Positions 1-46,567 of a stretch of 46,567 nt of DNA are shown piece after piece. The stretch is taken from NCBI GenBank assembly GCA_040755315.1, contig JBFMBF010000003.1:35744-82310 (forward strand), read 5' to 3'. A program made the translations under genes and the position numbers. The notes under the pieces are model-generated. The model saw only the letters and a list, made by a program, of their open reading frames with translations, had not been told where the DNA came from and ran no database searches. Position 1 is the first letter of the stretch. Each line of letters opens with the position of its first letter. Source of the DNA: Candidatus Hadarchaeota archaeon. GTDB lineage: Archaea; Hadarchaeota; Hadarchaeia; Hadarchaeales; Hadarchaeaceae.

Positions 1-30
1 TTGATTTAGACCAAAAGGTTTATAAGCAGA

Positions 31-59
31 TTAGGCGACCCTAAATTAGGTAAACCTAA
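31..59. promoter_or_regulatory. Tandem DtxR-family operators (2x TTAGG-N4-CCTAA) just downstream of a TATA-like box (TTTATAA at 19-25)
   Basis: TTAGG-cgac-CCTAA at 31-44 and TTAGG-taaa-CCTAA at 46-59, 9 bp before the FTR1 start; the operon contains a DtxR gene; arms match known DtxR/IdeR-type half-sites. Confidence 0.85.
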
Positions 60-68
60 CGTGGGAAC

Positions 69-968
69 ATGATAGGACAAACCCTCATAACATTCAGAGA
101 AGTGCTCGAAGCGGCGCTGATAACCGGCATAATCTTGGTGTATCTCGCCAGGACCGGCAGAACACAGCTTTCACGCTATGTTTGGTACGGGGTGTATTCA
201 GCGGTGGCGGCTAGCTTGGTCATAGGTGCGATTGTCTGGTTCGCATACGGGGCCCTTTCTGAAGCTTCAAAGGTTTTGTTCGAGTCTGTTGCAGCTTTCA
301 CGGCGGTAATTGTGCTCACCTCTATGATCTTCTGGATGGCAACGAAGGGAAGAAAAATAAAGAAAGAGGTCGAAAAACGCGTCAAGGTAATCATCACAGG
401 CGGCGCCGTCTTGTCACTCATCTCATTCTCTTTCATTATTGTGTTCAGGGAGGGGCTCGAAACGGTGCTTTTTCTAACGCCTACATTGGTGACAGATGCG
501 ACCGGAACAGTCGCTGGTGTAATTGTGGGGACATTGGCTGCTCTGGCATTGGGTTATGTTGTATTTGTGGTCGGCAAGAAAATCAACATACGAAAATTTT
601 TCTATTTCACTAGCGTGCTGCTGATTCTTCTGGCGGCGGGGTTGATTGGATATGGCGTGCACGAGGCCATAGAATACAACAGCAAAACGGGTGGAGCTGA
701 TCTGGGCTGGTTCGACGATTCGGCATACAACTTGGGCTTATCAAGCGACAACCCGTTCCACCACAAGGGTGCGATAGGCTCCGTGTTCGCGGTGATGTTC
801 GGGTACAGCACCAACCCTGAGTGGGGCAGAGTAGTCTTCCATCTGACTTATCTCGTAATCGTCCTCCCGTTTGTGATGAAGGTTTACTCCCCTGAGAAGT
901 TCAGCGGCTTTTTCAATCGGCTGTTATTCTTCCACCACAAAAAAAGAAAAGGGGGCAAATTAAGGTAA
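69..968 (+). CDS. FTR1/EfeU-family iron permease
   Basis: Two RExxE motifs (FREVLEA, FREGLET), about 7 hydrophobic segments. Confidence 0.92.
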   Translation: MIGQTLITFREVLEAALITGIILVYLARTGRTQLSRYVWYGVYSAVAASLVIGAIVWFAYGALSEASKVLFESVAAFTAVIVLTSMIFWMATKGRKIKKEVEKRVKVIITGGAVLSLISFSFIIVFREGLETVLFLTPTLVTDATGTVAGVIVGTLAALALGYVVFVVGKKINIRKFFYFTSVLLILLAAGLIGYGVHEAIEYNSKTGGADLGWFDDSAYNLGLSSDNPFHHKGAIGSVFAVMFGYSTNPEWGRVVFHLTYLVIVLPFVMKVYSPEKFSGFFNRLLFFHHKKRKGGKLR

Positions 969-972
969 AAAC

Positions 973-1677
973 ATGCCACACATGATATGTCATACGCCGC
1001 GTTCAACCCTGCCGGCAATCACATATTCCGAAGAGGAGTACCTGGAATCAATTTACACTCTCGGAAAAGGGAAAAATATCGTGAAGGTCAAGGAGCTGGC
1101 CAAAAGTCTGAGGGTGAAGGACCCAAGCGTGGTCGAGATGCTCCGAAAACTGAAAAGTAGGGGTTTCGTGAGTTACGACAGGCCTGGCGTTAAGCTTACC
1201 CCGAAGGGGCAAAGGCACGCCGTCAAGGTCGTGCGCCGCCATGAGCTAGCGGAGCGGCTCCTGGCTGACGTCTTCGGCTATCCCCTGCCGAAGGTCCACG
1301 ACATGGCCTGCAGGTTCGAGCATGTCATGGACGACGATCTCACGGAGAGAATTGATAAGATGCTTGGGGAACCGAAAACCTGTCCCCACGGCAGCCTCAT
1401 TCCGACCCAGAAGGGGACGGTCCAGAGCAACAAAACAACCCAGCTCACCGAGGCCCCGAAGGGAGAGAAGTGCACCGTGATGAAAATCCCGGAGGACCGC
1501 GCCGAGGTGGAGCGCCTGCTGGCCCTGAACGTGATCCCGGGGTCTAAAGTCAGCGTTGTTGAGCGCCTGCCTAGGGGGGCCACCGTCCTTCTTTGCGGCG
1601 ACACGAAGGTCGCGCTCAGCCGCAACATAGCCTCCCAAATCAGGGTCCGGATGCGACACCGCCACAGGGGAAGATAA
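973..1677 (+). CDS. DtxR/MntR-family metal-dependent repressor with C-terminal FeoA domain
   Basis: EEYLESIY wHTH, RRHELAERLL, ACRFEH, CPHG, and a FeoA-like tail (RLLALNVIPGSKV). Confidence 0.93.
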   Translation: MPHMICHTPRSTLPAITYSEEEYLESIYTLGKGKNIVKVKELAKSLRVKDPSVVEMLRKLKSRGFVSYDRPGVKLTPKGQRHAVKVVRRHELAERLLADVFGYPLPKVHDMACRFEHVMDDDLTERIDKMLGEPKTCPHGSLIPTQKGTVQSNKTTQLTEAPKGEKCTVMKIPEDRAEVERLLALNVIPGSKVSVVERLPRGATVLLCGDTKVALSRNIASQIRVRMRHRHRGR

Positions 1678-1696
1678 CTGTCTTTGGTGGTAAAAA

Positions 1697-3667
1697 ATGC
1701 CGGAAAAAAATCGGGGGGCCGACAGAATAACCGTGGCTCTGGCTGGCACATCAAACGTGGGCAAGAGCGCCATCTTCCACAAGATAACCGGAGCAGATGT
1801 AATAATCTCCAACTATCCCGGGACGACCGTTGAGCTGCTGGAGGGAATGGTCCGCTACCGCGGCCAAGAAATCAAAGTGGTGGACCTGCCGGGCGTCTAC
1901 TCCTTAGGTGCCGTCTCTGAAGACGAAATCGTTGCCCGCCGCGCCATCCTGGAGCAGAACCCGGACGTGATAATGAACATCGTGGACGCCTCGAACCTTG
2001 AGCGAAGCTTGTACCTGACGCTGCAGCTCCTCGCGCTCGGGCGCCCCATGGTGGTGGTTCTTAACATGTATGACGTGGCGCTTGCGGAAGGGGAGCGGCC
2101 TGATCCAAAGCTGCTATCTAAACGCCTGGGCGTCCCGGTGGTCTCGACCGTCGCCACCCGCGGGAAAAATGTGGAAAAAGCTTTCGACCAAGCCATCAAG
2201 CTGGCCGGGAAAAAAGGCGTGCCACGGAAAACCATCAAGATGGGGGCGGACCTTGAGGTGGCCGTGGATAGCCTGAGCAAGCAGATCAAGCACGACTTCC
2301 ACGAGCTTCCGCTGGGGCTCCCCACCAGGACAATCGCCGTGCGGCTGCTGGAGGGCGACGCCTACGTTGCGAAATCTGTTGCACTCGTGCCCGGCAGCGA
2401 GCGGGTTCTTAGGAAGGCCAGGGCGTTGGCCCGCGATATTGCCCGCAGACACGGCGAGCCAGCCGCCTTCAGGGTAGCTAAAGAGCGCCACGCCCTGTCC
2501 AGCTCCATCGCCCAAACGGTGACCACTCGAGTGGCAGTGAAGCCAATGCTGGGGCAAAAAATCGACCGCCTGACGACCAACACGAAGACTGGAGTTCCAA
2601 TCATGGTCGGGGTGTTTGTGGGACTGCTTTTGCTGCTGTTCTACGTGGGTGGGTTCATCGAGGGGCTGTTGATGGATGGGTGGGAAACTTACGTCTCCCC
2701 GACGCTTAGCTCGGCTTTTGGTGGGCTTGGCCCCGCTGGACAGGTGCTTGACATAGGCATCAATCAAGGCATCGCCGGAATTCTGGCAGTGATGATACCA
2801 TACATCTTGGTCTTCTTTCTTACGCTTGGCCTGCTTGAGGACATAGGTTACCTGCCACGGATGGCGTACGTGATGGACTCTGTAATGCACAGGATAGGGC
2901 TTCACGGAAGGGCGGTGGTCCCGCTGCTGGGGGGGTTCGGCTGCAACGTCCCAGCCATAATGGCTACCCGCACCCTGACCACCCGCCGCGAGCGCCTCCT
3001 TGCCAACACATTGATAACTATGATCCCCTGCTCGGCCCGCACGGCTATAATTTTGGGGACGGTCGGGGTTTTCCTCGGGTTGAAGTACGCCGCCGCGATG
3101 TACGCGATAATCTTGGCCCTGATATTCATCGTGGGGTGGCTGCTCAACCGATGGCTGAAGGGAAAGGTCTCGGGGATGATCATGGAGATGCCGCCGCTCC
3201 GCAGGCCGGTGCTCAAGCCGGTGCTCCAGAAGACCTGGATGAGGATGAAGCACTTCATCTACGTTGCCATCCCGCTATTGCTCCTCGGGGGGCTGGTCAT
3301 AGGGGCCCTCCAGGTCTCCGGAGCGATGGACTCCCTAGTCGCGCCATTCTCTCCCCTCACCGTCGGATGGCTGGGGCTTCCGGCAGTAGCGATAATCCCG
3401 CTGATTTACGGATTTATCAGGAAGGAAGGAGCACTGGTGCTGCTCGTGGCTGTGGCCGGGACATCTCAGCTCAACGCCTTCATGAGTCCTCTCCAGCTCT
3501 TCGTCTTCGCGCTGGTGGCGGCGCTCTACGTTCCCTGTATAGCCACCGTGGCGGTGCTGGCGAAGGAGCTTGGGAAAAAGGACGCGGCTTTGATAAGCGT
3601 TGGCACTTTCCTGCTGGCCCTGCTGGTGGGGGGGTTGTTCTTCCACCTGAACCCGTTTGGGCTCTAA
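1697..3667 (+). CDS. feoB: Ferrous iron transport protein B
   Basis: GTPase motifs GTSNVGKS, NYPGTT, DLPG, NMYD; membrane domain with GFGCNVPA, PCSAR and YVPCIAT. Confidence 0.97.
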   Translation: MPEKNRGADRITVALAGTSNVGKSAIFHKITGADVIISNYPGTTVELLEGMVRYRGQEIKVVDLPGVYSLGAVSEDEIVARRAILEQNPDVIMNIVDASNLERSLYLTLQLLALGRPMVVVLNMYDVALAEGERPDPKLLSKRLGVPVVSTVATRGKNVEKAFDQAIKLAGKKGVPRKTIKMGADLEVAVDSLSKQIKHDFHELPLGLPTRTIAVRLLEGDAYVAKSVALVPGSERVLRKARALARDIARRHGEPAAFRVAKERHALSSSIAQTVTTRVAVKPMLGQKIDRLTTNTKTGVPIMVGVFVGLLLLLFYVGGFIEGLLMDGWETYVSPTLSSAFGGLGPAGQVLDIGINQGIAGILAVMIPYILVFFLTLGLLEDIGYLPRMAYVMDSVMHRIGLHGRAVVPLLGGFGCNVPAIMATRTLTTRRERLLANTLITMIPCSARTAIILGTVGVFLGLKYAAAMYAIILALIFIVGWLLNRWLKGKVSGMIMEMPPLRRPVLKPVLQKTWMRMKHFIYVAIPLLLLGGLVIGALQVSGAMDSLVAPFSPLTVGWLGLPAVAIIPLIYGFIRKEGALVLLVAVAGTSQLNAFMSPLQLFVFALVAALYVPCIATVAVLAKELGKKDAALISVGTFLLALLVGGLFFHLNPFGL

Positions 3668-3702
3668 TCCCGCGTAGCTGCACGGCGGGAAAACCGTTAA
3701 AT

Positions 3703-3724
3703 ATTTTGTGCATATGAACATAAT
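3703..3724. promoter_or_regulatory. Imperfect palindrome ATTtTGTgCATATGaACAtAAT, a putative operator of the NifX-like gene
   Basis: 9 of 11 symmetric pairs match; lies just after TTAAATA and about 30 bp before the start codon. Confidence 0.5.
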
Positions 3725-3753
3725 TTAGAAGCTGGTTTGGAAAAGGAGTATTA

Positions 3754-4101
3754 ATGAGCAAGACCATAATAGCAATTGCCACCGTGGGGAAAAAAGGATT
3801 GGGAGACGAAGTGGCAGACACCTTCGCCAAAGCAAACACTCTGACTCTGGCCTCAATCGATAAAAACAAAGTTCATCTAGAAGTTTTGGACAACCCGGCC
3901 GCCCCCCTTACCCATGGTCGCGGGCGCACTATCGTTCCTTTCCTCAAGGGCAAAGGGGTGAATGTGGTAGTGGCCAGCGAGTTCGGCATGGGTGCATCGG
4001 CCCTTCTTAAACAATTCAAAATCGGCAAGGTTGTGGTGCAGGCCGGGGTTAAAGTCGACGATATCATAAGAGACGAGAAATACAAGTCGAAGGTGGCATG
4101 A
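3754..4101 (+). CDS. NifB/NifX-family (dinitrogenase FeMo-cofactor-binding domain) protein
   Basis: IAIAT...VADTFAKA...NP...HGRG...GVNVVVASEFGMGA pattern, 115 aa, GGAG RBS. Confidence 0.8.
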   Translation: MSKTIIAIATVGKKGLGDEVADTFAKANTLTLASIDKNKVHLEVLDNPAAPLTHGRGRTIVPFLKGKGVNVVVASEFGMGASALLKQFKIGKVVVQAGVKVDDIIRDEKYKSKVA

Positions 4102-4208
4102 CAAATGAGAATGAAGGTGTACTACATTCTGTGTTTTATAAAACAATTTTTTAGAAAGCCGGATGAAGCAAAAGTTAAATGGGATAAATGATAGGAATGG
4201 GAGACACG

Positions 4209-5567
4209 ATGAAGAGGGATACAGACATCATGGTAATAGGCGGGGGCCCAGCGGGAGTTGTTTGTGCCATAACCGCTCGTCAGAATTATCCAGAAAAGAG
4301 AATTCTTGTGATGAGAGACGTGGAGAAAGGCGTCATTCCTTGCGGGATACCTTATATGATTGCGAGCTTGGAAAACCCCGAGCAAAACGCTATGAGCTAC
4401 TTGCCCTTGGAAAAACAGAACATCGAACTCGTGGTGGACCGCGCAGTTCAAATCGACCGCAAGAACAAGATGGTCCAAACCGAGAGCGGCAACGATTATC
4501 GTTACGAAAAATTGGTCTTGGCCCTCGGTTCCAATCCCGTCCTTCCGCCAATCCCAGGTATCTACAAAAAGGGAGTGTACTCGATAAGAAAAGACATGGC
4601 CCACCTTGAAGACATGATAAAATATGCGAAGGGATGTAAAAAAGTTCTAGTTCTGGGTGGGGGCTTTATTGGAGTAGAACTTGCAGACGAGTTCTCTAAG
4701 GTTAAAGGTCTTGAGGTCATCATGGTGGAGATGCTTCCCCATCTTTTGGCCAATTCCTTTGATCCTGAGTTTTCCGAGTTGGTTGAGAAGAAATTGTCGT
4801 CTCAAGGGGTAAAAATTTTGGTCGGGGCTAAAGTGGAAAAAGTAATGGTGGATGAAAGGGTCAGAAAGGTACGCCTTTCAAATGGGGAAGAAATCAATGT
4901 CGATTGCGTTATCTTGGGAATCGGGGCCAGTCCTAATACTAAGTTGGCCCTGGATGCGGGTCTTGAGCTTGGAAAAGGAAGAGGCATCTGGGTTGATGAA
5001 TACATGAGGACTATGGACTCTGATATTTTCGCTATCGGAGATTGTGCGGGCAAGAGGGACTTTTTTACCCGGAAAGACGCCCCTGTTCTGCTTGCTTCCA
5101 TCGCCACCGCAGAAGCACGGACCGCTGGAGCGAATCTATACAAATTGAAGGTGTTGCGCGAGAACAAGGGGACTATTGGGATCTTCTCCACTTATGTTGG
5201 CGGGCTCGTGTTGGGTTCTGCCGGATTGACGGAAAACACGGCAAAGCGAGAGGGGTTTGATGTAGTATCAGGTAAGGCCGAGGCAGTGGACAAACACCCC
5301 TCCAAGCTACCCGGTGCACAGAAGATGCTAGTCAAGTTAGTCTTCTCAAGGGAGAGTCAAGCTTTGTTAGGGGGGCAAGTGGCTGGTGGAATGTCATGCG
5401 GGGAGTTAATCAATGCAATCGGAATCGCAATACAAAAGAGGTTCACGATAACAGAACTAGAAACTTTTCAGATGGCTACACATCCCTACCTCACGCCACC
5501 GCCCACCATGTACCCACTTGTTTTGGCAGCGCAAAATGCGGCAAGAAATCGACAAGTAGAGGTATAG
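4209..5567 (+). CDS. FAD-dependent CoA-disulfide reductase / NADH oxidase family oxidoreductase
   Basis: GGGPAG FAD motif, single redox Cys in PCGIPY, GGGFIGVE NAD(P) motif, IFAIGD; start moved to ATG 4209 (ORF open from 4188). Confidence 0.88.
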   Translation: MKRDTDIMVIGGGPAGVVCAITARQNYPEKRILVMRDVEKGVIPCGIPYMIASLENPEQNAMSYLPLEKQNIELVVDRAVQIDRKNKMVQTESGNDYRYEKLVLALGSNPVLPPIPGIYKKGVYSIRKDMAHLEDMIKYAKGCKKVLVLGGGFIGVELADEFSKVKGLEVIMVEMLPHLLANSFDPEFSELVEKKLSSQGVKILVGAKVEKVMVDERVRKVRLSNGEEINVDCVILGIGASPNTKLALDAGLELGKGRGIWVDEYMRTMDSDIFAIGDCAGKRDFFTRKDAPVLLASIATAEARTAGANLYKLKVLRENKGTIGIFSTYVGGLVLGSAGLTENTAKREGFDVVSGKAEAVDKHPSKLPGAQKMLVKLVFSRESQALLGGQVAGGMSCGELINAIGIAIQKRFTITELETFQMATHPYLTPPPTMYPLVLAAQNAARNRQVEV

Positions 5568-5673
5568 AACAAGGGGGCACACGAGTTTGAGATCAGAAAC
5601 TACAACAAGACTTAATCGGTGCATTCGTCCAGTACTATCCGTGCGAAAAAGAAGTGAAAACTGAGGATTCAAA

Positions 5674-6129
5674 ATGCGGGTCGAAGTACAACACGTTAAA
5701 GGGCTGGCATTCGTAGGGAAAGGGGAAACAAACCACCGAGTCGTGATGGACGGCCCATCTGCATTTGGAGGAACCGAAGCTGGAACTAAACCCATGGAAC
5801 TCGTGCTCATCGCGCTCGGCGGTTGCACGGGTATGGATGTCGTGAGCCTCTTGGAAAAAATGAAAGTGAAGTTTGTCTGTTTTAAAGTAAGCATCACCGC
5901 AGAGCAAAAAGAGGACCATCCCAAAACATTTACAAAGATTCACATAAAATATGTTATTGAAGGAGACGTTCCCGCGGATAAAGTGAAGAAAGCGATAGAT
6001 CTTTCACAACAAAAGTATTGCTCGGTTTCAGAAATCCTCAGAAAGTCAGCCGAGATAACATACGAGTACGAAATTATCAAGTTAACCGAGACTAGAAATG
6101 AGATAGAGAAACTTGGAGAGGAGAAATAA
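5674..6129 (+). CDS. OsmC/YhfA-family protein
   Basis: PMELVLIALGGCTGMDV and KYCSV conserved cysteines. Confidence 0.92.
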   Translation: MRVEVQHVKGLAFVGKGETNHRVVMDGPSAFGGTEAGTKPMELVLIALGGCTGMDVVSLLEKMKVKFVCFKVSITAEQKEDHPKTFTKIHIKYVIEGDVPADKVKKAIDLSQQKYCSVSEILRKSAEITYEYEIIKLTETRNEIEKLGEEK

Positions 6130-6890
6130 TGATAATCGACGAGCTATTGAGCTTGATTGAAAAGCGGAGAAGCCAGCTGGAGAACCTCAAGCTTTTGAGG
6201 GTGTGCGTGAGCCTCTGCTATACTGCGGTGATGCTAGATAACGACTACGTCGGGCTCTGCCACACCCCTACGGAGGACATTGCACACTCTCACTGGGGTC
6301 GCAGACGGGACTTGCACGGCTCCAAGGCTCTAGAAACCGCTCGTCGGGCGAATTCGTTCGACATGATTGAAAAAACAGTTGGTATAGCGACGTTGAACGC
6401 CCTCTCACAACACCTGATGGACTCAGAAGGTTACGAGAGGAAGTTCGATGTGGACATCTTTGATGCTCTCGACGTGAGAGCGAACGACACCGTTGCGGTC
6501 GTGGGATACATACGACCTTTGGTTGGCAAGCTCCGAGAGAAAGGATGCGCAGTCCATGTTTTTGAACGTAACCCTCAACTCAGGGGCGATGCTCTGCCCG
6601 ACACCTTCGCCGACTCAGTCTTGCCCAAAGTGGACGTGGTAATCGCAAGCGGGTCAAGCCTTGCTAATGGCACTATTGACAAAATCCTCGAATCCTCAAA
6701 AAACGCGAGATTTGTGGCGGTGACAGGTCCATCGGCTGGAACGCTGCCAGAGCCGTTTTTCGAGCGAGGAGTGAAAGTGATTGCCGGAGTTCGCGCGAAA
6801 GGTGAAGGCGTGGTGAACGCTGTGGCCGAGGCTAAACATTTCGTGGCTTTCAAGGAACTCGTAGAAAAGTATGTCATGAAAAAAGACTAA
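6129..6890 (+). CDS. DUF364/DUF4213 Rossmann-like putative heavy-metal-chelation protein
   Basis: GIATLNALSQ, VAVVGY, DVVIASGSSLANGT, TGPSA. Confidence 0.85.
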   Translation: MIIDELLSLIEKRRSQLENLKLLRVCVSLCYTAVMLDNDYVGLCHTPTEDIAHSHWGRRRDLHGSKALETARRANSFDMIEKTVGIATLNALSQHLMDSEGYERKFDVDIFDALDVRANDTVAVVGYIRPLVGKLREKGCAVHVFERNPQLRGDALPDTFADSVLPKVDVVIASGSSLANGTIDKILESSKNARFVAVTGPSAGTLPEPFFERGVKVIAGVRAKGEGVVNAVAEAKHFVAFKELVEKYVMKKD

Positions 6891-6910
6891 AAAACATCAC
6901 AACCCTTAAA

Positions 6911-6927
6911 TTTAGGGAAAACCTAAA
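6911..6927. promoter_or_regulatory. DtxR-type operator TTTAGG-N5-CCTAAA
   Basis: Perfect 6-bp arms immediately upstream of the second DtxR gene, next to CTTAAA. Confidence 0.75.
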
Positions 6928-6935
6928 ATCTTGGG

Positions 6936-7388
6936 GTGATTATGGGTACTGGACTAAGCGTAACTGAGAACGAAGCGAGATATCTGAAGTTAATATACAG
7001 AGCGCAGTGTGAGAAATTCACCAAAGTCAGAACTACAGCCGTGGCAAAGTCTCTCGCAGTTAGGCCCGCCACGGTAACCGAGGTAATTCAAAATCTCTCC
7101 GAGAAAAACCTTCTTCGGCACAGGCGTTACCACGGCGTCGAGCTGACGAGAGAGGGCATCGCAGAAGCCCGGAAACTGCTGAGAAAGCACAGGATTTTGG
7201 AGGTTCTCTTTACAGATCTCCTGAAATACGATGCTCAAAACGCCTGCAAAGAAGCTTCTAAACTGGACTACCACGCTTCAATGGAGCTCATCAACGCCAT
7301 TTGCCGAGCCTACAGGCACCCGGAAATCTGCCCGTGTGAAAAGACTATCTTCGGCGACGCGAAGTGCGAGAAAATGGTGATGGAATGA
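6936..7388 (+). CDS. DtxR-family metal-dependent regulator without FeoA domain, probably controlling the ZIP gene
   Basis: RYLKLIY, PATVTE, RKHRILE, CPC; stop overlaps the ZIP start (ATGA). Confidence 0.88.
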   Translation: MIMGTGLSVTENEARYLKLIYRAQCEKFTKVRTTAVAKSLAVRPATVTEVIQNLSEKNLLRHRRYHGVELTREGIAEARKLLRKHRILEVLFTDLLKYDAQNACKEASKLDYHASMELINAICRAYRHPEICPCEKTIFGDAKCEKMVME

Positions 7389-8131
7389 GTGAACTCCTCT
7401 GGATTCTTTTGGCGACCTTCATCGTCAGCTTGGTATCATTCATCGGTGCCACCACGCTGGTCCTGTCGGAAAAGCTGTTAAAGAAGATATTGCTAGCGCT
7501 CATCGGATTCGCCGCAGGAGCTTTGATTGGGGGTGCTTTTCTACATTTGTTGCCAGAAACAATAAGAAGCGGGGTCGCCAGTTTGGAAAACATCTTTATA
7601 ACCGTCATAATCGGTTTTGTGATGTTTTTTGTTTTGGAGAAGTTGCTCTGGCGCCACTGCCACGAACGAGCGTGTCCAATCCACACGTTCGCCTATCTCA
7701 ACCTCTTTGGCGATGGCGTGCACAACTTCATAGACGGCTTAGTTATGGCTGCCAGTTTCGTTGTAAACGTCCCTCTCGGATTGACCACTACGCTGGCAAT
7801 CGCGGCTCACGAAATCCCTCAAGAGATAGGTGACTTGGGTGTCCTCGTCTATGGCGGCCTCAAGCCACGAAAAGCGTTGTTGTTAAATTTTATAACCGCA
7901 TTGACGGCTGTCGCGGGGGGAGTTACAGGATATTATCTCTTTCCATACCTGGGTGGCGCCATGGTATTCCTGCTGCCTTTTGCCGCAGGCGGGTTCATAT
8001 ACATCGCAGCGTCCGATCTGGTCCCCGAGCTTCACAAAGAGTCAAACACAACAAAAACTGTGATGTCCTTCGCGTCATTTTTGGTAGGAGTCATTTTGAT
8101 GTGGGGTATTAAGTTGATATTTGGTGGTTGA
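7385..8131 (+). CDS. ZIP (ZupT)-family metal transporter
   Basis: HNFIDG and HEIPQE signature motifs, about 8 TM segments. Confidence 0.93.
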   Translation: MSELLWILLATFIVSLVSFIGATTLVLSEKLLKKILLALIGFAAGALIGGAFLHLLPETIRSGVASLENIFITVIIGFVMFFVLEKLLWRHCHERACPIHTFAYLNLFGDGVHNFIDGLVMAASFVVNVPLGLTTTLAIAAHEIPQEIGDLGVLVYGGLKPRKALLLNFITALTAVAGGVTGYYLFPYLGGAMVFLLPFAAGGFIYIAASDLVPELHKESNTTKTVMSFASFLVGVILMWGIKLIFGG

Positions 8132-8133
8132 GG

Positions 8134-8550
8134 ATGATTGAGGACGAGGAAACGAGCGAACTGGATAAAATATGCGAAAAGAAGTTAAAGGAGATGAAGA
8201 AGAAATATTTCGGGAAATGGGAGGCTATCGACAAACCCCTAGAGGTCACGGACAAGACTTTTGATGGCACGATTGAGAAGTATCCTGTCGTTGTGGTCGA
8301 TTTTTGGGCCCCGTGGTGCTCGCCCTGTCTCATGGTCGCGCCCATCATCGAGGAACTGGCGCGAGATTATGCTGGGAAGGTGGTATTCGGGAAGGTGAAT
8401 GTGGACGAGAACAAAGAGGTTGCCATGAGGTTTGGCATAATGGCCATCCCCACCTTGCTTTTCTTCAGGGGTGGGAAATTGGTGGATCAGGTGGTCGGAG
8501 CGCTGCCCGAGCAGCAGATTGAGAAGAGCGTTCAAAAACTGCTGGGATAA
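8134..8550 (+). CDS. trxA: Thioredoxin
   Basis: VVVDFWAPWCSPC, cis-Pro IPT, N-terminal helical extension. Confidence 0.93.
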   Translation: MIEDEETSELDKICEKKLKEMKKKYFGKWEAIDKPLEVTDKTFDGTIEKYPVVVVDFWAPWCSPCLMVAPIIEELARDYAGKVVFGKVNVDENKEVAMRFGIMAIPTLLFFRGGKLVDQVVGALPEQQIEKSVQKLLG

Positions 8551-8554
8551 TCCA

Positions 8555-9823
8555 TTAACTGCCGATCGGGTTTGGGTTTTCCATGCATGCGGTACACGCC
8601 TTGGCTATGAACGTGAGCAGAAAGGTTTTCGTCATCAGGTGGATGGGATACATGCCTTTCCTCGTGACCCTAACGTGATCACCTTCGACTTTTATGATCC
8701 CAAAGAGTTTGAGCCAGCGCAGGAATGACTTGAATTTCTCGTCGACATCCATGTTGAAACGTTCCTTGAACTCGCTTTTGTCGAACCCCATCTCATAAAG
8801 TGACATCGACAGCCATCTCGCCGCGACGCCTTCTGGCTGGAACTGCGCCCCGATCGTTATGGGTAGGGTCCTCTTCCCCATCGTCCGGATGTATTCCTCG
8901 GTTGAAGCTGTGTTGGCGTAAAAGTTCTGACCCACGGAACTCATCGCCCCAGCGCCCACCCCGATGTACTCGTCGCGCTCAACCGATCTGTATTTGTCTA
9001 CCCCTCGCTTCATGAAGCTCCAGACCGAACACGGCGCGTAACCGGCATCTGTGAACGAACCAACAATCGTGCTGTACATGCTCTTCTCGGTCTTTTCATC
9101 TGGTAGCCTCGCCCTTCCTTCTTGATTGTCACGATACATCTTGCAGTAGGGGAACAGGAGAAGTGGATAAGTTGCGACCTGCGACACATCTTTCTCAATG
9201 ACTGTTTCGAGATCTCTTCTCAAGCTGTCGACGGACTGGGTCGGCAGAGAAAACATCAGGTCAACGCTGAAGGTGTCGAACCCACCGTTATCCATGACGA
9301 GCCCTATCGCGTCGAGCGACTTTTTTGCATCGTGGCTTCGTCTTCCAATAGCTTTCAGGATTTCGTCGCTGAAGGACTGCACACCCATGCTGAGCTTGCT
9401 CACGCCTGAATCTAGCAGTAGCTTTAGAGTCTCTTCGTTCAAGTCATCGGGGTTCGATTCCACACCTATATCGGTACTTACCCTGAATGTATCTCTCGTA
9501 TGTCTGAGAATCTCAGCGACACCTTTCGGCATGATGGTGGGGGTACCGCCACCGACATATATCGAGTTTATTTTCACGTCGCCTAGTCTCTCCCGGTAAA
9601 GGTCCAACTCCTTCTTCACTGCCTTCACGTAAGGTCGCTCGAGCTTTGGATCCCAAGGGTAACGGATGTAAGCGCAGAATGGACATGGGGCCTTGCAAAA
9701 GGGTATGTGAATGTATAGGCCGATTTCATCTTTATCGCGGGGGATTTTCGGCATGTTTCTAGAAAACTTGACGTTCCCGACCTTTTTTCTTGTCATCTTC
9801 TTAATCATATGCTCAAGCAGCAT
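8555..9823 (-). CDS. HemN/HemW-like radical SAM protein
   Basis: LYIHIPFCKAPCPFC (CxxxCxxC), YVGGGTPT, SMGVQSF, DLMFSLP. Confidence 0.88.
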   Translation of the reverse strand: MLLEHMIKKMTRKKVGNVKFSRNMPKIPRDKDEIGLYIHIPFCKAPCPFCAYIRYPWDPKLERPYVKAVKKELDLYRERLGDVKINSIYVGGGTPTIMPKGVAEILRHTRDTFRVSTDIGVESNPDDLNEETLKLLLDSGVSKLSMGVQSFSDEILKAIGRRSHDAKKSLDAIGLVMDNGGFDTFSVDLMFSLPTQSVDSLRRDLETVIEKDVSQVATYPLLLFPYCKMYRDNQEGRARLPDEKTEKSMYSTIVGSFTDAGYAPCSVWSFMKRGVDKYRSVERDEYIGVGAGAMSSVGQNFYANTASTEEYIRTMGKRTLPITIGAQFQPEGVAARWLSMSLYEMGFDKSEFKERFNMDVDEKFKSFLRWLKLFGIIKVEGDHVRVTRKGMYPIHLMTKTFLLTFIAKACTACMENPNPIGS

Positions 9824-9862
9824 GGCGACCCCTAGTCAGTATTACATTTTAAAATAAAAATA

Positions 9863-10420
9863 TTACTTTTCAGCGCGCGGAACTTGGTTTTTGGGTGTAG
9901 AAATCCCTCGCTTGCGTACATAAACGAGGAAAAGGTATCCAACAATCAATGATGCTAAGAAAGCGAGCAGGATTCTGGTCCCCTCAATCGCCATCCCAAA
10001 AATTGCAATCCCAGCGAAAATCTGCGGCACCTCGACCACGGTGGAGGTAACCAGCATAGTCATCAAAGCCGAAACGCGTATGCCGGCATCTTTGAATCCC
10101 CTTATTATGGGGTAGGCGACGAATGGGCAAGGTGGAAGGATGCTGCCGACCGCCCCCGCTGTGAGCACCTCTCTCGGCTCCGATGTCCCGAAGAGCTTTG
10201 AAACGCGCTCGCGAGTTATCAAATTTTTTACAAGTCCTCCCAGAAACATCGCTACAACAATCGGAATTGCCAGCCTCTGAATCTCTTTAAGGCTGGTTTC
10301 GGCGGATGACTTCGCTGCCTCAGGATTAATCATTAATGTCCCCAAATAGGTGCAGATGGCCACGATTAGCACGGCCCGGTGGCTCCAACTCCCTCCCGTG
10401 ATTTTTCTTACATGCGCCAC
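9863..10420 (-). CDS. DUF318/ArsP-like permease (half-size)
   Basis: Hydrophobic, GSILPPCPFVAYP motif. Confidence 0.72.
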   Translation of the reverse strand: MAHVRKITGGSWSHRAVLIVAICTYLGTLMINPEAAKSSAETSLKEIQRLAIPIVVAMFLGGLVKNLITRERVSKLFGTSEPREVLTAGAVGSILPPCPFVAYPIIRGFKDAGIRVSALMTMLVTSTVVEVPQIFAGIAIFGMAIEGTRILLAFLASLIVGYLFLVYVRKRGISTPKNQVPRAEK

Positions 10421-10421
10421 T

Positions 10422-11027
10422 TCACCACCCCAAGGCTGTCAAAGTAAGATACGCGAGAAATCCGGCGACCAGCGCAGCCGAGACTGTGAGCAACAGCCTG
10501 AGGCCAATTATTTTCGAGTTGAAATACGCGAGGTCACAGGAGAGAACGCAGGCGAATGCCGTCCCGGAGCCAAAAAGCATGCCCATCACCCCGGGAAGGC
10601 CCGCACCAGCTGCGTAGACACCCATTATAATCGGATAAGCAATGAAAGGGCAGGCGGGTAAGATGCAGCCTATGCCAACCCCCACGAGAACCGCCAGGGG
10701 ACCTGCTTGCGCCCCAAGAAACGCGGCGACGGTTTTGGACGGCAGGAGGTTTATCACGGCCCCTGCTATAAAAAGGGCTGCCACTATGTAAACCGCGAAG
10801 TTTCCGAGTGTCTTGAGTGAATCACGGGCACTTTTTTCTGCCACGTTCGGTTTTGTGAGCGAGAAGTAAAGATAGAGAAAAACTGTCATAATTATCATGG
10901 CGTGTACACTGGGGTTGTCCCCAAGAAAAGAAGGGATTTTTCCCTTGAGGGGACCTAGTACCAAGAACGACCCAATCAGGATTGAGGCGACACAGAAACT
11001 TCCCGCCAACGCTTTTGAAACCATCAT
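10422..11027 (-). CDS. DUF318/ArsP-like permease (half-size)
   Basis: GCILPACPFIAYP motif; start placed at ATG 11027 behind a GGGAGAG RBS. Confidence 0.72.
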   Translation of the reverse strand: MMVSKALAGSFCVASILIGSFLVLGPLKGKIPSFLGDNPSVHAMIIMTVFLYLYFSLTKPNVAEKSARDSLKTLGNFAVYIVAALFIAGAVINLLPSKTVAAFLGAQAGPLAVLVGVGIGCILPACPFIAYPIIMGVYAAGAGLPGVMGMLFGSGTAFACVLSCDLAYFNSKIIGLRLLLTVSAALVAGFLAYLTLTALGW

Positions 11028-11152
11028 CTCTCCCGCTAAAAGAAACAAAATAAGTAAAAATAAGCTTGATGTGAACCAAAAATGGTTAACAAAAAGAGTT
11101 TTGAATGTCGGGTTGATGGAGTTGTATGGGCGAGCGCAAAAAAGAGTCAAGG

Positions 11153-11929
11153 ATGTATGAGACAATTAGCGCAGAGTTCAAAAAAATGGTGAGACGCCAC
11201 AAATTCGCAAACAGGGCGGTCCGTTGCAGGATAATTGCGAGAGGTTTTGCTACCCGCCCCCCCGCGGCTTTTTCAACAGGGTTTACTGAACAATACTTTA
11301 AGATGCCATCCGAAGAATACGCGCTGGCAAGAGGAAATGAGGTCATTCTGAGGTGCGAGTTCAAGGGTTGTTATGGGGATGCCTTCACCGACGAGCCGAA
11401 GCCGTTCGTAGGAAAACTTTCAGATGTGGAAAACATGCCCCTTGAAAGCAGCACGGACCGGGCCGTCTACTTCGCGACTTTGAATGCGGTTTTCAGCTAC
11501 TTGGGACTCCGCGACAGCGTCCACTGTAAAAAAGAAAAGCCGGAAGCTTGTGGCAAACAGTTAGTCAAATATATTGCCGACAACTTCGGTGAGAAAGTTG
11601 TCGTGGCGCATATCGGCTACCAGCCCGGCCAGGTAGAAGCGTGCACAAAACTTTTCAAAAATTACGTGACAGATTTAAACCCCAAAAACATTGGGAAGAG
11701 AAAGTTCGGGTGCAAGATTCTGGGCGGCAACAAAAACAAAGAGGTGATTGAAAAAGCAGATGTCGCATCCATAACCGGAAGCACTATTGTCAACGGGAGC
11801 CTACCTCAACTGCTAGAGTGGTGCAACTTGTACAGGACTGAACCAATCGTCTATGGGGTTACGATAAGCGCTGCCGCGAAGATACTAAAGCTAAGGCATT
11901 ATTGCCCTTACGCGCGTAGTACACCTTAG
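11153..11929 (+). CDS. DUF364-like Rossmann-fold protein
   Basis: RAVYFATLNA, HIGYQP, ITGSTIVNGS, YGVT. Confidence 0.75.
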   Translation: MYETISAEFKKMVRRHKFANRAVRCRIIARGFATRPPAAFSTGFTEQYFKMPSEEYALARGNEVILRCEFKGCYGDAFTDEPKPFVGKLSDVENMPLESSTDRAVYFATLNAVFSYLGLRDSVHCKKEKPEACGKQLVKYIADNFGEKVVVAHIGYQPGQVEACTKLFKNYVTDLNPKNIGKRKFGCKILGGNKNKEVIEKADVASITGSTIVNGSLPQLLEWCNLYRTEPIVYGVTISAAAKILKLRHYCPYARSTP

Positions 11930-11995
11930 GGTTCTGCACCATTTTATTAGACATGCCGTTTTTCCACCTGAACCCGTTTGGACTGTCGAACTAGG

Positions 11996-12934
11996 TTATT
12001 TTGCCGCCCTGAGGTCCTTGTATGCTGAAATGGCGGCGACAGCGCCCTGCGCGCACGCCACCACAATCTGTTTGAACCCGCCTGAAACATCTCCTGCGGC
12101 GTATACCCTAGGGACGTTTGTCCTCTGATCCTTGTCCGTGATGATGAAGCCGCTGGAATCAACCCTCACGCCGATCTTGGAAGCGAGTTCTATGCTGTCG
12201 GGTGTCTCTCCAACCGCCACGAAGACGGCGGACACCTCAAATTCATTTTTTGTGTTCTCCTTCAGATTTCGGACTCGGATGCCCTTAACAAGCTTGTCTC
12301 CGAAAATCTCCTCAATCTTCGTGTTTAATACAACTTTCAGCCGGCCCGCTATTTTTTTCTGCAGGTACTCTTCGGCATCGAGCTTGTCTCCGTTGTGAAT
12401 CAGGATCACCTCGCAGTCTATGCCGTCGAGGTAAATTGCGTCTTCAGCAGCATGGCTCCCCCCGCCCACGACCGCGACTTTTTTCCCCCTGAAGAAGAAG
12501 CCGTCGCAGGCGGCGCAATGGGATACTCCTTTGCCGAAAAACTCGTTCTCCCCCTTGACGCGCAACTTTGTATGGGACGTGCCGGTGGCTAGAATCAATG
12601 CTTTCGTCTCGTATTCGCTTTTTTCCGTCCGGACGCGGATGGTCTCTCCAATCTTGATGTCCACAACTGGCTCGAACTCGTTGATTTTCAGATACTCAGT
12701 CGTGTGAGCCTTGATTTTTTCCACAAGCTCCACGCCGGTGATGGAATCAAAGCCGGGGTAGTTCTCGATTCTTGGAGCGCTGCCCGTCAGTCCTCCGGCA
12801 CCCATTTTTTCCAAAACCAGCGTCTTGAGGCCGCTCCTAACTCCGTAGATGCCGGCGGTCATCCCGGCCGGTCCTCCCCCGACGATGATCAAATCATGAA
12901 TCACGACTCCACCCGTAATCACTGAATTCTTCAT
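11996..12934 (-). CDS. trxB: Thioredoxin-disulfide reductase (flavoprotein) with atypical nucleotide-binding site
   Basis: GGGPAG, IENYPG, GVSHCAACDG redox pair, VYAAGD; HNGDKLD in place of HRRxxxR. Confidence 0.9.
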   Translation of the reverse strand: MKNSVITGGVVIHDLIIVGGGPAGMTAGIYGVRSGLKTLVLEKMGAGGLTGSAPRIENYPGFDSITGVELVEKIKAHTTEYLKINEFEPVVDIKIGETIRVRTEKSEYETKALILATGTSHTKLRVKGENEFFGKGVSHCAACDGFFFRGKKVAVVGGGSHAAEDAIYLDGIDCEVILIHNGDKLDAEEYLQKKIAGRLKVVLNTKIEEIFGDKLVKGIRVRNLKENTKNEFEVSAVFVAVGETPDSIELASKIGVRVDSSGFIITDKDQRTNVPRVYAAGDVSGGFKQIVVACAQGAVAAISAYKDLRAAK

Positions 12935-13011
12935 GATTTATCCTTTCTTGCGGCGTTTTCAATCATGTTACAGAAGCTTGTGCTCTCCGTGTAAGAGATA
13001 AAGTTTAATCC

Positions 13012-13028
13012 ATAACATAAGATGTTAT
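13012..13028. promoter_or_regulatory. Inverted repeat ATAACAT-N3-ATGTTAT
   Basis: Perfect 7-bp arms between TTTAAT and the GGTGA RBS of the MTH1187 gene, in the divergent trxB intergenic region. Confidence 0.5.
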
Positions 13029-13039
13029 TTGGTGATGGA

Positions 13040-13342
13040 ATGCCTGTAATGGAAATAAGCGTGATTCCTATCGGTACTGAAACGACATCAATAAGCCCTT
13101 ACGTTGCCGAGGCCGTCAAAGTCCTGATGAAGGAAAAAGGCATCAAGTATCAGACCACCGCCATGTGCACAGTCGTTGAAGGTGACCTGAAAAAACTGCT
13201 GGATGTGGCTCTGAAGGTTCATGAGGCAGTGATGAAAAAAGGTCCCAAGAGGGTACACACCACAATCACGATAGACGATCGCCGGGACAAAGAACTGACG
13301 ATGGAAGGGAAAATCAGGTCTGTGGAAGCGAAGCTGAAGTGA
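13040..13342 (+). CDS. MTH1187/YkoF-family thiamine-binding protein
   Basis: EISVIPIGT...SISPYVA...AMCTVVEG...RVHTTITIDDRRDK. Confidence 0.9.
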   Translation: MPVMEISVIPIGTETTSISPYVAEAVKVLMKEKGIKYQTTAMCTVVEGDLKKLLDVALKVHEAVMKKGPKRVHTTITIDDRRDKELTMEGKIRSVEAKLK

Positions 13343-13372
13343 ATTTCAAACTTGGGATCAGGAGGCTGGACA

Positions 13373-13790
13373 TTGGAGGAATGCATATTCTGTAAAATAG
13401 CAGCCGGAAAGGTCGGCGCGGCAAAGATTTGCGAAACTAAAGACATCGTTGCTTTCTTGGACATCCGCCCTCGGTCGCCCGGACACAGCTTGGTGATCCC
13501 AAAAAAAGCACGCAGCGACTCTCGCTGAACTTGACGACGAACTTGTGGCGGAGGTTTTCAAAGCCGTGAAAAAAGTGACCAATATGCTGAAGAAATCCAT
13601 CAAGCCGGACGCCTTCACCATAGGGATAAACGACGGCAGAGCATCTGGCCAAGAAATACCGCACCTGCATGTCAACGTCTTCCCAAGATCCTTTGGAGAT
13701 GGCGGGGGGCCCGTCCACGCCGTGGTGAACAACCCTCCCCGTGAGGACATCACAAAAACTGCTGAAAGACTAAAGAGCCTGACTAAATAG
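13373..13790 (+). pseudogene. HIT-family hydrolase, frameshifted at an A7 run (13501-13507)
   Basis: TTG start behind GGAGG reads ECIFCKI...AFLDIRPRSPGHSLVIPKK then stops; removing one A gives PKKHAATL and joins ORF 13545..13790 with GQEIPHLHVNV. Confidence 0.85.
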
Positions 13791-13797
13791 TTCTGAA

Positions 13798-14567
13798 ATG
13801 AAGGTGACCAAAATTATTGATATTTCAAGCAAAAAAGGGCGCGGCAAGGGACAACAGGTTTCCATAGTCCGCGGGGGGATGTTCATTTCTGGGTTGCTTC
13901 TGATTCTAACGCTGCCTCCAGTAATGGCCGTTTTGATTGCAAACGCAGTTCTGAGCTGGGGCGTGTCTTCTTTGAACTACGCGCTTTACTTTGCTCCTGT
14001 TTTCGAGGAGTTCGCCAAGGGGCTGAGCCTTTTCTTCGTCGTGGCCTTGGTGTACAAAAAAATATTTCTCGTGTGCCTCTCGTTCAGGAACAACTACGTT
14101 TGTCTGGCGTTCGATCAAATTGTGTCCGGAAAAATCCGCAAAAAATGGCCAGCCTGAACAAAGCCATGATGATTTCTTTAATCGGTTGGTCAGTCGGACT
14201 TGTTTTTGGAATGATTGAAAATTTGAGCTACTTCCTAGAAAGGGGAGTGCCATTGACCGAAAGGCTGGGGACACCGTTCAATCACGCTTTTATGACATGG
14301 ATGTTCAGCATAGGGATTTACTTCTGGAAAACCAAAAGCAAATTGGGCTGGTTGAAGCTTGGTCTTTTCTACTCCATTCCAGTCCTCTTGCACTCCAGCT
14401 GGAATCACGGGTCGCTCACGGGATTGATAAACATCCTGTCGGTTATATGGATTTTCGTTGCGGCGGGTATTGCCTTTTACCTGCTGTGGCTGGAGCTGAA
14501 ACTGCGAAACATAGTTTTTGTTAGAACACCGAAAAAACCGCCCGCTACAATAAGAAAAGTTTTTTGA
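13798..14567 (+). pseudogene. PrsW-family intramembrane glutamic protease split by a frameshift
   Basis: APVFEEFAK in ORF 13798..14157; FGMIEN, NHAF and LHSSWN in the -1-frame ORF 14073..14567. Confidence 0.75.
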
Positions 14568-16161
14568 GGAGATGGAACGGTAGGTAACCATTCAACAGGA
14601 TTTTGTCGTTGAACTTCCTTTCGCTGAATTTTCCACCCATCTTCCTTTCGACATCGGCGCGCAGCTGGAGGATGAGGTGTTTCCCCAGAAGGTAGGAGAG
14701 CGGGTAACCCGGCGACTTGGTGTACCGCCTAACCTCGGCCACGGCGGCCTCCACCGGCATTCCTGTCTCTTTCACTAGCATCTCTACCGCCTCTCCGAAA
14801 CCCATCTCACCCCTTGAAAGCCCGACATCCACTATGATTCTGACTGCCCGCCAAATCTGATCATTCACCTGTACAAACTCCGTCTTGGGATCGCTTGAGA
14901 ACCCGTGCTCCATCATCATGTGTTCGCAGTAGTGGGCCCAGCCCTCAACTGTCTCTGTCGCACCGACCAGCAGCCTCACGACCGACGCCCTGTTAGAGGC
15001 GGCTCCTTGAAGGAAGTGCCCGGGGAAAGCCTCGTGAACCGCGGTGTTCCTGATCGAAGGATAGTTAAGGTGCCTGCCGAGATCGGCCTGGTTTTTCGGC
15101 TCTGCCACAACATAAACCCCAACCTGCGGCCTGTCGAATTTTGCGGGCATGTAAAGGGCGGCAAAAGGCGTCAGCGTGGCCATGAAATCCGGCGTCCTCT
15201 CCACCTTCAGCAGGTCATCGTCGCTCACTGTGGCCAGGTTTTTTTCTCGTATGAACTGCCTGGCCCGAATCACCTCGCTCCTCACAAAGTCGAGGGCCTC
15301 ATCGAATGTTTTTGGACAGTCGCGCTCTATCATCCGGATAACCTCTTCCACAGGCTTCCGAGGTGCAATCCTCTCTGACAGGCTGGCTCGGCGCTCCTTC
15401 AGCTCTATTAAAAACTTCCACCCTAACCCGCGAATCTCATCAGCGGACATCCCGAGGCCCCTCAGCTGGAGCAGCTTTTCAAACTTTTCCTTTCCGAGGG
15501 GCCAATCGTCCTTCGCCTTCCGCAGTAGGGACTCAAGCCACCTCTCGTGCTCCGGCAGGGATTTCTCCAGTTCCCTGACCGACTCCTCAATCCTCTTTTG
15601 GGCCTTGTCAGAAACTTTTCCCTTCGAGTATTCTGGGATGCTTTTGAAAAAAGCGGGGACGCTCCGGCAGGTCTCGAGCGCTATCTCAGTCCAGAGCTTG
15701 ACCGGCGTGGAGCGCTCAAACTTGGTCCTGAACTCCTTAAGGTACTGCGGGGCCTTCTCCATCCGCGCGGCTATTGCCCCGATCCTTTTTTCAAGTGGCG
15801 CGTAATCGCGAACAAACATCACAAAAAGCAGCCCGCCGAGGCCCTCCAAAGCATCTGGGTCCCTCTCGTGGACGCGGTACTCGTGGAAGTAGAACCTTCC
15901 CATCTCAAGAGACATTTCAAGAACTTCCCAGTCAATCCTGTTTTCGACGCTCAGTCCCTCCCTGTCAACCTCTTTCTCAAGCCGGCCGACCCACTCCTCC
16001 ATCAAAGCTAGGTTCGCCTTGACGTTGGCTGTGGACCCGTCTGGGAGAAGGGAGTCATAGGGGTCGTGGAGGCCTATGTAAGTGGCGAAGTCAGGGTTCA
16101 GCCCGAGCAATCTCTTAAACATCTCGTCGTTTATCTTTCCAAACTTTTCGTTCTCGCCCAT
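14545..16161 (-). CDS. DUF885-family protein (putative zinc metallopeptidase)
   Basis: HEAFPGH, EGWAHYCE, RIIVDVGL, EVRRY..PG...SY; start placed at ATG 16161. Confidence 0.87.
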   Translation of the reverse strand: MGENEKFGKINDEMFKRLLGLNPDFATYIGLHDPYDSLLPDGSTANVKANLALMEEWVGRLEKEVDREGLSVENRIDWEVLEMSLEMGRFYFHEYRVHERDPDALEGLGGLLFVMFVRDYAPLEKRIGAIAARMEKAPQYLKEFRTKFERSTPVKLWTEIALETCRSVPAFFKSIPEYSKGKVSDKAQKRIEESVRELEKSLPEHERWLESLLRKAKDDWPLGKEKFEKLLQLRGLGMSADEIRGLGWKFLIELKERRASLSERIAPRKPVEEVIRMIERDCPKTFDEALDFVRSEVIRARQFIREKNLATVSDDDLLKVERTPDFMATLTPFAALYMPAKFDRPQVGVYVVAEPKNQADLGRHLNYPSIRNTAVHEAFPGHFLQGAASNRASVVRLLVGATETVEGWAHYCEHMMMEHGFSSDPKTEFVQVNDQIWRAVRIIVDVGLSRGEMGFGEAVEMLVKETGMPVEAAVAEVRRYTKSPGYPLSYLLGKHLILQLRADVERKMGGKFSERKFNDKILLNGYLPFHLLKKLFLL

Positions 16162-16255
16162 TGTACCAATCAATATCTGTCCTTCGGAAAAAGATTGCTT
16201 GCCGTTTGGGCTGCCAAAAGTATTTAATTGGCGCAGGGGGAATCCATCCGGTAAC

Positions 16256-16390
16256 ATGGCGTGGAAATGCATGGGCTGCGGCAGGGTTTTTGACAATCTC
16301 CCGGAGAGGGTTACCTGCACCTACTGCAGCAAAAGGATATTCACCAAGACCCGACCGGAAGCCGTGGTAAAGAAGGTCAAGGCAATATAG
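16256..16390 (+). CDS. rpoP: DNA-directed RNA polymerase subunit P (Rpo12)
   Basis: 44 aa MAWKCMGCGRVF...CTYCSKRIFTKTRP...VKAI, zinc ribbon plus RIxxKxRP tail. Confidence 0.85.
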   Translation: MAWKCMGCGRVFDNLPERVTCTYCSKRIFTKTRPEAVVKKVKAI

Positions 16391-16463
16391 CCTAATTTTT
16401 GCTGAATCTTGGTCCATTGGAAAAATAGATATAACCCCATTCTTAGACTTCACGAGTGGTCAA

Positions 16464-17774
16464 ATGCTCCGTATTCAGGGATTCAGAGGCGGGATTCATC
16501 CCTCTTACTCAAAGCTGGCCTCCAGCAGGGTCATCGAGAAGGCCAAGCCGCCGAAGGTCGCAGTGTTGCCCCTCCGCCAATACGTCGGCGTCCCATGTAC
16601 GGGGCTCGTAAACCTTGGAGATCACGTGAAAGTGGGTCAGAAGATAGCCGACTGCGAGGCGCCTTTATCAGTCCCAATACACTCGAGCATCTCTGGAACC
16701 ATCGTGGAACTGGCGTTGAAACCAACACCTACAGGTGAGGAGCTCCAGAGCATAGTTGTGGAGTCTGACGAGAAGGAGGAGTGGGTTGAAATCTCAGGGT
16801 TGGATGTTGAAAAGGCTTCTAGGGAGGAAATCCTGGCCAAAATCAGGGAGAGCGGGATAGCTGGCATGGGTGGTGCTGCCTTCCCCACCCACGTGAAGCT
16901 CAACCCGCCGAAAGATAAGAATGTGGAAACACTCATAATCAACGGGGTGGAGTGCGAGCCTTTCATCACGGGAGACCATAGGCTGATGCTCGAAGCTGGG
17001 GACAAAATCATAAGTGGCGCGAAGATAGCTGCAAAGGTCCTTGATGTTCGGAAAATCGTGATTGCCGTCGAAGACAACAAGCCTGACGCCGCCGAAAACA
17101 TGAGAAAGCTGGCAGGCGAAGGCATCGAAGTCAGGATTTTAAAGACCAAGTACCCCCAAGGGGACGAAAGGCACCTAATCAAGGCAATTTTGGGCAGGGA
17201 GGTCCCAGAAGGAGGACTGCCGTTTGACGTCGGGGCGATTCTCTTGAACGTGGGGACAGCAAAAGCGATACATGAAGCGGTCTACGAGGGCAAGCCACTG
17301 GTCGAGAGAGTCGTTACCGTTGCTGGAGATGTAAAAGAGCCAAAGAACATGCTCACGAGGATTGGCACTCCATTCTCACAGCTGGTGGAGGAGTGCGGCG
17401 GGCCTGTCGGAGAGATAAGAAAAATGGTGTGCGGCGGGCCCATGATGGGGATTGCCCAGCCAGCCGATGCCCCAGTGGTAAAGGGCACCACTTGCGTTCT
17501 GGTATTCAACGAGGCTAATGCAGGGGAGGAGCGGGAACTGCCATGCATAAGGTGTGCCAGGTGCGTCGAGGCCTGCCCGATGAGCCTCATGCCTACCATC
17601 CTCGCCCACCTCTCAGAACGGGGAAATGTTGAGGGGGTGCTTGACTACAAAATAATGAGTTGCGACGAGTGTGGATGCTGTTCCTACGTCTGCCCGTCAA
17701 AAATCCCGCTGGTCCAGAAGATCAGGCTGGGGAAAGTCCTCGTGAGGTCGAAGGCTAAGAATGTGAAAAAATGA
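16464..17774 (+). CDS. rnfC: Rnf complex subunit C
   Basis: FRGGIHP, GMGGAAFPTHVK, NGVECEP, YPQG, GGPMMG, two 4Fe-4S motifs (CIRCARC, CDECGCC). Confidence 0.96.
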   Translation: MLRIQGFRGGIHPSYSKLASSRVIEKAKPPKVAVLPLRQYVGVPCTGLVNLGDHVKVGQKIADCEAPLSVPIHSSISGTIVELALKPTPTGEELQSIVVESDEKEEWVEISGLDVEKASREEILAKIRESGIAGMGGAAFPTHVKLNPPKDKNVETLIINGVECEPFITGDHRLMLEAGDKIISGAKIAAKVLDVRKIVIAVEDNKPDAAENMRKLAGEGIEVRILKTKYPQGDERHLIKAILGREVPEGGLPFDVGAILLNVGTAKAIHEAVYEGKPLVERVVTVAGDVKEPKNMLTRIGTPFSQLVEECGGPVGEIRKMVCGGPMMGIAQPADAPVVKGTTCVLVFNEANAGEERELPCIRCARCVEACPMSLMPTILAHLSERGNVEGVLDYKIMSCDECGCCSYVCPSKIPLVQKIRLGKVLVRSKAKNVKK

Positions 17775-18670
17775 AGCTTCTTGTCTCATCCTGGCCACAC
17801 ATAAGGGACAAAATCACGACGAGGGAGGTGATGATGGCGGTGGTGATAGCACTCCTTCCAGCCACTGCTTTTGGCGTTTGGTCTTTCGGCCTACACGCCC
17901 TTCTCATCGTGATAACTTCCATCACAACAGCTGTGATAACAGAGTTCGTTGCTTTCAAGCTCATGGGAAAAGAGCCCACTCGGGACGGCAGCGCCGTCGT
18001 GACAGGGCTGCTGCTCGCGCTCACTCTGCCGCCGACCCTGCCCCTTTGGACGGCCGCGGTCGGGGCAGCGTTCGCCATAAGTATAGGAAAGTTTGCTTTT
18101 GGGGGCCTTGGGCGAAACATCTTCAATCCAGCTCTTGTCGGAAGGGCTTTCCTATCCATCTCATGGCCAGCGCTGATGATCACCTGGGTGATTCCTGGCA
18201 CGGCCACAACCACGGCCACCCCCCTGACAGGCACAACCATCAGCAATGCAAACCTGTTCATTGGAAATGTCGCGGGCTCCCTTGGTGAGGTCTCGAAGTT
18301 CGCCATCCTGATTGGCGGGCTCTACCTCATTGTCATGAAATACATAGACTGGAGAACCCCGCTTTTCTATATCGGGACGGTCGGGGTGCTCACCCTGGCG
18401 CTCGGGCAGGACCCGATTTTCCACATGTTGGCGGGCGGACTCTTCCTCGGGGCGTTCTTCATGGCGACAGATTATGTTACAACCCCGATGACGAGCAGGG
18501 GCAGGATAATTTTCGCGGTAGGCGGCGGCAGCCTGGTGGTCGCCATCAGGCTTTTCGGCGGGCTCCCTGAAGGCGTGGCCTACTCCATCCTCATAATGAA
18601 TGCATTCACACCTTTGATAGAGAGGTACACCAGGCCCAAGGTCTACGGCACTGGAAAGGTGAAAAAATGA
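17771..18670 (+). CDS. rnfD: Rnf complex subunit D
   Basis: FGGLGRNIFNPA, TTATPL FMN-attachment site, GSLGEVS, FMATDYVTTP. Confidence 0.95.
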   Translation: MKLLVSSWPHIRDKITTREVMMAVVIALLPATAFGVWSFGLHALLIVITSITTAVITEFVAFKLMGKEPTRDGSAVVTGLLLALTLPPTLPLWTAAVGAAFAISIGKFAFGGLGRNIFNPALVGRAFLSISWPALMITWVIPGTATTTATPLTGTTISNANLFIGNVAGSLGEVSKFAILIGGLYLIVMKYIDWRTPLFYIGTVGVLTLALGQDPIFHMLAGGLFLGAFFMATDYVTTPMTSRGRIIFAVGGGSLVVAIRLFGGLPEGVAYSILIMNAFTPLIERYTRPKVYGTGKVKK

Positions 18671-19191
18671 AATTAGGGGTCCACACCAAATCTGTAATCG
18701 TGCTGACCGTAACCTGTGCATTCTGGGCCGCAGCGCTTGCAGTCGTCTACAACGTTACAAAACCGATTATAGAGTCTACTGAAAAAGTGGAGATTGACGC
18801 GACCTTGAGAAGAATATTTCCAGACGCCGATAATTTCATTGAAGAGCATGAACATTACACCTCTCTCAAGGAAGGCGTTCCTATCGGGTATGCCACTATC
18901 TCAAGGGGGTATGGCTACGGTGGTGAGATGAAGCTTCTAGTTGGCATCGGGCTGGACAACAGAGTCGTTGGCGTGAGTGTAATATCAAATTCAGAAACGG
19001 CGGGAGTGGGATCCAGAATAACAGAAAATACCTTCCTCGGCCAGTTTATTGGACAAACCGCCGACAACCTGAAACTGAGAAAAGACGGCGGGCAGATAGA
19101 CGCCGTCACCGGGGCCACGATAAGCTCAACCGCCGCCGTGGAAGCCGTTTACAATGGTGTTAAATTGCTGGAAAACATGACTGGAGGATGA
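18667..19191 (+). CDS. rnfG: Rnf complex subunit G
   Basis: N-terminal TM, GYGG, ETAGVG, DAVTGATISS flavinylation motif. Confidence 0.95.
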   Translation: MKLGVHTKSVIVLTVTCAFWAAALAVVYNVTKPIIESTEKVEIDATLRRIFPDADNFIEEHEHYTSLKEGVPIGYATISRGYGYGGEMKLLVGIGLDNRVVGVSVISNSETAGVGSRITENTFLGQFIGQTADNLKLRKDGGQIDAVTGATISSTAAVEAVYNGVKLLENMTGG

Positions 19192-19793
19192 GCCGTGTGA
19201 AGCTGAAAGAACTAACAAAAGGTATACTGCGGCAGAACCCCGTGTTCGTCCTTGTCCTAGGGCTCTGCCCAGTGCTCGCCATCACAACGAGGGTTGAAAA
19301 TGCAATAGGGATGACGGCGGCTTTTACTTTTGTTATCCTGGGCTCGAACCTTCTTATTTCAACCCTGAAAAAGTTCATCCCACATCAAGTGAGAATCCCC
19401 ACATACATCGTGATAATCGCCAGTTTTGTGACAATAATAGAGTTCATACTACACGCATTTGCCGTGAACATTTACACTCAGTTGGGGGTCTTCCTCCCCC
19501 TGATCACCGTGAACTGCATAGTCCTCGGAAGGGCTGAGGCCTTCGCGTCAAAACATCCTGTCAGGGATTCCATAATGGACACTGCCGGGATGAGCGTTGG
19601 GTTCGGCCTAGCAGTCATAACAATCTCCGCCATAAGGGAGTTCTTCGGGACAGGTAAAATTGTGCTCTTTGGTTACCAACTCACGCCGACGGTGCTCTCA
19701 TCTCCCGTCGGAGGGATGGTGCTGCCGATGGGAGCATTTTTAACAATCGGGGTACTGCTAGCCATCTTCCGGAAGACCGGGGTGCTAAAATGA
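19188..19793 (+). CDS. rnfE: Rnf complex subunit E
   Basis: NPVFVLVLGLCP, PLITVNCIVLGRAEAFA. Confidence 0.95.
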   Translation: MSRVKLKELTKGILRQNPVFVLVLGLCPVLAITTRVENAIGMTAAFTFVILGSNLLISTLKKFIPHQVRIPTYIVIIASFVTIIEFILHAFAVNIYTQLGVFLPLITVNCIVLGRAEAFASKHPVRDSIMDTAGMSVGFGLAVITISAIREFFGTGKIVLFGYQLTPTVLSSPVGGMVLPMGAFLTIGVLLAIFRKTGVLK

Positions 19794-20374
19794 GTGAAAA
19801 TCTACTGGCCATCGCCATCTCCGCAGCGCTGATAAACAACATCATTCTAACAAGGTTCCTAGGCCTCTGCTCGTTCTTCGGCGTCTCGACAAAACTTAAA
19901 AACTCCATGATGATGGGGTTGGCCGTGACCTTTGTCATGGTTTCTTCCTCAGTAATCACTTGGGCGATTTACCAACTGGTTCTTGTTCCACTTCAGATAC
20001 AGTACCTGCGGTTGGTGGTTTTCATCCTAGTGATCGCCTCATTCGTCCAGTTGCTTGAGATGGTGATAACGAAAGTTTCGCCGGCGCTCCACAAAGGCTT
20101 TGGAATCTATCTACCGTTGATTACTGTAAACTGTGCTATTCTTGGAATCACTTTGATAAATGTTGAAGTCGAAAGATATTCCTTTTTGGGTTCGACCGTG
20201 AGCTCTGTTGCCACTGGGCTCGGATATTCCCTCGCCATCCTTCTTATGGCCAGCATAAGAACGCGGCTGGAGCTTTACGAACAACCGAAATCTTTTCATA
20301 ACCTCCCGCTAGCATTTATAGTGGCGGCCATCTTGGCCATGGCTTTCCAAGGATTCAGTGGGATGGGAAGATGA
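19790..20374 (+). CDS. rnfA: Rnf complex subunit A
   Basis: NNIILTRFLGLC, GIYLPLITVNCAILG. Confidence 0.95.
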   Translation: MSENLLAIAISAALINNIILTRFLGLCSFFGVSTKLKNSMMMGLAVTFVMVSSSVITWAIYQLVLVPLQIQYLRLVVFILVIASFVQLLEMVITKVSPALHKGFGIYLPLITVNCAILGITLINVEVERYSFLGSTVSSVATGLGYSLAILLMASIRTRLELYEQPKSFHNLPLAFIVAAILAMAFQGFSGMGR

Positions 20375-21201
20375 TTGCGGAAGTTGCCGTGCTGGGCGGA
20401 CTTGGCTTCGTGTTTGCGGTGGGACTAGCCATCGCCTCGAAAAAGCTGGAGGTAAAGGTCGACGAGAAGCTGGAAAAGGTGAAAGAGCTTCTTCCTGGCA
20501 GGAACTGCGGTGCCTGCGGCTTTGCCAGCTGTGACGAGTATGCTGAAGCGCTGGTCAACGACCCCTCGCTGATCAAGGGGTGTAGGCTTGTGGCCGACGA
20601 GGAGAGAGAAAAAATTGCGGAAGTGGTTGGCTCTGAAAGCGGAGAGGCAGAACACCACTGCGCCACCCACCTCTGCAGGGGCGGCTCGGGTTTAAAGTTT
20701 GAATACCAAGGGATTGAAAGCTGCGCCGTGGCTGCCGGCGTCGGCGGGGGCTTCTTGGAGTGCAAGTACGGGTGCCTCGGCTTTGGAGACTGCGTCGAGG
20801 CCTGTCCATTTGGCGCGATAGAGCTGGTGAACGGCCTCCCGCAGATTGACGATGAGAAGTGCACGGGTTGCGGCCTCTGTGTTAAGGAGTGCCCGCGGCA
20901 TGTCATCGCGCTTTCGCCCCGCAGCGCGAAGCTTGTGGTCAGGTGCCACTCGCCTGAGCCAGCGAAGGTGGTGGCGAAGGCGTGCAAAAACGGGTGCTTC
21001 ACCTGTAACATCTGCGAGCGAACGTGCCCGGTCCACGCGATAAAGATGGAAAACAACCTTCCAGTGATTGACCAAGCGACCTGCACGGCCTGCGGAACCT
21101 GTGTGGAGAAGTGCCCAAGGCATGTTCTGGAGCTGGTGAAATTCAGCGAAGCCAGCGGGGCCGGACTTTCAGCCGCTCCCGGTTGCCACACTTGTCACTA
21201 A
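20371..21201 (+). CDS. rnfB: Rnf complex subunit B (polyferredoxin)
   Basis: LPGRNCGACGFASC, CKYGCLGFGDC and several CxxCxxCxxxCP motifs. Confidence 0.95.
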   Translation: MIAEVAVLGGLGFVFAVGLAIASKKLEVKVDEKLEKVKELLPGRNCGACGFASCDEYAEALVNDPSLIKGCRLVADEEREKIAEVVGSESGEAEHHCATHLCRGGSGLKFEYQGIESCAVAAGVGGGFLECKYGCLGFGDCVEACPFGAIELVNGLPQIDDEKCTGCGLCVKECPRHVIALSPRSAKLVVRCHSPEPAKVVAKACKNGCFTCNICERTCPVHAIKMENNLPVIDQATCTACGTCVEKCPRHVLELVKFSEASGAGLSAAPGCHTCH

Positions 21202-23337
21202 AAGAGGGTAGTCCCAGGCGTCTGTTCTCACTATTTGTCCTTCAGCCGAAACTATGAGCCCCTTCAGCCCAAGGTTGTCCAAAAGCGTCTTTCCTTCTGC
21301 CGGACCCAGCACAAAAGTTGCCGTGCTCAAGGCGTCGGCCCTGACCGAGTTCTCAGCTATCACGGTTACGCTGATGCTGTTGTCGGCCGACCTTCCAGTC
21401 CTAGGGTCAATGATGTGGTGAACCCTGGTGCTCCCTAGAAAATAGAACCTTCGGTAGTCCCCTGAGGTAGATATGGAGAAGTTCTCAAGGTCAAGCACTC
21501 CAAGATATTCCCAGTCTATCCTCGGGTGCTGGATGGCTATCTTCCAAACCTTCGGGCCAAATCCTTGTATTTCTCCGCCTATCGCCACAAGTCCGTTCTC
21601 CACCCCTGCCTGGCGGAGGATGTCGGCGGCCCTGTCCACGGCATACCCTTTGGCTATCCCGCCAAGCGTGACCTTCATGCCAGTCTTCTGGAACCTGACC
21701 GTCCCGCTATTATCGTCCGTCAAAAGATTCTCCCAGCCTACAAGCACCATGGCTTCCTGAAGTTCTGATGGGCTTGGCTCTCTCCCTGTGATTTTCACCT
21801 TGTCCATCCACAGCTCAACCAGAGGCTCAACTGTCAGGTCGAAGGCACCGTTGGATATGCTTGACGCCCACTTCGCCCTTTTTATCGTTGACATGACATC
21901 TGGGGAGACTTTCACCCATTCGGTGCCGCTGCTGTTCAAAGCGTAGATTTCGCTTGCCGAATTGGTTGTAGACATGACTTCATCAAGCCTGTTTATCTCG
22001 TCAAAAGCGGCCCTGACGGCACTCACCGCCTTTTCTGTATTTTCATCCTCTGCCGTCACAGTGACAGTGGTGCTCATGGCGACCCCCGTTCCCTGCACCC
22101 GGCTTCCGCTGATTTCTATCGCCGGTGACCTAGCTTCAACAGAACCAAGAAGACCGGCTGTAACCAGCCCCATCGCGATTAAACCACCGGCCAGCTTTCC
22201 GACCGACCCTCGACCCATCAGCTTTGGTATGAAAAACAGGCCCGATAGCATGGCGATGTTGAGAAGAAGCAAGGCGACGGCTAAACCGAGAAGGCCGAGG
22301 TGCCTCCCGAGCGCGGATATTCCAACGACCCCTACGCCGATTGCCAGCAGGCGTGAGCCAAGCACCACCCCTGTGTTTTCCTTGGAGTACATCTCAGAGC
22401 TTTTTATAACGACTGCCGTGGCCGGGATAAGAGCCAGCGCCATCAGCTGGACCGCTATAATCCCCTCTGTGAATCCCGGAAAGGCTAGCGGAATCAACAC
22501 TGGGGCCAAAAGGAACACTGCCACTGCCAGAACAAAAGAAAAGATGATCCCCACATGCTCAACTCTCTTCGTGTCGGCCCCGGAAGATCTCTCTGGCAAA
22601 AGGTAGAAGAACAGTACCTGGGGGAGGACGCCGAGCAGGACGAAGATTCTGTATGCAAAATTGTAGTAGCCCAGAAGCGCCATCCCAAAGAGGGAACCTA
22701 TCAGGATTTTGTCAAGGAAGCTCACGGCGGCTCCACCTACGTCGGCTCCCCAAGCGCCATAAATGAAACCGCGCTTCTCCTTAATTTTACCAAAGCTGGT
22801 CCGAAGGTGTCTGAGAACACCTGCGCTGAAGACCAAGTAAACAGCGGCCATCCCAACCAATATCCCGGCCGTAGACCCTGATATCCAGTAAAACAACAGT
22901 GGGATTGCAAGGGACAAGGCTCTGACGCCGACCCACAACCACATGTATTTTTTGTAATTCCTTCTGGCCAGCTCAAGATGAACCGCCATGGAAAAAACAC
23001 TCAGGCCCACCACGAGGAGCCCCGACGGTAACCCCAGTACAAGAGCGGTCACCGCCCCAGCAGCTACGCTCAACACCGAAACGAGAAAAACAAGGCCACC
23101 CAAGAGTTCCTGGCTTTTTTCTTTTTGGAAGTACGTGACGATGGTTTTCCCGAGCCCGACTGAGCAGATGACGGATATTATTGTGGCTATTGAAACAAGC
23201 CAGCTCAGGTAGCCATACGCCACTGGGTGGATGATGGCGGCCAACACCATCCAGAAGATGGCGCCAAGTAGCGTTGCCGAAATCTGGGCGACCGACACCT
23301 GCGCAAGCCCGCGTCTATTTTCAGGTGCTGGCTCCAT
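21169..23337 (-). CDS. apbE: Fusion of an N-terminal Wzx/MOP-superfamily transporter and a C-terminal ApbE FAD:protein FMN transferase
   Basis: N-terminal ~380 aa polytopic with Wzx-like motifs (LLGAIFWMVLA..YG..S; DKILIG..G...LGYY..AYR); one further TM; ApbE motifs AMST, FDLTV, LGGIAKGYAVD, GGEI, STSGDY, HIIDPRTG, ADALST; single uninterrupted ORF. Confidence 0.88.
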   Translation of the reverse strand: MEPAPENRRGLAQVSVAQISATLLGAIFWMVLAAIIHPVAYGYLSWLVSIATIISVICSVGLGKTIVTYFQKEKSQELLGGLVFLVSVLSVAAGAVTALVLGLPSGLLVVGLSVFSMAVHLELARRNYKKYMWLWVGVRALSLAIPLLFYWISGSTAGILVGMAAVYLVFSAGVLRHLRTSFGKIKEKRGFIYGAWGADVGGAAVSFLDKILIGSLFGMALLGYYNFAYRIFVLLGVLPQVLFFYLLPERSSGADTKRVEHVGIIFSFVLAVAVFLLAPVLIPLAFPGFTEGIIAVQLMALALIPATAVVIKSSEMYSKENTGVVLGSRLLAIGVGVVGISALGRHLGLLGLAVALLLLNIAMLSGLFFIPKLMGRGSVGKLAGGLIAMGLVTAGLLGSVEARSPAIEISGSRVQGTGVAMSTTVTVTAEDENTEKAVSAVRAAFDEINRLDEVMSTTNSASEIYALNSSGTEWVKVSPDVMSTIKRAKWASSISNGAFDLTVEPLVELWMDKVKITGREPSPSELQEAMVLVGWENLLTDDNSGTVRFQKTGMKVTLGGIAKGYAVDRAADILRQAGVENGLVAIGGEIQGFGPKVWKIAIQHPRIDWEYLGVLDLENFSISTSGDYRRFYFLGSTRVHHIIDPRTGRSADNSISVTVIAENSVRADALSTATFVLGPAEGKTLLDNLGLKGLIVSAEGQIVRTDAWDYPLLVTSVATGSG

Positions 23338-23353
23338 CCAACCACCCCTGAAC

Positions 23354-24103
23354 TCACTCCACAAAAACAAATTTCAGTGCCAACAGCAGGATTGCTCCAA
23401 ACAGGAACGCGACGAAAGATGTCGCAGTCTTGGAGGTTTCCTGTTGCTTGTGCATCTCCGGCACCAGATTGGACGCAGCGATGTAGAGAAAACTCCCCGC
23501 GGCGAACGGGAGGAGAAGTGGAATAACGCCGCCGAAATGGGGCAGGAAAAAGAACCCGACAATACCGCCGACGAGGGCCGTAAGCGCCGTGGCAAAGTTC
23601 ATCAGAAGAGCCTTGCGCGGCTTCAAGCCGCCGTAAACTATCACACCAAAGTCGCCGAGTTCCTGCGGGATTTCATGGACGGCGACCGCGAATGTTGTTA
23701 CCACCCCAAGCCGGATGTCCACCAAAAAGCTGGCTGCTATCGCAAGCCCGTCTATGAAGTTGTGGATGCCGTCGCCTATGAGGTTGAGATAGGCGAACGT
23801 GTGGATGGGACACTTCCGCTCGCGGCAGCGGCGCCATATCAGCCGTTCCATCACGAAGAAGACTGCGAAACCTACTATCACCACCGTAAATACTGTGGTT
23901 GTTCCTCCTGATTGTGGGTTTCCAAGAGCTTCCGGGATGAGGTGCAAAAAAGCGCCGCCCATCAGCGTGCCTGCAGCGAGTCCAAAAAGAACATGCAGAA
24001 GCCGGTCTAGCAGTCTTTCGGAAATCACCAGCGTGAGCGCTCCGGTAAAAGATATCAAACTGATTCCCGTGGTTCCAGCAATTATCCAGAGTAACTCGCT
24101 CAT
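23354..24103 (-). CDS. ZIP (ZupT)-family metal transporter (paralog of 7385..8131)
   Basis: HNFIDG, HEIPQE. Confidence 0.93.
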   Translation of the reverse strand: MSELLWIIAGTTGISLISFTGALTLVISERLLDRLLHVLFGLAAGTLMGGAFLHLIPEALGNPQSGGTTTVFTVVIVGFAVFFVMERLIWRRCRERKCPIHTFAYLNLIGDGIHNFIDGLAIAASFLVDIRLGVVTTFAVAVHEIPQELGDFGVIVYGGLKPRKALLMNFATALTALVGGIVGFFFLPHFGGVIPLLLPFAAGSFLYIAASNLVPEMHKQQETSKTATSFVAFLFGAILLLALKFVFVE

Positions 24104-24166
24104 TGCATCAGACTAACTTTGCTCGCCATTTTAAAAGCTTGCAAAAAGAGGTTAAACCGTGCCAGC

Positions 24167-24433
24167 ATGGATGAAGCCGAACTGAAGGAAATTATGAAAA
24201 AATACGCGGCATCGCAAGGTTTCAAGCTGAACCCGGACGAAGAGGTAACGGGTGCCGTCATCAAGGGACTTTTAACAAACGTTGAGAAATACGGCTTCCG
24301 GTACTGCCCATGCCGCCCCGTGATTGGGGACAGAAAGGCAAACACCCTAAACATCTGCCCATGCGCCTGGCACAAGGACGAAATCAGGAAGATGGGACAC
24401 TGCCACTGCTGGCTTTTTGTCAAGGGAAAATAA
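24167..24433 (+). CDS. Ferredoxin-thioredoxin reductase catalytic subunit
   Basis: YCPCR...CPC...CHCWLF signature. Confidence 0.92.
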   Translation: MDEAELKEIMKKYAASQGFKLNPDEEVTGAVIKGLLTNVEKYGFRYCPCRPVIGDRKANTLNICPCAWHKDEIRKMGHCHCWLFVKGK

Positions 24434-24446
24434 GAAATGTGATGAA

Positions 24447-24830
24447 ATGGATAAGGAATTGGCGGAAATACGCATGAAAAAGATGAAGGAGCTGGAGAAA
24501 AAACATCTGGGCAAGCCTGTCGAGGTTACCGACAAAACATTTGATCATATCACTAACGACAACCCCGCAGTGGTGGTTGACTTCTGGGCCGAGTGGTGCG
24601 CGCCTTGCCGCCTCATGGGGCCTGTGATAGAGGAGCTAGCGAAAAAATACTCGGGGAAGATTGTTTTTGGGAAGCTGAACGTGGACAAGAATTCTGAAAC
24701 CCCACCGAAACACAACATAGCTGCAATCCCTACCCTCTTATTCTTCAAGAACGGGGAGGTTGTTGATCAGGTTGTAGGTTTTGTGCCCAACCCCCAGCTG
24801 GACAAAAAGCTAATGAATCTGCTGAAATAA
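24447..24830 (+). CDS. trxA: Thioredoxin
   Basis: DFWAEWCAPC, IPT. Confidence 0.93.
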   Translation: MDKELAEIRMKKMKELEKKHLGKPVEVTDKTFDHITNDNPAVVVDFWAEWCAPCRLMGPVIEELAKKYSGKIVFGKLNVDKNSETPPKHNIAAIPTLLFFKNGEVVDQVVGFVPNPQLDKKLMNLLK

Positions 24831-24846
24831 CCCGGGCCGGAAGAGT

Positions 24847-25290
24847 ATGGTTACTATGGTCAAAGCTGAAGAAACCCACCTCACAAAAAGGCAGTTTGAA
24901 GTCCTGAGGATGAAAGTGGAGGGAAAAACCCTTTCTGAGATTTCCAGAACTCTTGGAACTAGCAGGGCGAACGTCAGCCGACTGGCGAGGGTGGCCGAAC
25001 GCAACATCGAACGAGCAAAAAACACCTTGCGGCTGATTTCAACTATCAGGTGGCCGGTAAGGGTGGAGGCCAAGGTCGGCTCGAACGTTTACGAGATCTC
25101 CGACGCCGTGTTCAGCAAGGCCGATGAAAGCAGAATCAGAATCTCGCACAACTACGCTGAGCTTGTGAGGCTGATAACGGAGGCCCTCGGTAGGAAAAAT
25201 ATCCGCCGCAGGAAGGCCACCAAGGATTTCACTGTCTTCATCAGCAGGGAAGGCAAGGTAGAAGTCATTGTTGGATTAGGGGGGTCCTGA
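24847..25290 (+). CDS. Tfx-family DNA-binding protein
   Basis: LTKRQFEVL...LGTSRANVS...A.RNIERAKNTL. Confidence 0.85.
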   Translation: MVTMVKAEETHLTKRQFEVLRMKVEGKTLSEISRTLGTSRANVSRLARVAERNIERAKNTLRLISTIRWPVRVEAKVGSNVYEISDAVFSKADESRIRISHNYAELVRLITEALGRKNIRRRKATKDFTVFISREGKVEVIVGLGGS

Positions 25291-26040
25291 GCCTTTTTTA
25301 CGTCTGACAGTATATTTTGACATCCACCGCACGAAGGTCAAAAACGAAAAAGAAAAGCCAATGAAAAATCCAAACTCGTGGGCAAAAACATCAACTCCCG
25401 GACCAACGCTGAAAAAATATTCTGGAGTTATCAGCAGCTCGAGAAAAATTATGAGAAAAACTGCAATGGAAAGTGCCGGGACAATCAGGCCCTTCGCCTT
25501 CAGCGCGCTTTTCTTGCGCCGCTTGACAATCCTGAGCCTTCTCAAGTTCACGCTGCTGCTGAAGAGAGCGGAAGAAAGCACGACCCCCAAAGAAGCGTAA
25601 ACTATTCCTGAAGAGCCGAACGAGCTTACTCCGGTTGTCGCCGTCAGCTGCCATATCACCAACTCAACAGCGTCTGATGCAAATGCAGAGACGAAAATGA
25701 GCCACATGAAAAGTCGGCTGCTGCGACGCCTGTCTTTCAAGGATAGCCCGAAGTTAGCAATCAGGAAGAACATGCAGGACATGGCGAAGCCCTGAATGTT
25801 GTTGAGCAGGTGTATCGAGTCGCCGTGCACGAAGGCTGATGTTAAAACCGCCCAGGGCTTGTCCGGGGAAAGCGACAGAAACTCCTGGACTGCGGGGTCC
25901 GTGGATGTGAAAGCAAAGACAATGAGGTCCACGGCCACAAGAAACACGAAAGCGATGGCAACCGGCTCAAAACCTGCCAGCCTGTATACTTTTTTTGCTG
26001 CCGGCCGCCTAATTTCCGGCCTGTCTTTTTGAACGCTCAT
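25276..26040 (-). CDS. Rhomboid-family intramembrane serine protease
   Basis: PW..LTS.FVH....HLLNN, GSSG catalytic Ser, AHEFG catalytic His. Confidence 0.85.
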   Translation of the reverse strand: MSVQKDRPEIRRPAAKKVYRLAGFEPVAIAFVFLVAVDLIVFAFTSTDPAVQEFLSLSPDKPWAVLTSAFVHGDSIHLLNNIQGFAMSCMFFLIANFGLSLKDRRRSSRLFMWLIFVSAFASDAVELVIWQLTATTGVSSFGSSGIVYASLGVVLSSALFSSSVNLRRLRIVKRRKKSALKAKGLIVPALSIAVFLIIFLELLITPEYFFSVGPGVDVFAHEFGFFIGFSFSFLTFVRWMSKYTVRRKKGSGPP

Positions 26041-27113
26041 CGACTTACCACTTCTGCCAAAGCCAGAAGCATTGCATCTATGTCCTCAAGAGGGATGAAC
26101 CCCATGTTGCCTATCCTAAAGGTTTTCTCGCGCAGCGCCCCGTACCCCTTCGCTATCTCAAACCCCTTCCCGCGCATGCCCTCGTAAACATCGTCCCCCC
26201 TCATTCCTTTGGGGGCGTTCACGCAGCTTACGGTCGGGCTCTCGCAGCCCTTCTCGGGGAAAAGAGTCAGCCCAAGCTTTTCCACTCCTTTCTTGATCCT
26301 CCCGCTCCTCTCCCGGTAAAGCTCCAGCCGCTTGTGCTTGCCGCCTTCCTTCTCAATTATTTCGAGCTCCTTCCTCAGGCCGGCAATCTGCGGGACGGAA
26401 GGGGTCATGTGGGTGCTCCACTCCTTCTGCTGGTATTTCTCGTAAAGCTTGAAGTCGAAGTACCACCCTTTGTTCTTGGCCTTGGCCGACCTTCCCAGTG
26501 CCGCCTCGCTCACGTTCGCCACGGCCAGTCCGGGGGGGATTCCGAAGCACTTCTGAGAACTTGAAAAGCAAACGTCTGCCTCCCACTCGTCTGCCTTTAT
26601 CTCCGCGCCGCCCATCGCGCTGACCGCGTCCACGAAAAGAAGCTTTCCGTGTTCCTTCACCACTTTCGCGAGTTCCGGTAGCGGGTTGATGAGTCCGACG
26701 CTGGTCTCGTTATAAGTTATTGAGACTGCCTCGGCGTCCGCGTTCGACCTCAGCACTTCTTCCAGGCGCTCTGGTGTGGTCGGCTTCCCCAGATCCGTCT
26801 CGAGCTTCACGACCTCCTTGCCGTTGGACTCCGCGACCTCCGAGTACCTCTTCCCGAACTCCCCGTTTATACAGCAGACCATCTTCCGCTCGACGCAGTT
26901 CCTGACCGTGCCCTCCATTACTCCGGAGCCTGAGCTTGGAAACAGGAATACCTGGCTTTTGGTCTCAAGGAACCTCTGGAGCCCCTCAACAGTCTCCCTG
27001 TGGATCTTTTGGTATTCCTTGCTTCGGTGGCTGAACATCTGGATGCCCATCTCCCGAAGGACCTCCGGCCTGCAGGCGACCGGCCCTACCGTGAACAACT
27101 TCATGTGGCTCAT
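26037..27113 (-). CDS. Class V PLP-dependent aminotransferase (alanine-glyoxylate/serine-pyruvate family)
   Basis: GPV, SHRS, NETS, VDAVS, SSQKCFGIPPGL, FRIGNMG. Confidence 0.92.
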   Translation of the reverse strand: MSHMKLFTVGPVACRPEVLREMGIQMFSHRSKEYQKIHRETVEGLQRFLETKSQVFLFPSSGSGVMEGTVRNCVERKMVCCINGEFGKRYSEVAESNGKEVVKLETDLGKPTTPERLEEVLRSNADAEAVSITYNETSVGLINPLPELAKVVKEHGKLLFVDAVSAMGGAEIKADEWEADVCFSSSQKCFGIPPGLAVANVSEAALGRSAKAKNKGWYFDFKLYEKYQQKEWSTHMTPSVPQIAGLRKELEIIEKEGGKHKRLELYRERSGRIKKGVEKLGLTLFPEKGCESPTVSCVNAPKGMRGDDVYEGMRGKGFEIAKGYGALREKTFRIGNMGFIPLEDIDAMLLALAEVVSR

Positions 27114-27156
27114 TTACAATTACAGTCCAACTTTTAAAGCAAACGCTGGCTTTGAG

Positions 27157-27203
27157 CAAAAATTAAAAAATAAAAGAGGAGTGGGGTTCAACCCCACCCT
27201 TTG
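27157..27203 (-). terminator. Hairpin followed by a T-tract terminating the 28621-27204 operon
   Basis: GTGGGGTT-c-AACCCCAC at 27181-27197, then TTTTATTTTTTAATTTTT on the minus strand right after the stop. Confidence 0.7.
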
Positions 27204-27419
27204 TTACCAATCCATGTACAGGTCATCTACACCTGATATTAGGTCCTGGTTTTCGAAGTCCAAGTAGTCCTCGAGGTCCGAGATGGCTTGGTCTGTTTCA
27301 TCCAACTCTGTCACAGCCACTTGCGTCGCCGGTCTAATGATGAAGTACACGCCTACCGCTATTAGCACCACGGCAATCACTAATACCGCTCCCATTTGCT
27401 TTGCTCCCATCTTGTTCAC
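27204..27419 (-). CDS. Small membrane-anchored acidic protein, hypothetical
   Basis: N-terminal TM and acidic helix; start overlaps the stop of the upstream gene. Confidence 0.65.
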   Translation of the reverse strand: MNKMGAKQMGAVLVIAVVLIAVGVYFIIRPATQVAVTELDETDQAISDLEDYLDFENQDLISGVDDLYMDW

Positions 27420-28621
27420 CCCTGAACTTCACCGGACTCTATGGTTGCCGTTGCGCCTGTCCAAGCTCTGTTCTCGTACCTGTTTTCGCCGAACGTGCGG
27501 TACCAGCCGGTCCCTGTAAGTGTTGCAGTGCCTCTTCCGTGGGCGTACAGCTTGATGTTGTTGCCAGTTATGCTAACCCAGATTTCGTGTCCCCTTATTT
27601 TTGCTGAACCATAGCCAGTATATTGCACGTCGCCGTTGTCTAAGGTTGTTTTTGTGCCCGTGCCCGTCGTGCTGACGTTCGCATTGGATGAAACAATTAG
27701 AACACTGTTTTCCATCGCCGTAATCTTCACAAGCCCTGTGCCTTGGAGATATGCAGAACCGCTGCCCTGCGCCACCAATGTGCCAGAACCCGTAATCGTC
27801 ACGCTGCCGTACCTTGTCCTCATGTCAACTATGATGTTCTTGAGGTCCCTGAAGGCTTCCTTGAGGTAGCTCACCGCGGTTCTCACGTGAAGCGCGACGA
27901 TTCTGAAGATTTCTGCGAAAGTCACGTTGTCTGTGATCTCTTCTACCTTTATCTTCGCGTTCTCGATTCTCTGCTGTGCCAGTTCCAGCTTTGAGTCGAA
28001 GCTGGCAAGCCAGGTGTCAAGCTGGGTTGTGTCGATTCCGTTGTCCTTCAGCTGCTGGATCTTCGCCTCTAGCATCGCTGCGAACGCCTGCCCTCTCCAG
28101 AGAACAACTTCCGCAGCGGCGACCATCAGCCGTGCTGATATGTACTTGACTCGAACCCTGATGGATTTCCAGTAGTCCCACATCGCTCTCGCTGTGGCCT
28201 TTAACCCGGTATCCTCTGAAGTTTCGAAGCTGTAGCCCTGTATTGTGGCGATGTAATTGTCCAGCTCTGCTACGAGAGGCGCCTTTTCGTTTTCCGACAG
28301 TCCACGCGTCGCCTGAACACTCGATTTCAACTGCTCCAAGTACTTCAACATCATGTCTTTGGCCTCAGCTGCCGCAGCTCTCGCTTTGGTCTGGAGATCT
28401 GACCAGTTTGCACCGCTCCTGTCAGTGATCCACGCCGATCTCGCCCTCTGGAAGCCCGCCACCGCGCTCAACCACTCGGAACGCGCAGTGTTGAAATCTG
28501 CATTTCTGCTCAGCCACGTCGCCCGCCTGCTGGACCAGCTGACTTCCTGAGCTCCAGTAGCTGGGACCGCCACGGTCAGCATCAGCGCGACCATCGCCAG
28601 CGCCATTATTTTTGTGTTCAT
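27416..28621 (-). CDS. Secreted hypothetical protein: long helical/coiled-coil region plus Gly/Thr-rich beta-repeat C-terminus
   Basis: Signal peptide, about 240 aa amphipathic helices, repeated GxG motifs (GSGTL, GSGSA, GTGLV, GYGSA, GRGTA). Confidence 0.75.
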   Translation of the reverse strand: MNTKIMALAMVALMLTVAVPATGAQEVSWSSRRATWLSRNADFNTARSEWLSAVAGFQRARSAWITDRSGANWSDLQTKARAAAAEAKDMMLKYLEQLKSSVQATRGLSENEKAPLVAELDNYIATIQGYSFETSEDTGLKATARAMWDYWKSIRVRVKYISARLMVAAAEVVLWRGQAFAAMLEAKIQQLKDNGIDTTQLDTWLASFDSKLELAQQRIENAKIKVEEITDNVTFAEIFRIVALHVRTAVSYLKEAFRDLKNIIVDMRTRYGSVTITGSGTLVAQGSGSAYLQGTGLVKITAMENSVLIVSSNANVSTTGTGTKTTLDNGDVQYTGYGSAKIRGHEIWVSITGNNIKLYAHGRGTATLTGTGWYRTFGENRYENRAWTGATATIESGEVQG

Positions 28622-28853
28622 TTTTTTCCACCTTTTTTTGTGTTCGGGTTAAGCTCCCACCGCGGCCCCTATCGCTCGCGGGTTCATCGATTTACTGACC
28701 TACTCTCTGTCAGATGACTATTTAAGCAAACTTTCCAAAATAGGGAAAAATAAAGACATAAAATGGCTCAGATTGCTTTACGAAGCTTTATTGGCGCTCC
28801 TAAAACTTTACACTGGCGGATAAGTTTTAATATCGAAAAACCACGTAGTTCTG

Positions 28854-29582
28854 ATGTTCAGAAGGCTGGTGCTCTTCGCGCTGCTCGGTTCACTTGTCGT
28901 CAGCGCCACTCTCGGGGTTGTCACCGCTCAGGAAAATACTGCAACCGTCTATGGGACAATATACGACATCTGGACTTTCGAGCCATTGGAAAACGTGGAC
29001 ATCGAGGTATACTCCGATTCCGCCGTGGTGAGGCAAATTGTCTCGACTACTGGGACCTATTCTCTAAGTCTACAGCCGGGGAGCTACAGAATAACGGCCA
29101 AATATTACCAGCAGGCCATTTCTGTCTACGAAACCGAGGAAAACATAACCCTGCAGCCGAACGACAACGTCCTTTTGGACCTGATAATGTTCCCTGCCGA
29201 AGAAGAGTCTGAAAACTTCGCTGACATCGTGCCTGAATACGACGAGACGGCTGCCGCGCTTCCGTGGCTTGGCCTGGCGATAATTTTGATAGCAGTCGTT
29301 GCCATCGCAATAGTATTTTACAATGTGAAGATGATGAAGCTTGTCAAAAGGGAAACGTCACCTGCGCGTGGGGCAAAAGTGGTGGCAGTTCCAGATGACC
29401 TAGAAGAAGTTCTTGACATCATCAGGCAGGAGGGCGGGAGGATAAACCAGATTGAACTGAGGAAAAAAATGCCGTGCTCGGAGGCCAAAGTGAGCCTCAT
29501 GATTTCCGACCTTGAAAACAGGGGACTTATCAGGAAAGTGAAGAAAGGACGGGGAAACGTTATCATTCTGACTGAGAAGTGA
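28854..29582 (+). CDS. Membrane-anchored winged-helix regulator (COG2512-like) with extracellular carboxypeptidase-regulatory-like domain
   Basis: Signal peptide, G.YSL.LQPG.Y.I.A.Y beta-sandwich, one TM, C-terminal GGRINQ.ELR...SEAKVSL...DLE.RG wHTH. Confidence 0.8.
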   Translation: MFRRLVLFALLGSLVVSATLGVVTAQENTATVYGTIYDIWTFEPLENVDIEVYSDSAVVRQIVSTTGTYSLSLQPGSYRITAKYYQQAISVYETEENITLQPNDNVLLDLIMFPAEEESENFADIVPEYDETAAALPWLGLAIILIAVVAIAIVFYNVKMMKLVKRETSPARGAKVVAVPDDLEEVLDIIRQEGGRINQIELRKKMPCSEAKVSLMISDLENRGLIRKVKKGRGNVIILTEK

Positions 29583-30864
29583 GCTTGGTCCTGCCCAAGT
29601 AAGAGTTCACTATTTTGATGGCGCACCATTTCCCGCACATGGCGCATGTTTTTTGGTCCACTTCCGGCGGCCTCTTCCTCCTGAGCTCTGCCGCCCGCCT
29701 CGGGTCTATCGCCAGCTCAAACTGCTTCGCCCAGTCCAGCTCCTTCCGCGCCTTCGCCATCTCGTTGTCGCGCCCGATGCCCAATCCTCTAGCAACATCG
29801 GCAACGTGGGCGGCGATTTTCGATGCCACTACTCCCTCCTTAACATCATCTATCGTCGGCAAACACACGTGCTCTGAAGGTGTGACAAAGCAAAGGAAGT
29901 CTGCGCCGGCCCAGGCCGCCAGCGCCCCGCCGATGGCAGAAACAATGTGGTCGTAGCCAGGGGCGATGTCGGTGACGAGGGGGCCCAGGACATAAAATGG
30001 CGCCCCCTTGCAGACAGCCTTTTCCAGCCTGACATTTGCCTCGATTTGGTTGAGAGGCATGTGACCGGGGCCCTCCACCATCACCTGCACATCTTTCGCC
30101 CACGACCTCTCCACCAGCTCCCCGATTGTGAGCAGCTCCTGAAGCTGGGCCGCGTCTGAAGCGTCTGCCAGGCAGCCCGGCCTCATACCATCCCCAAGGC
30201 TCAACGTCAGATCGTGCTCCATGGCTATTTCGAGAAGGTAATCAAACTCGGAGTAAAGTGGGTTCTCCTCCTCGTTGTGGGTTATCCAGGCCGCGAGGAA
30301 TGCCCCTCCCCTGCTCACTACATCGAGCAGCCTCCCCGTGCGCTTTAAAGCTTCCACGGAGGATTTGGTCACCCCACAGTGGACCGTGACGAAGTCAACC
30401 CCGTCCTTGGCGTGCTTCCTGATGGCGTTGAAGATGTCGTCAGAACTCATGTCCACAACCTCGCCGCCTCGGCTGGAGTTTTCTATCGCGGCTTGGTATA
30501 TCGGGACCGTCCCGAGCGGCACTCCAATCACGCCCAAAATCTTATTCCTGATGCTGTCTAGGTCGCCACCGATGCTCAGGTCCATAACCGCATCGGCCCC
30601 GTACTTAACCGCGGCTTTGGCCTTTTCGACCTCTTCATCCACGTTCACATAGTCAGGGGATGTCCCTATGTTTGCGTTGACCTTCGTGGTGAGCCCGGCA
30701 CCTATTCCACGCAGCTTCATCTCCCGCCCTACAGCGTTTTTTGGGATTATTATGTTGCCAGCTGAGATTCCACGCATTATGAACTCGGGTGTTTTTCCCT
30801 CCTCTTTTGCGACCGCCTCCATCTCAGGGGTGACTTTTCTCCGCCTGGCATCCGCCATCAACAT
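29563..30864 (-). CDS. thiC: Phosphomethylpyrimidine synthase
   Basis: KVNANIGTS, MDLS, GTVPIYQ, VSRGG, SLGDGMRPG, EGPGH, GYDH, C-terminal CAMCGKWC. Confidence 0.93.
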   Translation of the reverse strand: MLMADARRRKVTPEMEAVAKEEGKTPEFIMRGISAGNIIIPKNAVGREMKLRGIGAGLTTKVNANIGTSPDYVNVDEEVEKAKAAVKYGADAVMDLSIGGDLDSIRNKILGVIGVPLGTVPIYQAAIENSSRGGEVVDMSSDDIFNAIRKHAKDGVDFVTVHCGVTKSSVEALKRTGRLLDVVSRGGAFLAAWITHNEEENPLYSEFDYLLEIAMEHDLTLSLGDGMRPGCLADASDAAQLQELLTIGELVERSWAKDVQVMVEGPGHMPLNQIEANVRLEKAVCKGAPFYVLGPLVTDIAPGYDHIVSAIGGALAAWAGADFLCFVTPSEHVCLPTIDDVKEGVVASKIAAHVADVARGLGIGRDNEMAKARKELDWAKQFELAIDPRRAAELRRKRPPEVDQKTCAMCGKWCAIKIVNSYLGRTKLTSQSE

Positions 30865-30956
30865 CTAATCAAAGAAGATTTCTCCGAAGGCTGAAAAGGC
30901 TTGTCCCCATTAAGCCAAAGTTTAAAACGGGCGGCAGGCCCATCATTTAAAGGTGA

Positions 30957-32031
<1,075 letters not shown>

Positions 32032-32045
32032 TTCAACCGCCCAAG

Positions 32046-34049
32046 TTATGCTATAACTTCATTGATTGCGCTTAAATCATTTAGGTTGTTCATCTTCACC
32101 ATGCTGTCCGAAATCGTGTATAGCACGTTTCCGATGTATAACGACCTTTTGACTGAACGGCTTGGATCGTAACGCCAGTATGGTGAATACTTAATCTGAA
32201 TAATTTGATTATTGGTGGTAACATCTTCTTGATGGCTCACAGTTCCCTTCAGCACGATACCATTTTCTGCTGAAATGTGAAACACATATGCGTCCTGGCG
32301 CCGGTAGCTTCCAATTGGCATCACGAGGAGGTTCTTCGCCCTGCTGAAAAGGAAAGCCTTGTGATCTTGCAGCGCGTAGGAGTCGTTTCCCCATCCACCA
32401 ACTTCATATTTGGATATTTCCTCTGGGTTTTCTGGATTGCTCACATCGAAGAGGGCTATTTTTACTTCTCCCCACTCACCCCTGCCCACGCCGATTATAT
32501 GGGTCGAGTCGTATGGGTGGAGGTAGTCGGAGTAGCCGGGTATTTTTAACTCACCCAGAACTCTGGGGGCGGCCGGGTTGCTCAAGTCCAGCACAAAGAG
32601 CGGGTCGGTTCTCCTGAAGGTTACCAGATAAGCCCTGTCCCCCATAAATCTCGCCGAGTAAATCCGCTCGGTGGGAGCGAGGTTCTCCAACTTCCCGACT
32701 ATTTCGAGGTCCCCGTTCAAAACATAAATGTGGTTTCGAGCACTATCATCCCATTCATATCCTGTTGTCGTGGCTATCCGGAAATATCCTCGGTATTCGT
32801 CCATCGAGAACTGGTTCAGAACTCGGCCAGGAACTTCTGCTTCCCCTCGGTACATTATTTTTCCACTCGCCATTGGGATTTTGTGGACTGCTGTCTTCTC
32901 CAGACCGTCTTCCCAGATTGTGTATGTTGCATAGATGTTGCTTGTTGAAACATACATGTTGTTGGCTTGAGTTGTGAGGATGACTTTTTCTTCTGACATT
33001 TTCGCATTTTTCACATCCACTGCCACGATGATTGCAAAAGTGTTGTATTGTGGGACATCATCAAAATAATAAATTTCTGTTGCGGCCACGCTTTTCACTG
33101 TTTTTGATGACGAAATCGCCGGAAGGATTACCACGTCGTTCTCATCGAGCATCGCTGGCATGTTTGTCACCACATAAATGTAACCTCCAATCATCCTCGA
33201 ATCAAAGTAGGTGCCGCTCAGTTCTATTTTCTCAATCAAAACTGGGTTCTCCCTGTCCGAGATGTTGTAAATTCGGATTATTGTTTGCTGTCGGTACCAT
33301 CCCCACCTCGGCGGAATCACTACGGCCACCGCCTCGCGAGAATTCATGACCCCAATGTTGTAGCTATTCCAAGATTCTTCAAACACCACAAGCTTGTCGC
33401 CGTTCACAAAAATCTCTATTGGACTTCCATCGAGTTCAATCCTAGACAGGACCCTCGCCTGTTCTGGTGGGTAGGCTAAGAGGATGACAACGGTGTTTCC
33501 GGATATAATGTAAATATATCTCCCATCTGTCTTCACGATGTCGGCTTCGTCAACTCCTTCCACTTGAATGTTAGTCGTTGAATGATCTGTAAAAATACTA
33601 ACTGTGTCGTCGCTTATCCTGAACTGGAAACCTGTACTGCCACTTTCTATGATGTTGGCGGTGGGAACGACTAGCTCTGCCAAAGCGTCTTGAACGGGAG
33701 TTGGGCGGTAAATAGGGTAGACGCCATTATTTGTTGTGATAAAATTCTCTAACTCCGCATAAGACGAAAACTTCATCAAAAGCTCCCACCCATCGCTGCG
33801 AGTTTCATTCGCCACAACCAAGTTCCTGTTGGCTGCGAGTGGGATGGCTGATGGGACTGCAATGGCGGCAACCATGGCCGCACATACTAACCATTTTCCA
33901 TTCACTTTTCGTCCTTCGACCAGATACCACGCGGCGGTTGGCAAAATTACCGCCACTAAAATTCCAATCGATTCCGCCCCGGAAGATACCACGGCAAAGC
34001 TTATGCAGATGGTTAGCGCGAAAGCGGCTGGCATCATCCATTCCTTCAT
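32046..34049 (-). CDS. Secreted/membrane beta-propeller domain protein (COG4880-like)
   Basis: STTNIQVEGVDEADIVKTDG, LNQFSMDEY, ERIYSARF, TDPLFVLDL, GELKIPGYS.YLHP. Confidence 0.9.
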   Translation of the reverse strand: MKEWMMPAAFALTICISFAVVSSGAESIGILVAVILPTAAWYLVEGRKVNGKWLVCAAMVAAIAVPSAIPLAANRNLVVANETRSDGWELLMKFSSYAELENFITTNNGVYPIYRPTPVQDALAELVVPTANIIESGSTGFQFRISDDTVSIFTDHSTTNIQVEGVDEADIVKTDGRYIYIISGNTVVILLAYPPEQARVLSRIELDGSPIEIFVNGDKLVVFEESWNSYNIGVMNSREAVAVVIPPRWGWYRQQTIIRIYNISDRENPVLIEKIELSGTYFDSRMIGGYIYVVTNMPAMLDENDVVILPAISSSKTVKSVAATEIYYFDDVPQYNTFAIIVAVDVKNAKMSEEKVILTTQANNMYVSTSNIYATYTIWEDGLEKTAVHKIPMASGKIMYRGEAEVPGRVLNQFSMDEYRGYFRIATTTGYEWDDSARNHIYVLNGDLEIVGKLENLAPTERIYSARFMGDRAYLVTFRRTDPLFVLDLSNPAAPRVLGELKIPGYSDYLHPYDSTHIIGVGRGEWGEVKIALFDVSNPENPEEISKYEVGGWGNDSYALQDHKAFLFSRAKNLLVMPIGSYRRQDAYVFHISAENGIVLKGTVSHQEDVTTNNQIIQIKYSPYWRYDPSRSVKRSLYIGNVLYTISDSMVKMNNLNDLSAINEVIA

Positions 34050-34052
34050 TTT

Positions 34053-34113
34053 GTTTCACCAAGTAAACTTATGGGTAGGTTCATGGATTTAAATTAAGTT
34101 TCAATAAAGAAAC
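34053..34113. promoter_or_regulatory. Two copies of GTTTC-N6-(G/T)AAAC in the divergent promoter
   Basis: GTTTC-accaag-TAAAC at 34053-34068 and GTTTC-aataaa-GAAAC at 34098-34113. Confidence 0.5.
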
Positions 34114-34133
34114 ATAATTTTTAAGTATCGTAA

Positions 34134-34979
34134 ATGATACTTTGTACGGTGATGAAGATGCGCCGTTTAATCCTTGGCGTCGCGATAGCACTAATTGCGT
34201 TTTCGGCTACGACGGCTACAGCAAACGCAGTATTTGGCAAGTTTTATGGGCCGTCCACCATCGTCACCTCAACACAAACCATCACTATTGAAAATTCAGG
34301 GCAACGGGCAATCGTTGATAATGTTGAATACACAGTGACAGCTGCGGATTTTTTTCAAACGGTGGATAATGAAAACTTTTATCGACTGAAATTGACGTCG
34401 CCAACAATCATGGGAGGTAGTTTGAATATGCCGCCTGCGGCCCCAGCGTACGAATCAAGTTATGATGAAATACAAACTTTAAATGTCCCATCCAGCGCCT
34501 TCAACGAAGCACAAACGACCGGTACACCCGTCACCATTGTTAATACAACCACCACTGAAAGAACGACAATCGACGTTTTGCCAGTTGCGGCAAGCATAGG
34601 CATCGCCGTGGGGGTTGCGGCTTTGGCCGTCTGGATCGGTTACCGTCAAGCTTGGGGTGATGCAACTTCAACGCTGCTCGAACAAGGGCTCCACGACATG
34701 ACCGTCAGAGACGTCGAAATAGTCGGTTACATAATGCAGAGGGGAGAATTCACTATACCAGAACTCATGAAGCTTACTGACGCAACGAAAATAACCGTTT
34801 GGCGCACGGTCCAGAAACTTGTGGATCAAGGATTGGTCGTACAAACGGAACAGACCAAGCCTGCGGCCAATGGATTGGGCGGCAGAGGAAAACCAAGCCA
34901 AATCTACAAGTATGTCGGAGAAAAAAACAAGCCCTCAACAAGTTCCGGAACGAGTTCAGAACCTAAACAAGTGCCTTGA
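34134..34979 (+). CDS. Membrane-anchored winged-helix regulator with extracellular N-terminal domain
   Basis: Signal peptide, Thr-rich ectodomain, one TM, C-terminal wHTH (FTIPELMK...TVWRTVQKLVDQGLV...GRGKP..IY). Confidence 0.75.
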   Translation: MILCTVMKMRRLILGVAIALIAFSATTATANAVFGKFYGPSTIVTSTQTITIENSGQRAIVDNVEYTVTAADFFQTVDNENFYRLKLTSPTIMGGSLNMPPAAPAYESSYDEIQTLNVPSSAFNEAQTTGTPVTIVNTTTTERTTIDVLPVAASIGIAVGVAALAVWIGYRQAWGDATSTLLEQGLHDMTVRDVEIVGYIMQRGEFTIPELMKLTDATKITVWRTVQKLVDQGLVVQTEQTKPAANGLGGRGKPSQIYKYVGEKNKPSTSSGTSSEPKQVP

Positions 34980-35264
34980 CAGGCGCACCTTTCGCTTATT
35001 AATCTCCACCGCCTCGCTTGAAAGTAGCTCAATCTTGCGCTTGACACCCAACTTGTAACCTCCAACCCCGCCGTCTGACCTCACGACCCGGTGGCAGGGG
35101 ATTTTGACTGGATGTGGATTCCCCGCCAAAACATTCGCCACGGCTCTCCACGCCCTAGGTCTTCCTACAGCTCTGGCCAGCTCCTTGTATGTTGTCACCT
35201 TCCCACGCGGAACTTTGACCACGGCTTCAAGCACCCGCTCCTGAAACGCAGACATCACAACCAT
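34956..35264 (-). CDS. ogt: Methylated-DNA--protein-cysteine methyltransferase (C-terminal domain only)
   Basis: GKVTTY, RAVANVLAGNP, PCHRVV active site. Confidence 0.9.
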   Translation of the reverse strand: MVVMSAFQERVLEAVVKVPRGKVTTYKELARAVGRPRAWRAVANVLAGNPHPVKIPCHRVVRSDGGVGGYKLGVKRKIELLSSEAVEINKRKVRLSRHLFRF

Positions 35265-35291
35265 ATTTACTTCCGTTCTTAATTCTGTTAG

Positions 35292-36365
35292 ATGATCGAA
35301 GTCGACGGGTCAACAGGCGAAGGCGGTGGAGCCATTTTAAGAACAGCCGTGGCTTTGAGTGCTGTAAGCAAGGAGCCATTGCACATCTACAACATCCGTG
35401 CAAGGAGGGACAAACCTGGGCTCCAGCCGCAGCACTTGAAGGCGGTCGAAGCGCTCGCAAAGCTCACCGGCGCTGAAGTGGAGGGCCTGCGGCTGAACTC
35501 CACAGATATCGCGTTCAAGCCCGGCCTTCTGGATGGCGGCGTGTACAATATAGACATCGGGACTGCCGGCAGCACTACCCTCATCTTGCAGGCGCTGATG
35601 CCCGCAGCGGCTTTTGCCCGAAAACCAGTTGAAGTTGAAATCAAGGGGGGGACCGACAACCCTTTCGCGCCACCGGTGGACTTTCTGAAAAACGTCACAC
35701 TGCCTGTGCTCCGCAAGATGAGCTATCAGGGCGACGTGGAGTGCCTGCAGAGAGGCCACTACCCGAAGGGCGGCGGGGTGGTGCGTGCAAAAATAGGCCC
35801 TGTGGAAAAGCTGCTGCCGCTGAACCTGACAAACCCCTGCAAAGTCACCAAGGTTTCCGGCCTGGCCCACGCGGTGCGGCTCCCAGACAAAATCGCTACC
35901 AAGATGGCGCACGCCGCGAGCTCTGCTTTAATCCATGCAGGCTGCTCGGATGTCAAAATCAAGACAGAGACCTACGCGCCGTCCCAAGACCCACACCTCG
36001 GCCCCGGCACGGGAATAACCCTGTGGGCGGAGACTGAAAACGGGGCGGTGCTCGGCGCAAGCTCCTTGGGGAAGCGGGGAAAACCTGCAGAGCAGGTGGG
36101 AAAAGAAGCTGCCGAAAGTCTGGCCAAGCAACTCAAGACGGGGGCGGCCGTCGACAAGCACCTCACGGACCAGCTCATCCCCTACCTCGCGCTGGCCGAA
36201 GGCGTTTCAGAAATAACGAGCTCGGAGTTGACCATGCACACCCTCACGAACGTCTCCCTCGTCGAGCAGATACTTGGAGTAAAATTCGAAGTAAATGGAA
36301 AGCAGAGAGAACCCGGACGCATTAGAGTCCGAGGCATAGGTTTCTCAAGAGGTCCAGAACATTAA
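35292..36365 (+). CDS. rtcA: RNA 3'-terminal phosphate cyclase
   Basis: DGSTGEGGG, PGLQPQH, TAGS, GGTD, RGHYPKGGG, DQL, HTLTN. Confidence 0.95.
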   Translation: MIEVDGSTGEGGGAILRTAVALSAVSKEPLHIYNIRARRDKPGLQPQHLKAVEALAKLTGAEVEGLRLNSTDIAFKPGLLDGGVYNIDIGTAGSTTLILQALMPAAAFARKPVEVEIKGGTDNPFAPPVDFLKNVTLPVLRKMSYQGDVECLQRGHYPKGGGVVRAKIGPVEKLLPLNLTNPCKVTKVSGLAHAVRLPDKIATKMAHAASSALIHAGCSDVKIKTETYAPSQDPHLGPGTGITLWAETENGAVLGASSLGKRGKPAEQVGKEAAESLAKQLKTGAAVDKHLTDQLIPYLALAEGVSEITSSELTMHTLTNVSLVEQILGVKFEVNGKQREPGRIRVRGIGFSRGPEH

Positions 36366-37256
36366 TCGGGTCAGCATCAGCACTGAAAACAGCACCAGCA
36401 TAAGAAGAGAAAACTGCGAATACCTCCTCTTGCCCCTGAAAGCCAGTTTCAGGTCATCCCTCACGTATGAAATATCTCGAAGCATCCGTCCGAAACCATA
36501 GTGCATCAATGCGACGTAAAACAGGCCAACAACAATCAGAAAACCCAGCCCCAAAAGAGGGTTGCCGTAAAACATGGCGCTGGCCGTGGGAGAAATGTAA
36601 GATTCTATTGGGGCCGCCAGGAAGACCAAAAAAATACCTACTATTGCCAAGACTGCAAAGTCTGTCAGCTGGAGCTTGATAGCTTCGCGGTGTTTCTTGA
36701 CTTCGCGCCTTTCCCAGCTTGAGGGTCTGAAGGAGACGCTCCAGCGGAAGAGTTCTCCCTTTTTCCTTGCCATGCTAAGAATGCGTCCGGCGCCCTTCCA
36801 CAAATTCCAAGCCAAGCGCAGGGAAGCCGCGATCACCAGATATGCCCCAGTCAACTCGAGCAGGCCATGGACAAAAACTGAGCTTGAAAAAGCAAGCATG
36901 GCGTTTCCGCCCAAGCTGTGATACCAATATGCGAGAGAGAGGCCGAGGTTGTAGTTGGCAATGAGCCCCGAGTTGAACCCTAGATTTGCCGGCGCCGCAA
37001 TCACGTACACTCCCACCACCCCTAGGTTGTTTTTCCAGTAGAAGACAGTCCTCGTCCACTTGTCTAACGCCGTGACGTTCTCGACCGCGTTCTCGTAATA
37101 GCTGGCGCCGGGTCTCTGAAGAAAATCAGATGGAGTAAAAGCGAGAGTGTTGTAGACCAAGCTGAATAACATCACTGCAAAAAACACTATTATGACAAAG
37201 CTGAACGCCGAAGAGTTACGCTCGAAAGCGCCCGCCAGAACTTTTCTCGCTTTCAC
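36345..37256 (-). CDS. SpoIIM/DUF95-family membrane protein
   Basis: KNN, HGLLEL and AAPIESYISP motifs. Confidence 0.8.
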   Translation of the reverse strand: MKARKVLAGAFERNSSAFSFVIIVFFAVMLFSLVYNTLAFTPSDFLQRPGASYYENAVENVTALDKWTRTVFYWKNNLGVVGVYVIAAPANLGFNSGLIANYNLGLSLAYWYHSLGGNAMLAFSSSVFVHGLLELTGAYLVIAASLRLAWNLWKGAGRILSMARKKGELFRWSVSFRPSSWERREVKKHREAIKLQLTDFAVLAIVGIFLVFLAAPIESYISPTASAMFYGNPLLGLGFLIVVGLFYVALMHYGFGRMLRDISYVRDDLKLAFRGKRRYSQFSLLMLVLFSVLMLTRLMFWTS

Positions 37257-37264
37257 TGCCGAAC

Positions 37265-37657
37265 CTACCGGTAAACTTCTTCAGGCCTGAATTTTTTCTT
37301 TAGCTCTCCAACCAGCTTCCCCCGTCCTACCTTTCTGTGAAAACACGACCGGTAGCCAGCATGACAGGCGGCCCCGACCTGCTCCATGTCAAAGAGGAGG
37401 GCGTCGCCGTCGCAGTCCACCCTCACCGACTTCACTTTCTGGATGTGGCCGGATCTCTCACCTTTTTTCCAGAGCTTCTTCCTCGAGCGGCTCCAATAGT
37501 GCATCAAGCCTGTGGTGAGTGTCTTTAGGACGGCTTCCCGGTCCTGGAAGGCCACCATCAGCACATCCTTTTTCTTGTAGTCGCGGGCCACGGCTGTGAC
37601 GAGACCATTCTTAAACTCAAGCGACTTCAGGATGGATCTGGCTTGGGCAACCGTCAT
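37265..37657 (-). CDS. hisI: Phosphoribosyl-AMP cyclohydrolase
   Basis: YWSRSR..LW.KGE.SG, DCDGD, ACH.G..SCF. Confidence 0.95.
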   Translation of the reverse strand: MTVAQARSILKSLEFKNGLVTAVARDYKKKDVLMVAFQDREAVLKTLTTGLMHYWSRSRKKLWKKGERSGHIQKVKSVRVDCDGDALLFDMEQVGAACHAGYRSCFHRKVGRGKLVGELKKKFRPEEVYR

Positions 37658-37667
37658 TTTCAACCAA

Positions 37668-37946
37668 TCACCTTCTCCTCCGCCTGAGTTCCTCCACAAC
37701 CTCATCAAACTTCACATCCTTCTCGGAAAGCAGCACCATCGAGTGGAAAATCAGGTCTGCCGCCTCATGTACAATCTCCTTCTTGCCCTGCTTCTCCGCG
37801 GCTTCCACGAGTTCCTGAGCCTCCTCCATCACCTTGTCCTTGGCCTTTCCGCTGGCGAGCAACTTCGAAGTGTAAGACTCCTTCTTCGGCCTCTTCTTCC
37901 TGTCCTCAATCACGGCGAACAACTCGTCAAGTACCTCTGTTCCCAT
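37668..37946 (-). CDS. hisE: Phosphoribosyl-ATP diphosphatase
   Basis: SYT..L, KV.EEA.E, EAADLIFH. Confidence 0.95.
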   Translation of the reverse strand: MGTEVLDELFAVIEDRKKRPKKESYTSKLLASGKAKDKVMEEAQELVEAAEKQGKKEIVHEAADLIFHSMVLLSEKDVKFDEVVEELRRRRR

Positions 37947-37950
37947 GCTT

Positions 37951-39255
37951 TCACCCCTTCAGCCTTTCCTCCACGCTCCTAGCGTGGCCCGGCAGCCCCT
38001 CGACCTCCGCAAGGTTTTTCACGACCTCGGCCACCTGTTCAAGTCCCTCCTTAGACAGCTCTTGGACGGTCGGCAGCTTTATGAAGTCAAGGACGGAAAG
38101 CCCGGAACAGCACCTGGCTGCTCCGCCAGTTGGCAGGATATGGTTGGGTCCCACCGCAAAGTCCCCCGCTGCGACTGGGGAGTATCTGCCTAGGAAAATG
38201 CTCCCTGCGTTTTTTATTTTGCCCAGCAGCTCCTCGGGACGCTCCACCATGAGCTCGATGTGCTCGGGTGCATACATGTTAGCAAATTCCGCCGCCTCGT
38301 CCATGCTCCTGACCACTACAATCCGGCCATACTTGGTCAGGGCCTCAATCGCCAGCTGCCACCTCGGGCTCTCCTGAAACATCTTCCTAGCAGCCTCTCT
38401 GACCCTAACCGCCAGTCGCTCTGACATCGTCACCAAAACGGACGCCTCGTTGCCTGTGCCGTGCTCGGCCTGAGATAGGAGATCCGCCGCGATGAAATCA
38501 GGGTTGGCTGAATCATCCGCGATTATGAGGATTTCGCTCGGCCCGGCCGCAAAATCCACGCAGACGTTCGGAGCGACGACCTGCTTTGCTGCCACCACAA
38601 AGACGTTGCCCGGCCCTACTATCTTCTCCACTTTCGGCACCGTTTCTGTCCCGTATGCCATGGCTGCTATCGCTTGGGCGCCCCCGACCTTGAAGACCGC
38701 ATCGACCTTTGCCACCCTTGCCGCAGCAAGAACAGCCGGGTCGACATTCCCCCCCTTAGCCGGAGGAGTGCACACTATCACCTTTCTGACCCCTGCCACC
38801 CTCGCAGGAATAGCGGCCATGAGAAGGCTGGAAGGATACCTCGCCATGCCGCCAGGAACGTAGACCCCGATGACTTCGAGCGGGCGCACCACCTGCCCTG
38901 CCCTGATTCCGGGCGCCAGCTGCTTCATCCACCCCTTCGGGAGTTGCTCCTGGTGGAAACTCCTTATGGCTTCGGCCGCCTTTTCTATCGCCCACACCGT
39001 CTTTTCGCCAGCCTGCTGGTATGCCACGCGCATCTCACCCTCGCTCACCTGCAGCCCCTCTGGGCTGAGCTTCACCCCGTCGAACTTCTCGGTGTAATCA
39101 AGAAGCGCCTTGTCCCCAGCTCTCCTGACGTCCGAAACTATCTTTATCGTGGACAGCAGGACCGAGTCCACGTCTACTTCCGATCGCTGGAACAGCATCT
39201 CCCTCTCCTTCTGTGAACACTCGAACATCTTCACTATCTTCAGAGGTTCCATCAT
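37951..39255 (-). CDS. hisD: Histidinol dehydrogenase
   Basis: [39 protein letters not shown]. Confidence 0.97.
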
Positions 39256-39824
39256 ATCACTCCCTTTGTGCTCGGGACCCCTCGCCTGCCCGACTTTTGC
39301 ACGGCCTTTGAAATGGCAATTCCCACTGCCTTGAACATGGCCTCTGCCTTGTGGTGGTCGTTGACCCCGCGAAGCACCTTAACGTGAAGGTTGAACCTCC
39401 CTTTGGTGGCAAATGTCTGGAGAAGGTGGACGATAATGTCACTGCTGAGGTCGTCGAGCCTTTTGTTTGAAAACTCGGCCTCTATTTCCGGAAATGCCCT
39501 GCCGCTCAGGTCGACGGCCGCCATCACGAGGGCGTCGTCCATCGGGACTATCGCATCACCCATCCTGGCTATCCCTGCCTTCTTCCCGAGGGCCTTCTCG
39601 AGAGCTTCCCCCACCCCAATCACGGCATCTTCTGCTATGTGGTGCTCGAGGTCGCCCCTAGCCTTCAACTCAAGGTCGAGGCCCCCGTGCTTGGCTAGGC
39701 TCTGCAGGAGGTGATCCAAGAATTTTATCGTGGTGTCGACTTTGGCCTTCCCAGAGCCGTCCAGGTTGAGCCTGACCTCCACCTCTGTCTCATTTGTTTT
39801 CCTCTTGACCTTTCCGACCCTCAT
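39252..39824 (-). CDS. hisB: Imidazoleglycerol-phosphate dehydratase (monofunctional)
   Basis: RKTNET, FLDH, HHIAED, NDHHKAE, PSTKG. Confidence 0.95.
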   Translation of the reverse strand: MRVGKVKRKTNETEVEVRLNLDGSGKAKVDTTIKFLDHLLQSLAKHGGLDLELKARGDLEHHIAEDAVIGVGEALEKALGKKAGIARMGDAIVPMDDALVMAAVDLSGRAFPEIEAEFSNKRLDDLSSDIIVHLLQTFATKGRFNLHVKVLRGVNDHHKAEAMFKAVGIAISKAVQKSGRRGVPSTKGVI

Positions 39825-40546
39825 TCCTTGGCCACCTCCATCGCCTGTGCGAGGGTGAACTTCCCCTCATAAAGAGCCTTCCCAATGATTACCCCGGCAG
39901 TGCCAGCATCCCTCAACTCCCAGATGTCGTCCAGCGACCCCACACCTCCGGCGGCTATGACAGGGATTTTCACGGCTTCCACCACCTCTTCGGTCTCCCC
40001 GGTCGCTGCTCCCCCCATGCTGCCCTCGACATCGACACTCGTGAAGATCAGACTTCCCACTCCCAACTTTTCTAGCTTCTGCGCAAGTTCCACAGGTGAT
40101 AGCCCTGTTTTCTTTTTCCATCCCTCCACTATGACGGCGCCCCCCCTAGAGTCAATCGCAACCATGACCCTGGCTCCTCCCACCATCTCCACGAGCGCAC
40201 GGACGAAATCTTCGTCCCTGACGGCCGCCGTCCCGAGAATCACCCTTTCCGCCCCGATGCCGAGCATCTCGAACGCTCTCTCTAGGCTCCTTATGCCCCC
40301 CCCAACCTGAACTTGAATGCTGACTCCGACCACAAGCTCCGCTATTTTGACAAGGTTGTCTCCCTTCCCCATGGCGGCGTCTAGGTCTATCACATGCAGG
40401 CACTCTGCACCTTCTGACACCCACCTCATGGCCTGCTCAACTGGGTCTCCATACTTGACTTCTGTGCCGAGCCTTCCGCCCACCATCTGGACGCACTCCC
40501 CCTGCATTATGTCAACGCTCGGAATAACAAAAAACCTCTTTCTCAA
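39821..40546 (-). CDS. hisA: ProFAR isomerase
   Basis: IPSVDI..G.CV, LHVIDLDAA, QVGGGIR, RVILGT, EG...G, GKALY. Confidence 0.93.
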   Translation of the reverse strand: MRKRFFVIPSVDIMQGECVQMVGGRLGTEVKYGDPVEQAMRWVSEGAECLHVIDLDAAMGKGDNLVKIAELVVGVSIQVQVGGGIRSLERAFEMLGIGAERVILGTAAVRDEDFVRALVEMVGGARVMVAIDSRGGAVIVEGWKKKTGLSPVELAQKLEKLGVGSLIFTSVDVEGSMGGAATGETEEVVEAVKIPVIAAGGVGSLDDIWELRDAGTAGVIIGKALYEGKFTLAQAMEVAKE

Positions 40547-41406
40547 GGGAGCACCCTTTCTATCGGGATGACCAGGATGTCGCGGGCTCCGGCCTTCTTC
40601 ACCTTCTGGACCACTTCGTCGACGAGCTCAGCTGCCACCACGGCCTGAACAGCCAGCATGCGCTCCGCCGACTCCACCCTTGAGACAGTCGGGCCTGACA
40701 TCCCCGGCATCGCGTTCTTTATTTTTTCCAGGGATTTCTCGGGGACGTTCATCATCACGAGCTTCTTACCCTTAGCCCTCACCACGCTCTCCAGCGCCGT
40801 CTTTATTCTCTCTATCTTTTCCTTCTTCACCCTGAGGCTCCTAGGGTTGGCTACCAACCTGGCGGTGGACTCAAAGAGCGACTCAATCACACGGAGGCCG
40901 TGGACCTTGATGGTCGTCCCAGTGCTTGTGAGGTCCACTATAACGTCGGCCGTGCCTATCAGGGGGGTTATCTCGGCCGAACCTGAAATCCTGGAGATCT
41001 CGGCCTTTATCTTCTTCCCAGAGAAGTACTTCCTCGCAAGGTTGGGGAACTCCGTGGCCACCTTCAGCCCTGGCTTGAGGTCCTTCGGGCTTTTTATCCC
41101 AGACCTTTCGCTCGCGGCCACCACCATCTTCGCCGAACCGAACTTCAGGTCCAGGAGCTCTGCCAGCTTCGCCCCGCTTTCGAGTATTAGGTCGAGACCA
41201 GTTATCCCCATGTCGGCGGCACCCTTCTCCACCAGGCTCGGAATGTCCTGGGCCCGGACGAAGATAAGCTCCAGCTCTGGGTCCCTGGTCTTCGCGAAGA
41301 GCTGTCGGGCCGCCTTGTCCACGGTCCCTATTCCCGCGTCCTCGAGCACCCTTATCGCCGGCTCCTGCAGCCTGCCCTTGTTTGGAATTGCCAACCTCAC
41401 CTGCAA
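40543..41406 (-). CDS. hisG: ATP phosphoribosyltransferase (long form)
   Basis: AIPNKGRL, RAQDIP, GITG.D, ATEFP, GSAE, DLTSTGTT, C-terminal regulatory domain. Confidence 0.96.
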   Translation of the reverse strand: MQVRLAIPNKGRLQEPAIRVLEDAGIGTVDKAARQLFAKTRDPELELIFVRAQDIPSLVEKGAADMGITGLDLILESGAKLAELLDLKFGSAKMVVAASERSGIKSPKDLKPGLKVATEFPNLARKYFSGKKIKAEISRISGSAEITPLIGTADVIVDLTSTGTTIKVHGLRVIESLFESTARLVANPRSLRVKKEKIERIKTALESVVRAKGKKLVMMNVPEKSLEKIKNAMPGMSGPTVSRVESAERMLAVQAVVAAELVDEVVQKVKKAGARDILVIPIERVLP

Positions 41407-42482
41407 ATTTTCACCCTCAACTTTTGCAGCTCCTGCATCAGCCGCCTGTCCTGCTCCGGTGTGCCCACGGTTATCCTGATGTAGTTTCTTCCAGCCCCCC
41501 TAAATGCTGAGAGGTCCCGCACGAGGATGCCGCGCTTCGCTAGGATGTCGCAGAATTTTGATGACTCTGTCTTCCATTTGCTCAGGTCAACCATGAGGAA
41601 GTTGGCCTTTGAAGGCAGCGGGCGCAAACCAATCTTGCCGAGCTCTCTTGATAGGTACTCCCGTTCGGACTTTATCACTCCCACGACTTTTTTCACATAT
41701 GGAAGGTCTTTCAGTGCTGCGATAGCGGCGGCCTGCGCCGGCCTGCTTACGTTGAAGGGGGCCCTGACCCGTTCTATTACCCTAATCAACTCCGGGTTGC
41801 CGACGGCGTAGCCCACCCGCACGCCCGCCAGCCCGAAAGCCTTTGAGAAGGTGCGGAGCACAATCATGTTTTTCTCTTTGGCGGCAAGTTTTGTGGCAGA
41901 ACCATCCGAGAAATCAACGTAGGCCTCGTCTAGCACGACCAACTTGCAGTCCTTCAACACTTTCCTCAACCCGGCCAGCCCTATGCCGTTGCCCGTCGGG
42001 TTGTTCGGTCTGCCTAAGAATGCCAGCTTTGTCCCCTTGGCCGCGCGCGCCAGCTCTTCCTCCCGCCACTCAAAGTCGGGCGGCTCCAGCCTGAAGAAAA
42101 GTGGCTTCCCCCCGTAAAGGATGGCAGAAATCTCGTAAAGGTCAAACGTCGGGGTCGGAATCAAGACTCTGTCCCCGCTGTCGACGAAAGCCTTGCAGAT
42201 AAGATCCATCAGCTCGTCCGACCCGTTCCCGACAACCAGGCAGTCGGGACCGACTTCCAAGTAATTGGCTATCGCAAACTTTAGTCTGCGCGCCCCGGGA
42301 TCGGGATAGCGGCTGATGAAACTCAGCTCCTCCTTCAGACTCCTGACCACCTTTGGCGACGGGCCGTAGGGACTCTCGTTCGAAGCTAGGTTTACAAACT
42401 TCGGGCCCCTCACGTCGTACTTCTTCGCCAGAGGGTATGGCCCCCTCGACTCCAGCAGGGCTTTCACCCTTCTCGAAATCAT
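41397..42482 (-). CDS. hisC: Histidinol-phosphate aminotransferase
   Basis: LASNE, RYPD, GNGSDE, PNNPTG, DEAY, RTFSKAFGLAG.RVG. Confidence 0.95.
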   Translation of the reverse strand: MISRRVKALLESRGPYPLAKKYDVRGPKFVNLASNESPYGPSPKVVRSLKEELSFISRYPDPGARRLKFAIANYLEVGPDCLVVGNGSDELMDLICKAFVDSGDRVLIPTPTFDLYEISAILYGGKPLFFRLEPPDFEWREEELARAAKGTKLAFLGRPNNPTGNGIGLAGLRKVLKDCKLVVLDEAYVDFSDGSATKLAAKEKNMIVLRTFSKAFGLAGVRVGYAVGNPELIRVIERVRAPFNVSRPAQAAAIAALKDLPYVKKVVGVIKSEREYLSRELGKIGLRPLPSKANFLMVDLSKWKTESSKFCDILAKRGILVRDLSAFRGAGRNYIRITVGTPEQDRRLMQELQKLRVKICR

Positions 42483-43462
42483 CGCCCCATCCTCCTGTTG
42501 ACCAGCTCGTCCTTGTCAGCGAACTTTTTCCAGACGTAGTTCCTCTCGAAAGTCAGCTCACTCGGGACCCCCTTCCGCTCGAGCACGGCCTGAGCTTCAT
42601 CCAAGCTCTCGGTAGGGACGAGATCCCTTGCGACCGAGCTTATCCTCTCAAAGACCACGGCGGGATCCAAGTAAAAGGTTGTCGCCGCCATTGAGGTGAT
42701 CTGGGCCTTCCTCGAACCGCCCCGGATCAAGACTTCCCCTTGGAGGCCCCTGGCGGCCTTGACAGCTAGGGCGCTCGATTCCGTCTTTGTCTTGGGGATT
42801 ACCTTGTCAAGGACTTCCAGATCCTCCGTGGTCAAACTCCTGGCGCCAAGTAATCCGCCGTATTCTGTGATTTTTGAAAGCTGGCGGTTGAACTGCTCGA
42901 AGCTGAGCTCACCGTCTGCGCAGCAGCCTAGAACCCCGAGCACCGCAGGGGCCTTCAGGTTGACCATAGCTGCCAGTAGCATACTATCAGCCAGCATACT
43001 GTGAAGGCCACCCTCCTGCCCGGACGCCAGGACATCCCCGCCGACATCTATCCCTATGAAAAGGTCGACGCCCAGCACTTCCATGGCTTCGTTCAAACCT
43101 TCGATTAACCCCTGGACCCCCTTGTTTGGGTCCACGAGCACTGTTTCTTCGAAAAGAACCTCTGCAACCACGGATTCCGTGAACCTAATTCCTTTGGTCG
43201 TCCTAGTCTGGGCGCTGGCGAGACCAACGGTCGCCGACAGCTTCCGGAACTCCACTATTTCTTCCATCTTCCGCGGGCCTGGCTCCGGGTCGTTGACATA
43301 GCGCTCCCAAGTCAGGCCACCGATGGTCGTCCTGAGGCCCAGCCACCTGAGGTATCTTGAGGTCGGGATGGTGCCGACGACATCCCCACCTCCACCTATT
43401 CCAACAATCAGCGCATAGCTTGAGCGCTTTACCATCTTCTCGAACGACTTTTTCATGTTCAT
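42479..43462 (-). CDS. DUF1152-family protein
   Basis: GIGGGGD, TWER...DP.PGP, DVGGD, ADS, G.DGEL; ATGA overlap with hisC. Confidence 0.85.
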   Translation of the reverse strand: MNMKKSFEKMVKRSSYALIVGIGGGGDVVGTIPTSRYLRWLGLRTTIGGLTWERYVNDPEPGPRKMEEIVEFRKLSATVGLASAQTRTTKGIRFTESVVAEVLFEETVLVDPNKGVQGLIEGLNEAMEVLGVDLFIGIDVGGDVLASGQEGGLHSMLADSMLLAAMVNLKAPAVLGVLGCCADGELSFEQFNRQLSKITEYGGLLGARSLTTEDLEVLDKVIPKTKTESSALAVKAARGLQGEVLIRGGSRKAQITSMAATTFYLDPAVVFERISSVARDLVPTESLDEAQAVLERKGVPSELTFERNYVWKKFADKDELVNRRMGR

Positions 43463-43575
43463 TCCCTTCTGCTTTTTGCCATTTTTGTATATAAATTTTA
43501 CTAATTTACATTAGCGGTGTATTAAATTTACAAAATATGGGAAAGTTTAAATACTCGTACACAAAAACATCTTGA

Positions 43576-44055
43576 ATGGTGGGCAAAGTGGTCCAAAAAG
43601 GTGAAAAAATAACACTCGACGAGAAAGACGCCAAGCTCCTCGCCCTTCTCCAGGAGGACTGCCGTGCCCCATATGCTGAGCTGGCGAAGCGGCTGGGAGT
43701 CAGCGCCTCCGGTGTCCACAAAAGGGTGAGGAGGCTGATTGAGGAGGATGTCATAACCAAGTTCGCTGCGGTTGTCGACCCTTTGGTGGTCGGGAAGAAG
43801 CTGAAGGCTTTCATCGGGATTTCCACTTCTCCAGGGATGTGCGGAGAGGTCATAGCACACCTAGAGCAGCGGCCCGAGGTGATGGAGGTTCATGAGGTCG
43901 CGGGGGAGCACGACCTTTTTGTGAAGCTCGTGACGGATGACACTCTGAAGCTTAACGAGATTCTGCACGAGATTGATCGCATCCCTGGGATTAACAGCAG
44001 CCGAACTCTCATCGTGCTCAAGACTGAGAAGGAGTCCGGCGCGATAGCGCTTTGA
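43576..44055 (+). CDS. Lrp/AsnC-family transcriptional regulator
   Basis: LDEKD..LL..LQ.D.R..Y.ELA..LG.S...V..R, V.GE.D, SRTLIVL. Confidence 0.95.
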   Translation: MVGKVVQKGEKITLDEKDAKLLALLQEDCRAPYAELAKRLGVSASGVHKRVRRLIEEDVITKFAAVVDPLVVGKKLKAFIGISTSPGMCGEVIAHLEQRPEVMEVHEVAGEHDLFVKLVTDDTLKLNEILHEIDRIPGINSSRTLIVLKTEKESGAIAL

Positions 44056-44060
44056 TTTTG

Positions 44061-44220
44061 GGTGTAAACTGGGGAGTTGACATCGCAGGTGTAAACTGGG
44101 GAGTTGACATCGCAGGTGTAAACTGGGGAGTTGACATCGCAGGTGTAAACTGGGGAGTTGACATCGCAGGTGTAAACTGGGGAGTTGACATCGCAGGTGT
44201 AAACTGGGGAGTTGACATCG
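44061..44220. repeat. Perfect tandem repeat, 27-bp unit GGTGTAAACTGGGGAGTTGACATCGCA, 5 full copies plus 25/27 of a sixth
   Basis: Units start at 44061, 44088, 44115, 44142, 44169 and 44196; each contains TGTAAACT-GGGG-AGTTGACA (8-bp arms, 1 mismatch). Confidence 0.97.
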
Positions 44221-44270
44221 TCGATTTTATTTCCTTATAAACCCTGCCCACACAAAACTCCGGCGGGAAC

Positions 44271-44570
44271 TTGGACGCTAAACGAGACAGCTTGAGCGAA
44301 TTTGTGAGCAGGCGGGGCAGGACAAAACTCGTGAAACTGCTTCTGAATAAGGGGTGGTCCAAAGCAGGAATAGCAAAAATGGTTGGGGTGACGCGGCAGG
44401 CTGTTCATAAATGGCTGAGACGGGAAGAAACCCACCCCTGCAACCTGAATCTTTGCTGCCTCCTTGATCTCTCGCTCAAAACAAACCGGGCCGAAGCTAT
44501 TGCAATCCTGCGTGAAGAACTCAAAACATTTCAAAACCTGTTCTCGGAAAAGTGTAGAGCGAGAACTTGA
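44271..44570 (+). CDS. Small helix-turn-helix DNA-binding protein
   Basis: GWSKAGIAKMVGVTRQAVHKWL HTH followed by THP; TATA-like CTTATAAA at about 44234-44241. Confidence 0.8.
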   Translation: MDAKRDSLSEFVSRRGRTKLVKLLLNKGWSKAGIAKMVGVTRQAVHKWLRREETHPCNLNLCCLLDLSLKTNRAEAIAILREELKTFQNLFSEKCRART

Positions 44571-44655
44571 CAAAAACACGATTTTTTGTGCGCAAAATCC
44601 TCCAGAAACTGTGCCCCTTAAAAACCCTCAAAACAATCCAGAGTGGGTAGTCTCC

Positions 44656-46567
44656 TTGATATTCGGCAAGAAAAAGCTCAAGCCGGAAGAAGCAGGCGCC
44701 GGGCAGACTGCTGAAGCTGCCCAAGAACCGATGCCCCAGCCTACCGAGAAGATTGAAGCGCAACCCCCTGCTGAAACCCCGCCTGAAGCGCAGCCTCCAA
44801 CAACTTCACCAGCAACATCCATGGAATCTGACGACGAGATGCTCTCGGAGCTTGCAAAGCACGTGCCCCCTGCTGAAAAACCTGCCCAACCACCAAAAAG
44901 GGAAACTCCTGCAGAGGCCCAACCTGAAACACCTGCCGAGTACTCCCCTCCGCAGGAGGAACTGCCCCCGGCCGAGGCCCAGCCTTTGCCTGCGGAACAG
45001 CCACCTGAAGCGCAGCCCTCAGCTACGGCCCAGCCTGAGGCCCCCTCCCAAGAACCTTTCACAGAAATTGAAGAAACAGAGGACGAAGAGGTGGATGATC
45101 TCAAGGAAAAGATCTCCGTCTCCGAGAGGGTGGGCGCGCCAAGGGAATTTTCAGAGTACTGCACCTTCGAGCCTCCGCCGGGATACCAGGAGTTGGAGCG
45201 CTACTGGGTCGCAAAACCATTCGTCTGGTCGGCCGTCCTCTACTCCCCTGAGAGAAACGAGCGAATGTACTTCCTGGTGGAGCCAAGCCTTACCCCAGGT
45301 GAGAAGACTGCTCTCCAGCTTTTACACGACCACCTCCTCGACCGCCTCACCTACGATGAGAAGGTGAAGGACAAGGACAAGATGATCAGCATGAAGATGA
45401 TCGAGATTCTCAGGGAGTATGGCGTGGCACTGCAGCAAAAGTCTGTAAAGAAGCTTTTCTACTACCTGAAAAGGAACTATGTCGGCTATGGAAAGCTCGA
45501 CGGCATCTTCAGAGACCCAAATATAGAAGATATCTCCTGCGACGGCCTCAACGTCCCAATATTCGTCTACAGCCGCAGGTACCAGAGCTTGAGAACCAAC
45601 CTCGTCTTCACAGACACAAACGAGCTAGACCTCTTCACCATCCGCCTGGTGGAAAAAGCTGGGAAGCAGATTTCTCTCGGCAAACCAACTATTGACGCCG
45701 CTCTCCCGGAGGGCTATCGTCTGCAGGCGACGCTTGGCACAGAAATCACCACCCGCGGCAGCTCATTCTCCATCAGGAAGTACGCCGAAGAGCCATTCAC
45801 CCCTGTAGACATCCTGACCCACGGAACTTTCTCAATAGAGATGCTGGCCTACCTCTGGCTCGCCACAGAAAACAAGAAAAACTTGATAATAGTCGGCGGG
45901 ACGGCCAGCGGGAAGACCTCCACCCTGAACGCCCTCTCCATGTTCATATGGCCGGACGCGAAAATCGTCAGCATAGAGGACACGCGGGAGCTCGCCCTCT
46001 ACCAGAGCAACTGGGTTCCGAGCATCGTCAGGCCTGGCGCTGGCGACAGGTCCATCGACATGTACGACCTGCTCAGGCAGGCCCTCCGCCAGAGGCCGGA
46101 AGTTATCATAGTTGGAGAGGTCCGCGGCAAAGAAGCGCTCACGATGTTCCAAGCCATGTCGAGCGTCGGCAAAGAAACACCCATCCTTGTTCAAGCGAGC
46201 CAGCCCAAGCTCACGCCAATAGGGGAATTTGTCGACAGTTACTACGAAAGAGACGAGGAAGGACCAAAGCCGATCAGCGGAGCCAAAGTTTTGACCGTTA
46301 GAGACGGGAAAGTTGTGTTCGACCCCATCAAATACATACTCCGGCATAAAGTCCAAGAAATCCACAAGATACGTTACCAGGGGGGGACGATAGAAGCGAC
46401 AGGTTCCCATTCAATATTCACAATAGATGATTTTGGAAATATCGTTTGCAGGCGCGCCAGCGAGCTTAAGGTTGGCGACCATCTGATCACATTCAAGAAA
46501 TCTGGATCCGAAGGTGTGCCGCAACACGCTGAGATAATGCAGGGAAAACGCAGGGCTAGAAAGCACC
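44656..46567 (+). CDS. Type II/IV secretion / pilus assembly ATPase (FlaI/TadA/VirB11-like), intein-containing, truncated by the window end
   Basis: Read manually (not in ORF track): probable TTG start, GYGKLD...DPNIEDISCDG, SFSIRK, Walker A GGTASGKTS, SIEDTRE, ALRQRPEVIIVGEVRG; no stop before the end. Confidence 0.92.
   Translation, partial: MIFGKKKLKPEEAGAGQTAEAAQEPMPQPTEKIEAQPPAETPPEAQPPTTSPATSMESDDEMLSELAKHVPPAEKPAQPPKRETPAEAQPETPAEYSPPQEELPPAEAQPLPAEQPPEAQPSATAQPEAPSQEPFTEIEETEDEEVDDLKEKISVSERVGAPREFSEYCTFEPPPGYQELERYWVAKPFVWSAVLYSPERNERMYFLVEPSLTPGEKTALQLLHDHLLDRLTYDEKVKDKDKMISMKMIEILREYGVALQQKSVKKLFYYLKRNYVGYGKLDGIFRDPNIEDISCDGLNVPIFVYSRRYQSLRTNLVFTDTNELDLFTIRLVEKAGKQISLGKPTIDAALPEGYRLQATLGTEITTRGSSFSIRKYAEEPFTPVDILTHGTFSIEMLAYLWLATENKKNLIIVGGTASGKTSTLNALSMFIWPDAKIVSIEDTRELALYQSNWVPSIVRPGAGDRSIDMYDLLRQALRQRPEVIIVGEVRGKEALTMFQAMSSVGKETPILVQASQPKLTPIGEFVDSYYERDEEGPKPISGAKVLTVRDGKVVFDPIKYILRHKVQEIHKIRYQGGTIEATGSHSIFTIDDFGNIVCRRASELKVGDHLITFKKSGSEGVPQHAEIMQGKRRARKH
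46162..46567 (+). mobile_element. Intein (N-terminal part) inside the secretion ATPase
   Basis: After FQAMS the expected TGH is replaced by SVGKETPILV (block A), IGEFVD, IEATGSHSIF (block B TxxH at 46399-46410) and ASELKVGDHL. Confidence 0.88.

Follow-up and report, generated by a model that had tools for sequence, protein, structure and literature searches.

Genomic Locus and Domain Architecture

The window analyzed here, a 46,567-nucleotide stretch of a contig from a Candidatus Hadarchaeota archaeon, carries an rnf operon on the forward strand and, convergent with it, a gene on the reverse strand that encodes a transporter domain, an additional membrane helix and an ApbE domain in one protein of 722 residues. 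The features, with the evidence for each in brackets, are as follows.

16464..21201, forward strand: rnfCDGEAB operon, in the order rnfC-D-G-E-A-B (ORFs, Pfam)
17771..18670, forward strand: rnfD, predicted flavinylation target with TTATPL (translation, Pfam)
18667..19191, forward strand: rnfG, predicted flavinylation target, FMN_bind with DAVTGAT (translation, Pfam)
21169..23337, reverse strand: fusion gene, 722 aa, transporter domain assigned by sequence to the Wzx lineage, 13th helix and ApbE (ORF, Pfam, AlphaFold2 model)
22216..23316, reverse strand: predicted 12-helix MOP-fold domain, residues 8-374, N-terminus inside (AlphaFold2, fold matches to WzxE/MATE/MurJ, positive-inside pattern)
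22648..22650, reverse strand: Arg230, helix 8 (alignment of fused and unfused rows)
22606..22608, reverse strand: Phe244, helix 8 (same alignment)
22135..22206, reverse strand: 13th membrane helix, residues 378-401, predicted to carry ApbE outside (AlphaFold2 model, topology, ApbE relatives)
21271..22077, reverse strand: ApbE domain PF02424, residues 421-689, with motifs GGIAKG, TSGDY, HHIIDP and DALST (Pfam, alignments, fold)
21415..21417, reverse strand: His641, which probably corresponds to the catalytic His257 in ApbE of V. cholerae (without exception in 29 fusion proteins)

The rnfB gene ends at 21201 and thus overlaps the end of the fusion gene by 33 bases, as the first-pass annotation had stated; the DAVTGAT and TTATPL motifs that it had read in RnfG and RnfD are present in the translations, and its remark that the window lacks glycosyltransferase genes agrees with a Pfam scan of 61 window ORFs, none of which matched one. 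The 722-residue frame is free of stops from the ATG at 23337; starting instead at a TTG 33 bases upstream would make it overlap the ZIP gene. In the HMM scan that had been proposed as a check, ApbE matched residues 421-689 (E 5e-83, 279 bits against a cut-off of 25.6, profile positions 1-258 of 266), Polysacc_synt_3 (PF13440) matched residues 167-233 just at the cut-off (E 4e-5), and Polysacc_synt (PF01943) matched residues 10-235 below it (E 6e-4). MatE (PF01554) had no match to the fusion gene, its sole match in the genome being to a separate host Wzx, and NCBIfam holds no model for the transporter N-domain. Pfam and the structure model together bear out the architecture first read from the letters, in which one uninterrupted ORF encodes a polytopic N-domain, an extra transmembrane helix and a complete ApbE domain.

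Fold and Predicted Topology

AlphaFold2 modeled the full protein (pLDDT 84, pTM 0.78) with 12 membrane-length helices, a 13th helix and then an ApbE fold, and the transporter domain (pTM 0.86) as a 12-helix, two-lobe MOP fold. Foldseek ranked WzxE of E. coli (9G95) first for the transporter domain, but the fold by itself does not distinguish Wzx from MATE, the VIA Z scores being tied at 28-30 (Z 30.3, rmsd 4.4, 375 aligned with MATE; Z 29.4, rmsd 4.1, 367 aligned with WzxE). A hydropathy scan gave 12 peaks, with the polar helix 7 lacking one. Mean K+R is 2.5-4.7 in the even loops versus 0.03-0.5 in the odd loops, which predicts that the N-terminus lies inside and the C-terminus outside. This positive-inside pattern supports, as a prediction, the earlier proposal that an even-numbered transporter plus one helix would place ApbE outside the cell, rather than in the cytoplasm.

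Unfused ApbE relatives have a single N-terminal anchor that helix 13 resembles; the closest of them, which bear the names ANME-1 or Methanophagales, reach 66% identity and possess their own anchor. The ApbE fold matches solved ApbEs (Foldseek E 5e-19, TM 0.83-0.86 by target), and H641, TSGDY, GGIAKG and D668, aligned to three solved ApbEs, are invariant or nearly so in 29 fusions. In one homolog an insert of ~75 residues separates helix 13 from ApbE, which speaks against a rigid hand-off between the two domains.

Ancestry and Helix-8 Substitutions

The family profile of the transporter domain matched the host's own Wzx at E 4e-20 versus E. coli YeeO at E 4, and the Atlas neighbors of the domain are Polysacc_synt clusters. 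At the sequence level the domain is thus of Wzx lineage and not MATE; of the kinship with MATE that had been invoked at the outset, the shared superfamily fold stands and the lineage does not, making Bfe and YeeO analogies, not orthologs. The host's separate, canonical Wzx lies among sugar-modification genes. In trees, the fusion domain nests inside an uncharacterized, compact (~380-aa) and largely archaeal Wzx/PST family (275 clusters at E<1e-30), within which the fused proteins form one clade of Arg/Phe type with support of 100/99; apart from them the family is unfused, and the fusion arose in it once. Its nearest unfused relatives share ~40-46% identity with it and stand beside glycosyltransferases, which makes a flippase the most likely ancestor, so that exporting FAD would be a shift in function.

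Position 230 is Arg or Lys in all 56 fused rows of the alignment versus none of the 138 unfused rows, where it is Gln in 135, and position 244 is Phe in 56/56 fused rows and mostly polar in the unfused ones. Of the 28 columns that the unfused rows conserve, only position 230 is cleanly swapped (Q230R), and any such swap occurred in just 1 of 39 unfused subclades. Values of dN/dS of 0.081 for the N-domain and 0.092 for ApbE (one pair) indicate purifying selection on both. Profile and hhalign comparisons of the transporter domain with WzxE, MurJ and YeeO gave nothing significant, so that Arg230 is placed by motif spacing only, in register with the proposed diphosphate-binding Arg270 of MurJ; a PDB sequence search with the N-domain profile returned no matches. 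A search for "shorter" homologs, which found one protein and missed known unfused relatives, was left out. One unfused Arg/Phe transporter and an ApbE N-terminal piece with its own anchor bear consecutive accessions.

Distribution and Association with Flavinylation Targets

Among N-domain homologs of 397-1264 aa, 31 of 33 carry ApbE, which independently supports the junction. The fusion occurs in 17 of 66 Hadarchaeota genomes scanned, and all 17 with a true ApbE (PF02424 E<1e-20; 16 genomes with weak matches, E 1e-6 to 1e-3, were left out) carry it as this fusion. An FMN_bind gene is present in 16/17 fusion-carrying Hadarchaeota genomes versus 1/49 without the fusion, the genomes in these tallies being related and not independent. 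Outside Hadarchaeota the fusion is rare and was found in Dehalococcoidia, Synergistaceae and Hakubella, with three strong matches in 401 Dehalococcoidia-class and three in 262 Synergistia-class genomes. Four of the 13 bacterial carriers, whose genomes are incomplete, had no FMN_bind match, and two of these four have RnfD. The redox partners at fusion loci vary from a full Rnf to a partial RnfCD, an NrfD with a two-domain FMN_bind protein, and a further FMN_bind locus.

In a tally of loci (75 rows, some of them duplicates; 48 Arg-type, 20 Gln-type), ApbE was present in 45/48 Arg-type rows and an rnf gene or target lay within 7 kb in 30, the other 18 showing no target in the DNA covered, many of them on short contigs; one Dehalococcoidia group has 3-6 kb flanks without a flavinylation target. 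A GT2/GT4 glycosyltransferase lay within 3 kb in 0/48 Arg-type rows, compared with 13/20 Gln-type rows, none of which had ApbE or rnf; the GT queries were taken from Gln-type loci, so that other GT families could be missed. The first-pass view that a sugar-flippase role lacks local context is therefore true of the fused loci examined, none of which has such a gene within 3 kb, but not of their closest unfused relatives, which do sit in glycosylation loci. The search for the same fusion and its neighbors elsewhere thus found it to recur, mostly with flavinylation targets nearby, and these data support a tie between fusion and targets that outlasts rearrangement and partner change across four phyla. 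The suggestion that the fusion solves FAD supply in a cell without a periplasm does not hold generally, as three Synergistaceae genomes carry it and Synergistaceae are diderm.

FAD Supply

The chemistry of ApbE is established and requires extracytoplasmic FAD, the route of which is called "still obscure" in a 2025 review (PMC12052999). Export of FAD by the MOP family has a precedent in Bfe (PMC3551548); tested exporters are Bfe in Shewanella and EetB in Listeria, and YeeO has been described as one in E. coli. EetB (PF07456 S-component) was found in none of the 66 Hadarchaeota genomes, the host included, in a search whose control matched in 2/14, and in 2/13 bacterial carriers, in one of which (G072) it adjoins a second, unfused ApbE. 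The host genome (86.6% complete) and one congener yielded no lumazine synthase, although riboflavin kinase is present; the synthase occurs in 15/17 fusion carriers and 60/66 Hadarchaeota genomes, so that most carriers make flavin, which weakens a reading based on flavin auxotrophy and import.

Proposed Function and Alternatives

We favor, at a probability of roughly 0.65, a repurposed flippase domain that exports FAD to its tethered ApbE, with both cargo and outward direction being inferred. A compact relative of sugar-lipid flippases would move FAD from the cytoplasm to the outside-facing ApbE, which would attach FMN to RnfG and RnfD, and tethering would raise the local FAD supply. Arg230 may bind the FAD pyrophosphate, with Phe244, Trp46 and His37 possibly helping to bind the rings; a helix-8 Arg is also used by the lipid-diphosphate flippase MurJ, and Arg230 thus does not single out FAD. 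More tentatively, and with the odds rather against it, a sugar-lipid flippase may have become a cofactor exporter largely through the helix-8 Gln-to-Arg change and a few aromatic gains and been welded to ApbE, giving a horizontally mobile machine, encoded by one gene, that passes FAD straight to the flavinylation site, possibly in exchange for AMP.

Characterized MOP proteins are mostly exporters, most carriers make flavin, and the unmet need of ApbE is for FAD outside, no EetB having been found in the 66 Hadarchaeota genomes. It therefore seems unlikely that the domain serves flavinylation with another cargo or direction, such as re-import of AMP (possibly as FAD/AMP exchange), salvage of FMN or riboflavin, or delivery of riboflavin to RnfD, although all co-occurrence and residue evidence would fit equally, lumazine synthase went undetected in the host and a congener, and AMP is given as product and inhibitor of ApbE in the 2025 review (PMC12052999). 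Still less probable is a domain that continues to flip lipid-linked glycans, the fusion being a single chance event carried along with the rnf cassette, or serving to glycosylate Rnf subunits. Its main argument is the 40-46% identical sister clade in GT2/GT4 loci, joined by the Wzx-lineage sequence, a helix-8 Arg typical of diphosphate-lipid flippases (PMC6465408) and a GT4 ~6.4 kb from two of the 48 Arg-type rows, which are probably one locus; it is at odds with the lack of GT2/GT4 within 3 kb of any Arg-type row, with the intact transfer of the fusion into three bacterial phyla whose glycans and redox partners differ, and with the host's other Wzx.

A domain that no longer transports, and acts as a large anchor or as a scaffold bringing ApbE to RnfD/RnfG during assembly, is more doubtful again. 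Any odd number of helices would put ApbE outside, and ApbE has to reach RnfD, a target in the membrane, but helix 13 by itself seems to be anchor enough for close unfused ApbEs, the domain has lost none of its 12 helices or family-invariant residues at a dN/dS of 0.08, and the unfused Arg/Phe transporter adjoins, by accession, a separately anchored ApbE piece. The joining of two genes by assembly or sequencing error, conceivable in a metagenome-type assembly, has practically no probability left and is refuted by conservation of the same fusion in dozens of independent assemblies.

Significance and Comparison with Known Systems

If FAD export by the fused domain is correct, it would constitute a third FAD export route after MATE and ECF, and the first found in archaea in the literature searched. 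The fusion is frequent in a single archaeal phylum only and scarce among the bacteria searched, and hence would not explain FAD supply in most organisms. Because the gene joins the candidate exporter to ApbE in a single protein, the link between them can be tested with one construct and one point mutant (R230Q), and the Arg-type and Gln-type proteins, at 40-46% identity, form a natural pair for studying how MOP flippases change substrate. Our literature searches returned no description of this transporter-ApbE fusion, in agreement with the first-pass annotation, which knew of none.

The ApbE portion shares its full domain, motifs and fold with ApbE/Ftp/FmnB proteins (T. maritima TM1553, 1VRM; L. 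monocytogenes FmnB, 7ESA; V. cholerae, 6NXI), as well as adjoining RnfD and RnfG targets, but is held by a 13-helix membrane anchor instead of a lipoprotein signal or single helix; ApbE fusions described in the part of the 2025 review consulted are to fumarate reductase (PMC12052999). With Wzx/PST flippases (PF01943, PF13440; WzxE, 9G95) the transporter shares the 12-helix MOP fold and sequence descent, and differs in the attached ApbE, the absence of GT neighbors, and the changes of Gln230 to Arg and of a polar residue 244 to Phe. The MATE exporters Bfe (S. oneidensis SO_0702) and YeeO (E. coli) resemble it in superfamily fold and proposed cargo (PMC3551548, PMC5655446) but represent a different lineage, with no MatE match in the fusion, and Bfe-type exporters are not linked to apbE (PMC9973259). 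The ECF exporter EetB-FmnA of L. monocytogenes (PF07456) has the same proposed role, namely delivery of FAD to ApbE, and eetB co-localizes with apbE and rnf (PMC9973259); it is an unrelated, ATP-driven, multi-subunit fold made of separate polypeptides, whereas the fusion is a single polypeptide.

Results

The fusion gene is a single open frame that converges on an rnf operon:

21169-23337, (-), fusion gene, open frame of 722 aa

Pfam places the ApbE domain at residues 421-689 (E 5e-83) and, over the N-terminal half, finds weak matches to Polysacc_synt, bearing out the single-ORF fusion proposed by the first-pass annotation, and the claimed 33-base overlap of rnfB with the gene's end was confirmed, rnfCDGEAB lying on the opposite strand. 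The fusion is real and conserved: the nearest homolog (86%) is labelled Ca. Hadarchaeota by its source, on which basis the host phylum is taken here to be Hadarchaeota, and ApbE is present in 31 of 33 long homologs, the remaining two being one frameshifted and one unfused protein. The database name of the protein is simply ApbE, and its ApbE is the only one of the host genome (86.6% complete).

Metal-uptake and redox genes lie on both sides of the locus (window 69-8550 and 23354-25290, by Pfam), comprising FTR1, FeoB, two DtxR-type repressors, two ZIP transporters, thioredoxins, a ferredoxin-thioredoxin reductase beta chain and Tfx. The window also holds a PrsW-family protease in two overlapping frames, likely a frameshift (13798-14567, +), a neighbouring pair of ORFs that both match the ArsP_1 permease in part (9863-11165, -), and an ORF of 401 aa whose N-terminus is signal-like and which matches nothing in Pfam (27416-28621, -). 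A second, partial rnfC-D-G copy, truncated by the contig end, is found at 951-3541 of host contig C46 and corresponds to window 16404-18997 (DNA 88% identical; RnfD 95%, RnfG 98%); it is either a paralog or derives from a related strain binned together with the host.

An AlphaFold2 model built on a 29-sequence alignment (pLDDT 84, pTM 0.78) has 13 membrane-length helices followed by ApbE, with linker residues 394-403 below pLDDT 50; a hydropathy scan gave 12 peaks, missing the polar helix 7. Because Lys+Arg counts alternate cleanly along the aligned sequences (even loops 2.5-4.7, odd loops 0.03-0.5), the N-terminus is predicted to lie inside and ApbE outside, so that the earlier placement of ApbE outside the cell stands as a prediction. 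The ApbE motifs are kept, among them the invariant His641. One homolog carries a long insert in the linker. Foldseek ranked WzxE first for the N-domain model (E 2e-7), followed by MurJ and MATEs, and VIA Z-scores tie (MATE 30.3, WzxE 29.4). Since the family profile matches a separate Wzx of the host (517 aa) at E 4e-20 but YeeO only at E 4, profile similarity assigns the N-domain to the Wzx lineage.

N-domain matches occur in 19 of 66 phylum genomes: 17 fusions (contig ends truncate two of them, and one has a TGA in frame close to its start), one unfused flippase (G038) and one 45-residue, sister-type fragment (G056). True ApbE is confined to the same 17 fusion genomes, a count that leaves out 16 genomes with weak matches only and leaves out G022, whose weak match reaches the cut-off only with its neighbours. 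FMN_bind is present in 17 genomes, namely 16 fusion carriers and G056; in the remaining carrier, G031, the contig stops within rnfE. In the DNA fetched, rnf genes accompany 14 of the 17 fusions and the other three loci reach contig edges. EetB, the ECF-type FAD exporter component, was found in none of the 66 genomes. Broken copies (L022, L078, P0014, L037:5466-5606) show a TGA in frame shortly after the start codon (G012), an ApbE split in two pieces, a frameshift past the N-domain or, in G056, the 45-residue fragment, and represent assembly errors or decay.

A GTDB scan returned 24 loci, and the 15 without a Hadarchaeota or uncultured-archaeon label comprised 12 fusions, one cut ahead of ApbE and two unfused genes. 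Carriers outside Hadarchaeota belong to Dehalococcoidia, Synergistaceae and Actinomycetota, including Hakubella, and the fusion is rare in the bacterial genomes searched. Its partners differ: full Rnf; RnfCD following a molybdopterin enzyme; NrfD, ferredoxin and a double FMN_bind protein; and, on a metagenome contig, another double FMN_bind protein. Among 13 bacterial carriers, FMN_bind is present in 9, a single ApbE in 12 and EetB in 2; in one genome (G072) EetB comes after a second, unfused ApbE. Across archaea and three bacterial phyla, the fusion goes together with flavinylation targets.

In two Dehalococcoidia loci (L046:1320-4446, L050:1324-4450), RnfC and RnfD stand alone behind a molybdopterin enzyme and ferredoxin, and no FMN_bind match was found in either genome. 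At L076:9435-10927, right after the fusion, a double FMN_bind protein is divergent from a His-rich membrane protein without a Pfam match, which by eye we take to be MsrQ-like.

A profile search gave 275 clusters at E<1e-30; they form a large family whose members, judged by the best 150 of these clusters, are mostly unfused and 375-395 aa long. In trees of 197 (FastTree) and 46 rows (IQ-TREE), for which we chose seven distant unfused rows as root, all fused proteins and the unfused P0039 form one clade (100/99), whose sister (99/97) is an unfused group (100/99) with known loci adjoining GT2 and GT4 glycosyltransferase genes. The fusion is of single origin. Given these sister loci, the ancestor was most likely a glycolipid flippase, and FAD export thus becomes a claim of changed function. 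The lack of local glycosyltransferases had been taken to argue against a sugar-flippase role; the GT2/GT4 genes beside the unfused sisters are the strongest point against that argument.

At several sister loci (L027:2417-3442, L058:3487-4503, L079, L088) a FAD-dependent oxidoreductase, presumably geranylgeranyl-reductase-like, repeatedly precedes the flippase, together with GT2/GT4 genes. Compact Wzx-family domains also occur within 629-1671-aa proteins (P0069, P0087, P0112, P0164, P0180) whose remainder has no Pfam match. In two assemblies, the accession of P0183, an unfused Arg/Phe transporter (source name Chloroflexi), is consecutive to that of an N-terminal ApbE piece of 65 aa that has a helix of its own, and one of these assemblies has, 20 accessions away, a full ApbE (340 aa) from the same cluster as that piece; this pairing, known from accession order rather than orientation or distance, is suggestive only.

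In helix 8, all 56 fused rows have Arg or Lys at position 230; of the 138 unfused rows, 135 have Gln there and none has Arg or Lys. Among 28 columns with at least 85% conservation in unfused rows, Q230R is the only clean swap, Gly157 also being lost, to mixed residues; any swap occurs in 1 of 39 unfused subclades (Tyr-to-Phe). Phe244 (56/56), His37 (54/56) and Trp46 (55/56) are typical of the fused clade. Counted from the start of helix 8, a motif register rather than a superposition, Arg230 aligns with E. coli MurJ Arg270, the equivalent of Arg255, which PMC6465408 includes in MurJ's proposed diphosphate-binding triad. Relative to the congener, the N-domain and ApbE have dN/dS values of 0.081 and 0.092, respectively.

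Discussion

We consider it probable (roughly 0.65), from sequence and genomic context, that a repurposed flippase exports FAD, the transporter domain moving it outward to the tethered ApbE. Among 75 locus rows, duplicates included (48 Arg, 1 Lys, 20 Gln, 6 unreadable), ApbE accompanies 45 of the 48 Arg-type rows, the other three stopping at contig edges, and rnf or a target lies within 7 kb in 30; neither ApbE nor rnf adjoins any of the 20 Gln-type rows. Retained flippase activity is improbable: Arg230 would suit a lipid-diphosphate as well as FAD and the unfused sister group adjoins GT2/GT4, but GT2/GT4 genes lie within 3 kb of 0/48 Arg-type vs 13/20 Gln-type rows, a comparison whose queries, from two Gln-type loci, favour the Gln side.

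Another cargo in the same flavinylation pathway is somewhat less unlikely, lumazine synthase not having been found in the host or its congener G031 (loss or incompleteness); however, 15 of 17 carriers and 60 of the 66 genomes of the phylum have it. A scaffold role for the transporter domain is about as improbable as retained flippase activity. Against FAD export count several Dehalococcoidia loci without a nearby target (rnf operons lie elsewhere in three genomes of that class), the linker insert, and the single anchors of the closest unfused ApbEs (P0199-P0236, several named ANME-1 or Methanophagales), which group with one fused protein, P0026.

No description of the fusion was found in the literature searched, comprising the accessible portions of PMC9973259, PMC8238504, PMC12052999, PMC11706664, PMC3551548, PMC5655446, PMC6465408, PMC9012536, PMC12174285, PMC11323493 and bioRxiv 10.1101/2024.03.13.584918; the gene-cluster tables in the supplements of PMC8238504 may list such genes. 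If FAD export is the function, the fusion would work like EetB or the MATE-family flavin exporter Bfe, while being a member of neither family.
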